Shown here piece after piece: positions 1-64,000 of a stretch of 64,000 bases of DNA. Source of the stretch: an uncultured Thioalkalispiraceae bacterium. Lineage in GTDB: Bacteria; Pseudomonadota; Gammaproteobacteria; UBA6429; Thiohalophilaceae. Within the stretch, counting starts at the first letter, position 1. The number at the start of each line of letters is the position of its first letter. The notes beneath the pieces are model-generated. The model ran no database searches. It was not told the origin of the DNA and saw only the letters and a program-made list of their open reading frames with translations. Both the position numbers and the translations under genes were made by a program. The stretch spans positions 664 through 64,663 of the forward strand of contig CAZDEC010000007.1 in the NCBI GenBank assembly GCA_964504295.1, read 5' to 3'.

Positions 1-612
1 AGTGAATTACGCCAACTATCAAAAGGCCGCATGCTAGATTATTCGGGTATGAGCTACGAAAAACTTGAAGAGCAGAAAGGTATCCAATGGCCTTGCACTG
101 AAGGCGAAGAATCTGGAAATGCAAGGCTCTATGCCGATGGGCAATTTCAGCATGCCGACGCAAAAGCGAAATTACTCGCACTACCTTTTATCGACAACAA
201 CGAAGTGCCAGATGATGAATACCCCTTCTGGATGAACAGTGGCCGTGTGGTTGAGCATTTCCATACGCGTACGCGTACCGGTAAAGTGGGTAATATTAAT
301 AAGTTTAGCCCAACGCCGTATATGGAAATGAATCCAGATTCAGCAAAAGAGCTGGGGATTAAACACGGTGGTTATGCGCGTTTAACTTCACGCCGGGGTG
401 ATGGTGTTGTTATGGTACAACTTACGCAACGGGTACCACCGAATATGGTTTTTATTCCATTCCATTTTCATGAATGTGCGAACCGTTTGTCACTGGGATT
501 GCTTGACCCGTATTCGCGGCAACCTGCATTTAAACAATGTGCAGTAAAAATTGAAGCCGTGGTAGACCAACAAGCCGCAGCAATACGAAATAAAGAAGCC
601 AGAGCTTATTAA
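1..612 (+). CDS. Molybdopterin (bis-MGD) oxidoreductase catalytic subunit, C-terminal fragment; the gene continues upstream of the window
   Basis: The frame is open from nt 1 (SELRQLSKGRM...). C-terminal MopB barrel signature: FWMNSGRVVEHFHTRTRTGK...MEMNPDSAKELGI..GGYARLTSRRG...VFIPFHF...N.L....DPYSRQPAFKQCAVKIE, typical of nitrate/formate/DMSO reductase-family enzymes. Confidence 0.85.
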   Translation, partial: SELRQLSKGRMLDYSGMSYEKLEEQKGIQWPCTEGEESGNARLYADGQFQHADAKAKLLALPFIDNNEVPDDEYPFWMNSGRVVEHFHTRTRTGKVGNINKFSPTPYMEMNPDSAKELGIKHGGYARLTSRRGDGVVMVQLTQRVPPNMVFIPFHFHECANRLSLGLLDPYSRQPAFKQCAVKIEAVVDQQAAAIRNKEARAY

Positions 613-675
613 TGTTTTTTCGTCGTGTCCATTGTGGTTAACCAGTTTTTAAAATATATTCAGGATTTTTGAACA

Positions 676-2499
676 ATGTTTAAAGTAAGAAAAGACGAAC
701 CCGATTACGCCTACTTGCCCGATGCGAAAGCCCCGCAAGAAAACCAGTATGGCAAAAAAATAGATCTTTCTATTGGTCATAGCGAATTAACCGGCAAAAG
801 TTTAAACATTAATGGCGATAGCGGTATTAGTGATAACCCGGATCGTTATAAGCAGCACGGTTTTTATTTTAATGCCGACAACTGTATTTCCTGTCATGCT
901 TGCGAGTCAGCCTGTAGTGAAAAAAATGATCTACCGCCTTACTTGGCCTACCGTGCAGTAGGGTATGTTGAGGGTGGGACTTACCCGAGTTATACCCGTT
1001 TAAATATTTCGATGGCCTGTAACCACTGTGATAATCCGGTTTGCTTAAAAGGTTGCCCAACGCGAGCTTATACTAAATTTGCAGAATACGGTGCAGTACT
1101 GCAAGATCCCGATATTTGTTTTGGCTGCGGTTATTGCACCTGGGTTTGTCCTTACAATGCGCCGCAAATGGATATGGAAAAAGGTCATGTGCATAAATGT
1201 AATATGTGCGTGGATCGTTTAGAAGTGGGTTTGAAACCAGCTTGTTCATCGGCCTGTTTAGCGGGCGCCCTGGATTTCGGCATAATAGAAACCACACCAG
1301 AAAATCGTGACCAGCTAAAAACATCGATACCCGGTTTTCCAACTGCGGACATTACCAATCCCAATATTCGTTTTCAACAAACAAAAAATTTACCGCGCGA
1401 TATGTATCGTACTGATTCCACAGCTTTGAAGTATCATCGTAATGATGAAACCGGTGAATATGAACCGATGGTTGATGAACAACGTAAGTCATCAGAAAAA
1501 TTCTGGAATCTACGCAAATTATTGACCTCACATGAAAATGCGCATATCGCTTTTACCTTAAGTACACAAGCGGTTATCGGAGCCTTCTTTATGTTCCTGT
1601 TTGCACAGTTTATGGGTAATGACGCAGGCTTTATTGATTTTACTGCTAACATGGCAAACAGTTATATTCCCTTAATGGCGACCATGCTAGTGCTTTTAAG
1701 TTTTGGGATGGCTAAATTAAATTTACATTTAGGTCGACCACACCGTTTTTATCGTGGTTTTTATAATTGGCGGATGTCGCCGGTTAGTCGTGAAATTGCC
1801 GGGGTTTCACTGTTTTTTGCCGGTATCACAGGTTACGCTTTGTTTGCCTATTTTGATAATAGTTTTAGTAGAGCATTAGCTCAACTATCGGCGATTACAG
1901 CTTTAGTTGGTGGTGTTGCTGGCTTTTATTATATGTACAAGCTTTATCGCATTCCTGCTCGGCCTTATTGGAATCATTGGCAAACAGGCAGCAGTTTTGT
2001 AGCTAGCGCACTCGTTATGGGTGGTTTACTTATTGCGATCGTTACGAGCATAACGTATGGATTACATCTTACGGCTGCGACATTAAGCTTTACCTCAAAC
2101 TTGATTTTAGTTGGTTTGTTACTTGAAGCGATGGGTTTAGTTTTTCATGCGCGTGATATGAAACGAAGCCATAGCGAAGGTGCGGTATCTCATTACGAAC
2201 AAACAACAACCTATGGTAAGTCTTATATATTACGAAATATTTTATTGGTATTAAACATCATTGCGGTAGCGTTAGTGAGTATTTATGGATTGCAGGATAT
2301 TGCTGGAATCGCTATGGGAATTGTTCTAAGTTTATCGATACTCGCCAGCGCGGTTATCGGTCGAGCACTGTTTTATGTTTTAGTTATTCCAACAACCATG
2401 CCGGGTGCTTTCTTCTGGCGTAATAAAGGTTTTGAAGAACATGCTCGTGAAACCGGGTTAGCGGATATGCCGCAAACAGGCGTGTTGCCAAATCATTAA
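676..2499 (+). CDS. Fusion of a DmsB-like four-cluster [4Fe-4S] ferredoxin with a DmsC-type polytopic membrane anchor
   Basis: Four Cys clusters (CISCHACESAC; CNHCDNPVCLKGCP; CFGCGYCTWVCP; CNMCVDRL...CSSAC), followed by about 300 aa with roughly 8 hydrophobic helices. Sits 63 nt downstream of the Mo subunit. Confidence 0.85.
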   Translation: MFKVRKDEPDYAYLPDAKAPQENQYGKKIDLSIGHSELTGKSLNINGDSGISDNPDRYKQHGFYFNADNCISCHACESACSEKNDLPPYLAYRAVGYVEGGTYPSYTRLNISMACNHCDNPVCLKGCPTRAYTKFAEYGAVLQDPDICFGCGYCTWVCPYNAPQMDMEKGHVHKCNMCVDRLEVGLKPACSSACLAGALDFGIIETTPENRDQLKTSIPGFPTADITNPNIRFQQTKNLPRDMYRTDSTALKYHRNDETGEYEPMVDEQRKSSEKFWNLRKLLTSHENAHIAFTLSTQAVIGAFFMFLFAQFMGNDAGFIDFTANMANSYIPLMATMLVLLSFGMAKLNLHLGRPHRFYRGFYNWRMSPVSREIAGVSLFFAGITGYALFAYFDNSFSRALAQLSAITALVGGVAGFYYMYKLYRIPARPYWNHWQTGSSFVASALVMGGLLIAIVTSITYGLHLTAATLSFTSNLILVGLLLEAMGLVFHARDMKRSHSEGAVSHYEQTTTYGKSYILRNILLVLNIIAVALVSIYGLQDIAGIAMGIVLSLSILASAVIGRALFYVLVIPTTMPGAFFWRNKGFEEHARETGLADMPQTGVLPNH

Positions 2500-2524
2500 C
2501 TATAAAATTTAGTAAGAGAACGTT

Positions 2525-2881
2525 ATGTATCCAAATATGCAAATTAGAACCGTGCTGGTTGACGGAAAAGAAGTCAGAACCTGTAGCGAAGGTTATATTG
2601 TTGTTCAGGATGAATGGAGCGAAGGCTTTGCGTATGCACAGGCTGAAGTTGAAGGACTTGAGTTAACAAATGAACACTGGGACGTAGTTCGTTTTTTACG
2701 TAACTACTATGAGCAACACCGGGTGCAATGTGAAGTGCGTAAAATGGTTAAGCATTTTAAAGAGACCTGGGGTAAAGAACGAGGTAATAGTAGTTACCTG
2801 CATAAAATTTTTCCTCGTGGTGGCCCACAAAAACAAGGCAATCGCCTTGCGGGTTTATTGCGAACCAAAGGCGAGCATTAA
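2525..2881 (+). CDS. TusE/DsrC/DsvC-family protein lacking the conserved C-terminal cysteine
   Basis: Aligns by eye to E. coli TusE (HWDVVRFLRNYY..., GNSSYLHKIFPRGGPQKQ..RLAGL). It ends ...LLRTKGEH where TusE/DsrC have ...PKP.(K/G)C(I/V). An RBS-like agtaagaga lies upstream. Confidence 0.8.
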   Translation: MYPNMQIRTVLVDGKEVRTCSEGYIVVQDEWSEGFAYAQAEVEGLELTNEHWDVVRFLRNYYEQHRVQCEVRKMVKHFKETWGKERGNSSYLHKIFPRGGPQKQGNRLAGLLRTKGEH

Positions 2882-3023
2882 CAAAGGATTGTCCACGCCG
2901 GGTGCAGCCCAGCCTTGGTGTAAGATAAGTCCTACAAACATTTAGTCATTGTCCTACAAGACCTGGTGAGCGTGAAGAGGTATGATCATGTTCCTTTTGT
3001 AGGTCGCAGTAGATGGACAGTTT

Positions 3024-3200
3024 GTGAACATAATTAAACGAAAAATACTATTAATATCAATACTTTGGATTGTTACTGCAACAATTGTTTTGTTCATACA
3101 ACCAGGAAAAAGCCTTAATAATTCGCCATCAACCACCAATAGCTTGTTAATTGATGATCCCGTCAGTTTAGTTAGCGTCTCTAGTAACAACAAACAATGA
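3024..3200 (+). CDS. Possible 58-aa single-TM mini-protein (GTG start), below the ORF-track length cutoff
   Basis: Hand translation: VNIIKRKILLISILWIVTATIVLFIQPGKSLNNSPSTTNSLLIDDPVSLVSVSSNNKQ*. Its TGA overlaps the ATG of the next gene (caATGAat at 3197-3200). Weak RBS, so speculative. Confidence 0.3.
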   Translation: MNIIKRKILLISILWIVTATIVLFIQPGKSLNNSPSTTNSLLIDDPVSLVSVSSNNKQ

Positions 3201-3388
3201 ATGCCGTATTAACCATCAACCGTTATAACGAACAGGGTTCAATTCCGCTTCGTTCTGAACGTTTTTATCAGGAAAGTGGTCAGTGGTTTTTTTCTGTTCG
3301 CTCAGGTCTTGACCTTGGGCCATTCCATTCATTTGAAGATGCGCGAACAGCACTTACCCGTTACATTAAAGAGTCATTAATATCTTAA
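3197..3388 (+). CDS. Small conserved protein with an R-F-Y...WFF..R.G...GPF motif (paralog 1 of 3 in the window; possibly the DUF6316 family, unverified)
   Basis: IPLRSERFYQESGQWFFSVRSGLDLGPFHSFEDA matches the same motif in the ORFs at 34667-34864(-) and 41125-41349(-). Confidence 0.7.
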   Translation: MNAVLTINRYNEQGSIPLRSERFYQESGQWFFSVRSGLDLGPFHSFEDARTALTRYIKESLIS

Positions 3389-3513
3389 TAATGCATTAAA
3401 ATTCAATTAGTTACAAAACACCCCCAACAATTTTTCTACCTCTAAATTATTAAAGTTTGTTCTCATTGAGCCGTTATAGCTTTAAGTGATTAATGACTTA
3501 CGGCTAAAGATTA

Positions 3514-4728
3514 ATGATTTCAAGATTTAAGGTATTCGATAAACCTCTATTACTATTTGTGGCGTTTGGCTTACTTATTCTTGAGTTGCTACCGGCGGAT
3601 AATTATATAGCGAGAGTGCGTATCAGTCTGGAAATTAGCATTATATTATTAGCCATTATTATATTTATAAAAAACGGTAAAGCAAAGAAACAAGATATAT
3701 CTGCGGTTGTAGATGCATCTGAAGATGGCGTACAAAAGTCTTTACATGCATTGTTGCTGGATATTGATGAAGCATATACAACTGAAATGGATATTATCAA
3801 GAAAGATGTCAATCGAGTAAGAGATATTTTAGGTGAAGCCGTTTCAAATTTAACAGATGGGTTTTCATCGATGAATGAGTTAGTGCAGCAGGAAGATGAA
3901 CTTGTTCAGTCTATTGTCGAACGTTCTCGTCATAATGATGATACGGCTGAAGGGATTAATATACACAAGTTTGCAAGCATGACAGAAAATATTATGGGGG
4001 ATTTTATTACCATACTCACCTCTGTTAGCACGCAAAGTATGGAAACAGCGCATAACCTTGATGAAATGAAAGAGCAAATGGATGGTATTTTTTCGTTACT
4101 AGACGATTCTAAAACCATTGCCGATCAAACGAATTTACTTGCATTAAATGCCGCTATAGAAGCTGCCAGGGCAGGCGAAGCTGGTCGTGGTTTTGCCGTT
4201 GTTGCAGATGAAGTTCGTAGTTTGTCTTCAAGAGCGTCAAGTTTTAATGATCAGATTGCCGATAAGGTGCACAGCGCAAAATCAGCAATTGATCTTGTTA
4301 ACGATACTGTAAACGATATGGCTTCACGTGATATGAGCTCAAGTATTGATTCACAGGAAGAAATTTCTCAAGCATTAAAACGTATAGAAAGTATGGATGA
4401 AAGTTTTTCAAAAACAATGAGTGATGTTGCCTCTATCACGCATAAAATCGAACTTGTTATTGGTAATACTATTCGTGTATTACAATTCGAAGATATTACA
4501 AATCAGGTGCTATCAGAGGCAGCAGAACGGAGTTTACGAGTAAGTAATATGACGGGTGAAATTCATGATGCTATCAATGAGTATAAGCAGGGTAATGAAA
4601 TTACACCGATAGAATACATTAATGAGATAAGAACGAGTGTCAATCGGCTACGTGATAGTTGGCAAGAGCAGCATGAAACGGTTGTTGGATCCAAAAATCT
4701 AGATGAAAAAGAAGTTGATTTGTTCTGA
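3514..4728 (+). CDS. Methyl-accepting chemotaxis protein with two N-terminal TM helices, almost no periplasmic loop and no recognisable ligand domain
   Basis: Highly conserved MCP signalling hairpin: [40 protein letters not shown]. Confidence 0.9.
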
Positions 4729-4751
4729 AATTTAAACAAAAGGAGATAGCT

Positions 4752-5045
4752 ATGAGTATTGCAGTTTCAAAAAGTGATGACGGAAAAAATGTAACTATAA
4801 AAGTAGATGGCCGATTTGATTTTTCTGTGCATAAAGATTTTAGAAATGCGTATAAAGATTATGATGGCAAGGTGAATTTTAAAGTAAACCTGAGTACGAC
4901 AGAGTATTTAGATAGCTCTGCACTCGGTATGCTACTCCTTTTAAAAAAACATTCTGATAATAATGTGGTTATTGACAAGCCGAATGAAGAAGTAAGGCGG
5001 GTTTTAACGATTGCAAATTTTGATAAGGTTTTTACTATTGAATAA
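4752..5045 (+). CDS. STAS-domain anti-sigma-factor antagonist (HsbA/SpoIIAA/RsbV-like)
   Basis: 97 aa. Typical STAS block LSTTEYLDSSALGMLLLL containing the phosphorylatable Ser. RBS aaggaga lies 7 nt upstream. Confidence 0.85.
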   Translation: MSIAVSKSDDGKNVTIKVDGRFDFSVHKDFRNAYKDYDGKVNFKVNLSTTEYLDSSALGMLLLLKKHSDNNVVIDKPNEEVRRVLTIANFDKVFTIE

Positions 5046-5104
5046 ATTTCTATTCAACAAAGTTTATAAAGTTTTAACCTGGTAACCCTTTCAGGGAGTA
5101 GGCA

Positions 5105-6847
5105 GTGGCAAATACAGCAGAAAAATTAGTGGTTGACAGAGTTCAATCTAAAGGAAGGGCTTTAATTGTAGATGATGAACCTACAAACCGACTGATACTG
5201 CAAGCGCACCTATCAAAGAATGGATATGACGTCAGTCTGGCTGTTAATGGTATTGAAGCAATTGAAATCTTCAAGGAGGAATCGCCAGATATTATTTTTA
5301 TGGATGTCATGATGCCTGAAATGAATGGTTATGATGCAACAAGAAATATTAAGGAGTTATGTGGTGATCGTTTTGTTCCGATAATTTTCCTAACCGCTAT
5401 TACAAACGAGGTTGAATTAGCTAAATGTGTGGAAGCTGGCGGAGATGATTTTTTAACAAAACCGTTTAGCTATACACTTTTAAAAGCAAAAGTAGAAGCT
5501 TTAGAGCGGGTACGCGATCTGCATCGTGAAGTCAGAAAGCATCATGAGCAAATTCTACGTGATGAAGAAGTTGCTGAGGAATTATTTACTACTGTTGTAA
5601 TGGCAGAGAATGTTGAACTAGACAAACTTCATATTATGCTACGCCCAGCTGTTACTTTTAGTGGTGATATTCTGATGAGTGCGCGAAGTCCCTCTGGTGA
5701 ATTGTTTGTCTTGCTGGGTGATTTTACCGGTCATGGTTTGGTTGCATCAATTGGTGCTTTACCTGTTTCAGAAATATTCCGCACAATGACAAAAAAAGGT
5801 TTTGCACTAAGCAGTATTTTAAAAGAAATGAATAAAAAGCTGGAACATCTTTTGCCCGGTGATAAATTTTTGGCTCTCGGTGCTATTAGTATTGCCAAAG
5901 ATGTAAAGTCGGCCACGGTCTGGAATGGTGGCATACCCAGTATTATTCATTTAAACAAAAACAAGGAAATTATAAATCGTTTTTCTGCTGAGCATTTAGC
6001 ATTAGGTATTATTGATGAGATTGATGATGAAAAACCAGTCCATATTGATATAAAAGAGGGGGATGCCTTAATTATGTATACCGATGGGGTTATTGAGGCA
6101 ACCGATCCCGAAAAGAATATGTATGGAGAAGAGCGCTTCGAAAAGCATCTAATAAATTCAAAAACTGATGAAATACTCATTAATATAGAAAAAGATATCA
6201 TAAAGTTCACCGATGGCTATGCGCAAGATGATGATATCAGCATGGTCATTATTCCATGTGATACTGGATTGTCAGTTTCAGATGAAAAAGAATTGGTTGC
6301 CAAAGAGAAATCAACTGAAACCAGTATGATTGATTTTTCAGTAACGGATGATGAAAATATTCGATTGGAGTGGCAGTGGGACTTTAACGCACATGCAGCC
6401 AGTTTAAGTCGAATAGATCCTGTTCCGGTGCTAATTAGCCAGATACAGGAATTAGAAGATATAAAAAAACATCGTCAAAATTTATTTTTAATACTATCTG
6501 AGTTATTTAATAATGCGCTTGATCATGGAATATTACATCTTGATTCAAAGATGAAGATGGATCCCGATGGCTTTACTGAATACCTGGAGCAACGCGAAAA
6601 ACGTCTGCAAGAATTAAAAAATGATAATATTTTAATAACCATTGAGAAAATTAATTTTTATGATAAGAATTTTCTTAAAATCCGTTTCAAGGATTCTGGT
6701 GAAGGATTTGATATAAATAAAAATAAAGAAGATTTTGACAAAAATAAGAAACTATCGGGGCGTGGTGTTCAGCTGGTAAAAGAACTCTGTTTCCATGTTG
6801 AATACAAGGGCAATGGTAATGAGGTAGAGGTTGTCTATCAACTCTAA
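5105..6847 (+). CDS. HsbR-like tripartite regulator: REC receiver + PP2C/SpoIIE phosphatase + RsbW/SpoIIAB-type anti-sigma kinase domain
   Basis: REC (LIVDDEPTNR...IFMDVMMPEMNGYD...FLTKP). PP2C (GDILMSAR...LGDFTGHGL...MYTDGVIEA...DDDISMVII). HATPase (ELFNNALDHG; DSGEGFD; GRGVQLV). GTG start with a GGGAG RBS. Confidence 0.9.
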   Translation: MANTAEKLVVDRVQSKGRALIVDDEPTNRLILQAHLSKNGYDVSLAVNGIEAIEIFKEESPDIIFMDVMMPEMNGYDATRNIKELCGDRFVPIIFLTAITNEVELAKCVEAGGDDFLTKPFSYTLLKAKVEALERVRDLHREVRKHHEQILRDEEVAEELFTTVVMAENVELDKLHIMLRPAVTFSGDILMSARSPSGELFVLLGDFTGHGLVASIGALPVSEIFRTMTKKGFALSSILKEMNKKLEHLLPGDKFLALGAISIAKDVKSATVWNGGIPSIIHLNKNKEIINRFSAEHLALGIIDEIDDEKPVHIDIKEGDALIMYTDGVIEATDPEKNMYGEERFEKHLINSKTDEILINIEKDIIKFTDGYAQDDDISMVIIPCDTGLSVSDEKELVAKEKSTETSMIDFSVTDDENIRLEWQWDFNAHAASLSRIDPVPVLISQIQELEDIKKHRQNLFLILSELFNNALDHGILHLDSKMKMDPDGFTEYLEQREKRLQELKNDNILITIEKINFYDKNFLKIRFKDSGEGFDINKNKEDFDKNKKLSGRGVQLVKELCFHVEYKGNGNEVEVVYQL

Positions 6848-6848
6848 A

Positions 6849-7226
6849 ATGACATCTTTAATGAGCAGAATAAAAACCATACTAATAGCCGATGATGATA
6901 ATTTTATGCGACTTGCTCTAAAAAAAGTTTTAGAAAAAGATAATTACACTATTTTTGAAGCTGTCGATGGTAATGAGGCTATAGAAGTCTTTAATCTAAA
7001 TCAGCCAGATTGCGTCTTACTTGACGGTTTAATGCCCAACCTGGATGGCTTCGCAGCATGCAATCAGATTCGTGCTACTCAGCGTGGCAAAGCCGTACCG
7101 ATTTTAATTGTTTCTGGTTTAAGCCGGGAAGAAATTAAAGCGGATTACCCTGATACCCTTGTAACCGGTTATATTAGTAAGCCTGTTGATTGGGATAAAA
7201 TGTTGAAGAAAATTTCAAATTTATAG
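6849..7226 (+). CDS. Stand-alone CheY-like response regulator receiver
   Basis: IADDDNFMR...LLDGLMPNLDGF...ISKP. I prefer the ATG at 6849, right after the upstream TAA (6845-6847), over the TTG at 6831. Confidence 0.85.
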   Translation: MTSLMSRIKTILIADDDNFMRLALKKVLEKDNYTIFEAVDGNEAIEVFNLNQPDCVLLDGLMPNLDGFAACNQIRATQRGKAVPILIVSGLSREEIKADYPDTLVTGYISKPVDWDKMLKKISNL

Positions 7227-7252
7227 CGGCAATACAGGATGCTTTTAAGTAT

Positions 7253-7609
7253 TCATGATTTTTTTAAAACAGTATTGTCAAAATGCACATCACTCAAACT
7301 ATATTTTATCAATGTTCTAATATTTGCATGGTCGGTATTCTCCAAGTTGAGTAATACATCGTTACGGTAATATTTACCAAAACAGTTTAATGTTTCTTCT
7401 TTTGTTAAGCTATTCAGTTTAGCAAAAGCTAAAATTTTACAGGAACCTTCGTTCGTAGATGCTTCATTGATAACGATATCGTTATCTTGACCATTGTGAA
7501 ATCGTGATGGTGTGTAATGATATTCATTGTTAATGGTTTCAATCACCTGGTTAAATTGAACCTGGGTTGGGTTTTCTTTTAATAAAGTGAGTAATTCTGT
7601 CAGTAACAT
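7253..7609 (-). CDS. HopJ type III effector-family protein
   Basis: 118 aa. Overall resemblance to HopJ-family proteins (F..VI..I...Y.YTP..F.NG......N..G.N.GSCKI.AFA.L..L....TL.CFG.YYR). Lies 23 nt downstream of selO. Confidence 0.7.
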   Translation of the reverse strand: MLLTELLTLLKENPTQVQFNQVIETINNEYHYTPSRFHNGQDNDIVINEASTNEGSCKILAFAKLNSLTKEETLNCFGKYYRNDVLLNLENTDHANIRTLIKYSLSDVHFDNTVLKKS

Positions 7610-7632
7610 AACAAAGCCTGTAAATTTAATAG

Positions 7633-9087
7633 TTATGATGAGCAGCTAACACTAACCTGGCTTGCCCAATCTGGTGGCGTGCCTGCATAGTGTTTCATAT
7701 CAGTGTGTTCATCGAAGGGGGTCTGTAACAATGTGAAAATTTTATCTATTTCTGTATAGTCCTGTTGTTCAGCCTTTTCTATCGCAATTTGCGCCATATA
7801 GTTTCGCAGAATATATTTCGGGTTAATCTGTTGCATTAACTTTTGTTGAGTTGTGAAATTTAAATTAAGCGATAAAAAATGTTTTGTGTATTGCGTAGCC
7901 CAACTGTCAAAATTTTCACGTTCGACAAACATATCGTGTAAAGATGTGGTTTTTTTAGAACTTAATAATCTAAAGAATAAGGTGTAGTCAACATTAGATT
8001 GCTGCATTTGTAAAAGTAAATCGCCAATTAGTTGCTCAGACACTTTATCGGTTTTATCAAAGCCCAGTTTTTGAGTCATAAGTTCATTGTAATACTGAGT
8101 GTATAATCCCTGATAAGTATTTAATGCCGCTTGAGCCGCTTCTACATCGACTAGTGGCAACAGAGCCTGTGCCAGACAGCTCAGGTTAAATAATCCGATT
8201 TGTGGTTGATTCGCAAAGGCATATCGACCTTCATGGTCTGAATGGTTACAAATAAAATCCGGGTTATAATTATCTAAAAAACCAAACGGACCATAGTCAA
8301 GGGTTAAACCGAGTATCGACATATTATCGGTGTTCATGACACCATGGGCAAAACCAACCGACTGCCATTGGGCTATTAACTTAGCTGTTTTATCAACAGC
8401 AGTATTCAGTAAATTTATATAAGGATTAGTGGAATCGGAAAATTCCGGATAATGATGCTGAATAACAAAATCTGCCAGCGTTTTAATCTCATCGAATTGA
8501 TTTCGATAATAAAATATTTCAAACGAACCAAAGCGAATATGCGATGGTGCAAGTCGCGTGACAACTGCTGCAGTTTCAATATGTTCACGATAAACTTCGT
8601 CGTTATTACCGATTAAACATAAAGCCCGTGTGGTTGGAATACCTAAACCATGCATTGCTTCACTGCATAAATATTCACGGATACTTGAACGTAATACCGC
8701 CCGGCCATCGGCTCGCCGTGAATAGGGTGTCATACCGCTGCCTTTTAGTTGTATTTCCCATTTTTCACCGTGTTGGTTTGTGGTTTCACCTAACATAATG
8801 GCGCGCCCATCACCAAGCTGTTCGACATAATGACCAAATTGGTGGCCTGCATAGAGCATAGCGACAGGCTTAGATTGAGTAGGGCATTTTTCACCGCTAA
8901 AATATTTTATAAAATCCGGCTGAGATGATTCGGCTGGATCAAGGTCAAGTAATCGAGACGCGTTTGAATTAAAATGAATTAAATAACTAGCAGATTTAAA
9001 AGGACTGGGTTTAACTTCCGATGAGAATTTTTTACCTAGTTTTGCAAAAATATTACTAAATGGCAGGTTATCAACTGAATGCTTCAT
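7633..9087 (-). CDS. selO: Protein adenylyltransferase SelO (YdiU)
   Basis: Characteristic YAGHQFGHYVEQLGDGRAIMLGE, LKGSGMTPYSRRADGRAVLRSSIREYL and HGVMNTDNMSILGLTLDYGPFGF blocks. Confidence 0.9.
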   Translation of the reverse strand: MKHSVDNLPFSNIFAKLGKKFSSEVKPSPFKSASYLIHFNSNASRLLDLDPAESSQPDFIKYFSGEKCPTQSKPVAMLYAGHQFGHYVEQLGDGRAIMLGETTNQHGEKWEIQLKGSGMTPYSRRADGRAVLRSSIREYLCSEAMHGLGIPTTRALCLIGNNDEVYREHIETAAVVTRLAPSHIRFGSFEIFYYRNQFDEIKTLADFVIQHHYPEFSDSTNPYINLLNTAVDKTAKLIAQWQSVGFAHGVMNTDNMSILGLTLDYGPFGFLDNYNPDFICNHSDHEGRYAFANQPQIGLFNLSCLAQALLPLVDVEAAQAALNTYQGLYTQYYNELMTQKLGFDKTDKVSEQLIGDLLLQMQQSNVDYTLFFRLLSSKKTTSLHDMFVERENFDSWATQYTKHFLSLNLNFTTQQKLMQQINPKYILRNYMAQIAIEKAEQQDYTEIDKIFTLLQTPFDEHTDMKHYAGTPPDWASQVSVSCSS

Positions 9088-9198
9088 TGCGACACACTAA
9101 AATTAAAACCATATTTTAGTGTGAAAACTCTTTAAATGCTATCTTGATAAAACCAGAAATTTGTCGGGTTATGTATGAGTAACCCTGTAGAAGATAAG

Positions 9199-10629
9199 TT
9201 AAGGTGATGGTATTCCATTGTTACGTAAGTAAGCTAGGACGGTGGTTGACGTTAGTGACGTACCCCAAACAGCATTTAGAGATTTGGCAACAAATAGATC
9301 TCCTTTAGTAATGGGGGATGTATTACCTGGCGTAAACTCATACATTGAAATCGCTGAGTCACACATTTCAATTAAACGTGGAACCAGCCAGCTAACATCA
9401 CGCTTCTCTAGTTGATAAGTGTGAATATTACTAAAGAAAGTTTGCATATCGGTTTTACCATACGGGATATATAGTAGGCTTTGTCCTGCATTATTCAGTT
9501 TGTTAAATAGATAAGCGGTGCTAAAGGTTAAATGAATGGGGATGGTTACAAAGTTTCCAATTTGGCCATGCTCGGTTACAACGCTTGCCCAGGGTGCCTT
9601 ATCGAGTTGCTTGTACCAGAAACCCTCTACTAAAGCAGGATTCGTATTGGCAAAATTATGTGAGAACTTTGCTGGTAAAATGGTATCGCCATCATCGTGT
9701 GGGATAAGCATTGGCACACTTGCCAGGGCGGTCAGGTCGTCGAGGGTATAACCGCTGTAATTTGTATTGGGTGCTTTGCCGGTAGTGGCAAAAAAACGCC
9801 GAAGATAGGGATCATAAAACTGACTGTATTTTTTTAGAACGCTATTATCTGTAACCAATGCAGGTAGTTGGGTATTAATAAAATTGACCAGGCCAAAAAA
9901 ATCACTAACCGGGAACATGGCTACGGCGGCAGCCGGGCGAACGTCAACCGGTGCATTTAACGCTGCATATAAGGTTTCAAAGCCACCCCATGAGCCACCG
10001 ATAATGCCAATCTGGCTACGATCAACTTCATTTTGGGTAGCTAAAAAGCGCAGCCCGGCGATTACATCATCAATGTCATTTGCAACATTACCGCCGGCAT
10101 AGAAGCGGCCATAGGTGACCAGTACGCTGTAGTTGTTCCATAAATAAATAAAGGCTTCATCACCAATTTTGTTTGCATTGCTTAAGCTATAACAAGTTGT
10201 CGATGAGGTTTGGCTGTTGTAATCCGGCCCATCAACATCGGGCGCGCACATTGGAGGCAGGCCACCGGCTGTCATATAAGCATTAAAATCATTTGCCCAA
10301 CGGGTGTCGACGGCTTCCCCTGTCCAGTCTATGCCAGCATAGGGTTTTGTTAAAACAATAACAGGATGCGGGCCTGTGCCACTGGCCGGGTAATATTTGG
10401 CATAGGCATAACCGCCTGTTTTATTGGGTAGGCGCAGGTTTTGGTAAGCCCAGGTTTGATCAACTAAAGTATAAGTACCGGTTGATAAAACTTCACCGCT
10501 ATCGGCAAGTGGGGCTGGTGTGGGGTTAGTCGGTTGTGTTGCATTGCCGGGTGTTGAACCACCACCACAGGCACTAAGCGAGATCAAAGTGAATAATAAA
10601 AAAGAGTAAAGCTTAAAGTCCGTTTTCAT
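9199..10629 (-). CDS. Lipoprotein, alpha/beta-hydrolase (prolyl oligopeptidase / esterase-like) fold
   Basis: Signal peptide with lipobox LISLSAC-GGGS. Nucleophile elbow GGSWGG. Later HDDGD block. Confidence 0.65.
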   Translation of the reverse strand: MKTDFKLYSFLLFTLISLSACGGGSTPGNATQPTNPTPAPLADSGEVLSTGTYTLVDQTWAYQNLRLPNKTGGYAYAKYYPASGTGPHPVIVLTKPYAGIDWTGEAVDTRWANDFNAYMTAGGLPPMCAPDVDGPDYNSQTSSTTCYSLSNANKIGDEAFIYLWNNYSVLVTYGRFYAGGNVANDIDDVIAGLRFLATQNEVDRSQIGIIGGSWGGFETLYAALNAPVDVRPAAAVAMFPVSDFFGLVNFINTQLPALVTDNSVLKKYSQFYDPYLRRFFATTGKAPNTNYSGYTLDDLTALASVPMLIPHDDGDTILPAKFSHNFANTNPALVEGFWYKQLDKAPWASVVTEHGQIGNFVTIPIHLTFSTAYLFNKLNNAGQSLLYIPYGKTDMQTFFSNIHTYQLEKRDVSWLVPRLIEMCDSAISMYEFTPGNTSPITKGDLFVAKSLNAVWGTSLTSTTVLAYLRNNGIPSP

Positions 10630-10688
10630 TGGAATAAGCTAACATATTTTTAATAGATTGTAGTGTGACTTACGCTCGCTGCGGTCAT

Positions 10689-11867
10689 TTAAACATATTG
10701 CCAGGCACACCAGCCTGATGACCATGCCCATTGAAAATTGTATCCCCCCAGCCAGCCGGTCACATCTACAACTTCACCAATAAAATATAAACCGATATGG
10801 TTATTCGCCTGCATAGTTTTTGATGACAGTTGATTGCAATCGACTCCGCCCAGAGTCACTTCGGCAGTGCGGTACCCTTCGGTTCCATTGGGTTTGATTG
10901 ACCATTGCTGTAACTGGCTCACTACTTTTTGAATATCTTCTTTTGCTAGCGAGATTAATTTTGTATTTAGTACAGACTCTTTAATAAATAGGTTAACGAC
11001 ACGTTTTGGAAGATAATGGGTGAGCAGGGTTTTTAGTATTTGCTGAGGATGTGATTGTATTGCATTGTTAATTATTTTAAATAAGTCATCTGCGGGTAAT
11101 AAATTAATCGTAATAACTTTAGCTGGCTGCCAGTAAGATGATATTTGTAAAATAGCTGGGCCGCTTAAGCCGCGATGAGTAAATAAAATATTTTCTTTAA
11201 ATTGGGTATTATCAACCTGCACGGTACTGTTAATAGCAATACCCGATAAAGTTTCGAAGCGTTTTTTATCTTCAGGCTGCAATGTAAGAGGTACTAGCGC
11301 GGCCGATATATCAATAATATTTATTTTAAACTGCGTAGCAATTTTATAACCAAATGGTGTGGCACCCATTTTGGGAATGGATAAGCCACCTGTTGCAATA
11401 ACCAGGGATTCGCATCGGAAAGATTCGTTTTCTGTTTCGATTTTATAGCCCGCTTCAGCGGGCGATATTTTTTTAATCAAGGTATTAAGCTTAACCTCCA
11501 CTTTGACCTTATTCGCTTCCGCCAATAACATTGTTAAGATGTCCCGAGAACTGTTATCGCAAAATAACTGGCCATGGTCGCGTTCATGGTAGGCTATATT
11601 ATGTTTTTGTACCATTTCCTGAAAATGCCATTGGTTGTACCGACTAAGGGCGGACTTACAAAAATGTGGGTTATTTGAAATATAATTGTCGGCTTCAACG
11701 CTTAAATTGGTGAAGTTGCACCGGCCACCACCTGACATCAGTATTTTTTTACCGGGTTTATTAGCATGGTCTAGAATCGTAACCTGGCGGCCTCGTTTAC
11801 CGGCCTCAATCGCACACATTAAGCCTGCTGCACCGGCTCCAAGGATAATGACGTCTGTTTTTAACAT
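10689..11867 (-). CDS. HI0933/YhiN (BaiN/RdsA)-family NAD(P)/FAD-dependent oxidoreductase
   Basis: N-terminal DVIILGAGAAGLMCA, GRQVTILDH..KPGKKILMSGGGRCNFTN and C-terminal GGYNFQWAWSSG. Confidence 0.9.
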   Translation of the reverse strand: MLKTDVIILGAGAAGLMCAIEAGKRGRQVTILDHANKPGKKILMSGGGRCNFTNLSVEADNYISNNPHFCKSALSRYNQWHFQEMVQKHNIAYHERDHGQLFCDNSSRDILTMLLAEANKVKVEVKLNTLIKKISPAEAGYKIETENESFRCESLVIATGGLSIPKMGATPFGYKIATQFKINIIDISAALVPLTLQPEDKKRFETLSGIAINSTVQVDNTQFKENILFTHRGLSGPAILQISSYWQPAKVITINLLPADDLFKIINNAIQSHPQQILKTLLTHYLPKRVVNLFIKESVLNTKLISLAKEDIQKVVSQLQQWSIKPNGTEGYRTAEVTLGGVDCNQLSSKTMQANNHIGLYFIGEVVDVTGWLGGYNFQWAWSSGWCAWQYV

Positions 11868-11951
11868 CTTATTATTGTACGCTATTCTTCAAGTCGTCAC
11901 CTTTTCTAATTACAATCTGTATTCATCTTAATCTCATATACGGGTATAATA

Positions 11952-12386
11952 GTGCTTATGTCAGCTTCAGAATTTATTATCTTGTTTTTCCTGCTTGCGG
12001 GTATTTTTTATTGGGTTGATACTATTTTCGTTAAAGAAATTGCCACTCAGCACGGTAAGCAAAGATGCAAGGAATTAGGGGTTGCTTTCCTCGATGCAAC
12101 CGTCGAAATTACAAAAGTCAGGTTAAAGCGAAATGCAAGGGGAACGGTTAAGTTTAAGCGCGACTACAGTTTTGAATTTAGCAGTGATGGTGTCAGACGT
12201 TATACCGGTAATATCACGATGCTTGGAAAAATACTGGTTGATTTGGAAATGTCAGCTTATCCGGAAACAAATCGTAATACGTTGTCTTCTGAACAACAAA
12301 ATAAAACACATTATACAATTGATTCAACCGTGGTAGATATTAGTGAAGCAGCTAAAAAAAATAAACCACCCACTGAATTTAAATAA
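11952..12386 (+). CDS. Membrane-anchored hypothetical protein (DUF3301-like); start could be GTG 11952 or ATG 11958
   Basis: N-terminal TM helix followed by a basic domain. Family assignment is from memory only. Confidence 0.5.
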   Translation: MLMSASEFIILFFLLAGIFYWVDTIFVKEIATQHGKQRCKELGVAFLDATVEITKVRLKRNARGTVKFKRDYSFEFSSDGVRRYTGNITMLGKILVDLEMSAYPETNRNTLSSEQQNKTHYTIDSTVVDISEAAKKNKPPTEFK

Positions 12387-12398
12387 AGGAAAAATACG

Positions 12399-12965
12399 AT
12401 GCCTAAAGCGAGTGATTTAAAGCGCGGAGTTATTGTGGATATTAACGATGTGCCTCATGCTGTTAAAAAGGTAGAAGCAAAGAGCCCATCATCTCGTGGT
12501 GCGGTAACCTTATATAAAATTCGTTTTACAAATTTAAAAACAGGTAGAAAATTGGATGAATCGTATAAAGGCGATGATTTTCTAAAAAATATCGATTGTG
12601 TGCGAGCACCTGTTCAATATTCTTATATGGATGGTGAATCCTATGTTTTTATGAACATGGAAGACTACAGCCAATATAGTTTAAACCCTGATGAGATAGA
12701 AGATCAGAAGGACTATTTAACTGAAAGTCTGGAAGGTATTACTGCTTTATTGGTTGATGGGGAAGTACTTGGTATAGAATTACCTTCGACGGTCAGTTTA
12801 CAAATAACCGAGACTGCGCCGGGAATAAAAGGTGCAACAGCCTCAAGCAGAACAAAACCGGCAACACTCAGTACCGGCCTGGTAGTACAAGTGCCGGAGT
12901 ATCTGGAAAATGAAGAAGTGATAAAAATTAATACTGCTAATGGGAAGTTTATATCCAGGGCTTGA
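12399..12965 (+). CDS. yeiP: Elongation factor P-like protein YeiP/EfpL
   Basis: MPKASDLKRG..V...DVPH.V...E.KSPSSRGA.TLYK.RF.NL.TG.K block. 188 aa. Confidence 0.9.
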   Translation: MPKASDLKRGVIVDINDVPHAVKKVEAKSPSSRGAVTLYKIRFTNLKTGRKLDESYKGDDFLKNIDCVRAPVQYSYMDGESYVFMNMEDYSQYSLNPDEIEDQKDYLTESLEGITALLVDGEVLGIELPSTVSLQITETAPGIKGATASSRTKPATLSTGLVVQVPEYLENEEVIKINTANGKFISRA

Positions 12966-12971
12966 ATGTAT

Positions 12972-13144
12972 GTTTAACCACGGCGGCACGGCGAAAGAAC
13001 AAATAAATCGTTTGAGCAGTCATTGCGACGAACGATAGTGACGCGGCAATCTTTATGATATGAGAGGCATATTCAGCAAGATTGCCGCGCTATCGCTCGC
13101 AATGACAGGTAAAAGATGTTTTCGGCGTGCCGCCGTTGTTAAAC
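12972..13144. mobile_element. MITE-like element, family 1, with nested inverted repeats; no coding capacity
   Basis: Terminal inverted repeats GTTTAACCACGGCGGCACGGCGAAAG / GTTTTCGGCGTGCCGCCGTTGTTAAAC. Internal long hairpin GTCATTGCGACGAACGATAGTGACGCGGCAATC ... GATTGCCGCGCTATCGCTCGCAATGAC. A second copy is at 26331-26537. Confidence 0.6.
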
Positions 13145-13147
13145 TTT

Positions 13148-13483
13148 TTATCTATTCCTTAATGGCTCAAACAAATATTCTAAACCATTTACCTTAACTT
13201 CATACATAATCCCCAGCATTACACCGAGTTCACCTTTCGGGAAACCTTTGTTAGCAAACCAGACAACATAAGGCTCAGGCAAGTCTATAAGCAAGCGACC
13301 TTTGTATTTACCAAAGGGCATACGGTAGGCGGCGAGTTTTAATAATTGTTGAGGATCAGAAAGCAGAGAAGTCCCTTCTGCTAATGGTGATGCAGAAGGG
13401 GGGATATTATCAGGCAAAGCGTTCTTCGAGATATTGATTGATTTCAGACGATTCATACATCCAGGTAGCTTCGCCTTTTGCAT
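13148..13483 (-). CDS. DUF3820-family protein; start uncertain
   Basis: MPFGKYKGRLLIDLPEPYVVWFANKGFPKGELG block. The annotated 5' end overlaps the upstream glutaredoxin-like gene by 74 nt, so a downstream start (for example TTG near 13420) is likely. Confidence 0.7.
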   Translation of the reverse strand: MQKAKLPGCMNRLKSINISKNALPDNIPPSASPLAEGTSLLSDPQQLLKLAAYRMPFGKYKGRLLIDLPEPYVVWFANKGFPKGELGVMLGIMYEVKVNGLEYLFEPLRNR

Positions 13484-13796
13484 CGGTAATTTTCAGGCAA
13501 GGTACTGAAATTTTACCACCGTTTGCTAATAACTCGTTGCGTGCATCTAAATCATATTGCGCATCGAGCATTTCTATATTTAGAGATAATCTGCGAATCA
13601 TACGTTTTACTTTAATACAAAAAGGACAGGTGCTAAATTGATATAAGGTAAGACTTTTTGCTGCAGAATCAATTTGCTTTTGTTGTTCTTCCGGGCGTTG
13701 TACGCCTTTTGGCATGGTAATTAAGTTTAAAAATAAAATAATGGGTCCGAGAATAATTCGAATGGTCTTGAAAAAATATTTAAAAAAGAATCTCAT
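13410..13796 (-). CDS. Membrane-anchored glutaredoxin-family protein
   Basis: N-terminal TM helix, then LYQFSTCPFCIKVKR (CPFC redox motif) and a VPCL...W...S..I..YL glutaredoxin fold signature. Confidence 0.75.
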   Translation of the reverse strand: MRFFFKYFFKTIRIILGPIILFLNLITMPKGVQRPEEQQKQIDSAAKSLTLYQFSTCPFCIKVKRMIRRLSLNIEMLDAQYDLDARNELLANGGKISVPCLKITDAKGEATWMYESSEINQYLEERFA

Positions 13797-13900
13797 ATTA
13801 TACGTCCACTAAAGCCTTGAGTTAAGTTATTATAACTGCGGTATTTTAACAATTTGTCTGCATTTTATAAAGTGTATTTCGCGTAAATAATCCTTGAAAT

Positions 13901-14341
13901 ATGAGGCTAAATGATGTGGTTAATCCTAAAGTCATGACATTATCTAAATCTAGTAAGTGCCCTTGTAGAAGTGGCTTAAAATACAGAAAATGTTGTGGCC
14001 AGTACCTCAAGCAGGGTTCTATCCCTTTAACTGCTGAGACATTAATGCGCTCTCGCTATACGGCGTATGTTTCAGGAAATGAGGAATATCTCTTAAATTC
14101 ATGGCATAACTCAACACGCCCGACAGAACTTAATTTAGAGCAGGACGCCAGTGAATGGATAAAGCTGGAAGTGCTGGGTGTGCATGCAGGTAAGCCTAAA
14201 GATAATACAGCTACGGTTGAATTTATTGCCCATTTTAAGGTGCAAAACCAACGCCAACAGCTACATGAAGTAAGTCGGTTTATTAAAGAAGAAGGTCGCT
14301 GGTTTTATCTCGATGGTAATGTATCGAATGATACACCTTAA
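13901..14341 (+). CDS. ychJ: YchJ-family (UPF0225) protein with SEC-C metal-binding motif; true start probably ATG 13934
   Basis: CPCRSGLKYRKCCG SEC-C motif followed by an NTF2-like domain (LMRSRYTAYV...). Confidence 0.8.
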   Translation: MRLNDVVNPKVMTLSKSSKCPCRSGLKYRKCCGQYLKQGSIPLTAETLMRSRYTAYVSGNEEYLLNSWHNSTRPTELNLEQDASEWIKLEVLGVHAGKPKDNTATVEFIAHFKVQNQRQQLHEVSRFIKEEGRWFYLDGNVSNDTP

Positions 14342-15004
14342 ATGCAAATAAATGATGTCCCCATCTTATATTCTTTTCGGCGTTGCCCTTATGCTATGCG
14401 TGCAAGGATGGCCATTGTTGCCAGTGCGGTGGTGGTTGAATTAAGAGAAGTTCATTTAAGAGACAAGCCAACTCAAATGCTTGCAGCTTCACCAAAAGCC
14501 ACCGTGCCTGTTTTAGTTTTAGCCAATAAAACGGTTATTGATGAAAGCCTCGATATTATGACGTGGGCATTAGAACAAAATAATTCTATGTATTGGTTAG
14601 CAGGATATAGCAGCGAAGAGCAAACAAAAATATATAGCTTGATTGAAGAGAATGATACAAGTTTTAAACAACACCTGGATCATTATAAATATGCCGATCG
14701 ATTTACTGCTTATTCTGCCGAATATTATCGCGAACAGGGCGAGGCATTTTTGCAAAAACTTAATGTACGGTTACAGCAAACAGATTATCTTTTTGGTGAG
14801 AGCCTTTCACTTGCCGACATCGCTATTTTTCCTTTTATTCGCCAGTTTGCGCAGGTGGATAAAAACTGGTTTGATGAAAGTGAATATAAGTATTTACAGC
14901 GGTGGTTAGAAAATCTATTAATATCAGAAAATTTTAAATTATCGATGAAAAAGTTTGTTGCCTGGCAAGCAAATGATAAAACAGTGTTTCTTAACGATCT
15001 GTAG
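14342..15004 (+). CDS. Glutathione S-transferase-family protein
   Basis: LYSFRRCPYAMRARMA ... ATVPVL thioredoxin-like N-domain, plus a C-terminal helical domain (SLADIAIFPFIRQF). The ATG abuts the upstream TAA. Confidence 0.8.
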   Translation: MQINDVPILYSFRRCPYAMRARMAIVASAVVVELREVHLRDKPTQMLAASPKATVPVLVLANKTVIDESLDIMTWALEQNNSMYWLAGYSSEEQTKIYSLIEENDTSFKQHLDHYKYADRFTAYSAEYYREQGEAFLQKLNVRLQQTDYLFGESLSLADIAIFPFIRQFAQVDKNWFDESEYKYLQRWLENLLISENFKLSMKKFVAWQANDKTVFLNDL

Positions 15005-15141
15005 TGTATTTTGTCTGTTTTCTCCATCAATGGGTTAACCCATTGCCGATATTTCTCAAAAATATTAACCCATACGGGTAATGTATTTACTAAAATTTAT
15101 TGATAAAATCGGGTGTAAATTTATTTTAAGGATTAATAATA

Positions 15142-15765
15142 ATGAAACATTTACTGCTATCTCTTGTATTGTGGGTTGGTTTTGTTTTTAGTGCGACTGC
15201 GGCAACGATTGGTTCGTTAACCTATGACGAAAGTATTGCTGGCAATGAAGTAATAACGGACAGTTTGAATAATCTGGAATGGTTACGTTGGGATGTTTTC
15301 CTTGGTCTGGATTATGCCGATACAGTTGCCGCGATTTCTACGGGTGGCGCTTATGATGGCTGGAGTATTGCTGGAAATAACCAAGCACAACAGTTTGTCG
15401 ATGCGATCTTTGGTACAAATAATTGTACAGCATCAAACACCTTAATATGTGGTAATAGCTTGTCTCTTGGTCAGGTGACAGGGAATAATTATACCGTTTC
15501 TTCTGCTAACTATGCTTTTTTCTTATCGGATAATGGAACAGGTCAGGAAGTGGGTTTTCTTGGGTTAGTGAATAGTTCATTTAGCAAATCGAATGAATGG
15601 GGTTCGATAGTATTTGCCGATTCCAAAACATCAGGTTCAGTCACTGCTATCCCCTGGTTACTGTACCGTAATGCTCAAGGCGCTGTGGTTCCTGAGAGTT
15701 CATCAATTTTTATATTTGCTATTGGCCTGCTTGGTTTATTCGGTTTCGTAAGACGTAAGATTTAG
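15142..15765 (+). CDS. Secreted PEP-CTERM sorting-domain protein
   Basis: Signal peptide (…VFSATAAT). C-terminal VPESSSIFIFAIGLLGLFGFVRRKI, which is a PEP motif + TM helix + basic tail. Confidence 0.8.
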   Translation: MKHLLLSLVLWVGFVFSATAATIGSLTYDESIAGNEVITDSLNNLEWLRWDVFLGLDYADTVAAISTGGAYDGWSIAGNNQAQQFVDAIFGTNNCTASNTLICGNSLSLGQVTGNNYTVSSANYAFFLSDNGTGQEVGFLGLVNSSFSKSNEWGSIVFADSKTSGSVTAIPWLLYRNAQGAVVPESSSIFIFAIGLLGLFGFVRRKI

Positions 15766-15770
15766 TTTTA

Positions 15771-16202
15771 TTATTTGGCCGTAATCTCACGTATTTCTTT
15801 TTCCAGTGCATCAAGTTTATGGATAATATTGTCAGACATTTTTTGCAGGTCAGAAAAAAGAAGATTGGCTTTTGCAAGATTTTGTCGTTGTTGTTTTTTG
15901 TGATTGCCGGTTAACCGCGACAGAAAAGTATCTTTTTCAGGTTTAAACAGCAGGTGATAAATTTCGGCATAAATCCTATGTAGTTCGTTATGCGGGCCTT
16001 CTATGGAACGGTATGTTTGCAAATTTGTTAGTTGTCGGCCCTCTCGGTAATACCACTTACCAAAGACACAATCTGTCGGGAGAACAGGAATTTTTTCCTC
16101 ATCAACCGGCTTACCTTTCAGCAAAGCATGTGTGTGAGTGACCCAACCCAAGTGTGCTTTTTTAGCATCACGTAAATGTTTAATGATTTCTTTTTCGTTC
16201 AT
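15771..16202 (-). CDS. CZB (chemoreceptor zinc-binding) domain protein
   Basis: HLGWVTHTH...LPTDCVFGKWYY...GPHNELH pattern (His/Cys zinc ligands). Confidence 0.7.
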   Translation of the reverse strand: MNEKEIIKHLRDAKKAHLGWVTHTHALLKGKPVDEEKIPVLPTDCVFGKWYYREGRQLTNLQTYRSIEGPHNELHRIYAEIYHLLFKPEKDTFLSRLTGNHKKQQRQNLAKANLLFSDLQKMSDNIIHKLDALEKEIREITAK

Positions 16203-16307
16203 AGGATTCGCACCTTGTCTATTTATTAATACTTGAGTTAATTGTCTGATTTATTTGCGTCTTTAACAAGCTGTTATGGAATAATTTATAGAAAGCGCTG
16301 TACGGAT

Positions 16308-16357
16308 TAACCTGTATTAGGCCCCTGTTAACCTGTATTAGGCCCCTGTTAATCTGT
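16308..16357. repeat. 21-bp tandem repeat: TAACCTGTATTAGGCCCCTGT x2 plus a partial third copy
   Basis: Read directly: two perfect units (16308-16328, 16329-16349), then TAATCTGT. Confidence 0.9.
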
Positions 16358-16425
16358 TATATCGTGGTCTAAAATTATAGATGAGTAGAATAAAGTTGAT
16401 ATATTTTTTAGAGAGTAAGACATGA

Positions 16426-16506
16426 GCAGTCCCGGAATCTTTATCTATATTTCTGCTTGCTCTGGGTTTTTCAGGTTTATTTATTGCCGCAAAGCGCAGA
16501 CTGTAA
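16426..16506 (+). pseudogene. Orphan PEP-CTERM tail; remnant of a lost PEP-CTERM protein gene
   Basis: Hand translation in frame: (TGA)-AVPESLSIFLLALGFSGLFIAAKRRL-TAA. This is a complete PEP + TM + RR-type sorting signal, preceded by an in-frame stop with no upstream ORF body. Confidence 0.5.
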
Positions 16507-16533
16507 CTTTAATACAGAATTAATACATCAATG

Positions 16534-16555
16534 CCGCATCCGTGCGGGATTTTTT
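16534..16555 (+). terminator. Rho-independent terminator-like hairpin
   Basis: CCGCA-tccg-TGCGG followed by GATTTTT, 28 nt after the PEP-CTERM remnant stop. Confidence 0.55.
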
Positions 16556-16692
16556 ATCTGTAATAAATCAAAGATTGAGGGTTTACACTGATATGAGGCT
16601 GGTTTAGCTTTTTAATAAGCAGTGTAATCTGCTACAATCGCGCCCTGATTTAAGAACCCTCTTATTTCCTCCAATTCAAGTGGTACCGTACA

Positions 16693-18285
16693 GTGATTTC
16701 TACAGCTAATTTAACCATTCAATTTGGTGATAAACCCCTATTCGAAAATGTTTCAGTCAAATTTGGCGAAGGCAACCGTTACGGTTTAATTGGCGCGAAT
16801 GGTTGTGGTAAATCCACTTTTATGAAGATTTTAGGCGGTGAGTTAGATGCTACTGCCGGTACTTACTCTATCGACGTGAATGAACGCCTGGGTAAATTAG
16901 GCCAGGATCAATTTGCTTTTGAAGAATACTCGGTGGTTGATACCGTTATTATGGGGCATGCAGAGCTCTGGGAAATAAAGGCTGAACGGGACCGTATTTA
17001 TTCATTACCTGAAATGAGCGAAGCAGAAGGAATGAAGGTTGCGGAACTCGAAGTCGAATTCGCGGAAATGGACGGTTATACCGCTGAAGCACGTGCAGGG
17101 GAATTGTTGTTTGGTTTAGATATTCCACTAGAACAACATTCAGGCCCAATGAGTGCGGTCGCACCGGGTTGGAAGTTACGCGTATTACTGGCACAGGCCT
17201 TATTTTCTGATCCCGATATTTTATTACTTGATGAGCCGACCAATAATCTGGATATCAATACTATTCGCTGGTTAGAAAATATTATCAACGAACGTAATAG
17301 CACCATGATTATCATTTCGCATGATCGACATTTCTTAAATAGTGTTTGCACTCATATGGCCGATCTGGATTTTGGTGAAATTAGAATTTATCCCGGTAAC
17401 TATGACGCTTACATGACGGCATCAACCGCAGTACTTGAGCGTCAGCAAGCAGATAATGCCAAGAAGAGAGTACAAATTGCAGAGTTGCAATCGTTTGTGA
17501 GTCGTTTCTCGGCGAATGCGTCTAAAGCGAAACAGGCGACTTCGCGTGCCAAGCAACTTGAAAAAATTAAGCTGGAAGACATCAAGCCTTCGAGTCGAGT
17601 GAATCCTTTTATTCGTTTTGAGCAAGAGAAAAAATTATATCGTTTAGCTATTGAAGTAAAAGGTTTAAGCAAAGGCTTTGACGAGAAGCCTTTGTTCAGC
17701 GATTTGAATATGTTGGTAGAGGTAGGCGAGCGTATTGCAATAATTGGCCCCAATGGTATTGGTAAAACAACATTGCTTAGAACCCTGGCGAATGATCTTG
17801 AACCGGATAGTGGCTTGGTTAAGTTGTCTGAAAATCATAGCCTTGGATATTTTGCACAAGATCATGCACATGACTTTGAAGAAGAATTAAATCTGTTTGA
17901 CTGGATGAGCCAATGGAAGCAGCCGGGCGATGATGAACAAGCCGTTCGCGGTATTCTGGGTAGAATGCTGTTTTCACAAAATGATATTAAAAAGTCAGTT
18001 AAAGTCATTTCGGGTGGCGAGCAGGGTCGAATGTTGTTTGGTAAATTAATGATGATAAAACCCAATATTCTATTAATGGACGAGCCAACCAACCACCTTG
18101 ATATGGAATCAATTGAATCACTCAATACTGCGCTAGAGAATTATCCGGGTACGCTTATTTTTGTCAGCCATGACCGTGAATTTGTGTCTTCACTGGCAAC
18201 GCGAATAATCGAAATAAAAGAGGATAGTTTAGTAAACTTTTCAGGGACTTATGAAGATTATTTACGGCTTCAGGTGGCTGATTAG
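16693..18285 (+). CDS. ABC-F family ATPase (YbiT-like), with two ABC domains and no TMD
   Basis: Two Walker A motifs (GANGCGKST; GPNGIGKTT), two signature-like motifs and two Walker B motifs ([11 protein letters not shown]; [11 protein letters not shown]). 530 aa, GTG start. Confidence 0.9.
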
Positions 18286-18537
18286 TCACAGAATAATAAC
18301 CTTGTAAAATACGGGCTAATTAGATTCGCTGCTCTTCGATAGCGTTGGCGATGATCTGCCACCCTATATCACGTATACTCCCGAACTTAACAAGGCATTC
18401 GAGATCGTGCGAACTGTACCCTCCACACGTGCTTAATTTTGCTGTGCTGCTTAATGATTCTTAATTGATGCATATCAAAGCAGATAGCATAGCTATTCGT
18501 TCGCAATGATTTTTTCAATTTAAAGAATGGTTATGTA

Positions 18538-21500
18538 ATGAAAGCAATTTGCCCGTCATGTCATTTCGAAAATCCAGCGGGCTTTAAATTCTGCGGCGAG
18601 TGCGGCGCCAAATTTGAAGTCCGAAATTTTTCTTCTGATACTATTCCTGCCCTAACGCCTACAGCTATTGAAACCATTGATGGCAATACTGCTGAGCGTC
18701 GCCAGTTAACGGTTATGTTTTGTGATTTAGTTGATTCAACTCAACTTTCAGATAATCTTGACCCGGAAGACTTACGCGAAGTTATTCATCATTACCAAAA
18801 AGCCTGTGGTGAAATTGTTAGTCGTTACGATGGTTATATCGCCCAGTTTTTAGGTGATGGTCTGCTTATTTATTTTGGTTTTCCACATGCACATGAAGAT
18901 GATGCCCGTCGCGCGGCGGTTAGCGCGCTTGAAATGGTTGATGCGATTAAAGCATTGAATCGCGCATTCACTCTACCGGAAGGTTATAGCCTGGCGGTAC
19001 GTATTGGCATTAATACCGGCTTGGTTGTGACCAGTGAGCTGGGTTCAGGGGTAAAGAAAGAACACCTTGCTTTAGGTAAAACCCCGAATGTTGCCGCCCG
19101 TTTACAAGCACTTGCCGGTAAAGATCAGATATTAGTCAGTGGCTCCAGCCATCAACTGATTGAAAATGATTTTAATTTTAAAGATCTGGGCGAAAGGCAA
19201 ATAAAAGGCATTGCTGAAGGGATAAGATCTTATCAGGTCATCGAGAGTATCGATAATAAAAATAATATTATCGATGCGAGCGGTAAAACTGCTTCAAAAA
19301 TTATTGGTCGGCAACATGAAATTAACACGTTATTAAAACTCTGGGATAAAACCATTCAGGGGCAGGGTTGTATCTCGGTGGTGAGTGGTGATGCAGGCAT
19401 TGGCAAGTCTCGGTTACTGAAGGCATGCCGGGATGAACTTAAAAGTGACGACTATCAGTTATTGGTCGCACGTTGCCATGCGTTTGGTGAGACAAGTACG
19501 TTTAGTCCGATTGTGGATTTATTGCTGCGTATAATCGGTTTATCAACGAGTCTTTCGGTTGAAGAAAAACGTAAAAAATTACACAGTTTTCTGGAACGGG
19601 AAAAAATAGATGTAGAAGAAGCGTTTCCCCTGTTTGCAACTTTTCTGGGCTTGCCTTTAAGTACACGAGATCGTGAAATTGTTATAGCGCCACAAAAACG
19701 AAAAGCCAGAATGATAGAATTAGTCTCTGAGTTATTAATTCGCTCATCGAAGCAAGTGCCAATGCTATTAATTATTGAAGATTTGCACTGGGTCGATCCT
19801 TCAACGCTCGAACTCATTAATTACCTTATCAGGGTTATTCCTGATAATCAGATACTCGCTGTTTTTACCTGCCGGCTAAATTTTGTTATTCCCTGGCACG
19901 AAAGTGAAACCTTAAACTTCTTGTTTTTAGATAATCTTGAGCAGGTTGATGTTGAATCTATGGTTTTGTCTTTAACCCATGACAAAGCGTTACCACTGGA
20001 AATCATGCAGCATATTGTGGATAAAACAGATGGTATTCCCTTGTTTATCGAAGAATTAACAAAAATGTTAATTGAATCTGGTTTGTTACGTTTTGTAGGC
20101 AATAAATTTGTTCTTGATGGCGTCCTGCCCGAGCAAAATATACCAGCAACCTTGCAGGACTCACTGACTGCAAGGTTAGACAGTATGGGTGCTGCAAAAG
20201 AGGTTGCCCAACTTGGTGCTGCGATTGGTCGTGAATTTAGTTATCAGTTAGTGCGTTCTGTTATTGGCAAAGGCCAAGATGAACTGGATGTGGCATTGCA
20301 AGAGTTAGTCAATGCAGAATTAATTTATCGTCGTGGTTTGCCACCAAATGCAGACTATATTTTTAAACATGCTCTTATTCAGGATGCTGCTGCCTCTTCA
20401 TTATTAAAGTCGCATCGACAAAAACTACATCAGCGTATTGCCAGTGTTTTAATTGATGAGTATGCCAGTATGGCAGAAACTCGGCCTGAGCAAATTGCAC
20501 ATCATTTTACCGCCGCAGCTAATTATGAAGTTGCGATTGACTGGTGGATTAAGGCTGGCTCGCATGCCCTTGAACAGTCTGCGAGTGTTGAAGCAATTGA
20601 ACATGCAAAAAAAGGTTTAAATTTATTGCAGCATGTAACCGATACAGAAAGAAACCGACGTCGAGAACTTTATTTGCAAATGACACTGGGCCCGGTACTT
20701 ACCGCAACGAAAGGCTATGCCGCACCGGAAGTTGAAAATGCCTATCGACGAGCTTATGAATTATGTCAAACAGTGGGCGCAGGTGCTGATTTGTTTCCGG
20801 TGCTGTGGGGATTTTATGCTTTTTCAGTTGTGCGTTCCGAGTTTTTAGCCGCACTAGATGCCGCAACACAGATGCTGGATCTTGCCGATACCCTGGAAGA
20901 AGAGTCAATGCAAATTGAATCGCATCAAGCGCTCGGTCTAATTAATTATTTTATGGGGCAACCGAAACTAGCGCAGAACCACATTCTCAAAGTTCTGGAA
21001 CTGGACAGCGGTCAGCGGGATCGTTCTTTTACATTTAAAAGTGGCCAGGATGCCAGTGTTTGTAACCTTGCCTTTGCCGCGTTAAACAGCTGGATGCTGG
21101 GGGATGACTCGCACGCTGAAAGTTTTTCAAAACAGGCGATTCAACTGGCAAGAGAATTAGACCATCCTTTTAGTTTAACGTATGCACTTAATTTTGCATC
21201 GTGGTTGAGCTATATGCAGGGTAATGCAGAAAAAACAAAATTTTATGCCCAGGAAGAAATCGACCTTTCAATCGAGCACGAATTTTTCTGGTTACACAAA
21301 GGTAAATTGTTATTGGGTTGGGCAATGGCGCAATCAGATGATAAGGAAAAAATTAAACAAGGTCATGAAATGGTTAAAAATGGTTTTCATGCCTATAAAG
21401 AACCTGGCGCGCGATTAGGTCAAACATTACAAATGGCGATTGATGCCGATATCTGTTTGCGTCAGGGTGATTTAGACGAAGGGCTTGATATTATTGATAA

Positions 21501-21720
21501 TGCATTACATGCAGTCGATAGTACGGGAGAAGTTTTCTGGCATGCAGAATTGCTGCGAATTAAAGCCGAAATATTAAAAGATGTAAAACCGGAAGAAGCC
21601 GCTGAATGTTATCAGCAGGCAGTGACTATCGCAGAACAACAAGCCGCTGCTGGTTTAATGCAACGTGTAAAGCAGAGTATGGAAAAATTCAATGCTCATA
21701 AGAATGTGGCGAACAAATAA
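18538..21720 (+). CDS. Zinc-ribbon + class III adenylate/guanylate cyclase + AAA/STAND P-loop ATPase + TPR-like C-terminal region
   Basis: CPSCHFENPAGFKFCGECG. Cyclase blocks ERRQLTVMFCDLVDST, GDGLLIYFG, RIGINTG, PNVAARL. P-loop GDAGIGKSRLL and Walker B LLIIEDLHWVD. Long helical repeat tail. Confidence 0.9.
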   Translation: MKAICPSCHFENPAGFKFCGECGAKFEVRNFSSDTIPALTPTAIETIDGNTAERRQLTVMFCDLVDSTQLSDNLDPEDLREVIHHYQKACGEIVSRYDGYIAQFLGDGLLIYFGFPHAHEDDARRAAVSALEMVDAIKALNRAFTLPEGYSLAVRIGINTGLVVTSELGSGVKKEHLALGKTPNVAARLQALAGKDQILVSGSSHQLIENDFNFKDLGERQIKGIAEGIRSYQVIESIDNKNNIIDASGKTASKIIGRQHEINTLLKLWDKTIQGQGCISVVSGDAGIGKSRLLKACRDELKSDDYQLLVARCHAFGETSTFSPIVDLLLRIIGLSTSLSVEEKRKKLHSFLEREKIDVEEAFPLFATFLGLPLSTRDREIVIAPQKRKARMIELVSELLIRSSKQVPMLLIIEDLHWVDPSTLELINYLIRVIPDNQILAVFTCRLNFVIPWHESETLNFLFLDNLEQVDVESMVLSLTHDKALPLEIMQHIVDKTDGIPLFIEELTKMLIESGLLRFVGNKFVLDGVLPEQNIPATLQDSLTARLDSMGAAKEVAQLGAAIGREFSYQLVRSVIGKGQDELDVALQELVNAELIYRRGLPPNADYIFKHALIQDAAASSLLKSHRQKLHQRIASVLIDEYASMAETRPEQIAHHFTAAANYEVAIDWWIKAGSHALEQSASVEAIEHAKKGLNLLQHVTDTERNRRRELYLQMTLGPVLTATKGYAAPEVENAYRRAYELCQTVGAGADLFPVLWGFYAFSVVRSEFLAALDAATQMLDLADTLEEESMQIESHQALGLINYFMGQPKLAQNHILKVLELDSGQRDRSFTFKSGQDASVCNLAFAALNSWMLGDDSHAESFSKQAIQLARELDHPFSLTYALNFASWLSYMQGNAEKTKFYAQEEIDLSIEHEFFWLHKGKLLLGWAMAQSDDKEKIKQGHEMVKNGFHAYKEPGARLGQTLQMAIDADICLRQGDLDEGLDIIDNALHAVDSTGEVFWHAELLRIKAEILKDVKPEEAAECYQQAVTIAEQQAAAGLMQRVKQSMEKFNAHKNVANK

Positions 21721-21759
21721 ATTTTATATTTAAATGTACTTCAAGAAAGGAAAACGATA

Positions 21760-21933
21760 ATGCCTGAAGATATACCAAAAGCAGTGATGGCTTTAATCTG
21801 GTTGTTAAGCGGGGTAATTGTATTTGGCTGGCTACTGATGGAATATGCGGGCATGGTTCCCTTTGTTTTTGCCCTGTTTTTCTTTGGCATACCTGTTTTT
21901 GTTTCTAAAAAGCTACTAAAGAGAAAAGTATAA
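21760..21933 (+). CDS. Possible 57-aa two-TM membrane mini-protein (below the ORF-track cutoff)
   Basis: Hand translation: MPEDIPKAVMALIWLLSGVIVFGWLLMEYAGMVPFVFALFFFGIPVFVSKKLLKRKV*. RBS AAGGAAAA lies 6-8 nt upstream. Confidence 0.45.
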   Translation: MPEDIPKAVMALIWLLSGVIVFGWLLMEYAGMVPFVFALFFFGIPVFVSKKLLKRKV

Positions 21934-21961
21934 ATCAATTTATTGATAAAATTTGTAGCTA

Positions 21962-22058
21962 TGTCATTCCCGCCCCGACTAAGCCACTCGGAGACAAGCT
22001 GCGGCACACTACTGTCGGAGATAAGCCTAAATTTCGTCATTCCCGGCAGGCGGAAATC
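21962..22058. repeat. REP-like elements of the GTCATTCCCGCC...GGCGGGAAT type
   Basis: TGTCATTCCCGCCCCG at 21962 and CGTCATTCCCGGCAGGCGGAAATC at 22035. The same motif recurs at 29548-29702 and 50611-50637. Confidence 0.5.
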
Positions 22059-22084
22059 TAGAGTTACTAGTAATTTACTTTAGC

Positions 22085-23278
22085 CTATTCTGTTTTAACT
22101 AACGCCGCTGCTTTTTTAGCATTCTCCCGTGCGGCATCTGTTGTGTCGGCATAACAAAGAGCAACCCCCATACGACGTTTTCTAAAAGCTTCTGGCTTGC
22201 CAAATAAACGCAAGTCAGTTTGGGGTATTGTCAGTGCCTTTTCGATATTGTCGAATTCAATCGCGACTTTATCGTGGCCGCCATAAATAACTGCGCTGGC
22301 ACCGGCAGTGCGTAAGGCTGTTGAGACAGGTAAGCCTAAAATAGCGCGCGCATGCAGTTCAAATTCGTTTTGGTTTTGAGTAATCATGGTGACCATGCCG
22401 GTATCATGTGGGCGAGGGCTGACTTCACTAAAGATAACATCATTACCTTTAATAAATAATTCCACCCCAAACAGGCCTCGACCACCTAAACTATCTGTAA
22501 CGGTTTTTGCTATATGTTGTGCTTTGTCTAAAGCCTCGTTAGTCATTTTCTGCGGCTGCCAGCTTTCGACATAATCCCCTTGTTGCTGAATATGGCCGAT
22601 GGGTTCGCAGTAACTTGTTATTGTTTCACCTTTTGCATTTAAAGAACGAACGGTCAGCAAGGTAATTTCATAATCAAAGTTAATCATTTGTTCAACAATA
22701 ATGCGTGTGGTGGCAACACGTGCGCCACTCAAAGCATAGTCCCAGGCAATTTGAATATCCGCTTCATTGTTAATGGTTGACTGGCCTTTCCCTGACGATG
22801 ACATAACCGGTTTTACGATACAGGGGTAGCCAATGCCACCATCTATTGCCGCTTTAAGTTCTTCATAGGATTCAGCAAAGGCGTACTTAGAGGTTGGAAT
22901 TTTTAATTCTTCAGCTGCTAGACAGCGAATACCTTCGCGGTTCATGGTGAGTTGGGTTGCACGTGCGGTTGGGATAACGGTTGCCAGGTTTTGCGCTTCA
23001 ATTTCTGCTAGCATATCCGTGGCGATAGCTTCTATTTCCGGGATGATGAAGTCAGGTTTTTCTTTTAGCACCAGTTTTTTAAGCTCGCTAGCATTTGTCA
23101 TATCAATAACGTAGGCGTGATGTGCCACTTGATGACCCGGTGCATTCTTGTAGCGATCGACACCAATAACCTCAACACCGAGACGTTGCAGGGCAATAAT
23201 CACTTCCTTACCTAATTCACCGCAGCCGAGCAGCATGACTTTTGTCGCATTACTTGAAAGTGGGGTGCCAATTTTCAT
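22085..23278 (-). CDS. purT: Formate-dependent phosphoribosylglycinamide formyltransferase (GAR transformylase 2)
   Basis: N-terminal [17 protein letters not shown]-grasp blocks ([17 protein letters not shown]; GLFGVELF; [11 protein letters not shown]). 397 aa. Confidence 0.95.
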
Positions 23279-23391
23279 GTTAATCTCACAGATTGATTTT
23301 AAGAAATGTATAATTAGTTTACTATATTGATTCGCTAAATAGAATTTTTTACTTTTTTTAATGTCCTACTTTGAATGGACATGGTCAGGTT

Positions 23392-23871
23392 ATGAAAATA
23401 TTTTTTACTTTTATCGCAGTTTTTATTTTAAGCCCGGTGTTTGCAGCTGAACCATACAGTATTCAATACGATCCAGAACGCGACCCTTATGCCGATGGTC
23501 GAGCCGCCATTGTACTTGCGACTAAAACGAATCGCCGAGTGTTAATTGAAGTGGGCGGCGATTGGTGTAAGTGGTGTCATCTTCTGGATGAATTTATTCA
23601 TAGTGATATGCAAATTAAAAATGAACTGCATAAAACCTTTGTGGTTCTGAAAGTAAATGTAAGCGATGAAAATTCAAATGAAAAATTCTTATCAGATTTC
23701 CCTAAAGCATTAGGTTACCCTCATATGTATATTACCGAAAACAACGGCAAGGTAATTCACTCGCAGGACACAGCTGAGTTTTTAACAAATCTTAAATATT
23801 CAAAAAGTAAATTTTTAGATTTTTTAAAACGCTGGCAGCTAAGCCCCATTAAGAAAGCAGCAGAAAAATGA
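23392..23871 (+). CDS. Secreted thioredoxin-fold protein (DUF255/thioredoxin-like); ATG 23392 preferred over TTG 23371
   Basis: Signal peptide MKIFFTFIAVFILSPVFA and GGDWCKWCH (CxxC). Its stop overlaps the next start (ATGA at 23868-23871). Confidence 0.75.
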   Translation: MKIFFTFIAVFILSPVFAAEPYSIQYDPERDPYADGRAAIVLATKTNRRVLIEVGGDWCKWCHLLDEFIHSDMQIKNELHKTFVVLKVNVSDENSNEKFLSDFPKALGYPHMYITENNGKVIHSQDTAEFLTNLKYSKSKFLDFLKRWQLSPIKKAAEK

Positions 23872-24605
23872 AAGCATTTAAAAATAAAAAGAAATCCTTA
23901 TCTCCACAACATATTTTAGCAGCATGGAATGATGAAATACCGACTCGACTTATTTTGTCTCAACAACAGCTCGCTTCAAGGCGACAGTTTTTAAGTCAGA
24001 CTATGCTGGCAATCGGCTCTGTTTCAATTGCTCCTGTTGTACGGGCTAAAATAGACCCAGATAAAACAAAATTGAAAAAAACAGAAAGTGATGTCAGCTG
24101 GAATCAACCCTGGTTAACACTTTCACATGTACAAAATTATTTGTTTCCTCGTAGTGGTGAGATAAATCAAGCTAATTATTCACCGGGTGCGAATGACTTT
24201 AATGCCATCGGTTATTTAAAAACCATGTTAAATGTAGCGGCTGCCGATAAAGATGAGCGTGAGTTTATAATAAAAGGTGTTAGCTGGTTAGACGGTATGG
24301 CCAATAGCTTGTTTGGAAAACCTTTTATTAGATTGAATAACAATAATCGTGAGCAGGTCTTGCAAAAAATAAGTAAAAGCAAATCGGGTGAGTCGTGGTT
24401 ATCTACGTTATTAAATTATATTTTTGAAGCTTTGTTAACAGATCCAGTTTATGGCGGTAATACGGAGCAAGCTGGCTGGAAATGGTTAGAACATCAGGCT
24501 GGTTTTCCGCGACCCACTAAAGATAAAAAATACTGGTTACTCCGGGATAATGCCAGCGGCTCTAATGCCGGTAACTCCGGGAACAGATTAAAGGGTGCTT
24601 CATAA
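23868..24605 (+). CDS. Gluconate 2-dehydrogenase subunit 3-family small subunit with Tat signal
   Basis: SRRQFLSQTMLAIGS twin-arginine signal. C-terminal DPVYGGN...GWKWLEH block. TAATG overlap with the downstream flavoprotein gene. Confidence 0.8.
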   Translation: MKAFKNKKKSLSPQHILAAWNDEIPTRLILSQQQLASRRQFLSQTMLAIGSVSIAPVVRAKIDPDKTKLKKTESDVSWNQPWLTLSHVQNYLFPRSGEINQANYSPGANDFNAIGYLKTMLNVAAADKDEREFIIKGVSWLDGMANSLFGKPFIRLNNNNREQVLQKISKSKSGESWLSTLLNYIFEALLTDPVYGGNTEQAGWKWLEHQAGFPRPTKDKKYWLLRDNASGSNAGNSGNRLKGAS

Positions 24606-26320
24606 TGTTTGACTACGATGTTTGTATTGTTGGCAGTGGCGCAGGTGCCAGCCCGGTTGCTTATACACTAGCAAAAGCCGGTTTTTCAGTTGTGGTGTTA
24701 GAAAAAGGCCCCTGGCTTAATGAAAAAGATTTTTTTAAAGATGAGTTGGCTTGTTGTCGGCGTAGTGTTTACACACCGCAATTAAAAGACGAGCAACATG
24801 TTATCGAAGATTATAACGGCCGGGACAGCAAAGGGAATTATAAATGGGCAAGTGAAGCAACGGCTGAGTCTGGTTGGAATTTTTGGAACGGCAATGTTGT
24901 GGGTGGCTCATCTAATTTTATGAGCGGTTATTTTTATCGCTTAAAACCCATCGACTTTCACTTGCGTTCTGAGTTTGGAAATATAAAAGGTGCCAATGTG
25001 GTTGATTGGCCAATTCAATACAATGATCTTGAGCCTTACTATGAAAAAGTTGAAAGGCTGGTCGGTGTTTCAGGCCATGCGATTAAGCATGCTTTTGCTG
25101 AACCACGCTCAACAAAAGATTTCCCTTACCCGCCAACGATAGAGCATCCTATTTCCGGTTATTTTGATACCGCCTGCAAAATACTCGACTATCAGTCGTT
25201 GCAAACACCACGAGCCATTTTGCCCTATGCAGTAGGTAGCCGTGGTGGCTGTGCCTATTCTGGTTATTGCGGTAGTTATGGTTGCGCAACCGGCGCAAAG
25301 AGTAGTGGCCGAGCGGCATTACTCGATGATGCGGTTAGAACGGGCAATTGTAAAATTATTCCGTATGCTAAAGTTTATAAACTTGAAAGCAATGCCAAAA
25401 GCAAAGTAACACAGGCACATTATTATAATGCCAGCAAGAATGGTCTGAATAAAAAAAATAAAATATCGGCGAAAATATTTGTTGTTGCTTGTCATGCAAT
25501 AGAAACATCACGTTTATTATTATCCTCGACAGGCAGTAAACATCCACATGGCCTGGCGAATAATAGTAATCAAGTTGGTAAGAATTTACTTTTTTCTGCT
25601 GGCGGCTCAGGCACCGGTGAGTTTTATTATGAAGACCTGTCTCCACAGCAAGTGGATGAGTTTAAAGTCCGTGGGCCGTTTATAAATCGTGGTTTACAGG
25701 ATTGGTATGTGATTAAAGATAAAAAATTCAGTCATCTTAATAAAGGGGCGGCCAAAGGTGGCACGATTGATTTTTTATTATCTCACCCAAACCCAACCAC
25801 GCGTGCCGACTCATTAAAGTGGGATGATAACGATAATTTAATTTGGGGTGAGCCGTTAAAACAAAAAGTTCACGCTACGTTTACCGAAAAGCAACGTTTT
25901 CGTTTTGAAGTATTTAATGACTGGCTACCGACAGATGATTGTTTTGTATCGTTAGATTCAAGCGTAAAAGATAAATGGGGTTCGGCAGTTGCAAAAGTAC
26001 GGGTAGGCTATCACGACCATGATTTAGTAGTAGGCAATTATTTAGTTAACAAAGCAGAAACCGTATTAAAACAAATGTATACCAGAAATATTAGCAGTAG
26101 TGTGAGTGGTTCACCGCCGGCCAATTTAGTTGCAGGTGGGTGTCGTTTTGGTAATGACCCGGCAACATCGGTTTTAAATGCAGACTGTCAGGCGCATGAT
26201 GTTGATAATTTATATGTGAGTGATGGTAGCTTTATGCCAACGGGGGGCAGTGTGCCGTATACCTGGACTATTTATGCGAATGCATTTCGGGTGGCGGATA
26301 TTATTAAAAAGAGATTGTAG
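24605..26320 (+). CDS. GMC-family FAD-dependent oxidoreductase (gluconate 2-dehydrogenase flavoprotein-like)
   Basis: YDVCIVGSGAGASPVAYTLAKAGFSVVVLEKG Rossmann motif and a C-terminal GGCRFGNDP...NLYVSDGSFMPT GMC signature. Confidence 0.9.
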   Translation: MFDYDVCIVGSGAGASPVAYTLAKAGFSVVVLEKGPWLNEKDFFKDELACCRRSVYTPQLKDEQHVIEDYNGRDSKGNYKWASEATAESGWNFWNGNVVGGSSNFMSGYFYRLKPIDFHLRSEFGNIKGANVVDWPIQYNDLEPYYEKVERLVGVSGHAIKHAFAEPRSTKDFPYPPTIEHPISGYFDTACKILDYQSLQTPRAILPYAVGSRGGCAYSGYCGSYGCATGAKSSGRAALLDDAVRTGNCKIIPYAKVYKLESNAKSKVTQAHYYNASKNGLNKKNKISAKIFVVACHAIETSRLLLSSTGSKHPHGLANNSNQVGKNLLFSAGGSGTGEFYYEDLSPQQVDEFKVRGPFINRGLQDWYVIKDKKFSHLNKGAAKGGTIDFLLSHPNPTTRADSLKWDDNDNLIWGEPLKQKVHATFTEKQRFRFEVFNDWLPTDDCFVSLDSSVKDKWGSAVAKVRVGYHDHDLVVGNYLVNKAETVLKQMYTRNISSSVSGSPPANLVAGGCRFGNDPATSVLNADCQAHDVDNLYVSDGSFMPTGGSVPYTWTIYANAFRVADIIKKRL

Positions 26321-26330
26321 TTTAAAAAAA

Positions 26331-26537
26331 TTAACCGCAACGGTCATGACGAACACGACGAAAGATCAAATCAACGTTAAGTATGGTCATTGTGAGGAAC
26401 GGTAGTGACGCGGCAATCATAGATTACGAGTATTCGTCAACAAGATTGCTTCCTAGCTTGCCGCGTTTTACTCGTAACTAAAGGCTCGCAATGACATATT
26501 TTTTTAAAAAAGTGTTCTTCGTGTTCGTTGCGGTTAA
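26331..26537. mobile_element. MITE-like element, family 1, second copy
   Basis: Termini TTAACCGCAACGG...CGTTGCGGTTAA. Shares with the copy at 12972-13144 the internal blocks GTCATTGTGAGGAACGGTAGTGACGCGGCAATC ... CAAGATTGC ... GCCGCG ... CTCGCAATGACA. Confidence 0.6.
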
Positions 26538-26543
26538 AAAATA

Positions 26544-27512
26544 TTAAAACTTCCGACTAACTGCAAACTCCGCCAATTCAACCAATGCTGTTTTATACTC
26601 AGAATCTTCAATATGTTCTAATGCTTCAATTGCCAGTTGTGATTCTTTTTCTGCACAAGCAGCGGTGTAGTCAATAGCACCTGTAGCCTGAATGGCTTCG
26701 GTGACCGCATCAATATGTTCCAGGCCATTTTCTTCAATGGCTTTTCGCACTATATCAGCTTGTTCTTTTGTGCCATTTTGAATGGTGTAGATAAGCGGCA
26801 GGGTGGGCTTGCCTTCGGCGAGGTCGTCACCGATATTTTTGCCCATTTCTTCGCTTGATGCGCTGTAATCGAGGACATCATCAATAAGTTGGAAGGCGGT
26901 GCCGAGGTGCATACCGTATTTGGCCATGGCCTGTTGAGCCTCGATTTCTTCGTTATTTAGAACCGCCGCTAATTCTGAGGCCGATTCAAATAATTTAGCA
27001 GTTTTATTGTGAATAACGTCTAAATAGCGTTGTTCAGTGGTATCGGGGTCATGCACATTGAGCAATTGCTGAACTTCGCCTTCGGCAATGGTATTGGTGG
27101 CATTGGCTAAAATGGCCATTATTTGCATATCACCGACATCAACCATCATTTGGAAGGCACGAGAGTAGAGAAAATCACCTACTAGCACGCTGGCCTCATT
27201 TCCCCATAGGCTATTGGCTGTTTCCTGACCACGGCGTAGTTCAGAGGCATCCACAACGTCGTCATGGAGCAAAGTAGCAGTATGAATAAATTCAATAATT
27301 GCTGCAATATCAATATGCTGAGAACCCTGGTAGCCAATGGCGCGAGCGCACAGTAGATGTATAACGGGGCGTAAGCGCTTGCCACCGCTGTTAATAATAT
27401 GGGTACCTACTTGATTAATCAGCACGATTTCAGAGCGTAAACGCTCTAAAATAGTCGCATTGACCTGTTTCATGTCGTCGGCTATTAACTGGTAAATAGA
27501 TTCTATATTCAT
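26544..27512 (-). CDS. ispB: Octaprenyl-diphosphate synthase
   Basis: GGKRLRP, first DDxxD (LLHDDVVD) and second DDxxD (QLIDDVLD). ATG at 27512 (MNIESIYQL...) preferred over GTG 27563. Confidence 0.9.
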   Translation of the reverse strand: MNIESIYQLIADDMKQVNATILERLRSEIVLINQVGTHIINSGGKRLRPVIHLLCARAIGYQGSQHIDIAAIIEFIHTATLLHDDVVDASELRRGQETANSLWGNEASVLVGDFLYSRAFQMMVDVGDMQIMAILANATNTIAEGEVQQLLNVHDPDTTEQRYLDVIHNKTAKLFESASELAAVLNNEEIEAQQAMAKYGMHLGTAFQLIDDVLDYSASSEEMGKNIGDDLAEGKPTLPLIYTIQNGTKEQADIVRKAIEENGLEHIDAVTEAIQATGAIDYTAACAEKESQLAIEALEHIEDSEYKTALVELAEFAVSRKF

Positions 27513-27773
27513 ACGGCTGTTTTTTTTGTTAGGTTGTAAGCGGGTGAATGCTAGGGGGCGCACTGCGAGCTGTCAAGTTACCTTTTGTATATGTGTTACT
27601 CTGCTGATGCTCATAAATGACTATTCTGAGTGAAAAAAGCTTAAAAAATTACAGAATATTGGCTTAAAATCTTTGACCCAGCTTAATTGAACCAGTACAA
27701 TTGCCGGCTCAATTAACACCAGCCTTGTCGTGTGTTTTTTCTTATCTGACAGGGCTTTACTGGAGATGATTTA

Positions 27774-28088
27774 ATGTACGCGGTAATTGAAAGCGGCGGT
27801 AAGCAATATCGAGTTGCCCAAGGCCAATATTTAAAAGTTGAAAAGCTGGATGTTGAAGAAGGCGGCAGTCTGGATATCGAGAAGGTTTTAATGGTTGCCG
27901 ATGGCGACGACATTAAAATTGGTGCGCCTTATGTTGCTGGTGGCAAAGTAACGGTTAAAGTGAAAAGCCATGGTCGTGGAGACAAGATCCGAATTATTAA
28001 ATTCCGTCGTCGTAAGCACTCGCGTAAAACGCAGGGTCATCGTCAACATTATACTGAAATCGAAATTACTGGCATTAGCGCAAGCTAG
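27774..28088 (+). CDS. rplU: 50S ribosomal protein L21
   Basis: [21 protein letters not shown]... Canonical L21. Divergent from ispB, as in many gammaproteobacteria. Confidence 0.97.
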
Positions 28089-28109
28089 TCTGGTTTAAGG
28101 AGTAAGAAG

Positions 28110-28370
28110 ATGGCTCATAAGAAAGCTGGTGGTAGTACTCGTAATGGTCGTGATTCCAACGCGAAGCGATTAGGTGTAAAAGCTTATGGCGGTGAAGCTG
28201 TATTAGCCGGAAGCATTATTATTCGTCAACGCGGTACTAAAGTTCATCCTGGTGTGAACGTTGGCCGCGGTGGTGACGATACTTTATATGCCAAGGCAGA
28301 CGGCATTGTTAGTTTCGAAATTAAAGGTCCTAAAAGACGTAAGCAAGTGAGTATTATTGCGGCGGCTTAA
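28110..28370 (+). CDS. rpmA: 50S ribosomal protein L27
   Basis: [27 protein letters not shown]...[24 protein letters not shown]. Confidence 0.97.
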
Positions 28371-28399
28371 AAAACATATTGTATGTTTGTTTTAAAGAA

Positions 28400-28423
28400 C
28401 CTCGTCGATGACGGGGTTTTTTG
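28400..28423 (+). terminator. Terminator/attenuator-like hairpin after rpmA
   Basis: CCTCGTC-gat-GACGGGG (one G-U pair) followed by TTTTTT. Confidence 0.55.
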
Positions 28424-28475
28424 TTATTAGACTGTAGTAAATTAAAGAACTTAATATTTGTAACACGGTATCACG

Positions 28476-29531
28476 ATGAAATTTGTAGACGAAGCGATTA
28501 TAAAAATACAGGCAGGCAAAGGTGGCAATGGTGCTGCAACCTTTCGTCGTGAAAAATTTATTGAATTTGGTGGCCCCGATGGTGGCGATGGTGGTGATGG
28601 TGGCCATATCATTATGCAAGGCAATGTTAATTCAAATACGCTTGCTGATTTTCGTTTTGTTCGTCACTATAAAGCCGAAAATGGTCACGGTGGTGGAAGG
28701 CGACAAATGACCGGGCGGCGTGGTGAAAATAAAGTTATCCAGGTTCCTTTGGGGACACAAATTTATGATGATGATACCAACGAACTTATTGGCGACATTG
28801 TTGAAAATGGCCAGCAACTTATTGTCGCGAAGGGCGGCGAGCATGGTATTGGTAATGTGCATTTTAAAAGCAGTACCAATAGGGCTCCCCGGCAGTTTAC
28901 ATCGGGAACTGTAGGAGAAGAGCGACCACTGCGTTTAGAATTAAAAGTATTAGCTGATGTTGGTTTACTTGGTTTACCCAATGCCGGTAAGTCGACTTTT
29001 ATTCGTTCGGTTTCGGCTGCCAAACCTAAAGTGGCAGATTATCCTTTTACAACTTTGTACCCAAACCTGGGCGTGGTGAGTGTAGAAGAACATCGCAGTT
29101 TTGTGGTTGCCGATATCCCCGGTATTATCGAAGGTGCTGCCGAAGGTGCCGGGCTGGGCATTACCTTTCTAAAACATATTTCGCGCACTCGTCTGTTACT
29201 GCATGTTGTAGATACGGTACCCTATGACCACGAAGTTGATCCGGTTAACAGTGTTCGAGTAATCGAGAAAGAGTTAGACAAGTATGGTCAGGATTTATCA
29301 AATTACACGCGTTGGTTAGTTTTGAATAAGATTGACTTGATACCCGAAGAAGAACGGCAAGCCTATTGTGACGATATAATAAAACGATTAGATTGGACGG
29401 GACCTGTTTATAAAATTGCAGCCATTAATAAACTGGGCACGAAAGGTTTGTGTTTTGATATTATGGCGCATGTGGAAGAGCAGTTGGCTTTGAATGATAT
29501 TGTAAATGAAGCTGGAGTAGAAAATACCTAG
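28476..29531 (+). CDS. obg: GTPase Obg/CgtA
   Basis: MKFVDEA.I....GKGGNG..SFRREK....[11 protein letters not shown] glycine-rich Obg fold. G1 [10 protein letters not shown]3 DIPG, G4 NKID. Confidence 0.95.
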
Positions 29532-29547
29532 CCTTAAAAAGGGCGTG

Positions 29548-29702
29548 TTCTTCCCGCGCAGGTGGGGATCCATGTTGGCGATCAATATATTGTTAGCTTA
29601 AAAAGGATAACAGCTGATATTGTAGCGCGACGTGAATATTTTATATTTGTTCCTGAATGGGCATTTGAAGTATGTAGATTACCGCCTGTGTGGGAATGAC
29701 GG
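29548..29702. repeat. Two REP-like half elements in inverted orientation in the obg-proB spacer
   Basis: TTCTTCCCGCGCAGGTGGGGATCC (29548-29571) and CCGCCTGTGTGGGAATGACGG (29682-29702). Confidence 0.4.
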
Positions 29703-29759
29703 ATATAAATTTATACCGTACTGTAGTAAGTCCATGCGGAAATAATATATTAATTAAAA

Positions 29760-30899
29760 ATGAAAAATACTCAAATCCAATACCGGCAACAATTAAAATC
29801 ATCTAAACGCTGGGTGGTTAAAATTGGCAGCGCCTTGTTAACAAACGACGGCGCGGGATTAAATCAACAAAATATAAAAGCCTGGGTTGAGCAAATTGTT
29901 AAGCTTAAAAAGCTCGGTCTGGAAATTGTTTTAGTTTCTTCCGGTGCCGTTGCCGAAGGAATGAGCCGTCTGGGTATTTCAGAACGGCCTCAAGCGGTGC
30001 ATGAGTTACAGGCAGCCGCAGCAGTTGGGCAGATGGGGCTAGTGCAGGCCTATGAATCAGAATTTAGCCAATATGGTATGCATACGGCACAAATTTTATT
30101 AACTCATGACGACTTATCGAACCGTCAACGTTATTTAAATGCCCGCGGCACGATTCGTAGTTTGCTTAAGTTAAATGTTATCCCAGTTATCAATGAAAAC
30201 GATACGGTCGTAACCGACGAAATTCGTTTTGGCGATAACGATACACTTGCGGCACTGGTTGCTAACTTAATCGAAGCCGATCACCTCATTATATTGACTG
30301 ATCAGGATGGCTTGTTCGATAAAAATCCTCGTACCTATTCAGATGCTAAAATTATCCAGCATGCTGATGTAAATGATTCTGTGCTTGATTCGATGGTTGA
30401 ATCAGCTGGTGGAAAACTCGGTAGTGGCGGCATGCTAACAAAATTACGTGCTGCACGTTTAGCCGCACGCTCTGGGACTAATACAATCATCGCCAGTGGT
30501 CGTAATGCGACAAACTTAATACACATTCACGCAGCAGATGAGATTGGCAGTTTATTATTTACCGATAAAAAACCTGATACTGCTCACAAGCAATGGCTTG
30601 CTGGTCATTTACAAATGCGCGGTAAATTGCTTATTGATAATGGTGCAGAAAAAATGCTTTGTGCATCGGGCAGTAGTTTACTGGCGGTTGGTATTGAATC
30701 TGTTGAAGGTGATTTTAGTCGTGGAGAAGTGGTTGCATGTATTTCACAGACAGGTAAACAAATTGGCTGTGGTCTGGTGAATTATAATGCCGATGAGATT
30801 CGTCGCTTACAGGGCCAACCTAGCCACAAAATTAGTGAAATACTCGGCTATATTAACGAAGACGAAATTATTCATCGGGATAATCTTGTTTTAACATAA
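29760..30899 (+). CDS. proB: Glutamate 5-kinase with C-terminal PUA domain
   Basis: VVKIGSALLT, VLVSSGAVA.G, FGDNDTLAALVA. The PUA segment has GEVV.. ...G.GLVNY. Confidence 0.95.
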   Translation: MKNTQIQYRQQLKSSKRWVVKIGSALLTNDGAGLNQQNIKAWVEQIVKLKKLGLEIVLVSSGAVAEGMSRLGISERPQAVHELQAAAAVGQMGLVQAYESEFSQYGMHTAQILLTHDDLSNRQRYLNARGTIRSLLKLNVIPVINENDTVVTDEIRFGDNDTLAALVANLIEADHLIILTDQDGLFDKNPRTYSDAKIIQHADVNDSVLDSMVESAGGKLGSGGMLTKLRAARLAARSGTNTIIASGRNATNLIHIHAADEIGSLLFTDKKPDTAHKQWLAGHLQMRGKLLIDNGAEKMLCASGSSLLAVGIESVEGDFSRGEVVACISQTGKQIGCGLVNYNADEIRRLQGQPSHKISEILGYINEDEIIHRDNLVLT

Positions 30900-30965
30900 A
30901 AAAGCGAAGCAATATTTATTGCCTCGCTGAATGTTGGAGTATGCTGATTATATTTAATAACAAGG

Positions 30966-31532
30966 TTAATCGATAACGGGTGATGCGTTAATGCTTAACT
31001 TAATCCATTTACCTGGACGATAAGGCATCTGAGTTGTCATTATTTGACCGCGATATCGGTAACTCACATTGTATCCAGCAATACGTCGTTGAGATTCGCT
31101 AACATACTGTGTTTGACAGCGAGGTTCATAGTTGGTGTATTGAGTTGAATACGCATTTTGGTCGGCGATACGGCTGCCAATTTGTGAGCCAATTAATGCA
31201 CCAATCAGGGCGCGACCTTTACGTGATTTACCGTGGCCTAAATTATTGCCAATTACGCCACCGATAATGCCGCCTAATAGCACGCTGCCGCCACGGTCAG
31301 CATTACTATAACGAGTATGAGTAACGCGTTGTTGATAGCAATTCTGCCGAGGAACGTTCGTTGTGACATATTTGAAAATGGGTTCAGTACTTATCACTTC
31401 TGCATTAACGAAAAAACCATCGGTATAATCTGTATAAGCGGGGACATTGTTGGGACTAGCCTGTGCCAATGGTATTGTGGTTGCCATTATTGCTAAAGTA
31501 GCGATTACGATTTTATTAGATGTGCTTTTCAT
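30966..31532 (-). CDS. Secreted glycine-zipper 2TM (Rick_17kDa_Anti-like) outer-membrane protein
   Basis: Signal peptide ...PLAQA. Glycine zipper GGIIGGVIGNNLG...GALIGSQIGSRI. Confidence 0.7.
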   Translation of the reverse strand: MKSTSNKIVIATLAIMATTIPLAQASPNNVPAYTDYTDGFFVNAEVISTEPIFKYVTTNVPRQNCYQQRVTHTRYSNADRGGSVLLGGIIGGVIGNNLGHGKSRKGRALIGALIGSQIGSRIADQNAYSTQYTNYEPRCQTQYVSESQRRIAGYNVSYRYRGQIMTTQMPYRPGKWIKLSINASPVID

Positions 31533-31670
31533 GATCCTGTACTCCTGTTCTCTTTCCAGTATTGTTGTTTGCTGCTCTTTTTCTTAGCTTAAAAAAAGTA
31601 TAGATCAGACATGCTGAATAGAAGCTGAATAAGTGGGACTAATTTTGATGTATAAAACAAAGAGATAAGG

Positions 31671-32750
31671 GTGAAAATATTATTACTTTCAGCATATCAT
31701 GCGCAAAGCCACCAATCATGGTGTGCCAGCTTGATGGCGATGCTCCCTGAATATGACTGGACCTTACTCAGCCTGCCGGGGCGTTATTTTAACTGGCGGG
31801 TACGGGGCAATGCCTTGAGTTGGAGTATTAAACAGAAAAAAACACTTGAGCAAGATTATAATTTTGTACTAGCAACGTCGATGGTCGACTGTGCAACATT
31901 GCGCGGTTTAATTCCAGAATTAAACCGTATTCCCTGGATAATCTATTTTCACGAAAACCAGTTTGCTTACCCGGTTGATTCGCAACATGACCATCTTGAG
32001 CCTAAAATGGTTAGTTTGTATAACGCCTTATGTGCTGAAAAAATCATTTTTAACAGCCATTATAATCATGAAACATTTATAAGTGGTTTAGCGAAGTTTT
32101 TAAAAAAAATGCCGGACGAAGTGCCGACAACGACCGTTAATATAATAGAAAGTAAATGTGAAGTTTTAGCTGTTCCGATAAATGTCCCTATCCTGTCAGT
32201 AAAAAGAATGAATAAAGTCCCGGTATTGTTATGGAATCATCGTTGGGAATACGATAAAGGACCATTGCAGCTACTTAATGTTTTAAAAGAATTAAAACAA
32301 TGTGGTTTCAATTTTAAATTAAATTTACTGGGGCAGCAATTTAGAAGTGCGCCACTTGAGCTAACCGAAATACAGAAAACATTCTCCGATGAAATTATTA
32401 ATGTGGGTTATGTTGAGTCGCTGGAAAATTACCATAACATTGTTAAAACATCTGATTTTGTTCTATCAACAGCGCTACATGATTTTCAGGGTCTGGCGAT
32501 ATTGGAAGCTGTTGCACTTGGTTGTGTGCCAGTCGTCCCCAATCGTTTGTCGTATAGCGATATTTTTCCTGAGCAATATCGCTATGCGTCTAATCTGGAA
32601 GAAATAAAGAATGAATCAAGAGCAATGGCAGATAAAATAATATTATTATGGCAAGAACGTGAAAAAAGAAATCTGCAGGATATTAATATTAAAAAATTCA
32701 GTCATGATGAGATGCGAGAAAAATACGCTAAAATTTTATTTCCGGCTTAA
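31671..32750 (+). CDS. DUF3524 + GT1 glycosyltransferase; bacterial homolog of tRNA-queuosine alpha-mannosyltransferase (GTDC1/QTMAN)
   Basis: N-terminal MKILLLSAYHAQSHQSW...LSLPGRYFNWRVRGNALSW resembles the GTDC1 N-domain (...GSH..W...LP...W.WR.R..AL). C-terminal GT1 block (HDFQGLAILEAVALGCVPV.PNRLSY). GTG start. Confidence 0.75.
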   Translation: MKILLLSAYHAQSHQSWCASLMAMLPEYDWTLLSLPGRYFNWRVRGNALSWSIKQKKTLEQDYNFVLATSMVDCATLRGLIPELNRIPWIIYFHENQFAYPVDSQHDHLEPKMVSLYNALCAEKIIFNSHYNHETFISGLAKFLKKMPDEVPTTTVNIIESKCEVLAVPINVPILSVKRMNKVPVLLWNHRWEYDKGPLQLLNVLKELKQCGFNFKLNLLGQQFRSAPLELTEIQKTFSDEIINVGYVESLENYHNIVKTSDFVLSTALHDFQGLAILEAVALGCVPVVPNRLSYSDIFPEQYRYASNLEEIKNESRAMADKIILLWQEREKRNLQDINIKKFSHDEMREKYAKILFPA

Positions 32751-33383
32751 CATAAATTCCTGCAGGCCACTTCTCATTAGTACGGAACGTGCATATTCAA
32801 ACCCTGGCATTGTTTTATTTAGCATAATGGGTGTTAATGGTGAGTGCCTGACGACTTCGTCAGTCGAAACACAATGATGTATCTTGTTGGCGCCTAATAT
32901 TTTAAATGTACCAGCTACTTTAGGGCGGTTCTCAGATGTAAATAAAAACCCATGAATGATGGTTTTTTTTGAACAAAGTTTTAACAAATAATTATTAAGT
33001 AGAGGTAAAATTTTGGGCTGGATATAATTAAAACTATCCCATGTGAGAATAACGTCATACTGCAGGGTGGTTATAGAAAGTATCTGTTCTATTTTTTTCT
33101 CTACAATAAATCTTGCCTCATCGCAATCCGGCCACGATAGCCTGATTAATGATTGAATACAATCTGCAATTGTCAGGAAGCAGTCATGCTCAGAATAAAA
33201 ATTAAAACTATCGGCTTGCGCCTGGCCTAAGTCCAGTATTCTAGGGGCGGTTTTTTTAATGTTATTTTTATTTGATTGATCCAGGGTAAAACTTTCCCAT
33301 ATAGAATTGAATATTCGGGTTGAAAGTGGTGCTGCATTATCCATGTAGTAATCAGATAATGCAGTTTGTATTTTAGGTAACAT
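32736..33383 (-). CDS. Hypothetical protein, possibly a class I methyltransferase-like fold
   Basis: RILDLGQAQ..S... and DVILTWDSFNY are reminiscent of SAM-MTase motifs I and post-II. Weak. Confidence 0.45.
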   Translation of the reverse strand: MLPKIQTALSDYYMDNAAPLSTRIFNSIWESFTLDQSNKNNIKKTAPRILDLGQAQADSFNFYSEHDCFLTIADCIQSLIRLSWPDCDEARFIVEKKIEQILSITTLQYDVILTWDSFNYIQPKILPLLNNYLLKLCSKKTIIHGFLFTSENRPKVAGTFKILGANKIHHCVSTDEVVRHSPLTPIMLNKTMPGFEYARSVLMRSGLQEFMLSRK

Positions 33384-33419
33384 CTAAAAGAATGGCTCGC
33401 TATATTGTCAGGAAATTTG

Positions 33420-33944
33420 CTAGGCACGTTTAAGTTGATTGTCGTGAGTGCTGCCTTGACCTTGCGATGGACGCTCATGTTTTGTTTCGCTCATATCAAT
33501 GCTACCTTTAAATTTGGCGCCATCTTCAAGTGAAACACGAGGCGAAAATATATTGCCGTTCACTTTTCCTGTTTTGCTTATATGTACTTTTTCTTTACCG
33601 TGTAACTCGCCGGTGAGTGAACCGTGTACAACAATGGTTTGTGCAAAAACGTCGGCTTTAATTTCACCGTTGCTGCCAATAATAAGCTGGTTGCCTTTTA
33701 AATCGATAGTGCCTTCAACTTTACCGTCAATAATTAAACCTTCTTCTCCGGTTAATTCACCTTTAAAGTGAATGGATGGACCAATAGAAGCCAGTTGTAC
33801 GCTAGTGTTTTTAGTGGTTGTTGGCTTGATGGGTTTTCGTGTGGTTTCGAGTTCCTGATTTTTAGTGGCAGGGTCAAAATTATTCTGAGTGGCTTTATTA
33901 AATGTATTACTTACATTTTTTTTCATTTCATTGATGTCAAACAT
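33420..33944 (-). CDS. Bactofilin-family cytoskeletal protein
   Basis: Repetitive beta-helix segment IHFKGELTGEEGLIIDGKVEGTIDLKGNQLIIGSNGEIKADVFAQTIVVHGSLTGELHG.EKVHISKTGKVNGNIFSPRVSLEDGAKFKGSIDM. Confidence 0.85.
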   Translation of the reverse strand: MFDINEMKKNVSNTFNKATQNNFDPATKNQELETTRKPIKPTTTKNTSVQLASIGPSIHFKGELTGEEGLIIDGKVEGTIDLKGNQLIIGSNGEIKADVFAQTIVVHGSLTGELHGKEKVHISKTGKVNGNIFSPRVSLEDGAKFKGSIDMSETKHERPSQGQGSTHDNQLKRA

Positions 33945-34113
33945 TCCATATTCTCCGTTAAAACGAGTGAAAGAGGCGGGAGTTGAATCACTTTATATAG
34001 ACTAAGCGATTGAAGCGTAGATACTATAGTGGCTTCTGCTTAAATAATGCGCAGTAGTTCTCAAGTCTGCTTTGAAAATATCCGGCAGGAGGGGGGATTA
34101 CTAAAATCCTGAA

Positions 34114-34533
34114 TTAGGCGTCCAGAAGTTGAGCATGTCGAGTTTCATCTTCAGGCATAATTCTTTCCTGAACTACTCGCCATTGGCCATCGGGTTCCTT
34201 TTCTATTATAACTTCGATGCCTTGAGCGTTAATGCTATTGTCGGAAGCTTCAACCGATTCATAGGTTTTAAACATAATGCTGGTATCAGTGTTAACGCGA
34301 AGCTTGAAGCCTGTGTAGTTTATTTGCTTAATTAAATTATTTTCAAATTCATGTTTGCATTGATTTGCCCAGTCGTCATAACCAATTGATTCAAAATCCG
34401 GTACGCCAGTCAAATTAACTTTTTTTGAAATTAAATTAAGGTGGCCATTGAGGTCTTTTGATTCGACTGTTTTACAGATGCTGTCCAGCCAGTATTGGGC
34501 AATTTTTTGTGCTTCTATTTTATCTTGAGACAT
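34114..34533 (-). CDS. NTF2/SnoaL-like fold hypothetical protein
   Basis: Size and pattern (…YWLDSICKTVESKDLNGHL.LISK.V...G......W....). Low-information call. Confidence 0.5.
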   Translation of the reverse strand: MSQDKIEAQKIAQYWLDSICKTVESKDLNGHLNLISKKVNLTGVPDFESIGYDDWANQCKHEFENNLIKQINYTGFKLRVNTDTSIMFKTYESVEASDNSINAQGIEVIIEKEPDGQWRVVQERIMPEDETRHAQLLDA

Positions 34534-34666
34534 TTTTAGCGATCTTTATTAAATTAGGTTGTTCTAATTATAAAGCGTCTGAAAAAATATTGCCTGTGGT
34601 AAATTAATAATAGATGAACTAAAAGGATGAGCTAAAACCAGATAAAAAATATGACATAGATAGGTG

Positions 34667-34864
34667 TCAGGCTTTGAATGATTGCTCGACACAAAAGACA
34701 TTATTAATAAAAAATTCCAGGTTAACTTCCGCATCATATTTGGAGTTATACGGGCCATAGTTAATGCCTTCGCGTGCGGTAAAAAACCATTTTGAGTCAA
34801 CGGTAAAGAAACGTCCTGTGCGGAAGGGAATACCCCCAGATTCACCTTTACGTAAAATTTCCAT
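34667..34864 (-). CDS. Small WFF-motif protein, paralog 2
   Basis: IPFRTGRFFTVDSKWFFTAREGINYGPYNSKYDAE shares its motif with the ORFs at 3197-3388 and 41125-41349. Confidence 0.7.
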   Translation of the reverse strand: MEILRKGESGGIPFRTGRFFTVDSKWFFTAREGINYGPYNSKYDAEVNLEFFINNVFCVEQSFKA

Positions 34865-35014
34865 ATTGCGCTAACCTGTCAATCAATGATAATAGGAGTA
34901 CTATATATAGGCAAACATGTTGGTCTTGTAAATCATTTAGCCAAAGCGCTAGATAAATGGTAGATATTTACCGATTAAATCCTGAAAATTAGTACTATTA
35001 GCTGAGGCTTTTAC

Positions 35015-35665
35015 ATGAATAAACAGACATTACATTCAGCGTTAATCCCAGAAGCGGAGGCTTTGCCCGGCAGAGATATTGCGATTGAACAAGCAGACAC
35101 CAATTTTTCCATCCAACACAGCGTTTTAAAAAATAGCATCGTGCCACCATTTCCTGATGCAATGCACACCGCTGTATTTGGTATGGGCTGTTTCTGGGGA
35201 GCCGAGCGAAAATTCTGGCTGCTAGATGGCGTGTATTCGACCGCAGTGGGTTACGCCGCTGGCATCACGCCCAATCCAACTTATCAGGAAGTGTGTTCGG
35301 GTATGACCGGGCATAATGAGGTTGTATTGGTTATATACGATGCGAGCATTATAACTTACGAAGTTTTATTAAAAACATTTTGGGAGTCGCACAACCCTAC
35401 ACAAGGCATGCGTCAGGGTAACGACCGTGGCACGCAATATCGCAGCGGGCTTTATTGCTATAACGATGAACAATGTGAAATGGCGGCTACATCCATACAA
35501 AAATTCCAAACCATTTTAGATGATAAAAATTTAGATAGAATTACCACAGAAATTATTGAAGCAGCAAAGTTTTACTATGCTGAAGACTACCATCAACAAT
35601 ATTTAGCAAAAAATCCGAATGGTTATTGTGGTCTGGGTGGGATTAATATTGAGTATGTTATTTAA
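35015..35665 (+). CDS. msrA: Peptide-methionine (S)-S-oxide reductase
   Basis: [12 protein letters not shown] active site and [22 protein letters not shown] block. Confidence 0.95.
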
Positions 35666-35678
35666 GGCGGAGCTTAAC

Positions 35679-36221
35679 ATGGATTTTAAAAGCATCATTA
35701 ATTTCTGGTTTAGTGAAACAACCAAGCCGCTCTGGTTTAACTCAACGAACGATTTTGATACACACTTAAAAAAAGAATATCTGGCAGTTTATAACGATGC
35801 AAAAGAATTAAAATTAAAAACCTGGCAAATCGAACCATTAGGTGCGTTAGCGCTAGTTATTATTTTGGACCAATTTCCATTGAACATGTTTCGAGAAATG
35901 GCAGAAAGTTTTGTAACCGAAGCACTAGCTCGAGATATTGCCGCAAAGGCAATTGAGCAGGGGTTTGATGCTGAATTTACGGCTGAACAAAAAATATTTT
36001 TATATATGCCCTATATGCACAGTGAAGATTTAACCGATCAGGAACAGTCGCTCATACTCTTTAATCAGGAAGGGTTGGAATATAATCTTGAATTTGCGCA
36101 ACGTCATTATAATATCGTTAAACAGTTTGGTCGCTTTCCGCATCGCAACAAAATATTAGGCCGTGAAAATAGCGACCCTGAAATCGAATATTTAAATTCG
36201 GATAAGACGTATAAAGGCTAG
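35679..36221 (+). CDS. DUF924-family protein
   Basis: MDFKSIINFWF... LDQFPLNMFR ... PYMHSEDL ... FGRFPHRN blocks. ATG 35679 with RBS AAGGCGGAG preferred over the 35619 extension that overlaps msrA. Confidence 0.8.
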   Translation: MDFKSIINFWFSETTKPLWFNSTNDFDTHLKKEYLAVYNDAKELKLKTWQIEPLGALALVIILDQFPLNMFREMAESFVTEALARDIAAKAIEQGFDAEFTAEQKIFLYMPYMHSEDLTDQEQSLILFNQEGLEYNLEFAQRHYNIVKQFGRFPHRNKILGRENSDPEIEYLNSDKTYKG

Positions 36222-36229
36222 AGATTTTT

Positions 36230-36640
36230 TTATTTCTGAATTGTAATAATAACTTTACGATTAAAATTAGACGTACGATGCTCCCACAAATAAATCCCCT
36301 GCCATATTCCTAAAGCACAACGTCCTTCAGTAATGGGAATATTTAAACTGCTCGTGGTGAGAATACTACGAACGTGGGCACTCATATCGTCTGGGCCTTC
36401 ATCGGTGTGTAAAAACATCGGGTCGCCATCGGGGGCTAGCTTTGCCATAAAGGTTTCGAGATCCTCTCTAACCTGTGGATCGGCATTTTCGCAAAGCATC
36501 AGTGAGGCACTGGTATGTTGTACAAAGATATTGCATAAACCAATATCGATTGAGCTTTGCTGAACAACATCTTGCACCTGACGGGTAATATTGTAACTGC
36601 CACGGCCAGATGTTTTTAAAGCTAAAAGTTTTTGTTTCAT
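36230..36640 (-). CDS. YjbQ-family (UPF0047) secondary thiamine-phosphate synthase-like enzyme
   Basis: ITRQVQ..V..S.I..GLCNIFVQHTSASL...ENADP.V..DL... HVRS.L...SL.IP...G...LG.WQGIYL.EHR block. ATG 36640 with GGAG 8 nt upstream. Confidence 0.85.
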   Translation of the reverse strand: MKQKLLALKTSGRGSYNITRQVQDVVQQSSIDIGLCNIFVQHTSASLMLCENADPQVREDLETFMAKLAPDGDPMFLHTDEGPDDMSAHVRSILTTSSLNIPITEGRCALGIWQGIYLWEHRTSNFNRKVIITIQK

Positions 36641-36650
36641 TTTTGACTCC

Positions 36651-36811
36651 ACGGCTTTCCCGTTTATTTGAACCTAAAAATGTTGAAATGTTGAAATGTT
36701 GAAATGTTGAAATGTTGAAATTTGGAGTTGTGTCTACGTTTATGGAAAATACTAACACCCCCCATTCCATATCCTACTCTTATAGCCGATTCATTTATTA
36801 ACGAAACAGCC
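36651..36811. mobile_element. MITE-like element, family 2, copy A (contains the expanded 8-bp repeat)
   Basis: Shares with copy B (39082-39227) the left arm GCT.TC.CGTT.A.TTGAA.C, TGTTGAAAT, the core ACGTTTATG..AAT.CTAAC.ACACCCCCATTCCATATCCTA.CT.TTATA.CCG, and the right arm TTAACG..ACAGC. Confidence 0.55.
36681..36720. repeat. Perfect 8-bp tandem repeat (TGTTGAAA) x5
   Basis: Read directly. Copy B of the same element has only one unit. Lies 41-80 nt upstream of the yjbQ-family start codon on the opposite strand. Confidence 0.95.
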
Positions 36812-36821
36812 ATGATCCGTT

Positions 36822-38642
36822 TTATGTATTGTTATGATGCCCGCCATAAAGCCGACTATACAAGCCTTTATTCTGGATTAACTCATCGTGTGAACCTTGT
36901 TCAATAATATGCCCATCCTCAAAAACATAAACACGGTCAGCCTGTTTTACTGCACTTAAACGATGCGCAATGATAAGGGTTGTTTTATCCTGCAAGTAGT
37001 TATTAAGCGCAACATGTAGATTTTTTTCAGTATGTGCATCGAGTGCTGAGGTGGCTTCATCCAGAATAACAACTTTTGGTTCTGATAATAACATGCGGGC
37101 TATCGCAAGGCGTTGTAGTTGCCCACCTGATAGCCGAATGCCGTCATGACCGATTATCGTATCGAGTTGCGATGACAAGGCTTTTATCGCCTTTTTAAGT
37201 TGTGCGACTTCTAATGCCTGCCAAATTTTTTCGTCCTCAATATTTATTCCTAGGGTAAGGTTATTGCGTACACTTTCATTAAACATAGCGGGGTGTTGCA
37301 AAACAGTCGCGACATTATCACGCACGACATCCAGGCCGATCTCGGTTACGGGTATATCGTTGAAATACACCATACCTTTTTGATGTGGGTACATGCCGAG
37401 TATCACCTGCACCAGGGTCGATTTGCCACCGCCACTGGCGCCGACCAGAGCTACCTTTTCTCCGCGGTTAATATTTAAATTAACGCCATTTAATACCGGC
37501 TCGTTATCACCATAGGCAAACTGGATATTTTCTATTTTAATGGCAACGGTTTCTTTATTATTGAAAGGGTTTTTATTATGCGGGTATTGGGGTTCCTGTT
37601 GTAAACCGAGTAAATTATTAATGCGTGCCAAGGCGGCATTTGCAGCAAAGTAAGCGTATTGAATATTTAAAATTTCCTGTACCGGCGAAGTCATAAACCA
37701 GAGGTAGCCAAAGACCGCCATCATTTCACCGACTGTTAAATCGGAAAAGACCACCAGCAACATACTTAATGCACGGAATACATCGAAACCAATTAAGAAA
37801 ATACCAAACGATAAACGATTAGCAGCGTCACTGCGCCAGCTAAAAGAAGCGGAGTGTTGCTTTATTTCTTTCGCCTTATCGGCAACACGTTGGATATAAT
37901 GTTTCTCACGATTGCTGGCACGTATTTGCTGAATACCATCGAGTGTTTCAATTAACGATTGTTGAAATACGGCGTAGGCACTGTTTTCTTTTTTCTTGAG
38001 CGTTTTTACTTTTTTCCCGAGTACAACAGTAAAGTAAATAACCAGTGGGTTCATAAATAAAATAAACAGGGCAAGTTGCCAGTGTATTAGTAAAAGAATA
38101 ATGGTGATGCCAATTAAACTCAAGATAGCAATAAGTGCTTTGCTAATAGACGCGCCAATAAATTCATCAATCGCATTAATGTCGGTTACAAAATGCGAGC
38201 TAACTAAACCACTGCCCAGCACTTCATATTCAGACATAGAGATGCGTTGCAATTTATAAAGTAAGGCATGGCGTATGCGATAGGTAATGTCTTTAGAAAC
38301 AAAAGTGAACTGACGTGTTTGCCAAACCGTCAGGTATAAACCAGTAATGCGCAAACAAACGGTAATCCCCAGAATAGTTAAAATATACAGGCTTGAGCCA
38401 TGCCATTTCTCTGGTGTAAACATATTAGTAAAGGCAACGAGTGCCCCCGGTTGATTGAGCAATACCTCGTCAACCAGCAATGGCATTAATAAGGGGATAG
38501 GAACGGTTGCTAATACGGCAAATAAGGCGACGATATTGGCCGTAATAAGAGCCGGTTTATGTTCTCTTGCTACCGTTAAAATGTATTTCCAGTTGTAGCG
38601 GTTTATTTGAGGTTCTTTGTTTGTATGAGTGTCCGTTTGCAT
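36822..38642 (-). CDS. Type I ABC exporter, fused TMD-NBD (MsbA/ABCB-like), without peptidase domain
   Basis: Six N-terminal TM helices. Walker A GASGGGKST, signature LSGGQLQR, Walker B VVILDEATSALD. Confidence 0.9.
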   Translation of the reverse strand: MQTDTHTNKEPQINRYNWKYILTVAREHKPALITANIVALFAVLATVPIPLLMPLLVDEVLLNQPGALVAFTNMFTPEKWHGSSLYILTILGITVCLRITGLYLTVWQTRQFTFVSKDITYRIRHALLYKLQRISMSEYEVLGSGLVSSHFVTDINAIDEFIGASISKALIAILSLIGITIILLLIHWQLALFILFMNPLVIYFTVVLGKKVKTLKKKENSAYAVFQQSLIETLDGIQQIRASNREKHYIQRVADKAKEIKQHSASFSWRSDAANRLSFGIFLIGFDVFRALSMLLVVFSDLTVGEMMAVFGYLWFMTSPVQEILNIQYAYFAANAALARINNLLGLQQEPQYPHNKNPFNNKETVAIKIENIQFAYGDNEPVLNGVNLNINRGEKVALVGASGGGKSTLVQVILGMYPHQKGMVYFNDIPVTEIGLDVVRDNVATVLQHPAMFNESVRNNLTLGINIEDEKIWQALEVAQLKKAIKALSSQLDTIIGHDGIRLSGGQLQRLAIARMLLSEPKVVILDEATSALDAHTEKNLHVALNNYLQDKTTLIIAHRLSAVKQADRVYVFEDGHIIEQGSHDELIQNKGLYSRLYGGHHNNT

Positions 38643-38743
38643 AAGGCCAGAATATTGTGAACTGCATAAATAGGGATTGATGACTTACTGGCATCATATC
38701 AGTTTCACACTGGCTTGGCTTGAATCCAGGTATTGGCCGTTTT

Positions 38744-39013
38744 TTATTGCAGGGTGTTGCTACCGGGAGGTTGTATTGCTGTTGATATATCATTTTCCGG
38801 GTTTTGATTTTGCATCATTTCCACCAGGCTTCGGATCGATGCATCCTGTGGAATATCCTGAATATTTGAAAACCAGACATCAACAATCGCATTATTAACA
38901 TCGGTGTCTGAAGGTAAAACAGCCGGGCTACCGACAAATACCCAACGTTGGCCGTTTTGTGTTTTAATTGTAAGCAGCTGTAATGGCACGGTGTCGATTG
39001 CATCAGACTTCAT
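38744..39013 (-). CDS. Hypothetical 89-aa protein upstream of the ABC exporter
   Basis: ATG at 39013 has GGAG 7 nt upstream (aatatatGGAGattaaaATG). No recognisable motif or signal peptide. Confidence 0.45.
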   Translation of the reverse strand: MKSDAIDTVPLQLLTIKTQNGQRWVFVGSPAVLPSDTDVNNAIVDVWFSNIQDIPQDASIRSLVEMMQNQNPENDISTAIQPPGSNTLQ

Positions 39014-39081
39014 TTTAATCTCCATATATTTGACGATGGTATAGGCAGATGCATCAACCATGCCAGATATTATTTATTACA

Positions 39082-39227
39082 ATATTTCACCGCTGTCGCG
39101 TTAACTTGAAACTAATATTGTTGAAATGTAAGGTGTTTATACGTTTATGATAATGCTAACGACACCCCCATTCCATATCCTAACTTTTATAACCGCTCTA
39201 AAAGTTAACGCGACAGCGGTGAAATAT
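39082..39227. mobile_element. MITE-like element, family 2, copy B, with perfect 26-bp terminal inverted repeats
   Basis: ATATTTCACCGCTGTCGCGTTAACTT (39082-39107) is the exact reverse complement of AAGTTAACGCGACAGCGGTGAAATAT (39202-39227). The core is shared with copy A. Confidence 0.65.
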
Positions 39228-39244
39228 TTTAAAAGACAAAATTT

Positions 39245-39904
39245 ATGAAACATCTACAAATAACCGATAATCTATATCACTATATATTGCAGCACTCGCT
39301 TAACGAGCATCCGGTGTTACAAAAAATGCGTGAAGATAATAAAGCTGACGAACTTATTTCTCTTATGCAAATTGCCCCGGAGCAAGGGCAGTTTATGACT
39401 TTTATCATTAAGCTCTTACAGGTTAAGCAAATACTGGAAATTGGCACATCCACTGGCTACAGCAGCCTAGTGATGGCATTAGCCCTGCCAGAAGATGGTC
39501 AGTTGATAACTTGTGATATTAATGAATGCGCCACGACGAAAGCTAAACAGTACTGGCAACAAGCAAAGGTAGAGAAAAAAATTAGTTTGAAGCTTGCGCC
39601 GGCATTAGATACTTTGAATGATATGCTTAAATCAGGTTATTCCAGTTATTTTGATATGGCTTTTATCGATGCAGACAAAGAAAATTATAATGCCTACTAC
39701 GAAGCAAGTTTAAGTTTACTTAAACCCAACGGACTGATACTTGTCGACAATGTTTTGTGGGGTGGTGCAGTGGTGGATAAGAATAATAACCAGGCTGATA
39801 CGCAAGCGATTCGTGCTTTAAATGAAAAACTACATAATGACGAACGTGTAGAAATTTGTATGTTGCCTGTATCTGACGGTTTAACTTTGGTACGGAAAAA
39901 ATAG
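39245..39904 (+). CDS. Class I SAM-dependent O-methyltransferase (caffeoyl-CoA OMT / YrrM-TrmR-like family)
   Basis: ILEIGTSTGYSSL motif I, FDMAFIDADKENY and GLILVDNVLWGG blocks. Confidence 0.85.
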   Translation: MKHLQITDNLYHYILQHSLNEHPVLQKMREDNKADELISLMQIAPEQGQFMTFIIKLLQVKQILEIGTSTGYSSLVMALALPEDGQLITCDINECATTKAKQYWQQAKVEKKISLKLAPALDTLNDMLKSGYSSYFDMAFIDADKENYNAYYEASLSLLKPNGLILVDNVLWGGAVVDKNNNQADTQAIRALNEKLHNDERVEICMLPVSDGLTLVRKK

Positions 39905-40000
39905 AAAATACAAAGCAGTGATAAAACCTATGGCCTTTACCCGAATTAATAATAAGCCAATCAGATCATCGCAACAAAAATGGCTGCAAAGAGTTAAATA

Positions 40001-40507
40001 ATGGCAATCGTAATAAGTGCCTTGCGAGATAGTGCAGCGCAAACAACAGAATATTTAAAGCTGCTCGCGCAGTGGCATCATAACGAGTGGTTGCACCTCA
40101 ATCCCGGCGCAACGTTAGAGCAGCGAATTGTACGCTATCAAAAAAGTATTCAATCCACCGTTCTACCAGAAATTTTTATTGCTAGCCATGATCATAAGCT
40201 ACTAGGTTCAGTTACCCTTGATAAAGATGATATGGATACACGCCAATACCTTACGCCTTGGTTAGCGAGTTTGTATGTTGAACCCGACAGCCGGGGCTTA
40301 GGCATTGGCAGCGGTTTAATTCAGTATTGTGTTGATTATGCGAAGCAACTTGATTATAAAAACCTTTACTTGTTTACCGAAGAGCAAACGCAATTCTATC
40401 AACAACGCGGTTTTCGCTTTGTTGAAACACTGGAATATCGGCAGGTTGAGGTCGACTTAATGTACCAAAATTTAAAAACACAGGAAGAAAAGGATAATGG
40501 CGGATAA
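40001..40507 (+). CDS. GNAT-family N-acetyltransferase
   Basis: LASLYVEPDSRGLGIGSGLIQY (acetyl-CoA binding R/Q-x-x-G-x-G/A) and ...LYLFT.....FYQQRGF. Confidence 0.8.
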   Translation: MAIVISALRDSAAQTTEYLKLLAQWHHNEWLHLNPGATLEQRIVRYQKSIQSTVLPEIFIASHDHKLLGSVTLDKDDMDTRQYLTPWLASLYVEPDSRGLGIGSGLIQYCVDYAKQLDYKNLYLFTEEQTQFYQQRGFRFVETLEYRQVEVDLMYQNLKTQEEKDNGG

Positions 40508-41093
40508 TTCTATTTTAAGCGATTCAGCTCTTGAGCAACTATTCAGGTCAGCGCGAAGTCATAATGGTTGGCAGGACAAACCCGTTACAGACGAACAGCT
40601 TCAGCAACTCTACGATTTAATGAAGTGGGGGCCAACCAGTGCCAATAGCTGCCCGGCACGTATTGTTTTTGTTAAATCTGCCGAAGCGAAAGAGCGCTTA
40701 AAGCCGAGCCTGCAGGAAGGCAATATCGAAAAATCCATGACTGCGCCGATTGTGGCTATTATTGCTATGGATATGGAATTCTATGAAGAGTTTGAAACCT
40801 TATTTCCGCATGCTGATGCTAAATCCTGGTATGTGGGTAAAGCTAAAAAAATTCAGGAGTCGGCATTTCGTGATAGTTCATTGCAGGCGGCCTATTTAAT
40901 CATGGCGGCAAGAAGTCTTGGTCTGGATTGCGGCCCGATGTCGGGTTTTGACAATGCGGTTTTAGATGCCGAATTTTTCCCCGATGGAAAAGTGAAATCT
41001 AATTTTATTTGTGGAATTGGTTATGGGGATGAAGCCAAGTTATTTCCACGGCTTGCTCGGCTCAGTTTCGAACGGGTTTGTAGCATTGTTTAA
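40497..41093 (+). CDS. Nitroreductase-family malonic semialdehyde reductase RutE-like protein
   Basis: LFRSARSHNGWQDKPVTDEQLQQLYDLMKWGPTSANSCPARIVFV and MSGFD blocks. Overlaps the GNAT gene by 11 nt. Confidence 0.85.
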   Translation: MADNSILSDSALEQLFRSARSHNGWQDKPVTDEQLQQLYDLMKWGPTSANSCPARIVFVKSAEAKERLKPSLQEGNIEKSMTAPIVAIIAMDMEFYEEFETLFPHADAKSWYVGKAKKIQESAFRDSSLQAAYLIMAARSLGLDCGPMSGFDNAVLDAEFFPDGKVKSNFICGIGYGDEAKLFPRLARLSFERVCSIV

Positions 41094-41124
41094 GTGGTCG
41101 GCCAGTAATTAGTTAACGGCTCTT

Positions 41125-41349
41125 CTAGCCATTAAAATGCATAATGCCACAACGTCGTAAGTAGGTTTTAAGGCCTTCTTTGGCTTCACCCAAGTTTTTG
41201 AATGGGCCTTGTGGCTCATCTTCTCGGGTATTGAAAAACCATGAGGCATTTGCGGTATAGTAGCGTTTTGAACGATGGGGGATAGCATTATCTTCACCCT
41301 GACGTGGAAGGTGGTGCGTGCTTTGTTTACCGATTGGTACAACTCTCAT
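41125..41349 (-). CDS. Small WFF-motif protein, paralog 3
   Basis: IPHRSKRYYTANASWFFNTREDEPQGPFKNLGEAKEGLKTYL. Confidence 0.65.
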   Translation of the reverse strand: MRVVPIGKQSTHHLPRQGEDNAIPHRSKRYYTANASWFFNTREDEPQGPFKNLGEAKEGLKTYLRRCGIMHFNG

Positions 41350-41537
41350 GATCCTGCCCTGAATTATGCTTTTATTAATTTAGTACTATTTGTATTATTA
41401 GCGGCCTATTTAATTTGTGGGGTGATTTTAACCAATTTTGAAGAAGCCGTCTGTCGGTATAAGACTACATTTGGAAAATAGTATGCCGCCAAAATTTTGA
41501 AGTGAGTATAAACTTACCTTTAATATTATGATAATAA

Positions 41538-42068
41538 ATGAAATTTAATATTTTAAAATTAATGTCCAAGAGCGTCTTTTTATCGGATAAGAAGCGCCTG
41601 GAGTGGTTTCCGCCTTTTTTCTTTATGCGTATCAAGGTTATTTCGTTAAGTTCCGATTGGCGGCATATACACATTAAATTGCCGTTAAACATGGTTTCTC
41701 GCAATATGGGGGGCAGCATGTTTGGAGGCTATCAAACAGCCCTGGCCGACCCTATTGCGGCGTTGGCCTGCAACCGGGTGTTGAATCGAAAGTACAATGT
41801 CTGGACACGCTATCAGGAGGTGGACTTTCGCTATGAAGGCAATTCAGACTTAGAGTTACGCTTTGACTTCAGCCCCGAAATAGAAAAACAAATTCATGCC
41901 GATTTAGAATCAAAAGGCCGCAGTACCCCCACATTTGAATACGGCTATTATCGCGCAGATGGAGTAGAATGCACTCACATTAAAAATACCGTTGCGATTC
42001 GCCCGGTTGGTTATAAACCCAAAAAACCACCTCACCAAAAAAACACTTCACCAAAAAAAACTCAATAG
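41538..42068 (+). CDS. Hotdog-fold thioesterase-like protein (PaaI/DUF4442-like); start uncertain
   Basis: NMGGSMFGGYQTALADPIAALAC resembles the N..G..HGG....L.D...G.A hotdog motif. Basic Pro/Lys-rich tail. Ends 8 nt before the lpxA-like ATG. Confidence 0.5.
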   Translation: MKFNILKLMSKSVFLSDKKRLEWFPPFFFMRIKVISLSSDWRHIHIKLPLNMVSRNMGGSMFGGYQTALADPIAALACNRVLNRKYNVWTRYQEVDFRYEGNSDLELRFDFSPEIEKQIHADLESKGRSTPTFEYGYYRADGVECTHIKNTVAIRPVGYKPKKPPHQKNTSPKKTQ

Positions 42069-42075
42069 ATTAAAA

Positions 42076-42861
42076 ATGAAAAATACCATCCATCCCAGTG
42101 CTATTATCGACCCTAAAGCCGAATTAGGAACCGCTAACAGCATTGCAGCTAATACCCTGATAGAAGCCGATGTGGTGCTCGGTGACAACAACGTCCTGCA
42201 TCATGGTGCGGTATTAAAAAACGGCTGTCGCATTGGTAATAATAATTCTTTTTATGAATATGCGGTGATGGGCGGTTGCCCTCAGGATGTAGGTTTTGAT
42301 AAACAAGCTCAAACGTTTGTTGAAATAGGTGACAACAATGAATTTAGAGAATACAGCAGCGTAAATCGTGCCACTCTAAAAGAGCAGGGTACCACTATAC
42401 TTGGTAATAATAATTACCTAATGGCTAATGCACATATCGGGCATGACTGTGTGCTGGCTAACAATATCGTGATGGTCGTGAGTGCTGGTATTGGTGGCCA
42501 TGTACATGTTGGACAAAATGCTTTTATATCGGGCGGGGTGATGGTGCATCAATTCACCCGCATAGGTGCCTATGCAATGATTGGTGGCAATGCCAAAATT
42601 ACTCAGGATGTTTTGCCGTACTTTATTACCGATGGCCTGCCGGCGAGTGTTAAAGGCATTAATGTGGTTGGCTTAAAAAGAGCGGGATTCAAGAAATCGG
42701 ATATTACGGCTTTAAAGCAGGCCTATCGCTTAATTTTTAGTTCGGGACTGTCGCTGGAGCAGGTAATAAGCCAGTTAAAAAAGATTAACTCTAATATAAT
42801 CAATGACTTAGCGGTATTTATTGGGCAATCCAAGCGTGGATTTCATCGTGTTGAACGTTAA
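42076..42861 (+). CDS. lpxA: Acyl-ACP--UDP-GlcNAc O-acyltransferase (LpxA)-like left-handed beta-helix protein; probably a paralog, given its non-canonical context
   Basis: IHPSAIIDPKAELG start typical of LpxA, hexapeptide repeats, catalytic-His block NAHIGHDCVLANN and a C-terminal helical domain (NVVGLKRAGF...LKQAYRLIF). ATG 42076 preferred over the 41992 extension. Confidence 0.8.
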   Translation: MKNTIHPSAIIDPKAELGTANSIAANTLIEADVVLGDNNVLHHGAVLKNGCRIGNNNSFYEYAVMGGCPQDVGFDKQAQTFVEIGDNNEFREYSSVNRATLKEQGTTILGNNNYLMANAHIGHDCVLANNIVMVVSAGIGGHVHVGQNAFISGGVMVHQFTRIGAYAMIGGNAKITQDVLPYFITDGLPASVKGINVVGLKRAGFKKSDITALKQAYRLIFSSGLSLEQVISQLKKINSNIINDLAVFIGQSKRGFHRVER

Positions 42862-42970
42862 AACTGAGGAATTAGCGAAAAATACTTTAATTTCAACAAT
42901 CTAATTTATCTCAATAAAGTGTCATAAAAAGGCAAACAGGGCTTTATTCTAGGCTAGCCTACCGCTAAAA

Positions 42971-43552
42971 TTGCCGATTCAAAATATTCTTAAAAATAGT
43001 AGAGATAATATTGTGGGTGTAGAAGTTAATTCGGAAGTAAAAGGTAAGTCGAGCTTTAATCGAGAAGAGTTACTCCAATGCGGACGTGGCGAATTATTTG
43101 GCGAAGGGAATGCACAATTACCCTTACCACCAATGCTAATGTTTGATCGCATTGTTAATATTAATGAAGACGGTGGGCAGTATGGTAAAGGCGAGGTCAT
43201 TGCTGAGCTGGATATCAATCCTGACCTATGGTTTTTTGATTGCCATTTTAAAGGTGACCCAGTTATGCCTGGTTGTTTGGGACTTGATGCTCTCTGGCAA
43301 CTTGTTGGCTTTTATTTAGGCTGGTTAGGTGGCCCGGGACATGGTCGCGCGCTGGGTTCGGGTGAAGTTAAATTTACCGGTCAGGTTACACCGAAGAATA
43401 AATTAATTACATACCGTATTGAGCTAAAGCGCGTGATTATGCGTAAATTAACCATGGGTATTGCGGATGCACATATGACAGTGGATGGTCGCGAGATATA
43501 CACGGCAAGTGATTTGCGTGTAGGATTATTTACATCAACTGATGGGTTTTAA
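42971..43552 (+). CDS. fabA: 3-hydroxydecanoyl-ACP dehydratase / trans-2-decenoyl-ACP isomerase
   Basis: Near-colinear with E. coli FabA: GRGELFG...QLP.PPMLM.DR...[57 protein letters not shown]. The real start may be an internal GTG (about 43014). Confidence 0.95.
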
Positions 43553-43556
43553 AAAA

Positions 43557-44783
43557 ATGTCATTACGTCGAGTTGTTATAACAGGGTTAGGGGTTGTTTC
43601 CAGTATTGGCAACAATCAACAAGAAGTGACTGCCGCATTAAAAGCAGGCAAGTCAGGTTTAAGTTTTTCACAGGAATATGCGGACATGGGTTTTCGTTCA
43701 CATGTGCATGGCGATCTGGATATTGATCTTGATGGTTTAATCGACCGTAAATTAAAACGTTTTATGGGTGATGGTGCAGCGTATAACTATATTGCTATGC
43801 AGCAAGCGATTGAAGATGCCGGTCTTGAAGACAGTGATGTGTCCAATATTCGCTCTGGTTTAGTGGTTGGTTCAGGCGGGCCGTCAACATCTAATCTCGT
43901 ATATGCTGCGGATGTTATGCGTGAAAAAGGTATTCGTCGAGTTGGCCCTTATATGGTCACACGCGCTATGTCGAGTACTAACTCGGCCTGTTTAGCCACA
44001 CCGTTTAAAATTAAAGGTGTGAACTACTCAATCAGTTCGGCCTGTTCAACGTCGGCACACTGCGTTGGTCATGGTGTTGAACTTATCCAGATGGGTAAAC
44101 AGGACATTGTGTTTGCCGGTGGCGGGGAAGAACTGCACTGGACTATGAGTGTGTTGTTTGACGGCATGGGTGCGTTATCATCCAAATATAATGACAAACC
44201 TGAAACCGCTGCACGTGCTTATGATGCAGCCCGCGATGGTTTTGTTATTTCCGGTGGTGGAGGCATGTTTGTATTAGAAGAACTCGAACATGCAAAAGCC
44301 CGTGGTGCAAAAATTTATGCTGAGATTGTTGGCTATGGTGCCACTTCTGATGGTGCCGACATGGTACAACCATCGGGTGAAGGCGCCGTACGTTGCATGC
44401 AACAAGCACTTGCAACTGTTGATGACGATGTAAAAATTGATTACATCAATGCGCATGGCACCAGCACACCGGTTGGCGATATAAAAGAACTTGAAGCCAT
44501 GAAAGAAGTTTTTGGTGATAAAATACCTTATATTTCATCAACCAAATCATTAACCGGCCATGCATTAGGTGCTGCCGGTGTTAATGAAGCAATCTATTCA
44601 TTATTAATGATGCAGGAAAACTTCCTATGTGCATCGGCCAACATTGTCGAACTCGATGAAGGTGCAAAAGGTTTTCCAATTGTGCGTGAGTTAATGGAAA
44701 ACGTAGAGTTAAACTGTGTTATGTCGAACAGCTTTGGGTTTGGCGGCACCAATGCCTGTTTGGTGATGCAGCGTTATAAATAA
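43557..44783 (+). CDS. fabB: Beta-ketoacyl-ACP synthase I
   Basis: [16 protein letters not shown], active-site [22 protein letters not shown] and [12 protein letters not shown] blocks. Confidence 0.95.
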
Positions 44784-44807
44784 AATTATAATTACATTGT
44801 TACTTAT

Positions 44808-44837
44808 AAAAAAACCTGCAGATGCAGGTTTTTTTAT
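44808..44837. terminator. Bidirectional rho-independent terminator between convergent genes
   Basis: AAAAA-ACCTGC-agat-GCAGGT-TTTTTTT. Confidence 0.7.
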
Positions 44838-44842
44838 AAGTT

Positions 44843-45715
44843 TTATTTGTGGTTTGTTTTTTCTTTTTCTATCTTTTTAAGTAAATATTTTTTATAAGAT
44901 TCTTTTCTTAAAATATCATATTTTATGTATTTATTAAAAACATTTTCTTCGGGTGATTTTATTTTTGGTAGTATGCCAATAAATTCAAATGTGTCAGGGT
45001 TGAATGCGGCAATTCCAAAATTATACCGTGCTTTTATTGCGATAAATAAAAAATCATTTTTTGATGCATTATGTTTTTTTAGGAAGTCATGGAAGAGTTG
45101 CAGTTCTTTATCGCTGTATACATCTTTAATATAGCGTTCTACATCAATTGAAAATAAACGCATTTTTTTTAAAATACGGGCATCTATTTTTTTGTACAGT
45201 GAGGTGTTGAGGTATAAGGGTTCCTGCGATTTTAAAGCTTGTACATTGAGATCCGAAAACTTAATGTTGTCATCAGGAAGATCCAGGTAAATAGTAATGG
45301 CTCCACTAATTCTATATTGCTCTAAATCTTTCACTGATATATTTCGTTCACGCATATCGTAGCCGGTAACAATATTAAGAGTACCATCCTGAAAAACTTT
45401 TGCGACGGCACGTTCATTTTGTACAACATAGATGCCGGAAAATAGGGCGCTAAACTGTATTGCGCCAATAATAATAAGATCGATTTTTAGACCTTTTTTG
45501 CCAGGCTTGAATACAATAAGGGTGAGTAAGGGGCCAAGCACAATATCAACGGCGGCGATTAATCGCACACCTTGCCAACCACCGTCAATAATAAAAAAGG
45601 GCTGCGGGTACCAGTGAAAAATAATAAAGTATAAAACAATGGCAAAAATAACCAGACTGATGCCGAAATGGGTTAAAAAGGCTTGCTTGCGGGAAATGTC
45701 TTTTAATTGAAACAT
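44843..45715 (-). CDS. Membrane protein of unknown function with three N-terminal TM helices (faint resemblance to FimB-type pilin accessory proteins, unverified)
   Basis: FGISLVIFAIVLYFIIFHWYPQPFF...GGWQGVRLIAAVDIVLGPLLTLIVF. Confidence 0.55.
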   Translation of the reverse strand: MFQLKDISRKQAFLTHFGISLVIFAIVLYFIIFHWYPQPFFIIDGGWQGVRLIAAVDIVLGPLLTLIVFKPGKKGLKIDLIIIGAIQFSALFSGIYVVQNERAVAKVFQDGTLNIVTGYDMRERNISVKDLEQYRISGAITIYLDLPDDNIKFSDLNVQALKSQEPLYLNTSLYKKIDARILKKMRLFSIDVERYIKDVYSDKELQLFHDFLKKHNASKNDFLFIAIKARYNFGIAAFNPDTFEFIGILPKIKSPEENVFNKYIKYDILRKESYKKYLLKKIEKEKTNHK

Positions 45716-45732
45716 GGGGTCTCCAATTGAGT

Positions 45733-46839
45733 TTATCTCTTTAATAACTGTGTAAATAATATAAGTAATGGTTTTAACTGTTCGTAAAGATGTTCTAAAT
45801 GTGGTTTTACTTCATCGGCTTCTCCTTGTTCTAATAGTTTAATGGCTTGCTCAATGGTAAGTGGTTCGATTGAGTCGAGTTCAATGATCGGTACGTAGCT
45901 TTCACTCACTAGTGTATTGCCACCGTCGTTTATGGCTAGGTTAAGACATGTTTCGGTCAAGGTATAAATTTCTTTAAAATTACTGTCTTTATTTATGTTC
46001 GGTTCAACAATACCGGCACTGGCGGTGAAGCTGAAATTTTTGCTGGTTAGTTTGCGTGTGGGTATTTCGTCTATAATACGTTGTGCTAATTTTTCGGCTT
46101 CATTTAAGTTGGTCTGATTGAGAAAAAGTGCAAATTTAGCCAGGCCAACGCGTGCCGCCATATCTTCCTTACGTACATGCTGGTTCAAACACTTAGCAAT
46201 GGTTTGTATAACTTCATCGGCTATCTTTTTACCATACTTGATAAAGAGCTGGTTAAAATTATCAATATCAATTCGTAGTACACAGCAGTGGCCCTTATGC
46301 CGAATTAAGGAGGAAAGTTGTTCGTCGGCGGCTTTTTCAAAATAGCGCTGACTTCCTAGGCCAGTTAATTCATCAACGGCAGCCTGTTTTTCAAGTTTTT
46401 CGGCTGTTTCAGATAATCTTTTAGAGGTTTCTTCAAATTTAAGATGAGACTGAGCACGTGCTAGGAGCTGTGCTTTATCAAAAGGTTTGCCAATAAAGTC
46501 ATCGGCACCTTTATCCAACGCTTCCATCTTTGCCTGGTCGTCATCCTCCTTGCCGGTGATAATAATGACCGGGAGCGCTGCGATGCGATCATCTTCCGCG
46601 TTACGGATACGTTCTAGTAAGCCGTAGCCATCAAGATAGGGCATAGATAGGTCGGTAAATACAATTTGAATATCTTTATGGTGCTCGAGTAAGACCCAGG
46701 CATCTTCACCGTGTTCGGCCTCAATAACGTTATATTGTACGGATAAAATTTTACAGATCGCACGGCGCATTACCCGAGAATCATCGACGGCAAGGATGGT
46801 TGCTTTGCTACTTTGCTGGTTATCTTCTGAGTCAGTCAT
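45733..46839 (-). CDS. Response regulator: REC + degenerate GGDEF domain (GLAKF in place of GGDEF)
   Basis: REC (ILAVDDSRVMR...VFTDLSMPYLDGY...FIGKP). GGDEF fold (DELTGLGSQRYF...LRIDIDNFNQL...) with the active-site position reading ARVGLAKFALFL. ATG 46839 (MTDSED...) is the likely start. Confidence 0.85.
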   Translation of the reverse strand: MTDSEDNQQSSKATILAVDDSRVMRRAICKILSVQYNVIEAEHGEDAWVLLEHHKDIQIVFTDLSMPYLDGYGLLERIRNAEDDRIAALPVIIITGKEDDDQAKMEALDKGADDFIGKPFDKAQLLARAQSHLKFEETSKRLSETAEKLEKQAAVDELTGLGSQRYFEKAADEQLSSLIRHKGHCCVLRIDIDNFNQLFIKYGKKIADEVIQTIAKCLNQHVRKEDMAARVGLAKFALFLNQTNLNEAEKLAQRIIDEIPTRKLTSKNFSFTASAGIVEPNINKDSNFKEIYTLTETCLNLAINDGGNTLVSESYVPIIELDSIEPLTIEQAIKLLEQGEADEVKPHLEHLYEQLKPLLILFTQLLKR

Positions 46840-46970
46840 TTTATCTTTATGATGCCGGTAATGCGAATGCCATGTTGAACGATACCTTTGTTTATTGTCA
46901 TACAAGAGGATATAACATTATGGTATATTGAATTTGTTACGCATAATCTATTATTAGCAGGAATTTAAAG

Positions 46971-47480
46971 ATGTTCAAGAACTTTATCTCTTACGCCCTT
47001 GTTTTGATTGTTCTTTTTTCAGTAAATATCATGACATTCTCGACTACAGGTCAGGCTGCAGAAAGAAAGCTAGAAACAGCTGAATATAAATTTTACAAGT
47101 TTAAGGGAAGCAGCTACGAGGATGTTCGTCTCGACCTGGACTACGCTATTACCGGGCGAGGTATAAAAGTGAACGGGGTTTCGCATATTAGTGACATGTT
47201 GACTCGTACGGGTAAGGATATTGGCCGCACTAAAAAAATCTACGATCATGCTGAAGCTATTCAGTTTTGCAGTGCTACTTTGTCACGCAATATGATGGAA
47301 GCGGATCCCATGAATATCGTTTTCTGCCCCTATATTATCTATATTTTTAGTTTTACGAATGAAAAAAATGTGGTGTATTTAGGTTATCGTAAGCCACCAC
47401 ATTTAGAATTACCTGCCTCTAAAAAAGCGGTTGCGGCCGTGGTTAAAACCTACGAAGGCATTATTGCGGATGCTCAGTAA
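46971..47480 (+). CDS. Secreted DUF302-domain protein
   Basis: Signal peptide. DUF302-like core (…ITGRGIKVNGVSHISDML...FCSATLSRNMMEADP.NIVFCPY.IYIF). Confidence 0.65.
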   Translation: MFKNFISYALVLIVLFSVNIMTFSTTGQAAERKLETAEYKFYKFKGSSYEDVRLDLDYAITGRGIKVNGVSHISDMLTRTGKDIGRTKKIYDHAEAIQFCSATLSRNMMEADPMNIVFCPYIIYIFSFTNEKNVVYLGYRKPPHLELPASKKAVAAVVKTYEGIIADAQ

Positions 47481-47991
47481 AAAGCTTTTTATTGTACCGT
47501 TTGTTTTATTACTGAATACGCTTGCCCATGCCGCAGATTATTCGGACAGGGAATACCGTTTAGCGCGTTCGGTGGCGATTAAACCGGCTCAAGTTAAACA
47601 ATTTCTCAGCCATCCTTCAGTGGCGGTGCGTGAAGCACTTGCTCAAAATCGCCGTTTAAAATCGGCTATGCTGTTTCAGTTAGCTTCTGACCCAAGTGAG
47701 CGAGTACGTATTGCGGTTGCCACGAATTTATCAACCGACACATCAACATTCAACAAACTGGCCACTGATAAGAATTCTGCGGTGAAAAGTGTGGTTGCGC
47801 GGTTTGAGTATGTGCCTGCAGAAGTGTTAGCTGTACTAGCAAAAGATCGTTCTGCTGAAATTCGTATCGAAGTGGCAAGAAATCTCAATACCTTAGCGGC
47901 TACTTTGAATGCTTTACTAAAAGACACTGATCCTGACGTTCAAGCCATTGCAGCGCAGGCTTTACAACGTCTCGCTGCCGAAACGAATTAG
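47470..47991 (+). CDS. Secreted HEAT/leucine-rich-repeat-variant (LRV)-like repeat protein
   Basis: Signal peptide MLSKKLFIVPFVLLLNTLAHA. Repeats of the form S..VR.A.A.N......L..LA.D....VR...A. Confidence 0.6.
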   Translation: MLSKKLFIVPFVLLLNTLAHAADYSDREYRLARSVAIKPAQVKQFLSHPSVAVREALAQNRRLKSAMLFQLASDPSERVRIAVATNLSTDTSTFNKLATDKNSAVKSVVARFEYVPAEVLAVLAKDRSAEIRIEVARNLNTLAATLNALLKDTDPDVQAIAAQALQRLAAETN

Positions 47992-48251
47992 GCTGAGTTC
48001 GGGAAAAGGAATTTATACTGACGTAGTCGACAGAGTTACACGAGGTAGCATCATTGCTGTGTGAATGGCGTAAGTTTAGCTGTGCAGAACTTAGGTTAAT
48101 TAACCTTAAGATTGTATTAAGGAAACAGGTTGTTTCGCTATCGCTCGTAAGGATAAAAGAGAGACATTGAGAGCGACAGCACGTTAAAGTTGCTCAATTT
48201 TTGTACATTTAGCCTAAAGATATTCCTGAAATTGTCGTTATATCAGGGACA

Positions 48252-49157
48252 ATGCAGAAAAAAATCCCTATTACTTCCGAACAACAAGGACAGCGCCTTC
48301 AGGCCGCCGATTTAGTCTCCGGTGTTGTGCGACTAGTGTCTTTACCTGAAGTTTGTATTCGGGTTAACGAAATGATGGATGATGCGAGTACTTCGGCATC
48401 TGATATCGGCAAAGTCATTAGTCAGGACACCGGGCTGACGGCACGGCTACTCAAAATTGTAAACAGCTCTTTTTATGGTTCACCATCAAAAATTGAAACG
48501 GTCACGCGTGCGGTTACAGTTATTGGTTTACGTGAATTGCGTGGTTTAGTGTTAGCCGCTTCGGCGATTGAAACCTTTTCTAAAATTCCAAATGATATTC
48601 TCAATATGGTGCAGTTTTGGCGGCACAGTGTGTATTGTGGTGTGGTGGCGCAGTTATTGGCGGATCGGTGTCATGTTTTGCACTCTGAGCGACTGTTTGT
48701 AGCAGGCCTCTTACACGATATTGGCAAGTTAATTCTATGCCACCGCCTACCAAGCGAGTCGAAAATTGTGGTTGATAAAATGAAGCTGGATCAGCTAATG
48801 GATTTTGAAGTTGAGCGGGATATTATTGGCTTTGATCATGCAGATGTGGGTGGTGAGCTAATCAAGGCCTGGCAAATGCCAAGTTCTCTAGAGCAATCCA
48901 TTCGTTATCACCATGACCCCGCTAAAGCTGAAGAAATTTCAATGGAGACCTGTCTGGTACATATGGCCAATGTTATGACGGGTTGGGCCGAACAAGAGCT
49001 GGATGTGGATGTGGAGCTGAATATTCAGCCGATTGCGCAGGTAGCCTGGGATTTAACCGGTCTGGATGACTCGGTGATAGATCCTGTGCTGAAACAAGCC
49101 GGGCCATTGTTTATCGACGCTCTGGAGTCTATTTTGCCTCGTGGTCGACCGTATTAG
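48252..49157 (+). CDS. HDOD-domain signalling protein
   Basis: LPEVCIRVNEMMDD...ISQD.GLTARLLKIVNSSFYG....I.TV.RAVTVIGLRELR...AGLLHDIGKL.. ...GFDHADVGGELIK.W..P. Confidence 0.85.
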   Translation: MQKKIPITSEQQGQRLQAADLVSGVVRLVSLPEVCIRVNEMMDDASTSASDIGKVISQDTGLTARLLKIVNSSFYGSPSKIETVTRAVTVIGLRELRGLVLAASAIETFSKIPNDILNMVQFWRHSVYCGVVAQLLADRCHVLHSERLFVAGLLHDIGKLILCHRLPSESKIVVDKMKLDQLMDFEVERDIIGFDHADVGGELIKAWQMPSSLEQSIRYHHDPAKAEEISMETCLVHMANVMTGWAEQELDVDVELNIQPIAQVAWDLTGLDDSVIDPVLKQAGPLFIDALESILPRGRPY

Positions 49158-49189
49158 CCCGTTATTAACACGTCTCTTTTGGCCAATCA

Positions 49190-49206
49190 GGCACTAAAAT
49201 AGTGCT
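49190..49206. promoter_or_regulatory. NtrC-type enhancer-like palindrome upstream of amt
   Basis: gGCACTA-AAA-TAGTGCt, a perfect 6-3-6 dyad, compared with the remembered NtrC consensus TGCACYA-N3-TGGTGCA. Confidence 0.4.
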
Positions 49207-49282
49207 TTTTCCTGGATTTTCTCCTTTCGTTAAATCGTAGATTTACTTAATAAACCATCCAAAGCATAATATGTGCAATATA

Positions 49283-49298
49283 AGTGCATTTATGCACT
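49283..49298. promoter_or_regulatory. Second TGCA-containing palindrome upstream of amt
   Basis: AGTGCA-ttta-TGCACT, a perfect dyad, flanked by further TGCA(C) half sites (49272-49277, 49306-49311). Confidence 0.3.
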
Positions 49299-49373
49299 GT
49301 ATTTTTGCACCAAAATAATACAAATTATTAAACAATAAAAATGTCTGGAGATGCCTCCAGCATGGGAGAAGTC

Positions 49374-50558
49374 ATGGAAATTAAAACAGCAACTGATGTG
49401 CTCTTTATTCTGTTAGGAGCCATTATGGTACTCGCAATGCATTCAGGTTTTGCATTCTTAGAAGTGGGCACGGTGCGCAAAAAGAATCAGGTCAATGCAC
49501 TAGTTAAAATTATTGTCGATTTTGCTGTTTCAACCATCGGTTATTTCTTTATTGGTTATATGGTCGCCTATGGGCTTGGGTTTGGCGAGAGTGCTCAGGT
49601 TTTAGTACAAAAAAATGGCTATGAGTTAGTTAAGTTCTTCTTTTTATTGACATTTGCAGCAGCTATTCCGGCTATTATTTCTGGTGGCATTGCTGAGCGA
49701 GCGCGTTTTTACCCGCAATTGGTGGCGACTTTTTTTATTGTGGCTTTTATTTACCCGTTTTTCGAAGGTATTACCTGGAACGGTAATTTTGGTGTGCAAG
49801 CATGGATAGATAGCCAGTTTGGTGCCGAATTTCACGATTTTGCTGGTTCCGTGGTGGTGCATGCGATGGGTGGCTGGTTAGCCCTAGGTGCGGTTCTTTT
49901 ACTCGGTCGTCGATTGCCGAAGGGCGGTAGCCATTCCATTTCTCATCCTCCATCAAGCATTCCTTTTTTAGCCTTGGGCGCCTGGGTGTTAACCGTGGGC
50001 TGGTTTGGCTTTAATGTGATGTCTGCCCAAACCATTGATGCGGTCAGTGGTCTGGTGGCGCTGAATTCATTAATGGCGATGGTGGGCGGTATATTGGCCG
50101 CGTTGGTGGTGGGTAAGAATGATCCGGGGTTTGTGCATAACGGGCCATTAGCGGGTTTAGTTGCTGTGTGTGCCGGTTCGGACATTATGCACCCGATGGG
50201 CGCGTTGGTAACCGGACTGGTTGCCGGAGGACTGTTTGTTTGGGCGTTCACACAATGCCATAGCAAATGGAAAATAGATGATGTACTCGGTGTTTGGCCA
50301 TTGCATGGGTTATGTGGTGCCTGGGGTGGTCTTGCTGCGGGTATTTTTGGACTCGAAGCGTTTGGTGGTTTGGGCGGCGTGACCTTTATGTCACAGTTAG
50401 TGGGCACACTAATGGGGCTTTCTGTTGCGCTTGTAGGAGGCTTTGTTGTTTATGGTGTCATTAAAAAGATGGTAGGCATTCGTTTAACGGCAGAAGAAGA
50501 ACACATGGGTGCGGATTTAAGCATTCATAAAATTGCGGCTGAGTCGGATATTGACTAA
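49374..50558 (+). CDS. amt: Ammonium transporter (Amt family)
   Basis: GFAFLEVG, AERARF, FHDFAGSVVVHAMGGW.AL, GWFGFN and DDVLGVWPLHGLCGAWGG blocks. ATG 49374 (RBS GGGAGAA) preferred; 49341 and 49362 are possible. Confidence 0.92.
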   Translation: MEIKTATDVLFILLGAIMVLAMHSGFAFLEVGTVRKKNQVNALVKIIVDFAVSTIGYFFIGYMVAYGLGFGESAQVLVQKNGYELVKFFFLLTFAAAIPAIISGGIAERARFYPQLVATFFIVAFIYPFFEGITWNGNFGVQAWIDSQFGAEFHDFAGSVVVHAMGGWLALGAVLLLGRRLPKGGSHSISHPPSSIPFLALGAWVLTVGWFGFNVMSAQTIDAVSGLVALNSLMAMVGGILAALVVGKNDPGFVHNGPLAGLVAVCAGSDIMHPMGALVTGLVAGGLFVWAFTQCHSKWKIDDVLGVWPLHGLCGAWGGLAAGIFGLEAFGGLGGVTFMSQLVGTLMGLSVALVGGFVVYGVIKKMVGIRLTAEEEHMGADLSIHKIAAESDID

Positions 50559-50610
50559 TTTTTTATCAGAACAAATTAGCTAACTTGAACTGGGGATAAA
50601 AAACTTACGT

Positions 50611-50637
50611 CATTCCCGCCAAAGCCAGGCGGGAATG
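50611..50637. repeat. REP-like perfect hairpin between the convergent amt and nuoN-like genes
   Basis: CATTCCCGCC-aaagcca-GGCGGGAATG (10-bp stem). Same motif family as 21962-22058 and 29548-29702. Confidence 0.6.
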
Positions 50638-50697
50638 GCGCTATTGCTTGGTATAGGTGGAACGGATCTGTATAGGATCCATTATCCCTAACTCAGA

Positions 50698-52083
50698 TTA
50701 GCTCAATTGTTTAAGCAACAGCTGCGCTGCAAGCCCAATGCCGATGGTGAAGAGCAGCGCAATGACCCACACCAGCTTAATCAATGCCGGTGTGACCGTC
50801 GCAGTGCTCGTATCCACTGGTTCATGGCAATGACTTTGCGCCAGATACATTGGCACTATAATGCGCAGGTAAACGGCCAGTGACAATACGCTATTAAGAA
50901 TGGCGATAACGGTTAACCATAAAAAACCGGCATCAATTGCAGCACCAAAGAGTAAAAATTTACCGACAAAACCGGCCAGCGGCGGAATGCCTACCAGTGA
51001 TAAAAGGAATATCACCATGGCTACCCCCAACATGTGATTTTTGCGCCCAATACCTTTAAAGCTATCAAGCGTTCGACCCACTCGCATCACAACGGCAAAT
51101 GCCCCCAGGTTCATCGCAGCATAGGCGGCCGAAAATATAATTAAGGATTGCAGCGCGAGTGAACTCGCCCCCACCGCAACCACACCTAAAAGAAAATAAC
51201 CGGCCTGTGCGATGGATGAATAAGCTAGTAAGCGCACCACATTCTTTTGTACCAGTGCGGCGAGATAACCGTAGGTCATGGTAAGTACCGCAACCACGGC
51301 AATAATCAATGGCCAGCCTGTCGACAGCGGCATATCGCGTACGACCTGGGCAAAAGCCAGTATGGCACCAATCTTTGGTACAACAGATAAATAGGCGGCA
51401 ATGCAGAGCGGTGCGCCTTCGTATGCATCCGGTGCCCAAAAGTGAAACGGTACTAGTGATGCCTTGTAACCCAGGCCAATAATAACGGCAATAAAACCAA
51501 TAATGGCAATAACAGGCGAGGTTTCAAGCTGCCCCAGTTCACTCAGTAGTGTCGAGCCACTCCCGCCGAACCAGTAACTGAGCCCAAAAATCATAATACT
51601 GGTGGTGACCGAGCCAAACACAAAAAACTTTATCGCCGCTTCGGTCGCACTGTCATTTCGTGGGTAAGCCACCAGCGCAAAAGAAGCCAGGCCAGATAAC
51701 AAAACAGCCAGTACCAGTAACATGCTATCGCCCACACCGGCCATTAATATCGAACCCAGACTGACTAGCGTAACCAGAACATACACCGTACCTTCACGAT
51801 CACTACCGGCAAGTTCAGCGCGAGCTAATAGCAAAGACAGTATCGTTGCGGGCAGCAGGATAATTTTTCCCCATACGCTCAGCATATCAATGCGGAAAGT
51901 GCCACCAAAGACCGAGGTGTTCAGGCCAAGTAAAAGCACACTTTGCCATGTTGCCAGCAATAGCCCAACGATAGTCACGGTCAGCACAATTCGTGGGGCA
52001 CGCAGCATCTCGGCAATTAAGGCAAACACCACCGTAAGTAGGATGATGATCTCAGGGATCAGTAAGGCAAGATCTGTTTCCAT
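50698..52083 (-). CDS. Complex-I NuoN/ND2-like antiporter-type subunit
   Basis: 14-TM-like profile. KASLVPFHFWAPDAYEGAP (conserved Lys/His block of Mrp-type subunits). 1-nt start/stop overlap with the M-like gene. Confidence 0.85.
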   Translation of the reverse strand: METDLALLIPEIIILLTVVFALIAEMLRAPRIVLTVTIVGLLLATWQSVLLLGLNTSVFGGTFRIDMLSVWGKIILLPATILSLLLARAELAGSDREGTVYVLVTLVSLGSILMAGVGDSMLLVLAVLLSGLASFALVAYPRNDSATEAAIKFFVFGSVTTSIMIFGLSYWFGGSGSTLLSELGQLETSPVIAIIGFIAVIIGLGYKASLVPFHFWAPDAYEGAPLCIAAYLSVVPKIGAILAFAQVVRDMPLSTGWPLIIAVVAVLTMTYGYLAALVQKNVVRLLAYSSIAQAGYFLLGVVAVGASSLALQSLIIFSAAYAAMNLGAFAVVMRVGRTLDSFKGIGRKNHMLGVAMVIFLLSLVGIPPLAGFVGKFLLFGAAIDAGFLWLTVIAILNSVLSLAVYLRIIVPMYLAQSHCHEPVDTSTATVTPALIKLVWVIALLFTIGIGLAAQLLLKQLS

Positions 52084-53558
52084 TACAATGGCAACGCTAT
52101 GGTGGTTTTATGGATCACATCCAGCACCCAGGCTGGCGCGACACCCAGCGCAATGGTGAAGACCAATAATGGTGCCAATGCAAGTAGTTCACGCGCATTC
52201 AAGTCAGGCATGGTAGCCGTTGTCCACTTATCTCCAACTTCGCCAAGAAACACCTGTGCTATCGCTCGTAAATATAAACCGGCGGTAATAACGATACCGA
52301 GAATAGCAATAATGGCTATAGGCTCAACCTGCAATGTGGCGAGGAAAATCTGAAACTCTGCCGGGAAATGCGCCAGCCCGGGTAAACCCAGCGAAGCAAA
52401 CGCAGCCAGCACAAACGACCAGCCGAGCACCGGTACGACTTTCATTAAACCACCAAACTGATCCATGTCTCTTGTGTGGGCTCGATCCTGCAACATCCCA
52501 ACCAGCAAGAACAACGCGCCTGTCACTAAACCGTGACTGACCATTTGTAATACTGAACCATCTAACGCGGTGGCACGAATGGCGGGATCCGCTGCCAGTG
52601 CGGCAACCGCCACGCCAATAATGATATAGCCCATGTGATTAATTGAGGTATAAGCCACCAGTCGTTTGAGATCCGTTTGTGCCAGCGCGGCAAAAGCGCC
52701 GTACAATGCTGCAATTACCCCGAATACTAAAATCACTACCCCCGCTTCGCGAAAGGCATCTGGCGTCATTTGATAAGCAAACCGCACCAGACCATAGGTG
52801 CCGAATTTCAACATCACACCGGCTAAAATTACACTGCCTGCAGCCGGTGCTTGAACATGTGCGGCAGGTAACCAGGTATGAAATGGAAACACCGGCGTTT
52901 TAACCGCAAAGGTAATCAGCATGGCAATCAATGCAAGCATAGCCGCAAGTCCATCTAAGGGTGGGTTACTGATCCAGACACGCATGTCGAATGTATATGG
53001 GTCACTGCCGAGGTATAAACCCAGAATCGCCAGCAATAATGGCAGGCTGCCAAGGAAGGTATAAATAAAAAACATCAGCGCGGCACGTTGTCGGTCTTCG
53101 TGCCCCCATTGTGCAATCATAAAATACATGGACACCAGTGACACTTCAAAGAAAACGTAAAATAAAATTGCGTCCAGTGCAGTGAAGGCACCGATGGATG
53201 CCGTCTCTAACAGCAGCATCAATGCAACAAAAGCATGTGACTGCTTACGTACTTTGGCAGAATAAATAAAGGTGACAAAAAACAACAACGCAGTTAGCAG
53301 CACTAGCGGTAAGCTAATACCATCCACACCCACCCGGTAGGCCGCACCAATCGAAGGCATCCAGTCAATTTGTTCGAGCTGGGCAAAGCCGGTATCACTC
53401 ACACCACGTGACCACATCACCAGTGCACCCAGCAAAGTCACACCACTGATGACGATACCAATAGCATGAACAACTTGTGGCGATGACTTGCGCATAAGCA
53501 ACACCAGCAATGCCCCAAGCAAAGGTAGAAAGACAGTAATCGATACAATTGGATACAC
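52083..53558 (-). CDS. Complex-I NuoM/ND4-like antiporter-type subunit
   Basis: FFEVSLVSMYFMI (TM5 Glu), KTPVFPFHTWLPAAHVQAP, SINHMGY, VSHGLVTGALFLLVG. Confidence 0.88.
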   Translation of the reverse strand: MYPIVSITVFLPLLGALLVLLMRKSSPQVVHAIGIVISGVTLLGALVMWSRGVSDTGFAQLEQIDWMPSIGAAYRVGVDGISLPLVLLTALLFFVTFIYSAKVRKQSHAFVALMLLLETASIGAFTALDAILFYVFFEVSLVSMYFMIAQWGHEDRQRAALMFFIYTFLGSLPLLLAILGLYLGSDPYTFDMRVWISNPPLDGLAAMLALIAMLITFAVKTPVFPFHTWLPAAHVQAPAAGSVILAGVMLKFGTYGLVRFAYQMTPDAFREAGVVILVFGVIAALYGAFAALAQTDLKRLVAYTSINHMGYIIIGVAVAALAADPAIRATALDGSVLQMVSHGLVTGALFLLVGMLQDRAHTRDMDQFGGLMKVVPVLGWSFVLAAFASLGLPGLAHFPAEFQIFLATLQVEPIAIIAILGIVITAGLYLRAIAQVFLGEVGDKWTTATMPDLNARELLALAPLLVFTIALGVAPAWVLDVIHKTTIALPL

Positions 53559-53573
53559 TAAAAAGTCCTCTTA

Positions 53574-55448
53574 TTAATAAACTATCAATGCGATTAAGCT
53601 GATCACTAAAATCATCGCGCTGGCAATGGTACTGATAGCCAGCTCTTTATGAATCAAACCGCTTTGTAAGGTGCGAGCCTTGCCGGCAAATTTGACTGTG
53701 CTGTCTACAAACGAAAAGATAAAGCCATCAATACCTTTATCATCCGTTCGGCGCGCGACTCGACCGAGTTTAAGTCCTGCTCGACCTATCGCGAGTACGC
53801 CTTCATAAAAAATGCGTTCCAGTTTTTCGCAACCATGAGCAATTGCCATAGCCGGGCGCACCATTAAATTATCGAAACCACCGGCAAGCGCAAAACCGTT
53901 ATTCACCCAGGGTAATAAGCCCCCAAGTAAACGCTGCACAGGAACAAACCAGCCTAAAAACAAACCACTTAAGGCAGCAATTAGCCCGAGTATTTCGGGA
54001 AGAAATTCAGTCGATATGTTTTCGACCTGTGGCATGTTCAGTAATGATTTAAGTGCCGGGAAAGCCGCCGCTAAAACAACCGCCAGCGTGACTAGCCCGG
54101 CCAACCCTGCGCCCATCCAGACGAGACCGGCAAGCGGTTTGTTTTGGGTATTTTTTTGTTCCTGATTTTTATAGCTTTGATTTTTATAGCCTTGATTTTT
54201 ATACCAAAGTATCGATAAGGCTCTAGCCATATAACCGCCCGTTAACAACGTACCCGCCAAAGCAAACGGTAACAGTATTTCGAAATATTCAGCGTTCAGC
54301 GATGCCGCAATAATTGCATCTTTAGAGAAAAAACCACTTAGAGGTGGAATACCGGCTAATGCCAGTGCCGCCAGCGCAAAGCCAATAAATATTCTAGGGC
54401 GCTCATGTCCAACGCCGCGTAATTTTTCCAGCATTGTGCTTTCGCGGCTGTGCTGGAAGACACCGGCACCGAGAAACAGGCTGCTCTTAATGGCGGCGTG
54501 AGCAATCAGGTGTAGCAATGCCGCCATAGGCACGCCCGCACCCACCGCCACCAGCATCAAACCATATTGACTGGAAGTGGATGCAGCCAGCATGCGCTTA
54601 AGATCCGATTCACCCAGTGCAATAAGGCCTGTTACCACGGTGGTCACCCCGCCAACAATACCGATAACCAGTAATGTTTCTGGTGTTAACATCGGTGCAG
54701 TGCGAATTAATAAAATGGCACCGGCTGCAACCAGCGTGGCCGAGTGTAATAAAGCCGATACTGGTGTTGGACCGGCCATTGCGCGTTGTAACCAGTCATG
54801 CAACGGGGTTTGTGCGGACTTACCCATGGCCGCAATCAATAATAATAAGCCAGCAGCCATGGCAGGGTTGCCGCTGGTATTGAGTGTTGCTGCAATTTCA
54901 CTGCTACCGGTGTTGGCGATAAGAATAAACACAGCAATATAAAGACCCAAATCGGCGCTGCGAGTGACCATAAAGGCGCGTGTAGCCGCAGATTTTACCC
55001 CCGGCTTTTTATACCAGAAACCAATCAGTAAATAGCTGCTTAGGCCAATCAGTTCCCAGGCCGACAGTAACAGGATCCAGTCGCCGGCAAGTACCAGTGT
55101 TTGCATGGCTGAAATAAAGAGCAGCATGGTGGCAAAAAAGCGCACTTTTTCGCTATCAGATTTCATATAACCTACGGCATAAATCAGCACAAAACTGCCG
55201 ACGATTGTGACCATGGTTGAAAGTAAGGCGGTTAAAGGTGTCGCGATTAAACGCAGAGGCATATTGGGTAAGCCGGGCAGCAGCAGTTCAGCATTAACAC
55301 CACTTGATACATTAAACAGTAAGGCTAAACTGGCAATCAGGCCTAAGGCAATACCAAATAATGCTAACAGCACCGGAAGTCGGCGTACTAACAGTATTAA
55401 GACAGATGCGGCAAGTGGAGCCAAAATAGCAACGGTAATAAAACTCAT
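53574..55448 (-). CDS. Complex-I NuoL/ND5-like antiporter-type subunit with C-terminal extension (lateral-helix region) and a YKNQ repeat insertion
   Basis: WELIGLSSYLLIGFWY, GKSAQTPLHDWL..AMAGPTPVSALLHSATLVAAG, HAAIKSSLFLGAG. 624 aa. Confidence 0.88.
   Translation of the reverse strand: MSFITVAILAPLAASVLILLVRRLPVLLALFGIALGLIASLALLFNVSSGVNAELLLPGLPNMPLRLIATPLTALLSTMVTIVGSFVLIYAVGYMKSDSEKVRFFATMLLFISAMQTLVLAGDWILLLSAWELIGLSSYLLIGFWYKKPGVKSAATRAFMVTRSADLGLYIAVFILIANTGSSEIAATLNTSGNPAMAAGLLLLIAAMGKSAQTPLHDWLQRAMAGPTPVSALLHSATLVAAGAILLIRTAPMLTPETLLVIGIVGGVTTVVTGLIALGESDLKRMLAASTSSQYGLMLVAVGAGVPMAALLHLIAHAAIKSSLFLGAGVFQHSRESTMLEKLRGVGHERPRIFIGFALAALALAGIPPLSGFFSKDAIIAASLNAEYFEILLPFALAGTLLTGGYMARALSILWYKNQGYKNQSYKNQEQKNTQNKPLAGLVWMGAGLAGLVTLAVVLAAAFPALKSLLNMPQVENISTEFLPEILGLIAALSGLFLGWFVPVQRLLGGLLPWVNNGFALAGGFDNLMVRPAMAIAHGCEKLERIFYEGVLAIGRAGLKLGRVARRTDDKGIDGFIFSFVDSTVKFAGKARTLQSGLIHKELAISTIASAMILVISLIALIVY
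54163..54207. repeat. 15-bp tandem repeat x3 inside the NuoL-like gene, encoding YKNQ(G/S)YKNQSYKNQ
   Basis: TGATTTTTATAGCTT / TGATTTTTATAGCCT / TGATTTTTATACCAA, read directly on the + strand. Confidence 0.9.
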
Positions 55449-55756
55449 CCTTTCAAATCCACCGCTTCTTCCATCTCGACCGAACCCTTGGCGCGGAAGC
55501 GGGCAATGGCTATTGCAAAGCCCACGGCCATTTCAATGGCCATCACGGTCATAATAATCAGCACAAACATTTGCCCGGCTGCCACTTCTGGATGCAGATA
55601 ACGCCAGAAGGCCACTATATTTACCATGGCACCGGCAAGAATAAGTTCCACCCCCATCATAATCATCACTAAATTGGTTTGTGATAATGCACCGTAAACC
55701 CCTACGCCAAATAAGGCTGCACCTGCGGTCAGTGCAATGATTAATTCCATACTCAT
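55445..55756 (-). CDS. Complex-I NuoK/ND4L-like subunit
   Basis: Three TM helices with both membrane-embedded Glu (GVELILAG; AIEMAVGF). 4-nt overlaps on both sides. Confidence 0.88.
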   Translation of the reverse strand: MSMELIIALTAGAALFGVGVYGALSQTNLVMIMMGVELILAGAMVNIVAFWRYLHPEVAAGQMFVLIIMTVMAIEMAVGFAIAIARFRAKGSVEMEEAVDLKG

Positions 55757-56274
55757 TTTTTGCCACTCTCTTTTTTAACAGGTTGAATAGCAACGGCGGT
55801 GGCTGCAATCATCGCGGTTAAAATCGTGATGCCAGCGGTTTCAAAAATCAGCATGGAGCGATCCAGTAGTTCAAGACCGAGATCGACCGTTTGTTGTGCC
55901 GCATCCGGGAAGGTGGTGGCCACGGGGCCCCAGTCGACGAACACTGCTATTGCCACCGCGCCGACAAACGAAACAAAACCGGCGATAAGAGACAATCGTT
56001 TTTGGTGGGTCATATCCATTTCACCCAGACCGCCAGGGTCCATCATAAACATCACCATAAAGATGGCCATAATGCTCATTTCGGTTGCCATCATCATAAT
56101 TTGTAACACACCTAAAAATTCGGCCTGCATGCTTAAAAACATCGCGCCCAGTGCGGTCTGAGAAAATAGCAAAGCGATGGCTGAACGCATCATGGAAAAA
56201 GTGCGGAACACCACAATGCCAAACCACACCGAGGCGAGCCCAAAAAAACCAATAAAAAATGCCTGTGCTGTCAT
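55753..56274 (-). CDS. Complex-I NuoJ/ND6-like subunit
   Basis: 173 aa. The N-terminal three-helix pattern resembles NuoJ (…AIALLFSQTALGAMFLSMQAEFLGVLQIMMMATEMSIMAIFMVMFM). Position between the H-like and K-like genes. Confidence 0.75.
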   Translation of the reverse strand: MTAQAFFIGFFGLASVWFGIVVFRTFSMMRSAIALLFSQTALGAMFLSMQAEFLGVLQIMMMATEMSIMAIFMVMFMMDPGGLGEMDMTHQKRLSLIAGFVSFVGAVAIAVFVDWGPVATTFPDAAQQTVDLGLELLDRSMLIFETAGITILTAMIAATAVAIQPVKKESGKK

Positions 56275-57186
56275 TTAGGGAAACTCCAGTACCAGTACGC
56301 CAACAATAAAAATATTCAGCAGTGCTAACGGGATGCCGATTATCCAGCACCATGAAAGTAAATGCGCTTCACGAATACGTGGCATATAGCGACCGATGAG
56401 TAACATGGCCATGGTAACGGCCAGTATTTTAATTGCGCTCCATGCCCAGGGGGGTAATTCAAAGCCGAACAAATTAAATCCTTGCCAACCACCCAGGTAA
56501 AAAATAACCGTAGCGGCTGCCAGTGTAACGATCAAAACCAGTCGCCCAAGTCGGAAGATGGCCAACCGCATACCGCTGTATTCTGCTTCTATACCACCAG
56601 CGAGTTCACCTTTTGCAATCATCATGTTGAACGGCGGTAAAAATGCCAGTGCCATCGAGGCGACAAAAAATAATATAAAGCCCAGTGGTTGATAGGCAAT
56701 GTTCCACAGGTCGGCTTGTGAAACCACAATTTGTGTTGTTAATAATGATTCAGCACGCATGGCAACGGCAGTAATTGGCATTACAATCAGCATCGCATAG
56801 GCAATGAGTTGCCCCAGAAAACGCCAGCCGCCAATCATGGCATAAGCTCCATCTGGTCCCCAACCTGCCATCAGCAAAGCCACTAGAACATACACCAGTG
56901 CGGCATTAATAAATAATGCACCGGTGGCAAGGTCGGTGATGATTAAATCGGGTGTGAGCGGGATAACCGCCGCCGCCAGCACCGCCGACAAGAGTAAAAG
57001 CACCGGGCCAGCTTCATAAAAAATTTTATCTGGTTTGCGTGGGATAAACGATTCCCGCCCTAAAAAAGCAACCGCGGCAAAAAGGGGCGCACTGAGTTGG
57101 AAGCGGCCTTTGCTGATCCAGTCTTCGAGTACGGCAACAAAATAGGCGCCCAACAGTAAAAAAAATAAAATAAGAAAAGTGTTCAT
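56275..57186 (-). CDS. Complex-I NuoH/ND1 (HycD/EchB)-like subunit
   Basis: [29 protein letters not shown] matches the PFD..E.E.EL..G...EYSG block. The N-terminal ERK..Q.R.GP block of bona fide NuoH is not recognisable. Confidence 0.8.
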
Positions 57187-59111
57187 TGACGTATCTCCCA
57201 GGGAGATAAATCCAGTGAGCCAACCGTAACCAGCGCGTCACCGAGTTCCTGTTGATCGGTGAGTTGTTCAATGAGCGTCAGGTGTTGTGTTGAGGGTGTT
57301 TCAAGTTGTGCCGAGGTTACTTTCCCTTTATTCAGGGTTAATTGCAGAGTGGCTTGTCCGCGTGGTGTTTCAATCACGGCTTGTCCATCACCGCTGACAG
57401 TATCAGTATTATTGGTGACTGAAACCGTGGCGCTGTTCGAGATAGCTGCTTTTTGTATCAGTTCAATGCTTTGTTTGATTTCGTCCAGCCGAAGTTGCAA
57501 GCGCGCATAAACGTCACCGTTTGTTGCGGTAACCGCGGCGAATCCAAGTTCACTGTAAAGTTTGTTATTGTTTCGTGCGTCCATGTTTATTCCTGCCGCA
57601 CGTGCAACAGGGCCGAATACAGTCAGCTCTGTCTCTGTTGGCAACCTGCCTATACCCTGGCTGCGGGATTTTAATAAAGGGGTGCGTTGCAATTGTTTAG
57701 TTAAATCCTGAACGGCTTTTTTCAAATGGGTGACTTGTTGGATATTTGCCTGCATAAACGACTGCTGCAATGATGAAGCACGCTGCTTTAACCAGTCAAA
57801 ACCGGTTTGTTCTGCAAATAAGGTCAGCCAGCTTAGATGACTAACAATGCGTTCTCTTTCCAGTACAACAAGCCGGACTTTAGCCGTGCTGGTTTCAACC
57901 TTGATGCTGGCAGCATCTTCAATCGCTAAACAGGCCAGCAGCCGATAACTGTTTGGTGCAAGCGGATCCAGAGTAGTGAGTTTTTCAATAAAATCACTGG
58001 CGGGGATGGGATGACATAGTAATGACTTGTTTCCAACCAGCGTCGTCGTCTTTGCCGCAGCAACCGTATCGCCATCAAGTGTAAATGTCAGTAATAAACC
58101 CGCTGGTAAGCCCGGAAAAAAAGGTCCAAATGGTACGTCGAGCCAGTCCATAGGTAAACCATCACCGCTACGTGGCAGATTTTTGGTCACATCAATCATC
58201 GACATAAAGCCGGAATCATCGTGGTTCATACCGGATTCCATTTCAGCGTGATCATGACGGCTACTTTGAGGTTCACGTGGCTCTAAATTCATGCCGCATT
58301 CAGGGCAGGAACCGGGTTCACTTTGCACCACTTCCGGGTGCATGGGGCAAGTGTATTCAACCGCCGCATGATCCATATGTTGATGATCCTGCTGTGCTTC
58401 TATTTCACGTGGCTCTAAATTCATGCCGCATTCAGGGCAGGAACCGGGTTCACTTTGCACCACTTCCGGGTGCATGGGGCAAGTGTATTCAACCGCCGCA
58501 TGATCCGTATGTTGGGGATCATGAGAAGAATGATCGTTACTTTCCGTGTTTGGTTCAGTATGACTATGCGGAGCATTAGCCTGTACTTCACGCGGCATCA
58601 GGTTCATGCCGCATTTCGGGCAGGAGCCGGGTTCATCCTGAATTACTTCCGGGTGCATAGGGCAAACATACTCAATGCGAATTTGTAAAACCGGCGCATC
58701 AAAATCTGATACATCAGAATGAAAAGCACTCTTCGCAAGAGTTTTACGCAGTTGGTTAACTCCCTCAACAAGTTCCTGTTGTGAAAGGCCAGCGGTAATA
58801 TCAGCGGTAGGTAAGGGTAATAAATCTGTTGTTGATGTTGTCAGGTTAAACAAAACACGTGGTCGGGGCATTTGTGCATAGATCACCGCCGCTGCGTCGC
58901 GTAATGCCGCGGGCATATCACCCGCAATAAGTAAAACACTGGCGTGGCGAGGACTCGCCACAATGTTGATCCCGGCCGCTTCAATATCTAACCCGTAAGC
59001 ACGTGTGATTTCTGTCCCCGGCACAACATAGACGCCCAGATCCTGAGACATCGAAAAAGAGACTAACCGCTTTAATGCGGATATTGTTCCCTGTCGAGCA
59101 CCGGCGATCAT
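57183..59111 (-). CDS. Fusion protein: cysteine-free NuoB-like domain + three HMBD (CPMHPE...CPxCGM) heavy-metal-binding zinc ribbons + ligand-less NuoD/HycE-like domain
   Basis: B-like: [42 protein letters not shown] x3: Y(V/T)CPMHPEV(I/V)Q(D/S)EPGSCP(K/E)CGMNL(M/E)PRE. D-like: [53 protein letters not shown]...[22 protein letters not shown] upstream of ATG 59111. Confidence 0.85.
58272..58514. repeat. 132-bp (44-codon) near-perfect tandem duplication spanning HMBD modules 2 and 3
   Basis: The sequence from 58272 is repeated from 58404: 103 identical nt, one A/G mismatch (58375 vs 58507), then 7 more identical nt. Confidence 0.95.
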
Positions 59112-59123
59112 TTATTATCTTCC

Positions 59124-59486
59124 TTATTGTCTACGTAGCGCACCCTGACTCCAGCCGTATAACAAACCTAAAAATAAAATCGCCAGAAAAACGCCCATAT
59201 CAAGCAAGGCTACAATTCCGACCTGTTTATAAACAACCGCCCACGGATACATATATGCCATTTCCATATCAAAGGCTAAAAACAATAGGGCATAACCATA
59301 ATAACGTGCATGATAACGAACCCAGACCGGGTCGCGAGATAGTTGCCCTGCCGTTGCAGGTACATCTTTGCCAGGTTCCTGTCGCGCTTTGCCAAAACTG
59401 CGGCCAATGGCGTATATGGATAAAACAAAGCCCACGGTACCGACGACTAAAGCCAGTAATAACCCATATTGCTGCAAGCTGCTCAT
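59124..59486 (-). CDS. Complex-I NuoA/ND3-like subunit
   Basis: Three TM helices. LFLAFDMEMAYMYPWAV matches the NuoA FD(V/I)E..FL(F/Y)PWA block. First gene of the operon. Confidence 0.85.
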   Translation of the reverse strand: MSSLQQYGLLLALVVGTVGFVLSIYAIGRSFGKARQEPGKDVPATAGQLSRDPVWVRYHARYYGYALLFLAFDMEMAYMYPWAVVYKQVGIVALLDMGVFLAILFLGLLYGWSQGALRRQ

Positions 59487-59655
59487 TTTAAATATCCCCT
59501 TGTTATTTTTATATTGTATGGTGTAAATAACCTTACGAATATTAGCTTTATCTGGATGAGTTAAAATAATACTAACGGTGTACTCTGTCTAGATTGAATG
59601 ATATTTTATAGAAGGTCAATTCTTTTACTGCTTAAATGGAAATCTATCCGACTCT

Positions 59656-60840
59656 ATGTCTGTGCACCCTTCATCGAATCAAGGCAATTGTAATATAGAC
59701 GAGTCTGACACCCGCTTTAGAAATATTATTCCTGCCATGAGCACTCCACTGGCATCTATTTTTGGTAGTGGCTTTCTGGTTGTTGTTCCTATTCTGGCAA
59801 GCGCTGTTGGCCCTTATGCAATACTGGCCATGGTGGTGGTTGCCATTGTCGCTTTTTTAGTCGGTAAAATTGTTCGGCATAATATTTTATGTGCTGAGCC
59901 AGTACTGGCAAAGGGTAGTCAAAAATTTACCGTTATAATTGAACGACTTTCAGACTTTGCACTGGTGGCAGCTTATGTGGTTTCGGTATGCCTCTATATA
60001 CATATATTATCGTCTTTTGTTCTTTCCAGCTTCGAGCTGGATAATACGTTTAATAACAGTTTGATGACCTCGATAATAATAGGTGTTATCACTGTTATTG
60101 GTTTATTTGGTGGCTTAAAACCACTGGAAAATCTGGAGCGCTGGGCACTTTTTATTACGCTTATTATTCTTGCCGGGTTATTAGTTTTATTTGCAGTTTA
60201 TGATGTTAAACAGTTTTTATCGCAAGGATACTTTTCTTTACCTGAAATGCCGCAGCGAAGTGGCTGGGAAATTATTACCATTGTTGCCGGTACTTTAATC
60301 GTGGTGCAGGGCTTTGAGACAACCCGCTACCTGGGTGAAACATTTGATACGCTTACTCGTATTCGAGCTTCACGCTGGTCGCAATATTTTTCGTTGAGCG
60401 TTTACGTTATATTTGTTGCTTTAGCGATGCCTATTGTTTCGGTATTGAATGGGAATTATGCAGAAAACAGTCTGATAACGATAGCGGCAACGGCTTCTAT
60501 TTTATTACCTCTGCCGTTGATTATTGCAGCCAGCCTGTCACAGTTTTCGGCCGCGGTGGCCGATACATTGGCCGCAGCAGCTAATATGCAGGAAGCCAGT
60601 CAGCAACGCCTGAATACTCGTTGGGGGTACCTAATGGTGGGGGTATCGGCAATGGCTTTGGCATGGTCGGGGTCTACCTTTGAAATTATTACCCTAGCTT
60701 CAAGGGCCTTTGCTTTTTATTATTTACTACAGTGTCTGGTTGCCTTTAGTGTTTGCCGCAATATTCGTGAACGTATTTTATTCGGTTTTATTGCATTTAT
60801 TCTGGGCTTTGTTTTGTTGTTTGCAGTGCCTGCAGGTTAA
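59656..60840 (+). CDS. Polytopic (about 11-12 TM) permease-like membrane protein, possibly APC-superfamily-like; substrate unknown
   Basis: Hydrophobic periodicity throughout. N-terminal ...PLASIFGSGFLVVVPILA resembles the APC first-helix G-rich motif. Divergent from the nuoA-like gene. Confidence 0.65.
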   Translation: MSVHPSSNQGNCNIDESDTRFRNIIPAMSTPLASIFGSGFLVVVPILASAVGPYAILAMVVVAIVAFLVGKIVRHNILCAEPVLAKGSQKFTVIIERLSDFALVAAYVVSVCLYIHILSSFVLSSFELDNTFNNSLMTSIIIGVITVIGLFGGLKPLENLERWALFITLIILAGLLVLFAVYDVKQFLSQGYFSLPEMPQRSGWEIITIVAGTLIVVQGFETTRYLGETFDTLTRIRASRWSQYFSLSVYVIFVALAMPIVSVLNGNYAENSLITIAATASILLPLPLIIAASLSQFSAAVADTLAAAANMQEASQQRLNTRWGYLMVGVSAMALAWSGSTFEIITLASRAFAFYYLLQCLVAFSVCRNIRERILFGFIAFILGFVLLFAVPAG

Positions 60841-60843
60841 AGC

Positions 60844-60875
60844 TTGACATATGTGTTACACATAGGATGTATGCT
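60844..60875 (+). promoter_or_regulatory. Candidate MerR-family-type promoter with a dyad operator inside an over-long -35/-10 spacer
   Basis: TTGACA (60844-60849) + 20-bp spacer containing the perfect dyad TATGTGT-t-ACACATA (60850-60864) + TATGCT (60870-60875). Lies upstream of the YHS gene. Confidence 0.4.
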
Positions 60876-60997
60876 TTATTTAATGTTAAATAAAGCTAAG
60901 CTGACTTTTTAGATAGCTCGGATGAAATAAGGTGTCATCCGGGCTACGGTTAAAACAAGTTTTTTTCGTTAAATTAAATCAACAAAGGAGAGACATC

Positions 60998-61165
60998 ATG
61001 GTTACCGATCCAGTATGTGGTATGACAATTGAAGAAACTAAAGCGGCAGCGACAGAAGAGTATCAGGGCACAACCCTGTATTTTTGCTCAGATAGTTGTC
61101 ACAGTAAATTTCAGGCAAATCCGACTCAATATGTAAAGGCTGAAACGACATCTGATTCTGCGTAG
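60998..61165 (+). CDS. YHS (TRASH-type) metal-binding domain mini-protein, 55 aa
   Basis: DPVCGMTIEE......EYQGTTLYFCSDSCHSKFQANP is the YHS signature. ATG 60998 has a strong RBS (AAAGGAGAGacatcATG). The GTG 60932 extension is rejected. Confidence 0.85.
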   Translation: MVTDPVCGMTIEETKAAATEEYQGTTLYFCSDSCHSKFQANPTQYVKAETTSDSA

Positions 61166-61187
61166 TAGACAGGTTTCGATAGAATAT

Positions 61188-61236
61188 GGGCATCATTCGG
61201 AATATATATAGAATTTATCTTTCCGTTATGATGCCC
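61188..61236 (+). terminator. Long imperfect hairpin after the YHS gene (possible terminator)
   Basis: GGGCATCATTCGGAA ... TTCCGTTATGATGCCC followed by GTTTCCTT. Weak T tract. Confidence 0.35.
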
Positions 61237-61351
61237 GTTTCCTTATAGCTATATTGTTTTATCAGGCTTTTTCCAATGCTTGAAATGTAAATTATTAAAG
61301 CCCGAGACATTGTTGCCGATATCAATACCGACAACTTGGGAATGTTTTAAC

Positions 61352-62470
61352 GTGGAAAAAGCAACAACAATATTAGCGGTGGATGATGACGAAGATATCC
61401 TCAATCTTTATCGTTTACATGCCGAAGAACAGGGTTATAAAATTTTCGTTAGCAGTAGTGCCGTTAAAGCGCTGGCGATTCTTGAGCAGGATAAGGTCGA
61501 TTTAATTATTTCAGATATTTTAATGCCTGATTTAGATGGCTATGAATTTTGTCGACAAGTAAAAGAAAACCCGAAAACACAAAAAATTCCCTTTGTATTT
61601 GTTTCTGCTATGACTTCATTAGAAGAGCTGGTGACTGGCTATGGTTTGGGAGCGGATGACTATCTTACAAAACCCATTGAGCATGAACAGTTTCTTTTAA
61701 AAATTAAACATATCTTATCAGTGAGCAAAAAAAATGAAGAAGTTCAGGAACAATTAGATACTTATTATAAAACGGCTATGCAGGCCATGAATTATTCAAG
61801 TGAAATGGGTGTCATACTCGAATTTTATAAAGTTTGCGTTGCAGCGAAGTCTTTTAGAGAATTAGCAAATTATATTTTTATGACAATGAAGCAGTTAGAA
61901 CTTTATTGTTCTTTTCAGATTTATGATTTAAACGGACAGGCAATGGGTTATACGGAGCAAGGAGAGATCCCGCCACTCGAGACTGATATTATGTTACTAG
62001 CAAAAAAACAGTCTCGATTTTATGATTTTGGTGTACGGACTATTGTGAGCTACGATAACTTCTCCTTGCTTATAAAAAATATGCCGGTTGAGGATAAGGA
62101 AAAATACGGTCGATTAAAAGATATTTTAGGCACACTTTGTGATGCAATTAGCTCCCGCGTTGAGGTATTACTGACAAACGATTCTTTAATGCAAAAACAA
62201 CAGGTTGTTGAAAGTGTCAGTGTAACCATTATGGATGTTGATTCGTCTTTTTCGCAGTTACAGAAACAGAATGTAACTGCAATTGAAAATATGCTGGAAC
62301 AGATTGAAGAAGCCCTACTTATTTTGGGGTTAACTGAATTTCAGGAAGAAAATGTTCTGGGTATTGCCAAAAAATGTTTAGCTGAAACGAATAAAGCCTT
62401 TTATGAAGGCGTAGAGATTAATTGTAAGCTTGAGAAGCTTCGAGAACAGTTGAGTACAATATTGAACTGA
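61352..62470 (+). CDS. REC receiver + about 250-aa uncharacterised C-terminal domain (paralog A)
   Basis: ILAVDDDEDIL...IISDILMPDLDGYEF...FVSA...DDYLTKP. A GTG start at 61352 gives 372 aa, exactly the length of the downstream paralog, and aligns VEKATTILAVDDD with MSRKTTILAVDSD. Confidence 0.8.
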   Translation: MEKATTILAVDDDEDILNLYRLHAEEQGYKIFVSSSAVKALAILEQDKVDLIISDILMPDLDGYEFCRQVKENPKTQKIPFVFVSAMTSLEELVTGYGLGADDYLTKPIEHEQFLLKIKHILSVSKKNEEVQEQLDTYYKTAMQAMNYSSEMGVILEFYKVCVAAKSFRELANYIFMTMKQLELYCSFQIYDLNGQAMGYTEQGEIPPLETDIMLLAKKQSRFYDFGVRTIVSYDNFSLLIKNMPVEDKEKYGRLKDILGTLCDAISSRVEVLLTNDSLMQKQQVVESVSVTIMDVDSSFSQLQKQNVTAIENMLEQIEEALLILGLTEFQEENVLGIAKKCLAETNKAFYEGVEINCKLEKLREQLSTILN

Positions 62471-62568
62471 TTGGAGTCTATACGATGTCAAAATAGAATT
62501 GTTCCCCGCTAAAGTTAGCAACGTTAATGCCGCTATCAACATTAATGATTTGGAAATAATTTAGCTCT

Positions 62569-63687
62569 ATGAGTAGAAAAACAACTATTTTAGCGGTTGA
62601 CAGCGATAATGAGGTTTTGAGATTGTACCGTCAACACGCTCAGGATCAGGGCTATCAGACCGTGGTTGCGAATGATGCTGAAACAGCACTCACTATTTTG
62701 CAACAAGTGAGTGTTGAGTTGATTATATCGGATGTTCATTTCCCAGGGCTTGACGGGCATGAGTTTTGTCGTCAAGTGAAAGCAATTGATAAAACCAGAA
62801 ACATCCCTTTTATTTTCGTTTCAACCGTTACTGAACTCGATGAGTTAGTGAAAGGATATTCTTTAGGTGCGATTGATTATATTCCTAAACCGATTATTTA
62901 TGATGAACTAATATTAAAAGTTAAATCTCTGGTAAAAACGTTTCAACACAATGGTCAGGCTGTAGAACAGTTAGAGGCTCATCACAAGGTTGCCATGGAG
63001 GCAATGTCTTATTCAAGTGAGTTAGGTCAGGTACTTGAATTTTACAAAGCATGCGAAGCGTCAAAGGCATTAGACGATTTAGCTAATTTTCTGTTTGTCA
63101 CTACCAGCACTCTGGGGCTAAGCTGTTCGTTACAGATTTATTCAGACAATAATCAATCTATTGGCTATAGCCATTCGGGCTCACTTTCACCTATTGAATC
63201 AGAAATTATGCTCGCTGCGCGCAACCAGCCGCGATTTTTTGATTTTGGTAAACGCACAATCCTTAATTACAAGCGTTTTTCTTTGTTAATTAAAAATATG
63301 CCAATTGATAACCCTGAAAAATATGGTCGTATAAAAGATATTTTAGGTTCTCTTGCCGATGCGCTTGAGTCGCGTATGGATGTTTTATTATTTCGCAGTT
63401 CTGTCAAACAAAAACAAAATGTAGTGGATATGGTTGGCAATACGATGATGGACATTGATTCATCTCTTATGAATTTGCAAAAAGAAAATGTAGCCGCACT
63501 TGATGATATGATAGAAAATCTGGAGGAGGCATTATTAATACTCGGTTTAACCGAGCATCAGGAGAATAGTATTATGGATATTTCAAGAACTTGTTTAAGC
63601 CGAATTAACAATGCTTTTTATGTGGGCGTCGGAATTTCTGAAAAGCTTGAAGCATTGCGTCTGCAGTTGGCTAAGACGGTTGATTAA
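62569..63687 (+). CDS. REC receiver + about 250-aa uncharacterised C-terminal domain (paralog B)
   Basis: ILAVDSDNEVL...IISDVHFPGLDGHEF...FVST...IDYIPKP. The C-terminal domain is colinear with paralog A (LEFYK, FSLLIKNMP, EKYGRIKDILGSL, EEALLILGLTE). Confidence 0.85.
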   Translation: MSRKTTILAVDSDNEVLRLYRQHAQDQGYQTVVANDAETALTILQQVSVELIISDVHFPGLDGHEFCRQVKAIDKTRNIPFIFVSTVTELDELVKGYSLGAIDYIPKPIIYDELILKVKSLVKTFQHNGQAVEQLEAHHKVAMEAMSYSSELGQVLEFYKACEASKALDDLANFLFVTTSTLGLSCSLQIYSDNNQSIGYSHSGSLSPIESEIMLAARNQPRFFDFGKRTILNYKRFSLLIKNMPIDNPEKYGRIKDILGSLADALESRMDVLLFRSSVKQKQNVVDMVGNTMMDIDSSLMNLQKENVAALDDMIENLEEALLILGLTEHQENSIMDISRTCLSRINNAFYVGVGISEKLEALRLQLAKTVD

Positions 63688-63740
63688 ATGATGAAATAAC
63701 TTAAATATATTTTGCTGTTGCGTGTATCAATATTCTTTGC

Positions 63741-63956
63741 CTAACGATTTTTTAGTTCATCCTCATAATTCATACTTTTATTTTTTTTATTAAGCATCTG
63801 CTTGAGTTTTTCGGCTTCTTTTAAGGCTTGAAAAGCATTCGTTGTTTTCGTTTTTAGTTGGCTGTTGTTTTTATTTTTACTCATGGGAGTAAAAACAGAT
63901 TGATACAAGACGGCAACTAAAATAACCAGGCTGAGTAATAAGCTTAAAAACTTCAT
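63741..63956 (-). CDS. Small membrane-anchored/secreted Lys-rich hypothetical protein
   Basis: N-terminal hydrophobic helix MKFLSLLLSLVILVAVLY, then a low-complexity K/N-rich tail. No homology recognised. Confidence 0.35.
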   Translation of the reverse strand: MKFLSLLLSLVILVAVLYQSVFTPMSKNKNNSQLKTKTTNAFQALKEAEKLKQMLNKKNKSMNYEDELKNR

Positions 63957-64000
63957 TTTTGATACCTTGCTGAATAGTACTATTTTATAAGTGTAGTCGA

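Follow-up and report, generated by a model that had tools for sequence, protein, structure and literature searches.

A complex I-derived operon with copper-binding repeats and methionine-rich membrane helices, a candidate system for copper(I) handling or export

What can a gene cluster of the complex I family do when it encodes neither an NADH module nor the ligands of the redox centers? This question is raised by an operon of eight translationally coupled minus-strand genes (50698-59486) in a 64,000-nt stretch of DNA, referred to here as the window. The genes encode, in operon order, a NuoA-like subunit, a fusion of NuoB-like, HMBD and NuoD-like parts, and NuoH-, NuoJ-, NuoK-, NuoL-, NuoM- and NuoN-like subunits. 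All eight open reading frames were located where a first-pass annotation had placed them, and the gene junctions that it gave were also right (an overlap of 1 nt at 52083, overlaps of 4 nt at 55445-55448, 55753-55756 and 57183-57186, and an abutment at 56274/56275). Each open reading frame was assigned by Pfam to the expected complex I family.

Both boundaries of the operon can be seen. The convergent ammonium transporter gene (amt, PF00909) is present downstream, and a GC-rich hairpin of 13 pairs between this gene and the NuoN-like gene (50608-50640) is likely to be the terminator. The divergent upstream gene, previously called a permease, encodes a 394-aa protein of no confident family. The intergenic region shared with this divergent gene (59487-59655) contains a weak sigma-70-like sequence (TAGACA-17-TATTTT, 59591-59563, minus strand), which is a consensus match only, and no metal-regulator operator was recognized in it. 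Unlike in complex I operons, no NuoC-, NuoE-, NuoF-, NuoG- or NuoI-like open reading frame was found within this operon or adjoining it, and no NuoE, NuoF or NuoG was found at any of 13 orthologous loci. The same eight genes occur in the same order at these 13 other loci with unrelated flanks, which supports the view that the operon is complete and self-contained.

Homologues of NuoA, NuoH, NuoJ, NuoK, NuoL, NuoM and NuoN follow one another in the canonical order of complex I (Nuo/Nqo; also NDH-1 and Fpo). In profile searches, all of these membrane subunits gave their best scores with the Nuo models, which were far above (two- to threefold) those of the Hyf, Mrp or Ehb models, and the best family and PDB matches of each are complex I or NDH-1 chains. 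The NuoL-like subunit (53574-55448, 624 aa) scored 383 bits as NuoL (NF005141, residues 2-619) versus 252 bits as MrpA. Complex I proper has this same set of subunits, A, J, K, L with a lateral helix, M and N, arranged in nuo order. The scores differ from those of complex I itself in lying far under the NCBIfam equivalog cutoffs (NuoD, 106 vs 360; NuoH, 165 vs 399; NuoJ, 36 vs 154), and the NuoN-like subunit (50698-52083, 461 aa) reached 296 bits with TIGR01770, below the cutoff of 333. Only a subfamily model, TIGR01972, was passed, by the NuoM-like subunit (52083-53558, 491 aa, GTG start; 501 bits).

The operon had initially been filed as Ehr-like. Ehr complexes have been placed near the group 4 (4f) hydrogenases (PMC10284858), and they share with the present operon a large-subunit homologue without NiFe cysteines, the lack of an obvious encoded redox partner and an unknown function (PMC6349859, PMC10284858). 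According to the descriptions in later papers, their membrane subunits are Mrp-like, whereas those encoded here are of the complex I type; in addition, the small-subunit homologue lacks cluster ligands here and HMBD repeats are inserted. The Ehr label is unsupported because the membrane subunits are Nuo/Ndh-type, and the Nuo-model scores speak against an affiliation with group 4 [NiFe] hydrogenases and Mrp/Hyf-type membrane subunits.

The second gene (57183-59111) departs from complex I in that NuoB and NuoD homologues are fused through metal-binding repeats and are devoid of the ligands of cluster N2, the quinone site and the NiFe center. The NuoB-like domain (fusion residues 1-145; 58677-59111) shows weak matches to NuoB (residues 41-91) and to MbhJ/NDUFS7. 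This domain contains no cysteine in the present sequence and therefore no N2 cluster ligands, and no conserved cysteine precedes the first HMBD across 70 sequences. It reads GLDIEAAG where the NuoB CC motif, GLACCAIEM in canonical proteins, would be expected. The NuoD-like domain (residues 300-642; 57183-58214; PF00346) opens with an invariant FMSM motif. Its beta1-beta2 loop has no histidine, and the canonical GPQHPxxHG is replaced by a 10-residue segment that is invariant in 70 sequences. The quinone-site tyrosine is also gone, the (R/L)DY position being aligned with DPLAP in comparisons with NdhH and MbhL, from which the domain is about equally distant. The C-terminus (SLDLSPWE) lacks the NiFe cysteines, and the position of the N-terminal CxxC of the NiFe large subunit aligns with K...P. 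An AF2 model of the domain has a pLDDT of 86, and its top Foldseek matches are NuoD, the 49-kDa subunit and MbsL (TM 0.65-0.78). The quinone module had been listed as missing, but part of it persists in the form of the degenerate B and D domains.

Between these domains lie three HMBD repeats (residues 148-173, 209-234 and 253-278; 58278-58670), which score 129 bits with PF19335 against a gathering threshold of 23.6. All three carry the Cys/Met/His ligands in the pattern CPMHPE...GSCPxCGM and are joined by His-rich linkers. The HMBD profile matches the N-terminal metal-binding domain of LpCopA (8ovl, 3rfu), and this match identifies the repeat with the Cu+/Ag+ sensor domain at the N-terminus of Legionella CopA. 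The LpCopA domain has been characterized by NMR; it binds Ag+/Cu+ via three sulfurs and, far from being a delivery site, serves as a copper sensor whose action relieves autoinhibition (PMC11970713).

The membrane subunits next to the fusion protein are remodelled, several of them with methionine. Alignment of the NuoH-like subunit (56275-57186, 303 aa; PF00146) with E. coli NuoH (7nyh_H) shows that the N-terminal ERK...GPN segment and, unlike in complex I, the acidic residues of the quinone cavity are gone, that E157 is replaced by alanine and that the canonical TM5-6 loop, PFDQPEAEQELADG, is replaced by a different 14-residue stretch. In the NuoA-like subunit (59124-59486, 120 aa; PF00507, E=3e-24), TM2 reads FDMEMAYMYPW versus the canonical FDVETVFLYPW in an alignment with NdhC, and none of D73, M74, E75, M76 and M79 varies among 14 orthologues, a set in which fusion-protein identity reaches down to 37%. 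The NuoJ-like subunit (55753-56274, 173 aa; PF00499) contains 10.4% methionine, which occupies 14 of its 69 invariant columns. Its TM3, the gate helix of complex I, is a Met/Glu ladder followed by an MxMxH loop (residues 58-90; 56005-56103; QIMMMATEMSIMAIFMVMFMMDPGGLGEMDMTH) and contains 10 methionines per 22 residues, in contrast to three in P. denitrificans Nqo10. M60-62, E65, M66, M69, M73, M75, M77, M78, D79, M86, M88 and H90 are invariant in the same 14 orthologues, and in an ideal-helix projection M62, M66, M69, M73, M77 and E65 share one face. This signature was found in about 17 of 20 distant clusters (P0144, P0171 and P0172 are largely without it) and is absent from four canonical NuoJ sequences, which have VYAGG. 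Some NuoJ homologues also carry His-rich C-terminal tails. The NuoK-like subunit (55445-55756, 103 aa; PF00420) contains 10.7% methionine; alignments with NdhE and NuoK show that both key glutamates of complex I are retained and flanked by methionine (IMMGVELIL; IIMTVMAIEMAVG), and M31, M34, E37, M63, M69, M72, E75 and M76 are invariant in the 14 orthologues. The share of methionine among invariant columns is 20% for J and 12.5% for K, versus about 3% for L, M and N. Measured over whole proteins in a single-sequence comparison, the enrichment is statistically modest in J (p=0.03) and K (p=0.08-0.25), and none was seen in A and H.

As in complex I, the NuoL-like subunit carries a C-terminal lateral-helix region, and the complete Lys/Glu/His sets are retained in L (invariant E132, D166, K210, H235, H313, H317, K321 and K376) and in M (invariant E138, K220, K251, H342 and E401). 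The NuoN-like subunit retains the lysines of TM7, TM8 and TM12 (invariant K207, K237 and K375), whereas its TM5 glutamate position is a leucine and is not conserved, which sets it apart from complex I. The motifs quoted earlier from these three subunits and from K were all found, and they match the positions of the canonical TM5 glutamate, TM7 lysine and NuoK glutamates, except for the TM5 glutamate of N. The L and M modules look functional, as suggested earlier for the membrane arm, and N is without its TM5 glutamate. Because N lacks this residue and H lacks E157, the canonical proton relay is interrupted near the junction.

The same eight-gene cassette recurs in Gamma- and Alphaproteobacteria and on high-GC metagenome contigs. 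Five of the 13 orthologous loci adjoin CsoR-CopA-CopZ-YHS, PcoA/PcoB-CusRS or P1B-ATPase genes, and about half of the examined loci have no obvious copper neighbours. An MCO-CopB-cupredoxin-CusRS-YHS array lies directly upstream of the cassette of Thiogranum longum, where a Pyr_redox_2 (NDH-2-like) gene is also found directly upstream. In Marinobacter vulgaris, a cupredoxin-MCO-CopB array is located directly upstream on the same strand, and two high-GC metagenome contigs carry DUF305-CsoR-CopA-CopZ-YHS, the operon, ArsR and a P1B-ATPase on one strand. Other neighbours include a P1B-ATPase directly downstream in Mesobacterium pallidum, a nearby MerR regulator in Paracoccus endophyticus, a downstream NhaP-type exchanger (locus L001) and an upstream cytochrome c gene (locus L082). 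No copper genes were found within at least 10 kb of the present operon, which is surrounded by amt, HDOD, GGDEF and response regulator genes.

A related cassette has been reported. In Marinobacter atlanticus CP1, a 'NuoADHJKL' cassette (ACP86_11540-11570) interrupts a copper resistance cluster, and the two are upregulated together (Eddie et al. 2021, PMC8233155). Both cassettes are complex-I-like, that of M. atlanticus having a 'NiFe-hydrogenase III large subunit' gene within the copper resistance cluster (PMC8233155), and the setting resembles that in M. vulgaris, where the orthologous operon lies right behind MCO-CopB. As published, however, the M. atlanticus cassette comprises seven genes, its NuoL is missing the C-terminal extension, and neither nuoM nor nuoN is included; the ideas of Eddie et al. 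were tentative, and the HMBD fusion and the methionine signature were not described there (PMC8233155). Our literature search found no paper describing this family or its mechanism.

The earlier suggestion that the coupling partner is not NADH:quinone chemistry agrees with the absence of an NADH module and of Fe-S ligands and with the replacement of the quinone-site His loop and tyrosine. The accompanying guess of a metal-related partner is narrowed to copper by the strongest evidence, namely the identity of the HMBDs, the copper islands of the orthologues and the Met-rich NuoJ, NuoK and NuoA. Since redox parts have been lost, copper-binding domains and a Met-lined helix have been gained and orthologues occur in copper-resistance islands, a proton-powered pump for copper(I) handling or export is the leading explanation. 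We tentatively regard the operon as encoding a complex-I-derived, cofactor-free Cu(I) machine, possibly also acting on Ag(I), and most likely a pmf-driven exporter. Its operation as a pmf-driven, Mrp-like Cu(I)/H+ antiporter is plausible but falls somewhat short of probable. We infer from the features above that copper itself would be the ion that crosses the membrane, in which direction it would move and that its movement would be coupled to the pmf. Copper(I) handling or export is a function not previously described for the complex I family.

In the proposed mechanism, cytoplasmic Cu(I) would be captured or sensed by the tandem HMBDs tethered between the NuoB-like and NuoD-like domains and then handed to a remodelled interface, the former quinone cavity. 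To this interface D would contribute its FMSM motif and beta1-beta2 loop, H its TM5-6 loop and J the MxMxH loop between TM3 and TM4, whose side of the membrane is taken from the published topology of E. coli NuoJ. Cu(I) may next pass through the Met/carboxylate-lined path of NuoJ TM3, NuoK and NuoA, the former E-channel, while protons flowing through NuoL and NuoM, both intact, together with NuoN would power the conformational cycle by way of the central charged axis. The HMBDs may only gate this activity, because the LpCopA HMBD is regulatory and not a transfer site. Also counting against the pump are the lack of copper genes around the present operon and around about half of the examined loci, the statistically modest methionine enrichment of whole proteins and the interrupted proton relay. 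Conversion of the whole complex I scaffold to a transition-metal pump, with the quinone cavity and E-channel as the Cu(I) path, the ND6/NuoJ TM3 methionine ladder at its core and NuoL, NuoM and NuoN working 'in reverse' to expel copper, is a possibility that we hold with some doubt.

Other explanations must be weighed against such a pump. The operon might be suspected to be what is left of a second nuo operon, in decay or no longer functional, as all subunits but M score under the NCBIfam Nuo cutoffs and many canonical residues of B, D and H are gone. Against this, the cassette is intact and translationally coupled, its gene order is kept at 13 other loci across classes, and the membrane subunits of Alpha- and Gammaproteobacteria are 57-92% identical. 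The genes are under purifying selection, as dN is low (0.09-0.26) while synonymous sites are saturated (omega <=0.09 where computable), and the lost canonical residues are replaced by new invariant ones. The remnant reading is effectively refuted by these conservation data and is extremely improbable. For the Marinobacter cassette, Eddie et al. suggested an ion pump that draws its energy from Cu(I)/Cu(II) chemistry in the B/D module, possibly involving quinone (PMC8233155), and the NDH-2-like gene directly upstream in Thiogranum longum and the multicopper oxidase genes adjacent in two genomes would suit it. It is nonetheless improbable, since B has no Fe-S ligands, there is no NuoI, the His loop and tyrosine that ligate quinone are replaced, the acidic NuoH cavity residues are gone and a site of the LpCopA type, in which Cu(I) is held by sulfur in trigonal geometry, shows no sign of redox activity (PMC11970713).

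The two remaining alternatives retain copper and the intact antiporter modules. The complex may be a copper-gated monovalent-cation/H+ antiporter or pmf modulator in which the arm moves only H+, Na+ or K+ and the HMBDs are a pure Cu(I) sensor, for example defending the pmf or pH when copper damages respiration. The autoinhibition-relieving role of the same domain in LpCopA (PMC11970713), the intact modules and the NhaP-type exchanger at L001 favour such gating, and co-regulation with copper genes (PMC8233155) fits it equally well. We consider it unlikely, though deserving of attention, as it leaves unexplained why invariant soft-metal ligands (Met, not hard ligands) lie exactly in the E-channel helices, and it accounts for neither the MxMxH loop nor the His-rich J tails. 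Supply of copper for cuproprotein maturation in place of detoxification, by low-rate Cu(I) export to cuproenzymes of the periplasm or membrane (cbb3 oxidase, NosZ or MCO) as with CcoI/CopA2-type ATPases, shares its transport mechanism with the preferred reading and differs in physiological role alone. Many copies, including the present operon, stand in a housekeeping context without resistance genes, and the cytochrome c gene at L082 and the adjacent MCO genes in two genomes also agree with supply. The clearest contexts (CsoR/CopZ/CopA, Pco/Cus and mobile elements) are typical resistance islands, however, and this role appears quite unlikely.

The closest functional analogy to the proposed Cu(I) pump is the Mrp multisubunit cation/H+ antiporter. 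According to PMC7419157 and PMC10212512, the antiporter-like subunits of Mrp move H+, while the other cation makes use of a region with homology to the E-channel and the Q-like cavity. This cavity serves other substrates in related enzymes, namely Na+ in Mrp and polysulfide in MBS (PMC10212512). The present operon differs from Mrp in its Nuo-type set (A, H, J, K, L, M, N plus B/D) in place of MrpA-G, in the MrpA and MrpD models scoring well under the Nuo models, in the proposed cation, a soft transition metal with methionine ligands, and in the cytoplasmic B/D module with HMBDs, which Mrp lacks; no MrpB-, MrpE-, MrpF- or MrpG-type genes are present in the operon. With the Cu(I) efflux systems CopA (P1B-ATPase) and CusCBA/SilCBA (RND) it shares the same islands and an HMBD-type N-terminal metal-binding domain, which is common to LpCopA and SilB. 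The methionine-rich relay proposed here also resembles the chemistry used by CusA. In contrast to CopA and the RND pumps, the fold is wholly different, with complex I antiporter-like modules and neither ATP hydrolysis nor an RND trimer.

If the Cu(I) pump is real, the complex I/Mrp superfamily would have its first member that translocates a transition metal, and P1B-ATPases and RND pumps would be joined by a third energetic class of copper exporter in bacteria. Such a pump would represent an unrecognized pmf-powered machine for the export or handling of copper, possibly also silver, that is spreading on mobile copper-resistance islands and bears on metal resistance in marine, hydrothermal and engineered settings. 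The operon would then offer a natural redox-free complex I and a model for coupling of the E-channel to the antiporter modules. The debated coupling elements (ND6 TM3; the ND3, ND1 and 49-kDa loops; the E-channel glutamates) would have been re-used for another substrate, and cavity-to-antiporter coupling could be approached with Cu+ or Ag+ as a simple ligand in place of quinone chemistry.

The HMBD region itself varies in length. Across the family, 1-9 HMBD copies occur per protein, and the linkers are His-rich (median 11.6% His) and Met-rich. In the present fusion gene, a 132-bp in-frame tandem duplication with 99% identity (58272-58514), detected with TRF, gave rise to HMBD repeats 2 and 3.

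An operon of eight open reading frames was identified on the minus strand at 50698-59486; its coordinates, its overlaps of 1 nt and 4 nt and its one direct abutment are exactly those of the first-pass annotation. Pfam assigned Oxidored_q4 (NuoA), NADHdh (NuoH), Oxidored_q3 (NuoJ) and Oxidored_q2 (NuoK) to four products and Proton_antipo_M to three others (L, M and N), the first of which also contains the NuoL N-terminal domain. The second gene encodes a 642-aa fusion protein composed of a weak NuoB match (residues 41-91), three PF19335 metal-binding repeats (HMBD) and a 49-kDa/NuoD family match (residues ~300-642). The operon contains no homologues of NuoC, NuoE, NuoF, NuoG and NuoI, as had been claimed, and every subunit except M scores far below the NCBIfam Nuo cutoffs.

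Cysteine is completely absent from the B-like domain (fusion residues 1-145), which therefore cannot bind cluster N2. Complex I has its quinone-ligating His in the beta1-beta2 loop; in the D-like domain this loop is replaced by a sequence invariant in 70 homologues, non-ligand residues are aligned at the positions of the NiFe CxxC and the Q-site Tyr, and the C-terminus reads SLDLSPWE in place of DPCxxC/SIDxxxGE. An AlphaFold2 model of this domain (pLDDT 86), with Foldseek TM scores of 0.65-0.78 to NuoD, NDUFS2 and MbsL, confirms a predicted NuoD/49-kDa fold. The NuoH-like subunit, compared with NuoH of E. coli, has lost the N-terminal ERK...GPN segment and has Ala at E157, and the acidic TM5-6 loop of NuoH, PFDQPEAEQELADG, is replaced by another sequence. 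With neither an N-module nor NuoI, and with the ligands of N2 and the Q-site lost, the complex, judged by its sequence, is functionally not a complex I. The earlier label "Ehr-like" appears unsuitable, since Ehr complexes are placed near the group 4f hydrogenases in the published descriptions consulted, whereas the membrane subunits of this operon are of the Nuo/Ndh type.

The L-like protein keeps E132, D166, K210, H235, H313, H317, K321 and K376 and aligns with NuoL over its full length, including the C-terminal lateral-helix region; the M-like protein keeps E138, K220, K251, H342 and E401, and the K-like protein keeps both glutamates. The N-like protein (50698-52083) keeps three lysines, and D119 and M121 are invariant near its TM5 (around residues 119-130). 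The TM5 Glu of NuoN is Leu in this protein, at a position not conserved in the family, so the proton relay beside the J/K region differs from that of complex I. The L-like protein also contains a low-complexity insert, YKNQGYKNQSYKNQEQKNTQNKP, at residues ~416-438 (~54135-54203), which is not conserved in 13 orthologues. In comparisons with four orthologues, dN was 0.09-0.26 with saturated synonymous sites, and omega was <=0.09 where computable. Since dN is low while synonymous sites are saturated, the genes are under purifying selection and in working order, and a decaying remnant was rejected.

Methionine makes up ~10-12% of the J-like and 8-11% of the K-like proteins of 14 orthologues (5.5% in the ~490-residue J-like version of locus L086), and mostly 2-5% of the L-, M- and N-like proteins. 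Of the invariant columns in these orthologues, 14/69 are Met in J, 7/56 in K and ~3% in L/M/N. Compared with single canonical sequences, the enrichment over whole proteins reaches only marginal significance, so the argument from methionine is based on invariance at specific positions and not on overall composition. The J-like TM3 reads VLQIMMMATEMSIMAIFMVMFMMD; when aligned to Nqo10 of P. denitrificans, the conserved gate Tyr is changed to Met and a new Glu is gained. An ideal-helix projection places M62, M66, M69, M73, M77 and E65 on one face of TM3. Invariant M86, M88 and H90 (MDMTH) follow in the TM3-4 loop, whose counterpart in complex I lies between the two arms, communicating with the loop of ND3 (PMC10212512). 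The signature LMMxxEMxVMAxFMVMFMxNPAGLxPMxMxHQ is kept in about 17 of 20 J-like clusters of just 26-40% identity, its Met residues being largely lost in three of the distant clusters (P0144, P0171 and P0172), whereas the four canonical NuoJ proteins aligned with them read VYAGG. In the K-like protein both key Glu are flanked by Met (IMMGVELIL and IIMTVMAIEMAVG versus VLMSIELLL and FVITVAAAEAAVG), and the FDxE motif of the A-like protein reads FDMEMAYMYPW versus FDVETVFLYPW. The E-channel is formed by the subunits with the J, K and A helices together with part of NuoH (PMC10212512). Some J-like proteins are extended: His-rich C-terminal tails (e.g., EHGHGHGHVQEHHHGHE...) occur in the distant homologues P0132, P0135, P0142 and P0153, and the J-like protein of L086 (13614-15071) has a length of 485 aa and includes a large extension.

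In a profile comparison the HMBD repeats were matched to the Legionella CopA N-terminal domain (8ovl, 3rfu). This domain is a copper sensor that binds Ag+/Cu+ through three sulfurs, as determined by NMR, and a similar domain is carried by SilB (PMC11970713). The cassette lies directly downstream of genes for a multicopper oxidase, CopB, a cupredoxin, CusRS, a YHS protein and Pyr_redox_2 in Thiogranum longum, and of cupredoxin-MCO-CopB on the same strand in Marinobacter vulgaris. On two divergent contigs it is set within DUF305-CsoR-CopA-CopZ-YHS-cassette-ArsR-P1B-ATPase, in one case adjoined by a resolvase and a Tn3 transposase. A P1B-ATPase with HMA follows the cassette in Mesobacterium pallidum, and a MerR regulator is found near it in Paracoccus endophyticus. 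The genomic context thus points to copper in several lineages. In Marinobacter atlanticus, whose main NADH dehydrogenase is NQR, a complex-I-like cassette was reported to interrupt a copper resistance operon and to be upregulated together with that operon (Eddie et al., PMC8233155). The metal-related partner suggested in the first-pass annotation is thereby narrowed, HMBD identity and orthologue context both pointing to copper. The Pyr_redox_2 (NDH-2-like) flavoprotein of T. longum (L081, 8406-9590) is encoded immediately upstream of the NuoA-like gene, with a gene for a Pyr_redox_dim flavoprotein present downstream; the two might act, in that genome only, as redox partners or as cupric reductases.

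Beside the anatomy, conservation, context and domain identity observed, we infer transport, its direction and its coupling. The best-supported proposal, given somewhat less than an even chance, is a pmf-driven exporter or handler of Cu(I), possibly Ag(I), whose Nuo scaffold would operate in the manner of an Mrp antiporter. Cytoplasmic Cu(I) would be captured or sensed by the HMBDs, received by the former quinone cavity with its four remodelled loops and conducted along the Met/Glu-lined J/K/A helices, and protons flowing through L, M and N would drive the cycle. By analogy, Mrp is most alike in this proposed working mode, yet the complex is not an Mrp. The same mechanism in another role, the export of copper for cuproprotein maturation, is improbable. 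A copper-gated H+/Na+ antiporter is a somewhat better candidate, albeit an unlikely one. A pump driven by copper redox chemistry is the least probable of these three alternatives and is disfavoured by the complete lack of Fe-S and quinone ligands. The complex is a variant within the complex I/Mrp superfamily, to which, as a Cu(I) exporter or handler, it may add a new class of substrate.

A locus scan by fusion alignment took HMBD peptides as patterns and was swamped by unrelated HMBD proteins, with true orthologues at 6 of 80 loci; additional orthologous loci were obtained via exact-protein look-ups. The order A, B-HMBD-D, H, J, K, L, M, N is identical in Thiogranum, another gammaproteobacterial MAG, M. 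vulgaris, Pelagibacterium, M. pallidum, P. endophyticus and several metagenome contigs, two of which have GC3 >0.9, and the membrane subunits are 52-92% identical among the loci. The D-loop and C-terminal motifs are both present in 87 of the 120 best fusion homologues, which carry 1-9 HMBD copies each; the linkers of these 87 are His-rich (median 11.6%) and Met-rich. HMBD repeats 2 and 3 of the window copy originate from a 132-bp in-frame tandem duplication (58272-58514; 99% identical, 1.8 copies) and, given the copy number of 1-9 in the family, the number of repeats appears to rise and fall through unequal recombination. The family is real, yet not large: just 60 clusters matched a J-like query at E<=1e-10 among 1.84 billion representatives. 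In the literature, the sole trace found was the transcriptome study of M. atlanticus; the family, the B-HMBD-D fusion, the Met ladder and the mechanism are undescribed in the papers searched, and no solved structure of the complex was found in the PDB.

No flanking gene is conserved across the orthologous loci, so the cassette is self-contained, without a dedicated partner protein. Genes for a resolvase/recombinase, an integrase, Tn3 transposase or the conjugation protein TrbI adjoin some copies (L088, 16668-19360; L003, 7280-9540), TrbI and a resolvase being found in Pelagibacterium, and the cassette thus travels on mobile elements. Genes for DUF2933, an ICMT-like methyltransferase and a YncE-type beta-propeller recur near two gammaproteobacterial copies (L082, 20661-21516; L001, 9212-10468). 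The window copy has a GC content of 0.46-0.49 versus 0.36-0.44 in its flanks; as its GC3 (0.42-0.54) is just modestly above that of neighbouring genes (0.32-0.44), this is only a weak hint of horizontal transfer.

One flank of the window copy consists of a convergent ammonium transporter gene (amt) and a GC-rich hairpin of 13 pairs (50608-50640) between the N-like gene and amt. The hairpin had been called a REP element; it is present, but is likely a bidirectional terminator. On the other side, the divergent gene described as a permease does exist (59656-60840), but its 394-aa product has no confident Pfam family (best match DUF373, E=2.5e-4, below cutoff), and it is not conserved beside orthologous operons. 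The region upstream of the operon contains one weak promoter match only, and inspection by eye revealed no recognisable CueR/CsoR-type operator there. The remaining window has no metal genes and encodes housekeeping functions (Obg, ProB, IspB, PurT, MsrA, LpxA-like, signalling proteins). A 607-aa open reading frame at 676-2499, unrelated to the operon, encodes a 4Fe-4S dicluster (DmsB-like) domain fused to a DmsC-type membrane anchor.

Follow-up and report, generated by a model that had tools for sequence, protein, structure and literature searches.

Can the soluble core of a complex I-like machine lose every redox ligand and be turned to the handling of metal? The question is raised by a 642-aa open reading frame in the window (the whole 64-kb stretch of DNA analysed), which the earlier note had described as a fusion of NuoB and NuoD with heavy-metal-binding repeats in the place of NuoC. 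The reading frame is real, with a correction of strand: it is encoded on the minus strand, and the corresponding frame on the plus strand is full of stops (Table 1). It is part of an eight-gene operon in the order nuoA, B-HMBD-D fusion, nuoH, nuoJ, nuoK, nuoL, nuoM, nuoN, from which nuoC, nuoE, nuoF, nuoG and nuoI are absent. None of the 80 related loci encodes NuoC or NuoI either, a statement about the loci only and not about the rest of the genome. A scan for promoters and terminators in the intergenic region upstream of nuoA gave nothing better than shuffled sequences.

Table 1. Features of the operon and of the fusion protein within the 64-kb window.
Feature	Coordinates	Strand	Evidence or remark
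NuoA-like subunit, 120 aa	59124..59486	-	Pfam Oxidored_q4, 3e-24; 46 homologues
Fusion protein, 642 aa	57183..59111	-	NuoB-like domain, three HMBDs, FMSM motif, NuoD-like domain
NuoB-like domain, aa 1-146, without Cys	58674..59111	-	phmmer, family profile against PDB, NCBIfam, pLDDT
HMBD copy 1, aa 147-174 (C150, M152, H153, C164, C167, M169)	58590..58673	-	Pfam HMBD
HMBD copy 2, aa 208-235 (C211, M213, H214, C225, C228, M230)	58407..58490	-	Pfam HMBD
HMBD copy 3, aa 252-279 (C255, M257, H258, C269, C272, M274)	58275..58358	-	Pfam HMBD
FMSM (aa 302-305), then M321 and W323, then NuoD-like domain to aa 642	57186..58208	-	
NuoH-like subunit, 303 aa	56275..57186	-	Pfam NADHdh, 2e-52
NuoJ-like subunit, 173 aa, 10.4% Met; TM3 QIMMMATEMSIMAIFMVMFMMDPGG	55753..56274	-	Pfam Oxidored_q3
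NuoK-like subunit, 103 aa, 10.7% Met	55445..55756	-	
NuoL-like antiporter subunit, 624 aa, full length	53574..55448	-	
NuoM-like antiporter subunit	52083..53558	-	
NuoN-like antiporter subunit	50698..52083	-	

A NuoB-NuoD fusion without redox ligands

The assignment of the C-terminal domain to NuoD is borne out by a Pfam match to Complex1_49kDa (E=2e-26) and by the structural matches of Foldseek to NuoD/49-kDa folds (target TM-score up to 0.78). The N-terminus gave no Pfam match to Oxidored_q6 at E<0.1, so that the homology of the NuoB-like domain is set by phmmer and by the family profile: residues 41-90 match only NuoB-family PDB chains (MbhJ at 3e-5, NDUFS7 at ~1e-4), and the profile, run against PDB sequences, raises this match to 8e-9. 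In the AlphaFold2 model both end domains are confident (pLDDT ~90) and the linkers are disordered.

The earlier note had claimed that the first ~150 residues hold no Cys, that the His and Tyr residues of the quinone site are lost, and that the NiFe motifs are missing at both ends, and each of these points was confirmed. By direct reading of the sequence, residues 1-149 are Cys-free and the first Cys is C150, so cluster N2 cannot be ligated by the NuoB-like domain; the same domain is devoid of Cys in 78 of the 114 relatives. The NuoB alignment of the fusion ends just ahead of the third-Cys motif. MAFFT did not place the CCxxE motif of E. coli NuoB reliably in the family alignment, and the argument is therefore based on these direct Cys counts. 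The positions of E. coli NuoCD H220, H224 and Y273 (Thermus H34, H38 and Y87) are occupied by Phe, Pro and Pro, respectively, in at least 109 of the 114 relatives (109, 112 and 110). The N-terminal NiFe motif of MbhL, CGIC, aligns to PLAP in the fusion, while the C-terminus contains no Cys and hence no C-terminal CxxC motif. As read from its sequence, the B-D module is without Fe-S, quinone or NiFe ligands, and its proposed conversion into a metal-binding module held on every test run.

HMBDs and alternative tethers

The three copies of HMBD (PF19335) in the fusion were recognised by Pfam at E=5e-38, with 129 bits against a cutoff of 23.6; copies 2 and 3 are involved in a 132-bp tandem duplication. 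Their six key positions (C, M, H, C, C, M; CxMH ... CxxCGM) are invariant in 34 sequences. They are homologous to the metal-binding core of LpCopA (PDB matches 8ovl and 3rfu), for which NMR work has shown binding of Ag+/Cu+ through a Met-Cys-Met site, M44/C59/M61 (PMC11970713), and from this analogy we infer that the HMBDs of the fusion bind Cu(I)/Ag(I). The LpCopA domain has been described as a sensor relieving autoinhibition and not as a delivery device (PMC11970713). The three metal-binding repeats of the earlier note thus stand as LpCopA-type Ag+/Cu+ cores, in which the six key positions are kept, and not as the zinc ribbons for which they had been taken.

The number of HMBDs does vary across homologues, a point raised by the same note: more than 114 full-length homologues with the fusion layout carry from 1 to 11 of them, and a layout common to so many proteins is not due to chance. 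Most family representatives have a His/Met/Asp-rich tether in place of the HMBDs, followed by an invariant FMSM, so that the HMBDs are not the defining feature of the family. Among 50 HMBD-less relatives the composition of this tether is 17% His, 8% Met and 11.5% Asp, with "MDHG" repeats, and some His/Met-rich tethers reach ~300 aa. FMSM, M321 and W323 form invariant alignment columns at the opening of the D-like domain. The B-like and D-like domains are joined by a disordered tether carrying putative cytoplasmic Cu(I)-type binding units.

A membrane arm with conserved pump residues and new methionines

Conservation of the pump residues was scored over 46-69 homologues per subunit and, with the exception of NuoN E133 and NuoH E157, the membrane subunits have the residues expected of complex I. 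The equivalents of E144, K229, H334, H338, K342, K399 and D400 in the NuoL-like subunit are kept in at least 96% of homologues (most of them in 100%), and those of E144, K234, K265 and E407 in the NuoM-like subunit are invariant, as are the lysines of TM7, TM8 and TM12 in the NuoN-like subunit (K217, K247, K395). The TM5 Glu of NuoN (E. coli E133) is replaced by Leu or Val in 60 of 60 homologues. The NuoH-like subunit keeps the equivalents of E. coli E71, D79, R148, E220, E228 and K274 and has Ala or Ser at the position of E157; the NuoK-like subunit keeps both membrane Glu residues (E37, E75); and K46, D79 and E81 of E. coli NuoA are kept as K40, D73 and E75.

Family-specific invariant Met residues adjoin the conserved carboxylates in the E-channel subunits (NuoH, A, J and K), at positions where canonical sequences have Val, Ile, Leu, Ala or Tyr. 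They flank K40, D73 and E75 in the NuoA-like subunit (FDMEMAYM, canonical FDVETVFL), of which H59 and M97 are also family-specific; they stand beside each Glu of the NuoK-like subunit, and at positions 106, 132, 136, 143 and 261 of the NuoH-like subunit. In the NuoJ-like subunit, TM3 reads MMMATEMSIMAIFMVMFMM; the canonical Tyr (E. coli Y59) has become Met, and E52, E65 and D79 are new invariants. This TM3 motif shows only 1-2 conservative substitutions in plasmids of Alphaproteobacteria and Actinomycetota. NuoJ and NuoK hold most of the invariant Met residues: the family median of Met content is 9.0% for NuoJ and 9.7% for NuoK (3.3% and 5.0%, respectively, in E. coli), and no such enrichment was found in NuoL, M and N. 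The mean pairwise identity is highest in the system for NuoA and NuoK (82%), being 69-82% over the membrane subunits and 59% for the fusion domains. Overall, the E-channel is remodelled with invariant Met, a feature unmentioned in the earlier reading, and the conservation of these residues predicts a methionine-lined membrane core.

Relation to complex I, Mrp, Ehr and copper pumps

The closest comparison is with complex I (NuoA-N), especially the 11-subunit NDH-1 type, with which the operon shares the order A, H, J, K, L, M, N. The best Pfam and NCBIfam matches of all seven membrane subunits are Nuo models; the Lys/Glu/His residues of L and M, the lysines of N, the Glu pair of NuoK and the D/E pair of NuoA are those of complex I; and the soluble domains have NuoB and NuoD folds. 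On the other hand, NuoC, I, E, F and G are missing and B and D are fused, the N2 cysteines and the His/His/Tyr set of the quinone site are gone, the E-channel is rich in Met, the TM3 Tyr of NuoJ is Met and the TM5 Glu of NuoN is Leu or Val. When scored against the curated cutoffs of NCBIfam, the NuoD-like and NuoB-like domains fall below them (105.7 against 360 and 23.5 against 116, respectively), as do A, H, J, K, L and N; NDH_I_M is the only model that passes (501 against 264 bits).

In function, the mechanism that we propose below comes closest to Mrp, whose antiporter-like and NuoK-like subunits trade a cation against protons. However, Mrp transports Na+/K+ and has neither metal-binding domains nor homologues of NuoH, NuoA, NuoB and NuoD. 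NuoH, A, B-like and D-like parts, foreign to the MrpA-G set, are all present here, and for NuoL, M and N the Nuo models outscore those of Mrp. Ehr complexes and Mbx/Mbs set a NuoD/hydrogenase-like large subunit without Ni-Fe ligands on antiporter-like membrane subunits (PMC6349859), and a loose, descriptive definition of Ehr in these terms does take in the present system; the best structural match of the fusion's C-domain by target TM-score in Foldseek is MbsL. In Ehr complexes, ion translocation is still thought to be coupled to redox chemistry in the cytoplasm, whereas the present system has no Fe-S ligand left, a membrane arm of the Nuo type and tethers predicted to bind metal; the Nuo-type arm and the loss of all Fe-S ligands argue against ordinary Ehr membership. 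Group 4 [NiFe]-hydrogenases (Mbh/Ech/Hyc) are set apart by their CxxC motifs, which are absent here from both ends.

Among the copper pumps, the P1B-ATPase CopA (LpCopA) is linked to the fusion by the homology of its N-terminal core to the HMBD, with the Met-Cys-Met site kept. CusA of CusCBA relays metal over membrane Met clusters beside a carboxylate, which the arrangement found in our membrane subunits resembles. Neighbourhoods are shared with copA, copB and cus-type genes. Unlike CopA and CusCBA, the present system has no P-type ATPase or RND fold, and its energy would be the proton motive force (PMF), used through the complex I chassis.

Distribution, genomic context and previous reports

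The fusion is widespread, another matter that the earlier note had raised: the operon unit was found in 251 species genomes and 12 plasmids, often within copper-resistance islands. The system is present in at least four bacterial phyla, carried by plasmids and resistance islands and also by Tn7-like elements; the nearest locus is in a vent gammaproteobacterial MAG (79% identity of the D-domain). Given the 251 carrier genomes and the 69-82% identity of the membrane subunits, a pseudogene or relic was rejected. Carriers are common among bacteria of vents and the sea and among those under metal stress.

On Roseovarius and Rubrobacter plasmids the operon adjoins genes for CopA-MCO, CopB, a P1B-ATPase, CsoR-like, CDF, azurin-like and DUF305 proteins, and in one Marinobacter locus (L024) the family member adjoins P1B-ATPase and CDF genes. 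A metal-homeostasis neighbour lies within 10 kb in 24 of 81 loci. Neighbour clusters 6, 28 and 29 (spurious antisense ORFs) and 12 (fusions split at N-runs) were left out. A role in CO2 hydration (DAB/CupA-like) was also considered, and no carbonic-anhydrase-like partner was found among the annotated conserved neighbour clusters.

In Marinobacter atlanticus, Eddie et al. (2021) reported a "nuoADHJKL" cassette that is inserted in the copper-resistance operon and expressed together with the cop genes; one of its genes bears the annotation "NiFe-hydrogenase III large subunit". They proposed copper redox as the energy source of the cassette (PMC8233155). This cassette is probably the same system, ACP86_11560 having been compared by description only (PMC8233155). 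The fusion, the ligand loss and the Met-lined channel are not described there (PMC8233155). Our literature searches found no dissection of the B-HMBD-D architecture, this transcriptome paper being the only match; the "NuoBD" of an Asgard preprint consists of ordinary NiFe-type subunits. The earlier impression that the architecture was undescribed is therefore right for the fusion and the ligand loss, while the cassette as such had already been noticed (PMC8233155).

Proposed function and alternatives

With a probability of about 55%, we read the operon as a PMF-driven exporter of Cu(I)/Ag(I) for which a redox-dead complex I serves as the chassis, a reading in which we infer transport, its direction and its substrate from sequence features. 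The tether would capture cytoplasmic Cu(I), which would pass the FMSM site, enter what was once the quinone cavity between D, B and H, and then travel along the thioether- and carboxylate-lined E-channel (H, A, J, K) to the outside. The cost would be met by inward proton flow through the antiporter-like subunits, so that the coupling of complex I would be reversed, much as in Mrp for Na+. With several H+ per Cu+, the force available would be of the same order as that of ATP hydrolysis. We know of no established exit from the complex I E-channel to the periplasm, and the complete metal path is therefore conjecture. Further observations weigh against the exporter: some family-specific Met residues also occur in NuoM and NuoN, so that the pattern is not exclusive to the E-channel; the LpCopA counterpart of the HMBD serves as a sensor and not for delivery; ~70% of loci have no metal gene within 10 kb; and the sole metal-related neighbour within the window is a small YHS-domain ORF.

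The conserved pump residues would also suit a metal-gated cation/proton antiporter or proton conductor, in which the tether acts as a Cu sensor releasing autoinhibition and the ion moved is Na+, K+ or H+. It is well established that Mrp antiporter-like modules run without redox input, and the LpCopA metal-binding domain is itself such a sensor (PMC11970713). We nevertheless consider this unlikely, as it leaves unexplained why a hard-cation or proton path in NuoH, A, J and K would have gained ~30 invariant thioethers, and the retention of NuoH, NuoA and the B-D module, which Mrp does not have. Neither the sequence nor the architecture fixes the direction of transport, so the same parts might make a PMF-driven Cu(I) importer delivering to cytoplasmic acceptors, with the tether as receiving chaperone; several loci of vent sulfur-oxidisers, including the one in the window, indeed have no resistance genes nearby. 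This is quite unlikely, for the operon is embedded in plasmid copper-resistance and efflux islands, such a cassette is induced alongside cop resistance genes (PMC8233155), and cation uptake into a negative-inside cell should need no multi-proton machine.

The large binding capacity of up to 11 HMBDs, or of ~300-aa His/Met-rich tethers, could also serve a cytoplasmic copper buffer for which the Nuo membrane arm is a mere anchor or relic. We regard it as distinctly improbable: an anchor would have no need of seven membrane subunits in which the Lys/Glu/His pump residues are strictly conserved, and these subunits (69-82% identity) are more conserved than the metal-binding protein (59%). A redox-driven pump with bound copper as electron donor or relay, acting as a cuprous:quinone oxidoreductase, was the speculation of Eddie et al. 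(PMC8233155), and copper sites could in principle transfer electrons. This reading is very improbable, because the Fe-S ligands and the quinone His/Tyr are absent, tri-sulfur Cu(I) sites stabilise Cu(I), the established potentials of Cu(II)/Cu(I) and ubiquinone leave little driving force, and nothing would be gained by making Cu(II) in a cytoplasm rich in thiols.

Implications

The complex I superfamily gains a new variant. The genes now bear labels such as "NADH-quinone oxidoreductase subunit", "Ni,Fe-hydrogenase III large subunit" and "heavy metal-binding domain-containing protein", which can inflate the respiratory or hydrogen metabolism inferred in MAG studies. If the exporter reading is true, the family would be a natural complex I without the redox module, in which the Q-cavity, the E-channel and the antiporter chain are retained and the key TM3 of NuoJ/ND6 is rewritten, and thus a stable, cofactor-free test system for the coupling of the Q-site to the antiporters. 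Tentatively, and at slightly less than even odds, the family may represent an unrecognised class of heavy-metal pump with PMF-reversed coupling, in which the charged ligand of the Q-cavity and E-channel is Cu(I)/Ag(I) instead of quinone, and the metal is expelled via NuoH, A, J and K along a path lined by thioethers. If true, the pumps for Cu(I)/Ag(I) would fall into three energetic classes, the other two being the P1B-ATPases and the RND Cus systems.

Operon organization and its fused subunit

The 642-aa ORF singled out in the earlier note is real and lies on the minus strand, where it stands second in an operon of closely spaced genes (see table). This operon has no nuoC, nuoE, nuoF, nuoG or nuoI. 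The best NCBIfam matches of its products are all Nuo subunits, not Mrp or hydrogenase subunits, although nearly all of them score below the curated cutoffs.

Features of the window, with E. coli Nuo residues found conserved in the alignment of each subunit family
Feature	Coordinates	Strand	Assignment	Conserved residues
DmsC-type protein	676-2499	+	607 aa; 4Fe-4S dicluster domains and DmsC-type membrane anchor; unrelated to the operon finding	
amt	49341-50558		Amt ammonium transporter, directly downstream of nuoN	
nuoN-like	50698-52083	-	matching Pfam family	K217, K247, K395
nuoM-like	52083-53558	-	matching Pfam family	E144, K234, K265, E407
nuoL-like	53574-55448	-	matching Pfam family	E144, K229, H334, H338, K342, K399, D400
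nuoK-like	55445-55756	-	matching Pfam family	E36, E72
nuoJ-like	55753-56274	-	matching Pfam family	
nuoH-like	56275-57186	-	matching Pfam family	E71, D79, R148, E220, E228, K274
fusion	57183-59111	-	Pfam HMBD x3 and Complex1_49kDa	
D-domain of fusion	57186-58208		NuoD-like	
HMBD tandem duplication	58272-58514		132 bp, 1.8 copies	
nuoA-like	59124-59486	-	matching Pfam family	K46, D79, E81
membrane protein	59656-60840	+	394 aa, multi-pass, divergent from operon; weak DUF373 match, no NCBIfam match	
YHS/TRASH ORF	60932-61165	+	Pfam YHS, 5e-15	
receiver paralogue 1	61280-62470	+	N-terminal receiver domain, uncharacterised C-terminal region of ~250 aa	
receiver paralogue 2	62569-63687	+	as paralogue 1	

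Loss of redox ligands in the fusion protein

Between its two halves the fusion carries the three heavy-metal-binding domains (HMBDs) described in the earlier note (PF19335, 129 bits in total); the same Pfam scan returned a partial Complex1_49kDa match and did not find Oxidored_q6. The N-terminal 146 aa are NuoB-like: residues 41-90 match only NuoB-family PDB chains (best MbhJ, 3e-5), and a profile built from 15 diverse N-domains reached 8e-9 against PDB, with 43 NuoB-family chains dominating the list. This homology stops right before the canonical third-Cys motif, and the domain contains no cysteine. The C-terminal 340 aa align with MbhL, NdhH and NuoD. In the AlphaFold2 model (pLDDT 79, pTM 0.71) both end domains score ~90, the HMBDs ~80 and the linkers below 50, and Foldseek matches it to 49-kDa/NuoD/MbsL structures at target TM-scores of up to 0.78.

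All ligand losses that had been read by eye hold, since the quinone-site residues of E. coli NuoCD (H220/H224/Y273) are F/P/P in at least 109 of 114 relatives, the NiFe motif CGIC of MbhL is aligned opposite PLAP, and the C-terminus is devoid of Cys. Two segments of E. coli NuoD are also missing from the D-domain, one of ~45 aa around the RIGG region, the other of ~30 aa near the C-terminal beta-sheet.

Metal-binding repeats and the variable tether

The HMBD repeats match the metal-binding core found at the N-terminus of Legionella CopA (8ovl, 3rfu), keeping all six of its notable positions (C42, M44, H45, C56, C59 and M61), which are invariant across 34 aligned homologues. This core binds Ag+ via M44, C59 and M61 as observed by NMR, and Cu+ by inference, and in the LpCopA ATPase it serves as a copper sensor (PMC11970713). 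Copies 2 and 3 with their linker form a tandem duplication of 99% DNA identity, and the number of HMBDs is therefore changing through recent unequal recombination; this fits the variable copy number in relatives. A word-indexed search, bearing on the spread and copy-number questions of the earlier note, recovered at least 114 full-length homologues, all composed of a 147-aa N-domain, 1-11 HMBDs and a conserved C-domain.

When the D-domain was compared exhaustively with 1.8 billion representatives by phmmer, 142 clusters were obtained at E<=1e-30, and most of their representatives are without any HMBD. In these the NuoB-like domain and the D-domain are joined by a tether of 12-309 aa (17% His, 8% Met, 11.5% Asp, 16% Gly) carrying 'MDHG'-type repeats. 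The HMBD is thus not part of the common denominator of the family, which, as judged from sequence, is a NuoB-like domain followed by a variable, putatively soft-metal-binding tether, then the invariant FMSM...M...W segment and finally the NuoD-like domain.

Conserved pump residues and a methionine-rich E-channel

Alignment of each membrane-subunit family to its E. coli Nuo counterpart showed conservation of the pump residues listed in the table. There are exceptions: the TM5 Glu of NuoN (E. coli E133) is Leu/Val in 60/60 homologues, so that the ion pair is broken in the antiporter-like subunit adjoining NuoK/J, while the TM7/TM8/TM12 lysines are invariant; the NuoH E157 position is Ala/Ser. 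Residue 187 of the NuoH-like protein (E. coli D213, TM5-6 loop) is Asn in the window and Asp in 58/61 relatives.

The same alignments revealed many invariant Met where E. coli has V/I/L/A/F/Y, concentrated in the E-channel subunits (NuoH, NuoA, NuoJ, NuoK). NuoJ has 16 of these Met; its TM3 reads QIMMMATEMSIMAIFMVMFMMDPGG versus canonical VVYxGAIxVLFLFVxM, Y59 is replaced by Met, and new invariant Glu occupy the Y49 and A62 positions. In NuoK, Met at 31, 34, 63, 69, 72, 76 and 95 flank both Glu; NuoA has FDMEMAYM versus canonical FDVETVFL, and NuoH has Met at 106, 132, 136, 143 and 261. Met makes up a median of 9.0% of NuoJ (3.3% in E. coli) and 9.7% of NuoK (5.0%), with no enrichment in NuoL, NuoM or NuoN. 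Sequences from Paracoccus, Thermus, E. coli and cyanobacteria confirmed the canonical residues at these positions, and the Roseovarius and Rubrobacter plasmid copies differ in the NuoJ motif by only 1-2 conservative substitutions. Mean pairwise identity is highest in NuoA and NuoK (82%), compared with 59% for the two fusion domains.

In its TM1-2 loop the NuoA-like protein has ATAGQLSRDP in place of YE(C/S)GxEP. Compared by sequence with solved structures, the NuoA-like and NuoK-like proteins find their best matches in NdhC and NdhE of cyanobacterial NDH-1 (5e-17 each), ranking above proteobacterial complex I, which hints that the chassis may derive from an 11-subunit-type complex.

Genomic context and distribution

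ORF clustering in 80 related loci delineated a single conserved unit, in which A, the fusion, H, J and K are accompanied by three antiporter-like genes, with NuoC and NuoI absent from all 80. Its neighbours vary, yet metal-homeostasis genes recur (multicopper oxidase CopA, CopB, HMA-bearing P1B-ATPase, MerR, OmpR-type regulator), at least one lying within 10 kb in 24 of 81 loci. On Roseovarius indicus pRIdsm_02 one flank of the operon carries copB, copA, CDF and azurin-like genes and the opposite flank a Tn7-like module; on a Rubrobacter marinus plasmid the operon is preceded by P1B-ATPase, CsoR-type regulator, multicopper-oxidase fragment and DUF305 genes, with CDF and ArsR genes nearby. Within the window the only metal-related neighbour is the YHS/TRASH ORF, 1.4 kb upstream, encoding a putative metal-binding protein; locus L040 likewise has a homologue close to the operon.

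Among other neighbours, homologues of the 394-aa membrane protein adjoin the operon in 14/81 loci, mostly of vent Gammaproteobacteria, and those of the receiver-domain paralogues stand beside it in the closest loci (L001-L003). A P-II-like protein (~107 aa, Pfam P-II 4.5e-14) is encoded near the operon in Alcanivorax and Marinimicrobium loci (L027, L040, L055, L056, L059, L060 and L061); in L059 and L061 its gene immediately precedes the nuoA-like gene.

When one genome per species was scanned, 251 genomes contained relatives: Gammaproteobacteria (including Thiogranum, Thiohalobacter, Alcanivorax, Halomonas, Marinobacter and Salinisphaera), Alphaproteobacteria (including Brevundimonas diminuta ATCC 11568, Phaeobacter, Seohaeicola and Pelagibacterium), Betaproteobacteria, Rubrobacteraceae and Chloroflexota. 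The family is present on 12 plasmids. In the pRIdsm_02 copy (13996-16014), the start of the RefSeq 'heavy metal-binding domain-containing protein' is placed at an internal Met of the first HMBD (CP|MHPE), leaving unannotated the NuoB-like domain encoded in frame directly upstream; start sites called too far downstream may conceal the fusion in other records too.

Proposed function

In Marinobacter atlanticus, a copper-resistance operon is interrupted by, and co-expressed with, a seven-gene 'nuoADHJKL' cassette that includes a gene annotated 'NiFe-hydrogenase III large subunit' (Eddie et al. 2021, PMC8233155). That account describes neither the fusion, the lost ligands nor the Met-rich channel, and we found no dissection of the NuoB-HMBD-NuoD architecture in the literature searched. 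As regards NiFe-less large subunits, Ehr complexes come closest among the named classes, but they are still regarded as redox-coupled (PMC6349859), unlike the system proposed here.

With no redox input, only the proton motive force (PMF) and a substrate gradient are available as driving forces. Three features point to a PMF-coupled transport activity whose ligand is Cu(I)/Ag(I): the proton-translocation chain is intact, cytoplasmic Cu(I)-type capture modules are tethered at the former quinone-site mouth, and a thioether-plus-carboxylate lining runs exactly along the E-channel. Export is favoured by the location in resistance islands and by the co-expression reported with cop genes. The metal would pass from the tether to the FMSM site, into the cavity, through the E-channel and to the periplasm, and several H+ per metal ion could provide an ATP-like driving force. 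Copper redox, the speculation of Eddie et al. 2021 (PMC8233155), a pure copper buffer, copper import, and sensor-gated antiport of another cation each account less well for the coexistence of conserved pump residues and a Met-rewritten core.

The earlier idea of a redox arm turned metal-binding module is thus supported, and extended to the Met-rich E-channel, by the sequence comparisons, and as to the putative function, PMF-driven transport of Cu(I)/Ag(I) is a hypothesis with good support. Within the complex I superfamily the system forms a new variant that is both widespread and mobile.

Follow-up and report, generated by a model that had tools for sequence, protein, structure and literature searches.

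A predicted LeuT-fold permease and a stand-alone YHS protein beside a complex-I-like operon: a candidate accessory module of a copper-stress gene set

Bacterial copper handling is usually attributed to P1B ATPases, RND pumps, multicopper oxidases, and CopZ-type chaperones. A complex-I-like cassette, nuoADHJKL, has been described in Marinobacter atlanticus inside a group of copper-resistance genes, with which it is coexpressed (Eddie et al. 2021, PMC8233155), and the YHS domain found in P1B ATPases and in an adenylyl cyclase of Mycobacterium phlei has been proposed as a copper-sensing or copper-binding module (PMC4626032). The locus described here lies in a window of 64,000 nucleotides (the whole stretch of DNA analyzed) from an uncultured Thioalkalispiraceae bacterium and shares elements with both systems: a complex-I-like operon is again set among putative copper-resistance genes, and a neighboring gene encodes a YHS domain (PF04945) with the same Cys pattern, CGM...FCS..C. 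The Marinobacter cassette differs in having neither nuoM nor nuoN, and the paper describing it never mentions a permease or a YHS protein (PMC8233155); the YHS domain of the window differs from those of the ATPases and the cyclase in being free-standing, with 55 aa and a metal-type promoter of its own, rather than fused to an enzyme. A literature search for HMBD-NuoB/D fusions returned nothing. The features of the locus are as follows, with positions counted from the first nucleotide of the window.

50698-59486, minus strand: complex-I-like operon of eight genes, nuoA, a B-HMBDx3-D fusion, H, J, K, L, M, and N (Pfam matches)
59124-59486, minus strand: nuoA-like gene (Pfam Oxidored_q4, E 3e-24)
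59487-59655, no strand: AT-rich intergenic region separating the divergent nuoA and permease genes, 169 bp, 28% GC
59656-60840, plus strand: open reading frame of the permease, 394 aa, family PF27187 (APC_Aq_097), subclade with invariant Cys/His
60844-60875, plus strand: MerR-type promoter/operator of the YHS gene, TTGACA, a 20-bp spacer with the dyad TATGTGTtACACATA, TATGCT
60915-60945, plus strand: hairpin in the YHS leader, within an insertion of ~100 bp
60998-61165, plus strand: stand-alone YHS domain protein, 55 aa, putatively Cu(I)-binding (Pfam YHS PF04945)

The operon beside the permease is a redox-dead look-alike of complex I. An earlier note on this DNA had placed the permease divergent from nuoA across a shared gap of 169 bp and a bare YHS protein of 55 aa after it, and both observations are confirmed, the latter by a Pfam match of 55.7 bits (cutoff 30.3, E 4.9e-15). 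The gap, with a TTGACC −35-like element directed toward nuoA, is kept in two loci of the same genus (L001 and L002), the element included. GC3 is 0.43–0.53 in the operon, 0.37 in the permease gene, and 0.32 in the YHS gene. The same note had found no ATPase, which is correct within the window, but the genome does encode a CopA-type P1B ATPase of 912 aa with three YHS and two HMBD domains on another contig (C38).

The YHS gene starts at the ATG at 60998, with AAAGGAGAG just 5' of it, an assignment supported by the length of the orthologues (52–56 aa). C7 and C30 are invariant and M9 and C34 nearly so (at least 90%). A word-based search, limited by the short query, gave at least 13 homologous proteins and is not a census. 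On the longer contigs that were looked up, orthologues with 77–85% identity adjoin the permease. With its three Cys and one Met, the mini-protein would bind metal in the cytoplasm, and it probably buffers Cu(I) or passes it on; we infer the identity of its metal, a chaperone role, and its activation by a MerR protein. As a small, Cys-rich, presumably cytoplasmic protein that shares an operator with the pump, it would resemble the CopZ-type chaperones of the CueR/MerR regulons, from which it differs in consisting of a YHS domain instead of the HMA/CopZ fold.

The promoter of this gene has the MerR-type geometry (19–20 bp spacer): A −35 element TTGACA and a −10 element TATGCT are separated by 20 bp that hold the dyad. 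Scanning the window for the operator gives this single match, and 100 shuffles give none; the nuoA/permease gap has no match, and the window also contains no merR gene. In all five loci with a YHS gene after the permease the operator is kept, though the surrounding spacer has diverged. Across the genus, the 32-nt site occurs in one to three copies per genome (10 sites in all; 0 in reversed controls), and three genomes (G000, G004, and G005) carry one further copy at a merR–copA locus. On C38, the operator is followed directly by a MerR-family gene of 139 aa and then by copA, in an operon of the order merR–Rieske–glutaredoxin-like–CopA. Because its operator also precedes this merR–copA operon, the YHS gene, transcribed as it would be from its own MerR-type promoter, is most likely induced along with the Cu(I) efflux ATPase; and because the YHS promoter shares a regulator site with the copper pump, the flank can be read as part of a copper-stress gene set.

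The arrangement recalls the CueR/MerR copper regulons (E. coli copA and cueO) both in the overlong spacer with its dyad and in the position of the site ahead of a merR-family gene, with a CopA-type ATPase gene after it. The CueR box reads ACCTTCC-N7-GGAAGGT, different from the half-sites found here (TGTGT/ACACA; ACCTGTG-N7-CACAGGT in L088), and the C38 regulator also differs from CueR in being closest to the ZntR/MerR models of NCBIfam, with CueR among its further matches and all of them below the cutoffs. Elsewhere, the same operator is found before MCO-copB in one locus (L010) and before nuoA in another (L025), the only one with an operator in the nuoA/permease gap; in G185, a genome without the permease, it precedes a YHS gene beside the operon. 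The stretch that separates the −10 element from the ribosome-binding site includes, in the window and L002 only, an insertion of ~100 bp with a hairpin, which L001, L018, and L020 lack. The insertion is therefore lineage-specific and lies outside the conserved control region.

The permease had been described as a member of an unrecognized family. This agrees with our local Pfam and NCBIfam scans, in which the sole match was DUF373, below threshold, but precomputed annotation places the protein in PF27187, a label also carried by 120 of 120 homologues among the matches listed; the assignment rests on that annotation, with the name APC_Aq_097 read on 394-aa orthologues. PF27187 is a new Pfam family of several hundred 50%-identity clusters, without any characterized member. 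The AlphaFold model (pLDDT 88, pTM 0.87) has ~11 membrane helices, of which TM1 and TM6 are broken at residues 40–42 and 218–219, respectively, with conserved motifs at the breaks. Foldseek matched it to ApcT of Methanocaldococcus jannaschii with a TM-score of 0.73–0.77 and a probability of 1.0, a probability also reached against LAT1/2, AdiC, NKCC1, and KimA. The model thus indicates that the permease has the APC/LeuT fold, a 5+5 inverted repeat with unwound TM1 and TM6, and it would act as a secondary carrier. The broken helices are shared with ApcT; the differences are an identity of 18–19%, the range found for the closest solved relatives, which are amino-acid transporters, a count of ~11 helices instead of 12 for a length of 394 aa, and a Pfam family of its own.

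At the sequence level the relationship is faint. When 47 family members were combined into a profile and searched against the PDB, no entry matched at E values up to 10, and the window permease has no match at the gathering threshold of AA_permease_2 (PF13520), which is weakly matched by two of the 47 members (best E 8.7e-5). Aligned by hhalign to the genome's own PF13520 APC permease, the family gives a colinear alignment with a probability of just 0.7%, in which the motifs FGSGF (TM1) and QGFE (TM6) fall on the GxG and GFE-type motifs of that protein. The earlier note had taken clear membership of an amino-acid or other nonmetal transporter family as evidence against its metal theme, and the outcome is intermediate: no amino-acid-permease HMM passed, but the fold is of the APC superfamily and the nearest solved relatives are amino-acid carriers. 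Residues invariant throughout the family are located on TM1, 3, 6, 8, and 10, and those conserved at the LeuT-fold substrate positions are Ser, Tyr, Gln, Glu, Asp, Arg, and aromatics, with no Cys, His, or Met; PF27187 members without a metal context carry the same substrate-position residues. The LeuT fold can carry transition-metal ions, as in Nramp/MntH, where a few side chains of TM1 and TM6 suffice and the TM1 motif is DPGN. An Nramp-like reading of the permease was rejected given a weaker structural match (TM-score 0.56), no Nramp HMM match, and different motifs, FGSGF taking the place of DPGN in TM1 and TM6 reading QGFET.

The window permease belongs to a tight subclade (identity at least 68%) on a long branch with support of 100/100. 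Six residues, H75, C79, C112, H116, C360, and C367, are invariant in 33 of 33 close-clade sequences and variable or missing elsewhere in the family; they form an HxxxC pair on TM2, a CxxxH pair on TM3, and a Cx6C pair on TM10. For carriers of the ApcT type, no need of such residues is known. Helical periodicity would put C112 and H116 on another face of TM3 than the invariant Y107, S110, and Y114. The subclade would have gained the six Cys/His on the ancestral carrier fold, and the permease most likely moves a thiophilic metal ion or a metal–ligand species; alternatively, the usual substrate of the family may be carried under metal or thiol control. Substrate, direction of transport, and any hand-over from the YHS protein are points that we infer.

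The close subclade is also set apart by its neighborhoods: Metal genes surround 24 of 35 close-subclade loci versus 2 of 46 in the distant clades, and the HMBD complex-I-like operon, the commonest neighbor, lies at most 10 kb away in 17/35 versus 0/46. Further neighbors of the close clade are CusCBA (without the operon in L006, L009, and L015), a multicopper oxidase with CopB, MerR, a CopZ-like HMA protein, and P1B ATPases. Lipid enzymes recur as well, with a fatty-acid cis/trans isomerase at no fewer than six loci, an ICMT/PEMT-like methyltransferase at five, and phospholipase-D-like genes; two close orthologues (L027 and L029) have housekeeping genes around them, among these metE, leuA, and the gene of ribonucleotide reductase. 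Permease and operon occur in several orders, divergent from nuoA, tail-to-tail with nuoN, codirectional after nuoN, or ~6 kb apart, and the linked arrangements are dispersed over the permease tree in Gamma- and Alphaproteobacteria. At L019/G109, the permease gene lies codirectionally ~30–65 bp beyond nuoN and resembles a ninth gene of the operon.

In a class sample of 400 genomes, the operon was found in 11, the close permease in nine, and both in five, always on one contig and within ~15 kb (Fisher p 6.6e-7; 1.3e-5 with one genus collapsed); ten operon loci were inspected individually. The permease is not a subunit that always accompanies the operon, as 6 of the 11 operon genomes, including the complete genome G185, have no close permease, and four of the nine permease genomes have no operon. 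The earlier note had asked whether permease and YHS gene co-occur with the operon: For the permease, this is true far above chance and far from always, and the YHS gene stands directly 3' of the permease in some lineages only. Its wider suggestion of one functional island finds backing in the linkage, the co-occurrence, and the operator common to the YHS gene and merR–copA, but not in the form of a fixed three-part machine. The permease is an optional part of a copper gene set, and the module is real but facultative.

Within the genus, operon, permease, and YHS gene are retained as one block of ~10.5 kb, which is also intact in G004, where a response-regulator gene stands on its other side. 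In G001, which has no operon, the permease gene is a pseudogene split into three parts, within an island of the order MerR...CTI-CopZ-CopA. As a counterpoint to the reading as an accessory module, it should be noted that co-location may mirror common residence on a shuffling resistance island instead of a common mechanism.

We lean toward reading the flank as an accessory module within a stress gene set for copper (thiophilic metals), neither a random neighbor nor an obligate subunit of the complex-I-like machine. That permease and YHS gene are mere passengers of a recombination-prone resistance island, functionally unconnected to the operon, seems improbable to us: Linkage is about 50% in either direction, neighborhoods are strongly shuffled, the codon-position GC of the operon is unlike that of its flank, and the window's nuoA/permease gap has no operator, all as expected of passengers, but the adjacency survives at least three gene orders in two proteobacterial classes, the enrichment is strong (p ~1e-6), the ninth-gene arrangement of L019/G109 exists, the block of the genus stays intact while its flanking genes move, and in G001 operon and permease are gone or decayed together.

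As for the cargo, the permease might carry an ordinary organic solute (an amino acid, an amine, or an organocation, with ethanolamine, choline, polyamine, cysteine, and histidine as candidates), its tie to the island being indirect, through ligand supply or membrane-lipid remodeling under metal stress, and its clade-specific Cys/His being regulatory or structural. We regard this as rather unlikely, though it has points in its favor in the amino-acid transporters (ApcT, LAT1/2, AdiC) at the top of the structural matches, the APC-like TM1 and TM6 motifs, the two weak AA_permease_2 matches, the recurrent lipid enzymes, and the metE and leuA neighbors of some orthologues. The invariant pocket, moreover, is rich in Tyr and Phe and has Glu and Asp, which suits an organic cation, going by APC and BCCT carriers. 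Against it stand the HMM and hhalign results, and it leaves unexplained why just the six-Cys/His subclade occurs in metal islands and why, in the sister genome from which the operon is gone, the permease is a pseudogene. An inorganic-ion carrier (K+, Na+, NH4+, or Cl−) as in the KUP and cation-chloride branches, balancing charge or ions for an ion-translocating complex-I-like module, is very improbable: NKCC1, NCC, and KimA do rank high in the structural comparison (TM-score 0.66–0.71), and the invariant Tyr/Ser/Thr/Glu/Asp pocket presumably resembles the hard-cation site of the KimA structure, which we take as a lead, but amino-acid carriers match at least as well, and such a role accounts neither for the Cys/His signature nor for the copper-gene link at operon-free loci such as those with CusCBA. 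The most specific form of the metal reading, in which the Cys/His subclade is a new kind of carrier with the LeuT fold that moves Cu(I)/Ag(I) or a Cu-thiolate species, is loaded from the cytoplasm by the YHS protein, and works alongside the HMBD complex-I-like machine, is itself unlikely and is put forward tentatively; if true, copper would have a gradient-driven route that needs neither P-type ATPases nor RND pumps.

The accessory-module reading would add to the known repertoire of copper handling a transporter family with one Cys/His-signature branch concentrated in copper islands, a free-standing YHS protein under a MerR-type regulator with just two or three targets, and regulatory and neighborhood evidence that may link an odd complex-I-like operon to copper. 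The 32-nt operator, the candidate regulator, and six residues to mutate offer experimental handles that could also help to probe the purpose of the complex-I-like machine.

Among distant PF27187 members, the neighborhoods are too mixed to point to a family-wide substrate, and a literature search for "aq_097" found nothing. One distant homologue, in Aquifex (L070), is transcribed divergently from the nuoA gene of a nuo cluster that looks ordinary, which we take as a single coincidence.

The operon, the gap, the divergently transcribed permease and the YHS mini-protein beyond it were all found as the earlier note had described them, and that observation is therefore confirmed.

Features of the window locus
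50698-59486, minus strand: complex-I-like operon of eight genes (nuoA, a NuoB-HMBDx3-NuoD fusion, nuoH, J, K, L, M and N)
59487-59655: gap of 169 bp between nuoA and the permease, 28% GC
59656-60840, plus strand: permease, a membrane protein of 394 aa
Downstream of the permease: YHS gene in its 55-aa form, ATG at 60998, ribosome-binding site AAAGGAGAG

The note's remark that no ATPase is present is borne out for the window, which encodes no P-type ATPase; contig C38 of the same genome, outside the window, encodes a CopA-type ATPase of 912 aa that has three YHS domains and two HMBDs. The GC content at third codon positions (window 50698-61165) ranges from 0.43 to 0.53 among the operon genes, against 0.37 for the permease, 0.32 for the YHS gene and 0.32-0.33 for the two response-regulator genes 3' of it; by this measure the operon may have a history different from that of its flank.

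The 55-aa protein is a stand-alone YHS domain (PF04945, 55.7 bits, E 4.9e-15). Its short form is confirmed by orthologues of 52-56 aa; C7 and C30 are invariant among the orthologues, and M9 and C34 nearly so. The YHS promoter consists of TTGACA, three bases past the permease stop codon, a 20-bp spacer enclosing the dyad TATGTGTtACACATA, and TATGCT. This element is kept nearly base for base in five of five loci with a YHS gene after the permease, with the remaining permease-YHS spacer diverged or carrying insertions in the same five. The loci L082-L084 show the order Glu-synthase-like, permease, YHS, PLD-like, and a 76-bp permease-YHS spacer without the -35 element and the dyad. From the -10 element to the YHS ribosome-binding site there are about 100 bp (window 60876-60975) that include a hairpin with an 11-bp stem; the window and L002 alone have this stretch, which L001, L018 and L020 lack, and it is therefore a lineage-specific insertion and not a conserved leader.

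A degenerate 32-nt pattern for this MerR-type operator, derived from the five promoter sites, matches once in the window (0 matches in 100 shuffles) and one to three times per genome in the genus (reversed control, 0); it was not found in the window's nuoA-permease gap. In the window's own genome (G000) and in two others of the genus (G004 and G005), one operator is the YHS promoter and a second is found about 1.5 kb upstream of a CopA-type ATPase. On C38 of G000 it is followed by a 139-aa MerR-family gene, a Rieske protein, a glutaredoxin-like protein and the 912-aa CopA, past which lie small membrane and YHS proteins and then a fatty-acid cis/trans isomerase (CTI). Elsewhere the operator precedes a multicopper oxidase (MCO)-copB pair (L010) or lies about 360 nt upstream of the operon's nuoA with no ORF between (L025).

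Two further copies in the own genome, one with a single mismatch (C95:4606-4637) and one weaker (C14:59368), precede an FAD-dependent oxidoreductase of the geranylgeranyl-reductase family and a cyclopropane-fatty-acid synthase, respectively. The gene set seems to extend to membrane-lipid remodelling. The CTI (Pfam CTI, E 1e-263) recurs beside the permease, the operon or the copA cluster (L005, L007, L010, L011, L014, L019, L084, L089, L092; own genome C38:81-2519), and ICMT/PEMT-like methyltransferase and PLD-like genes likewise recur in these neighbourhoods. An ICMT-like membrane methyltransferase at C95:2218-2889, 1.7 kb upstream of the oxidoreductase and its operator, is 70% identical to one in L046 that adjoins MerR/YHS genes.

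To describe the neighbourhoods of the permease, 80 genome loci were fetched with it as query, the window proteins were searched against them, and neighbouring ORFs, called simply as the longest ORF with greedy removal of overlaps, were clustered. The operon lies within 10 kb of the permease in 17 of 35 close-clade loci (window counted), a tally of loci and not of independent evolutionary events; many loci are short metagenome contigs, and absence of the operon is certain only for a few of them and for the whole-genome comparisons.

Arrangements and neighbours of the close-clade permease
Divergent from nuoA: window, L001, L002, L022, L025, L028, L030
Tail-to-tail with nuoN: L007, L011, L013, L014, L026
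Co-directional, directly 3' of nuoN: L019 (genome G109)
2-7 kb from the operon: L005, L010, L018, L020
CusCBA nearby: L006, L009, L015
Multicopper oxidase and CopB nearby: L010, L013, L014, L017
MerR nearby: L007, L011, L074
P-type ATPases with HMBD nearby: L046
CopZ-like HMA protein of 81 aa (MKTEILKVSGMSCSGC...), directly upstream of nuoA, between nuoA and permease: L022, 2880-3130, minus strand

YHS or YHS-HMBD mini-proteins are further recurrent neighbours. At least one metal gene occurs in 24 of the 35 close-clade loci versus 2 of 46 loci that hold a more distant member of the family; the neighbours of the distant members are heterogeneous. In L027 and L029, close permease orthologues lie amid housekeeping genes. 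The operon-permease arrangements are dispersed over the permease tree, with both Gamma- and Alphaproteobacteria represented. Another recurrent neighbour, of close and distant members alike, is a DUF4396 membrane protein whose tail is rich in His and Asp (L015, L016, L057, L058), accompanied in L057 and L058 by a conserved 77-aa ORF immediately adjoining the permease.

Four hundred genomes, sampled evenly over the class, were searched for the fusion protein (true orthologue, E below 1e-100) and the permease (close, 74% identity or more). The former was found in 11 genomes, the latter in nine and both in five, always on one contig and within about 15 kb (Fisher p 6.6e-7; 1.3e-5 with the two genomes of one genus counted once). 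Co-occurrence is well above chance, yet each also occurs without the other: six of the 11 operon genomes, one of which is complete in a single contig, lack the permease, and four of the nine permease genomes lack the operon. Among ten other operon loci also fetched, the permease-less G185 has a MerR-type operator and a YHS gene adjoining nuoA, then MCO-copB; in G109, MerR, YHS-HMBD mini-proteins and an ICMT-like gene adjoin nuoA; four have no recognisable partner genes.

Within the genus, a 10.5-kb block of operon, permease and YHS gene is whole in both the window and G004. The window order (48252-63956) is HDOD, amt, block, two tandem response regulators, 72-aa gene; that of G004 (contig C45, L098) is HDOD, amt, one response regulator, block, 72-aa gene. 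Because the response regulator sits on opposite sides of the block, on the amt/nuoN side in G004 and after YHS in the window, the block behaves as a unit. The operon is absent from G001 (99% complete), whose permease (L100, contig C5, 9980-10968) is a truncated pseudogene of three ORFs with G37A and C112S, between an operator-MerR-Rieske unit and a run of Glu-synthase-like, CTI, CopZ-like and CopA-like genes. Two short nuoN-like fragments were tentatively recognised near it (L100 6342-6460).

Against local Pfam and NCBIfam the sole match of the permease was DUF373, below threshold; in a large protein collection it and all its homologues are labelled PF27187 (APC_Aq_097). Of the 781 clusters of relatives at 50% identity (exhaustive search, E <= 0.001), none is named for a function, and a search of the literature on aq_097 found no papers. 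An AlphaFold model, with an alignment of 47 family members as input, is confident (pLDDT 88, pTM 0.87) and has about 11 membrane helices, of which TM1 is broken at residues 40-42 and TM6 at 218-219. Foldseek assigns it to the APC/LeuT fold, all matches having only 10-19% identity: TM-scores are 0.73-0.77 for ApcT, about 0.7 for LAT1/2, b0,+AT and AdiC, 0.66-0.71 for NKCC1/NCC, 0.66-0.68 for KimA and 0.56 for Nramp. By sequence, the permease is only marginally related to amino-acid permeases. The residues that never vary within the family are located in the TM1 break (S38, G39), TM3 (Y107, S110, Y114), the TM6 break (Q218, G219, F220, E221, T222), TM8 (S295, Q296, S298, D303) and TM10 (S349, R350, Y355, Y356, Q359), the helices that form the substrate site in this fold; no Cys, His or Met is among these residues.

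The close clade comprises 33 sequences with at least 68% identity to the window permease, on a long branch of 1.35 changes per site (support 100/100). All 33 have H75, C79, C112, H116, C360 and C367, paired as HxxxC on TM2, CxxxH on TM3 and Cx6C on TM10. The group at 45-57% identity has mostly F75, a variable residue 79, C/S at 112, H116, C360 and S367; that at 33-45% has A/T at 112, R116, G/T/A at 360 and A367. If the permease has the in-out topology customary for this fold, its cytoplasmic half would contain H75, C79, C360 and C367.

We lean, modestly, towards reading the flank as a module, seen in regulation and neighbourhood, for stress from copper or thiophilic metals. Its best-founded part is the YHS protein, a Cys3/Met domain under a MerR-type promoter in common with copA. 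The link of the permease subclade to metal islands is clear, with the operon as its most frequent partner, yet the permease is optional; of the single functional island proposed earlier, the metal-stress module is supported by the neighbourhoods and the shared operator, but not an obligatory permease. That permease and YHS gene are passengers sits poorly with the co-occurrence; we consider it improbable.

The role of the permease itself can be argued in two directions. Its clade-specific Cys/His set argues for a putative direct involvement with soft metals, as substrate or regulator; the pocket conserved throughout the family and the structures nearest to the model argue for a predicted amino-acid-like, amine or hard-cation substrate. 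An ordinary organic-solute carrier, linked only indirectly to the island, would agree with that pocket and less readily with the Cys/His set, and is a possible though doubtful alternative. Inorganic-ion balancing would fit the NKCC1/NCC and KimA matches, with the same Cys/His set telling against it, and we give it hardly any credence. Within the metal-stress module, a true Cu(I) carrier appears rather unlikely.

In Marinobacter atlanticus, complex-I-like cassettes are embedded in, and co-expressed with, copper-resistance genes (PMC8233155); unlike the window flank, that account makes no mention of a permease or a YHS protein.

NuoB-HMBD-NuoD fusions differ greatly in their count of HMBD repeats, with 1 to 10 HMM matches. 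In L002 (G005) the fusion frame (6604-9462) has 953 aa and 10 matches, and in L001 (G004; 6986-9474) it is split inside the repeat array into overlapping frames of 473 and 454 aa, through either a frameshift or an assembly slip.
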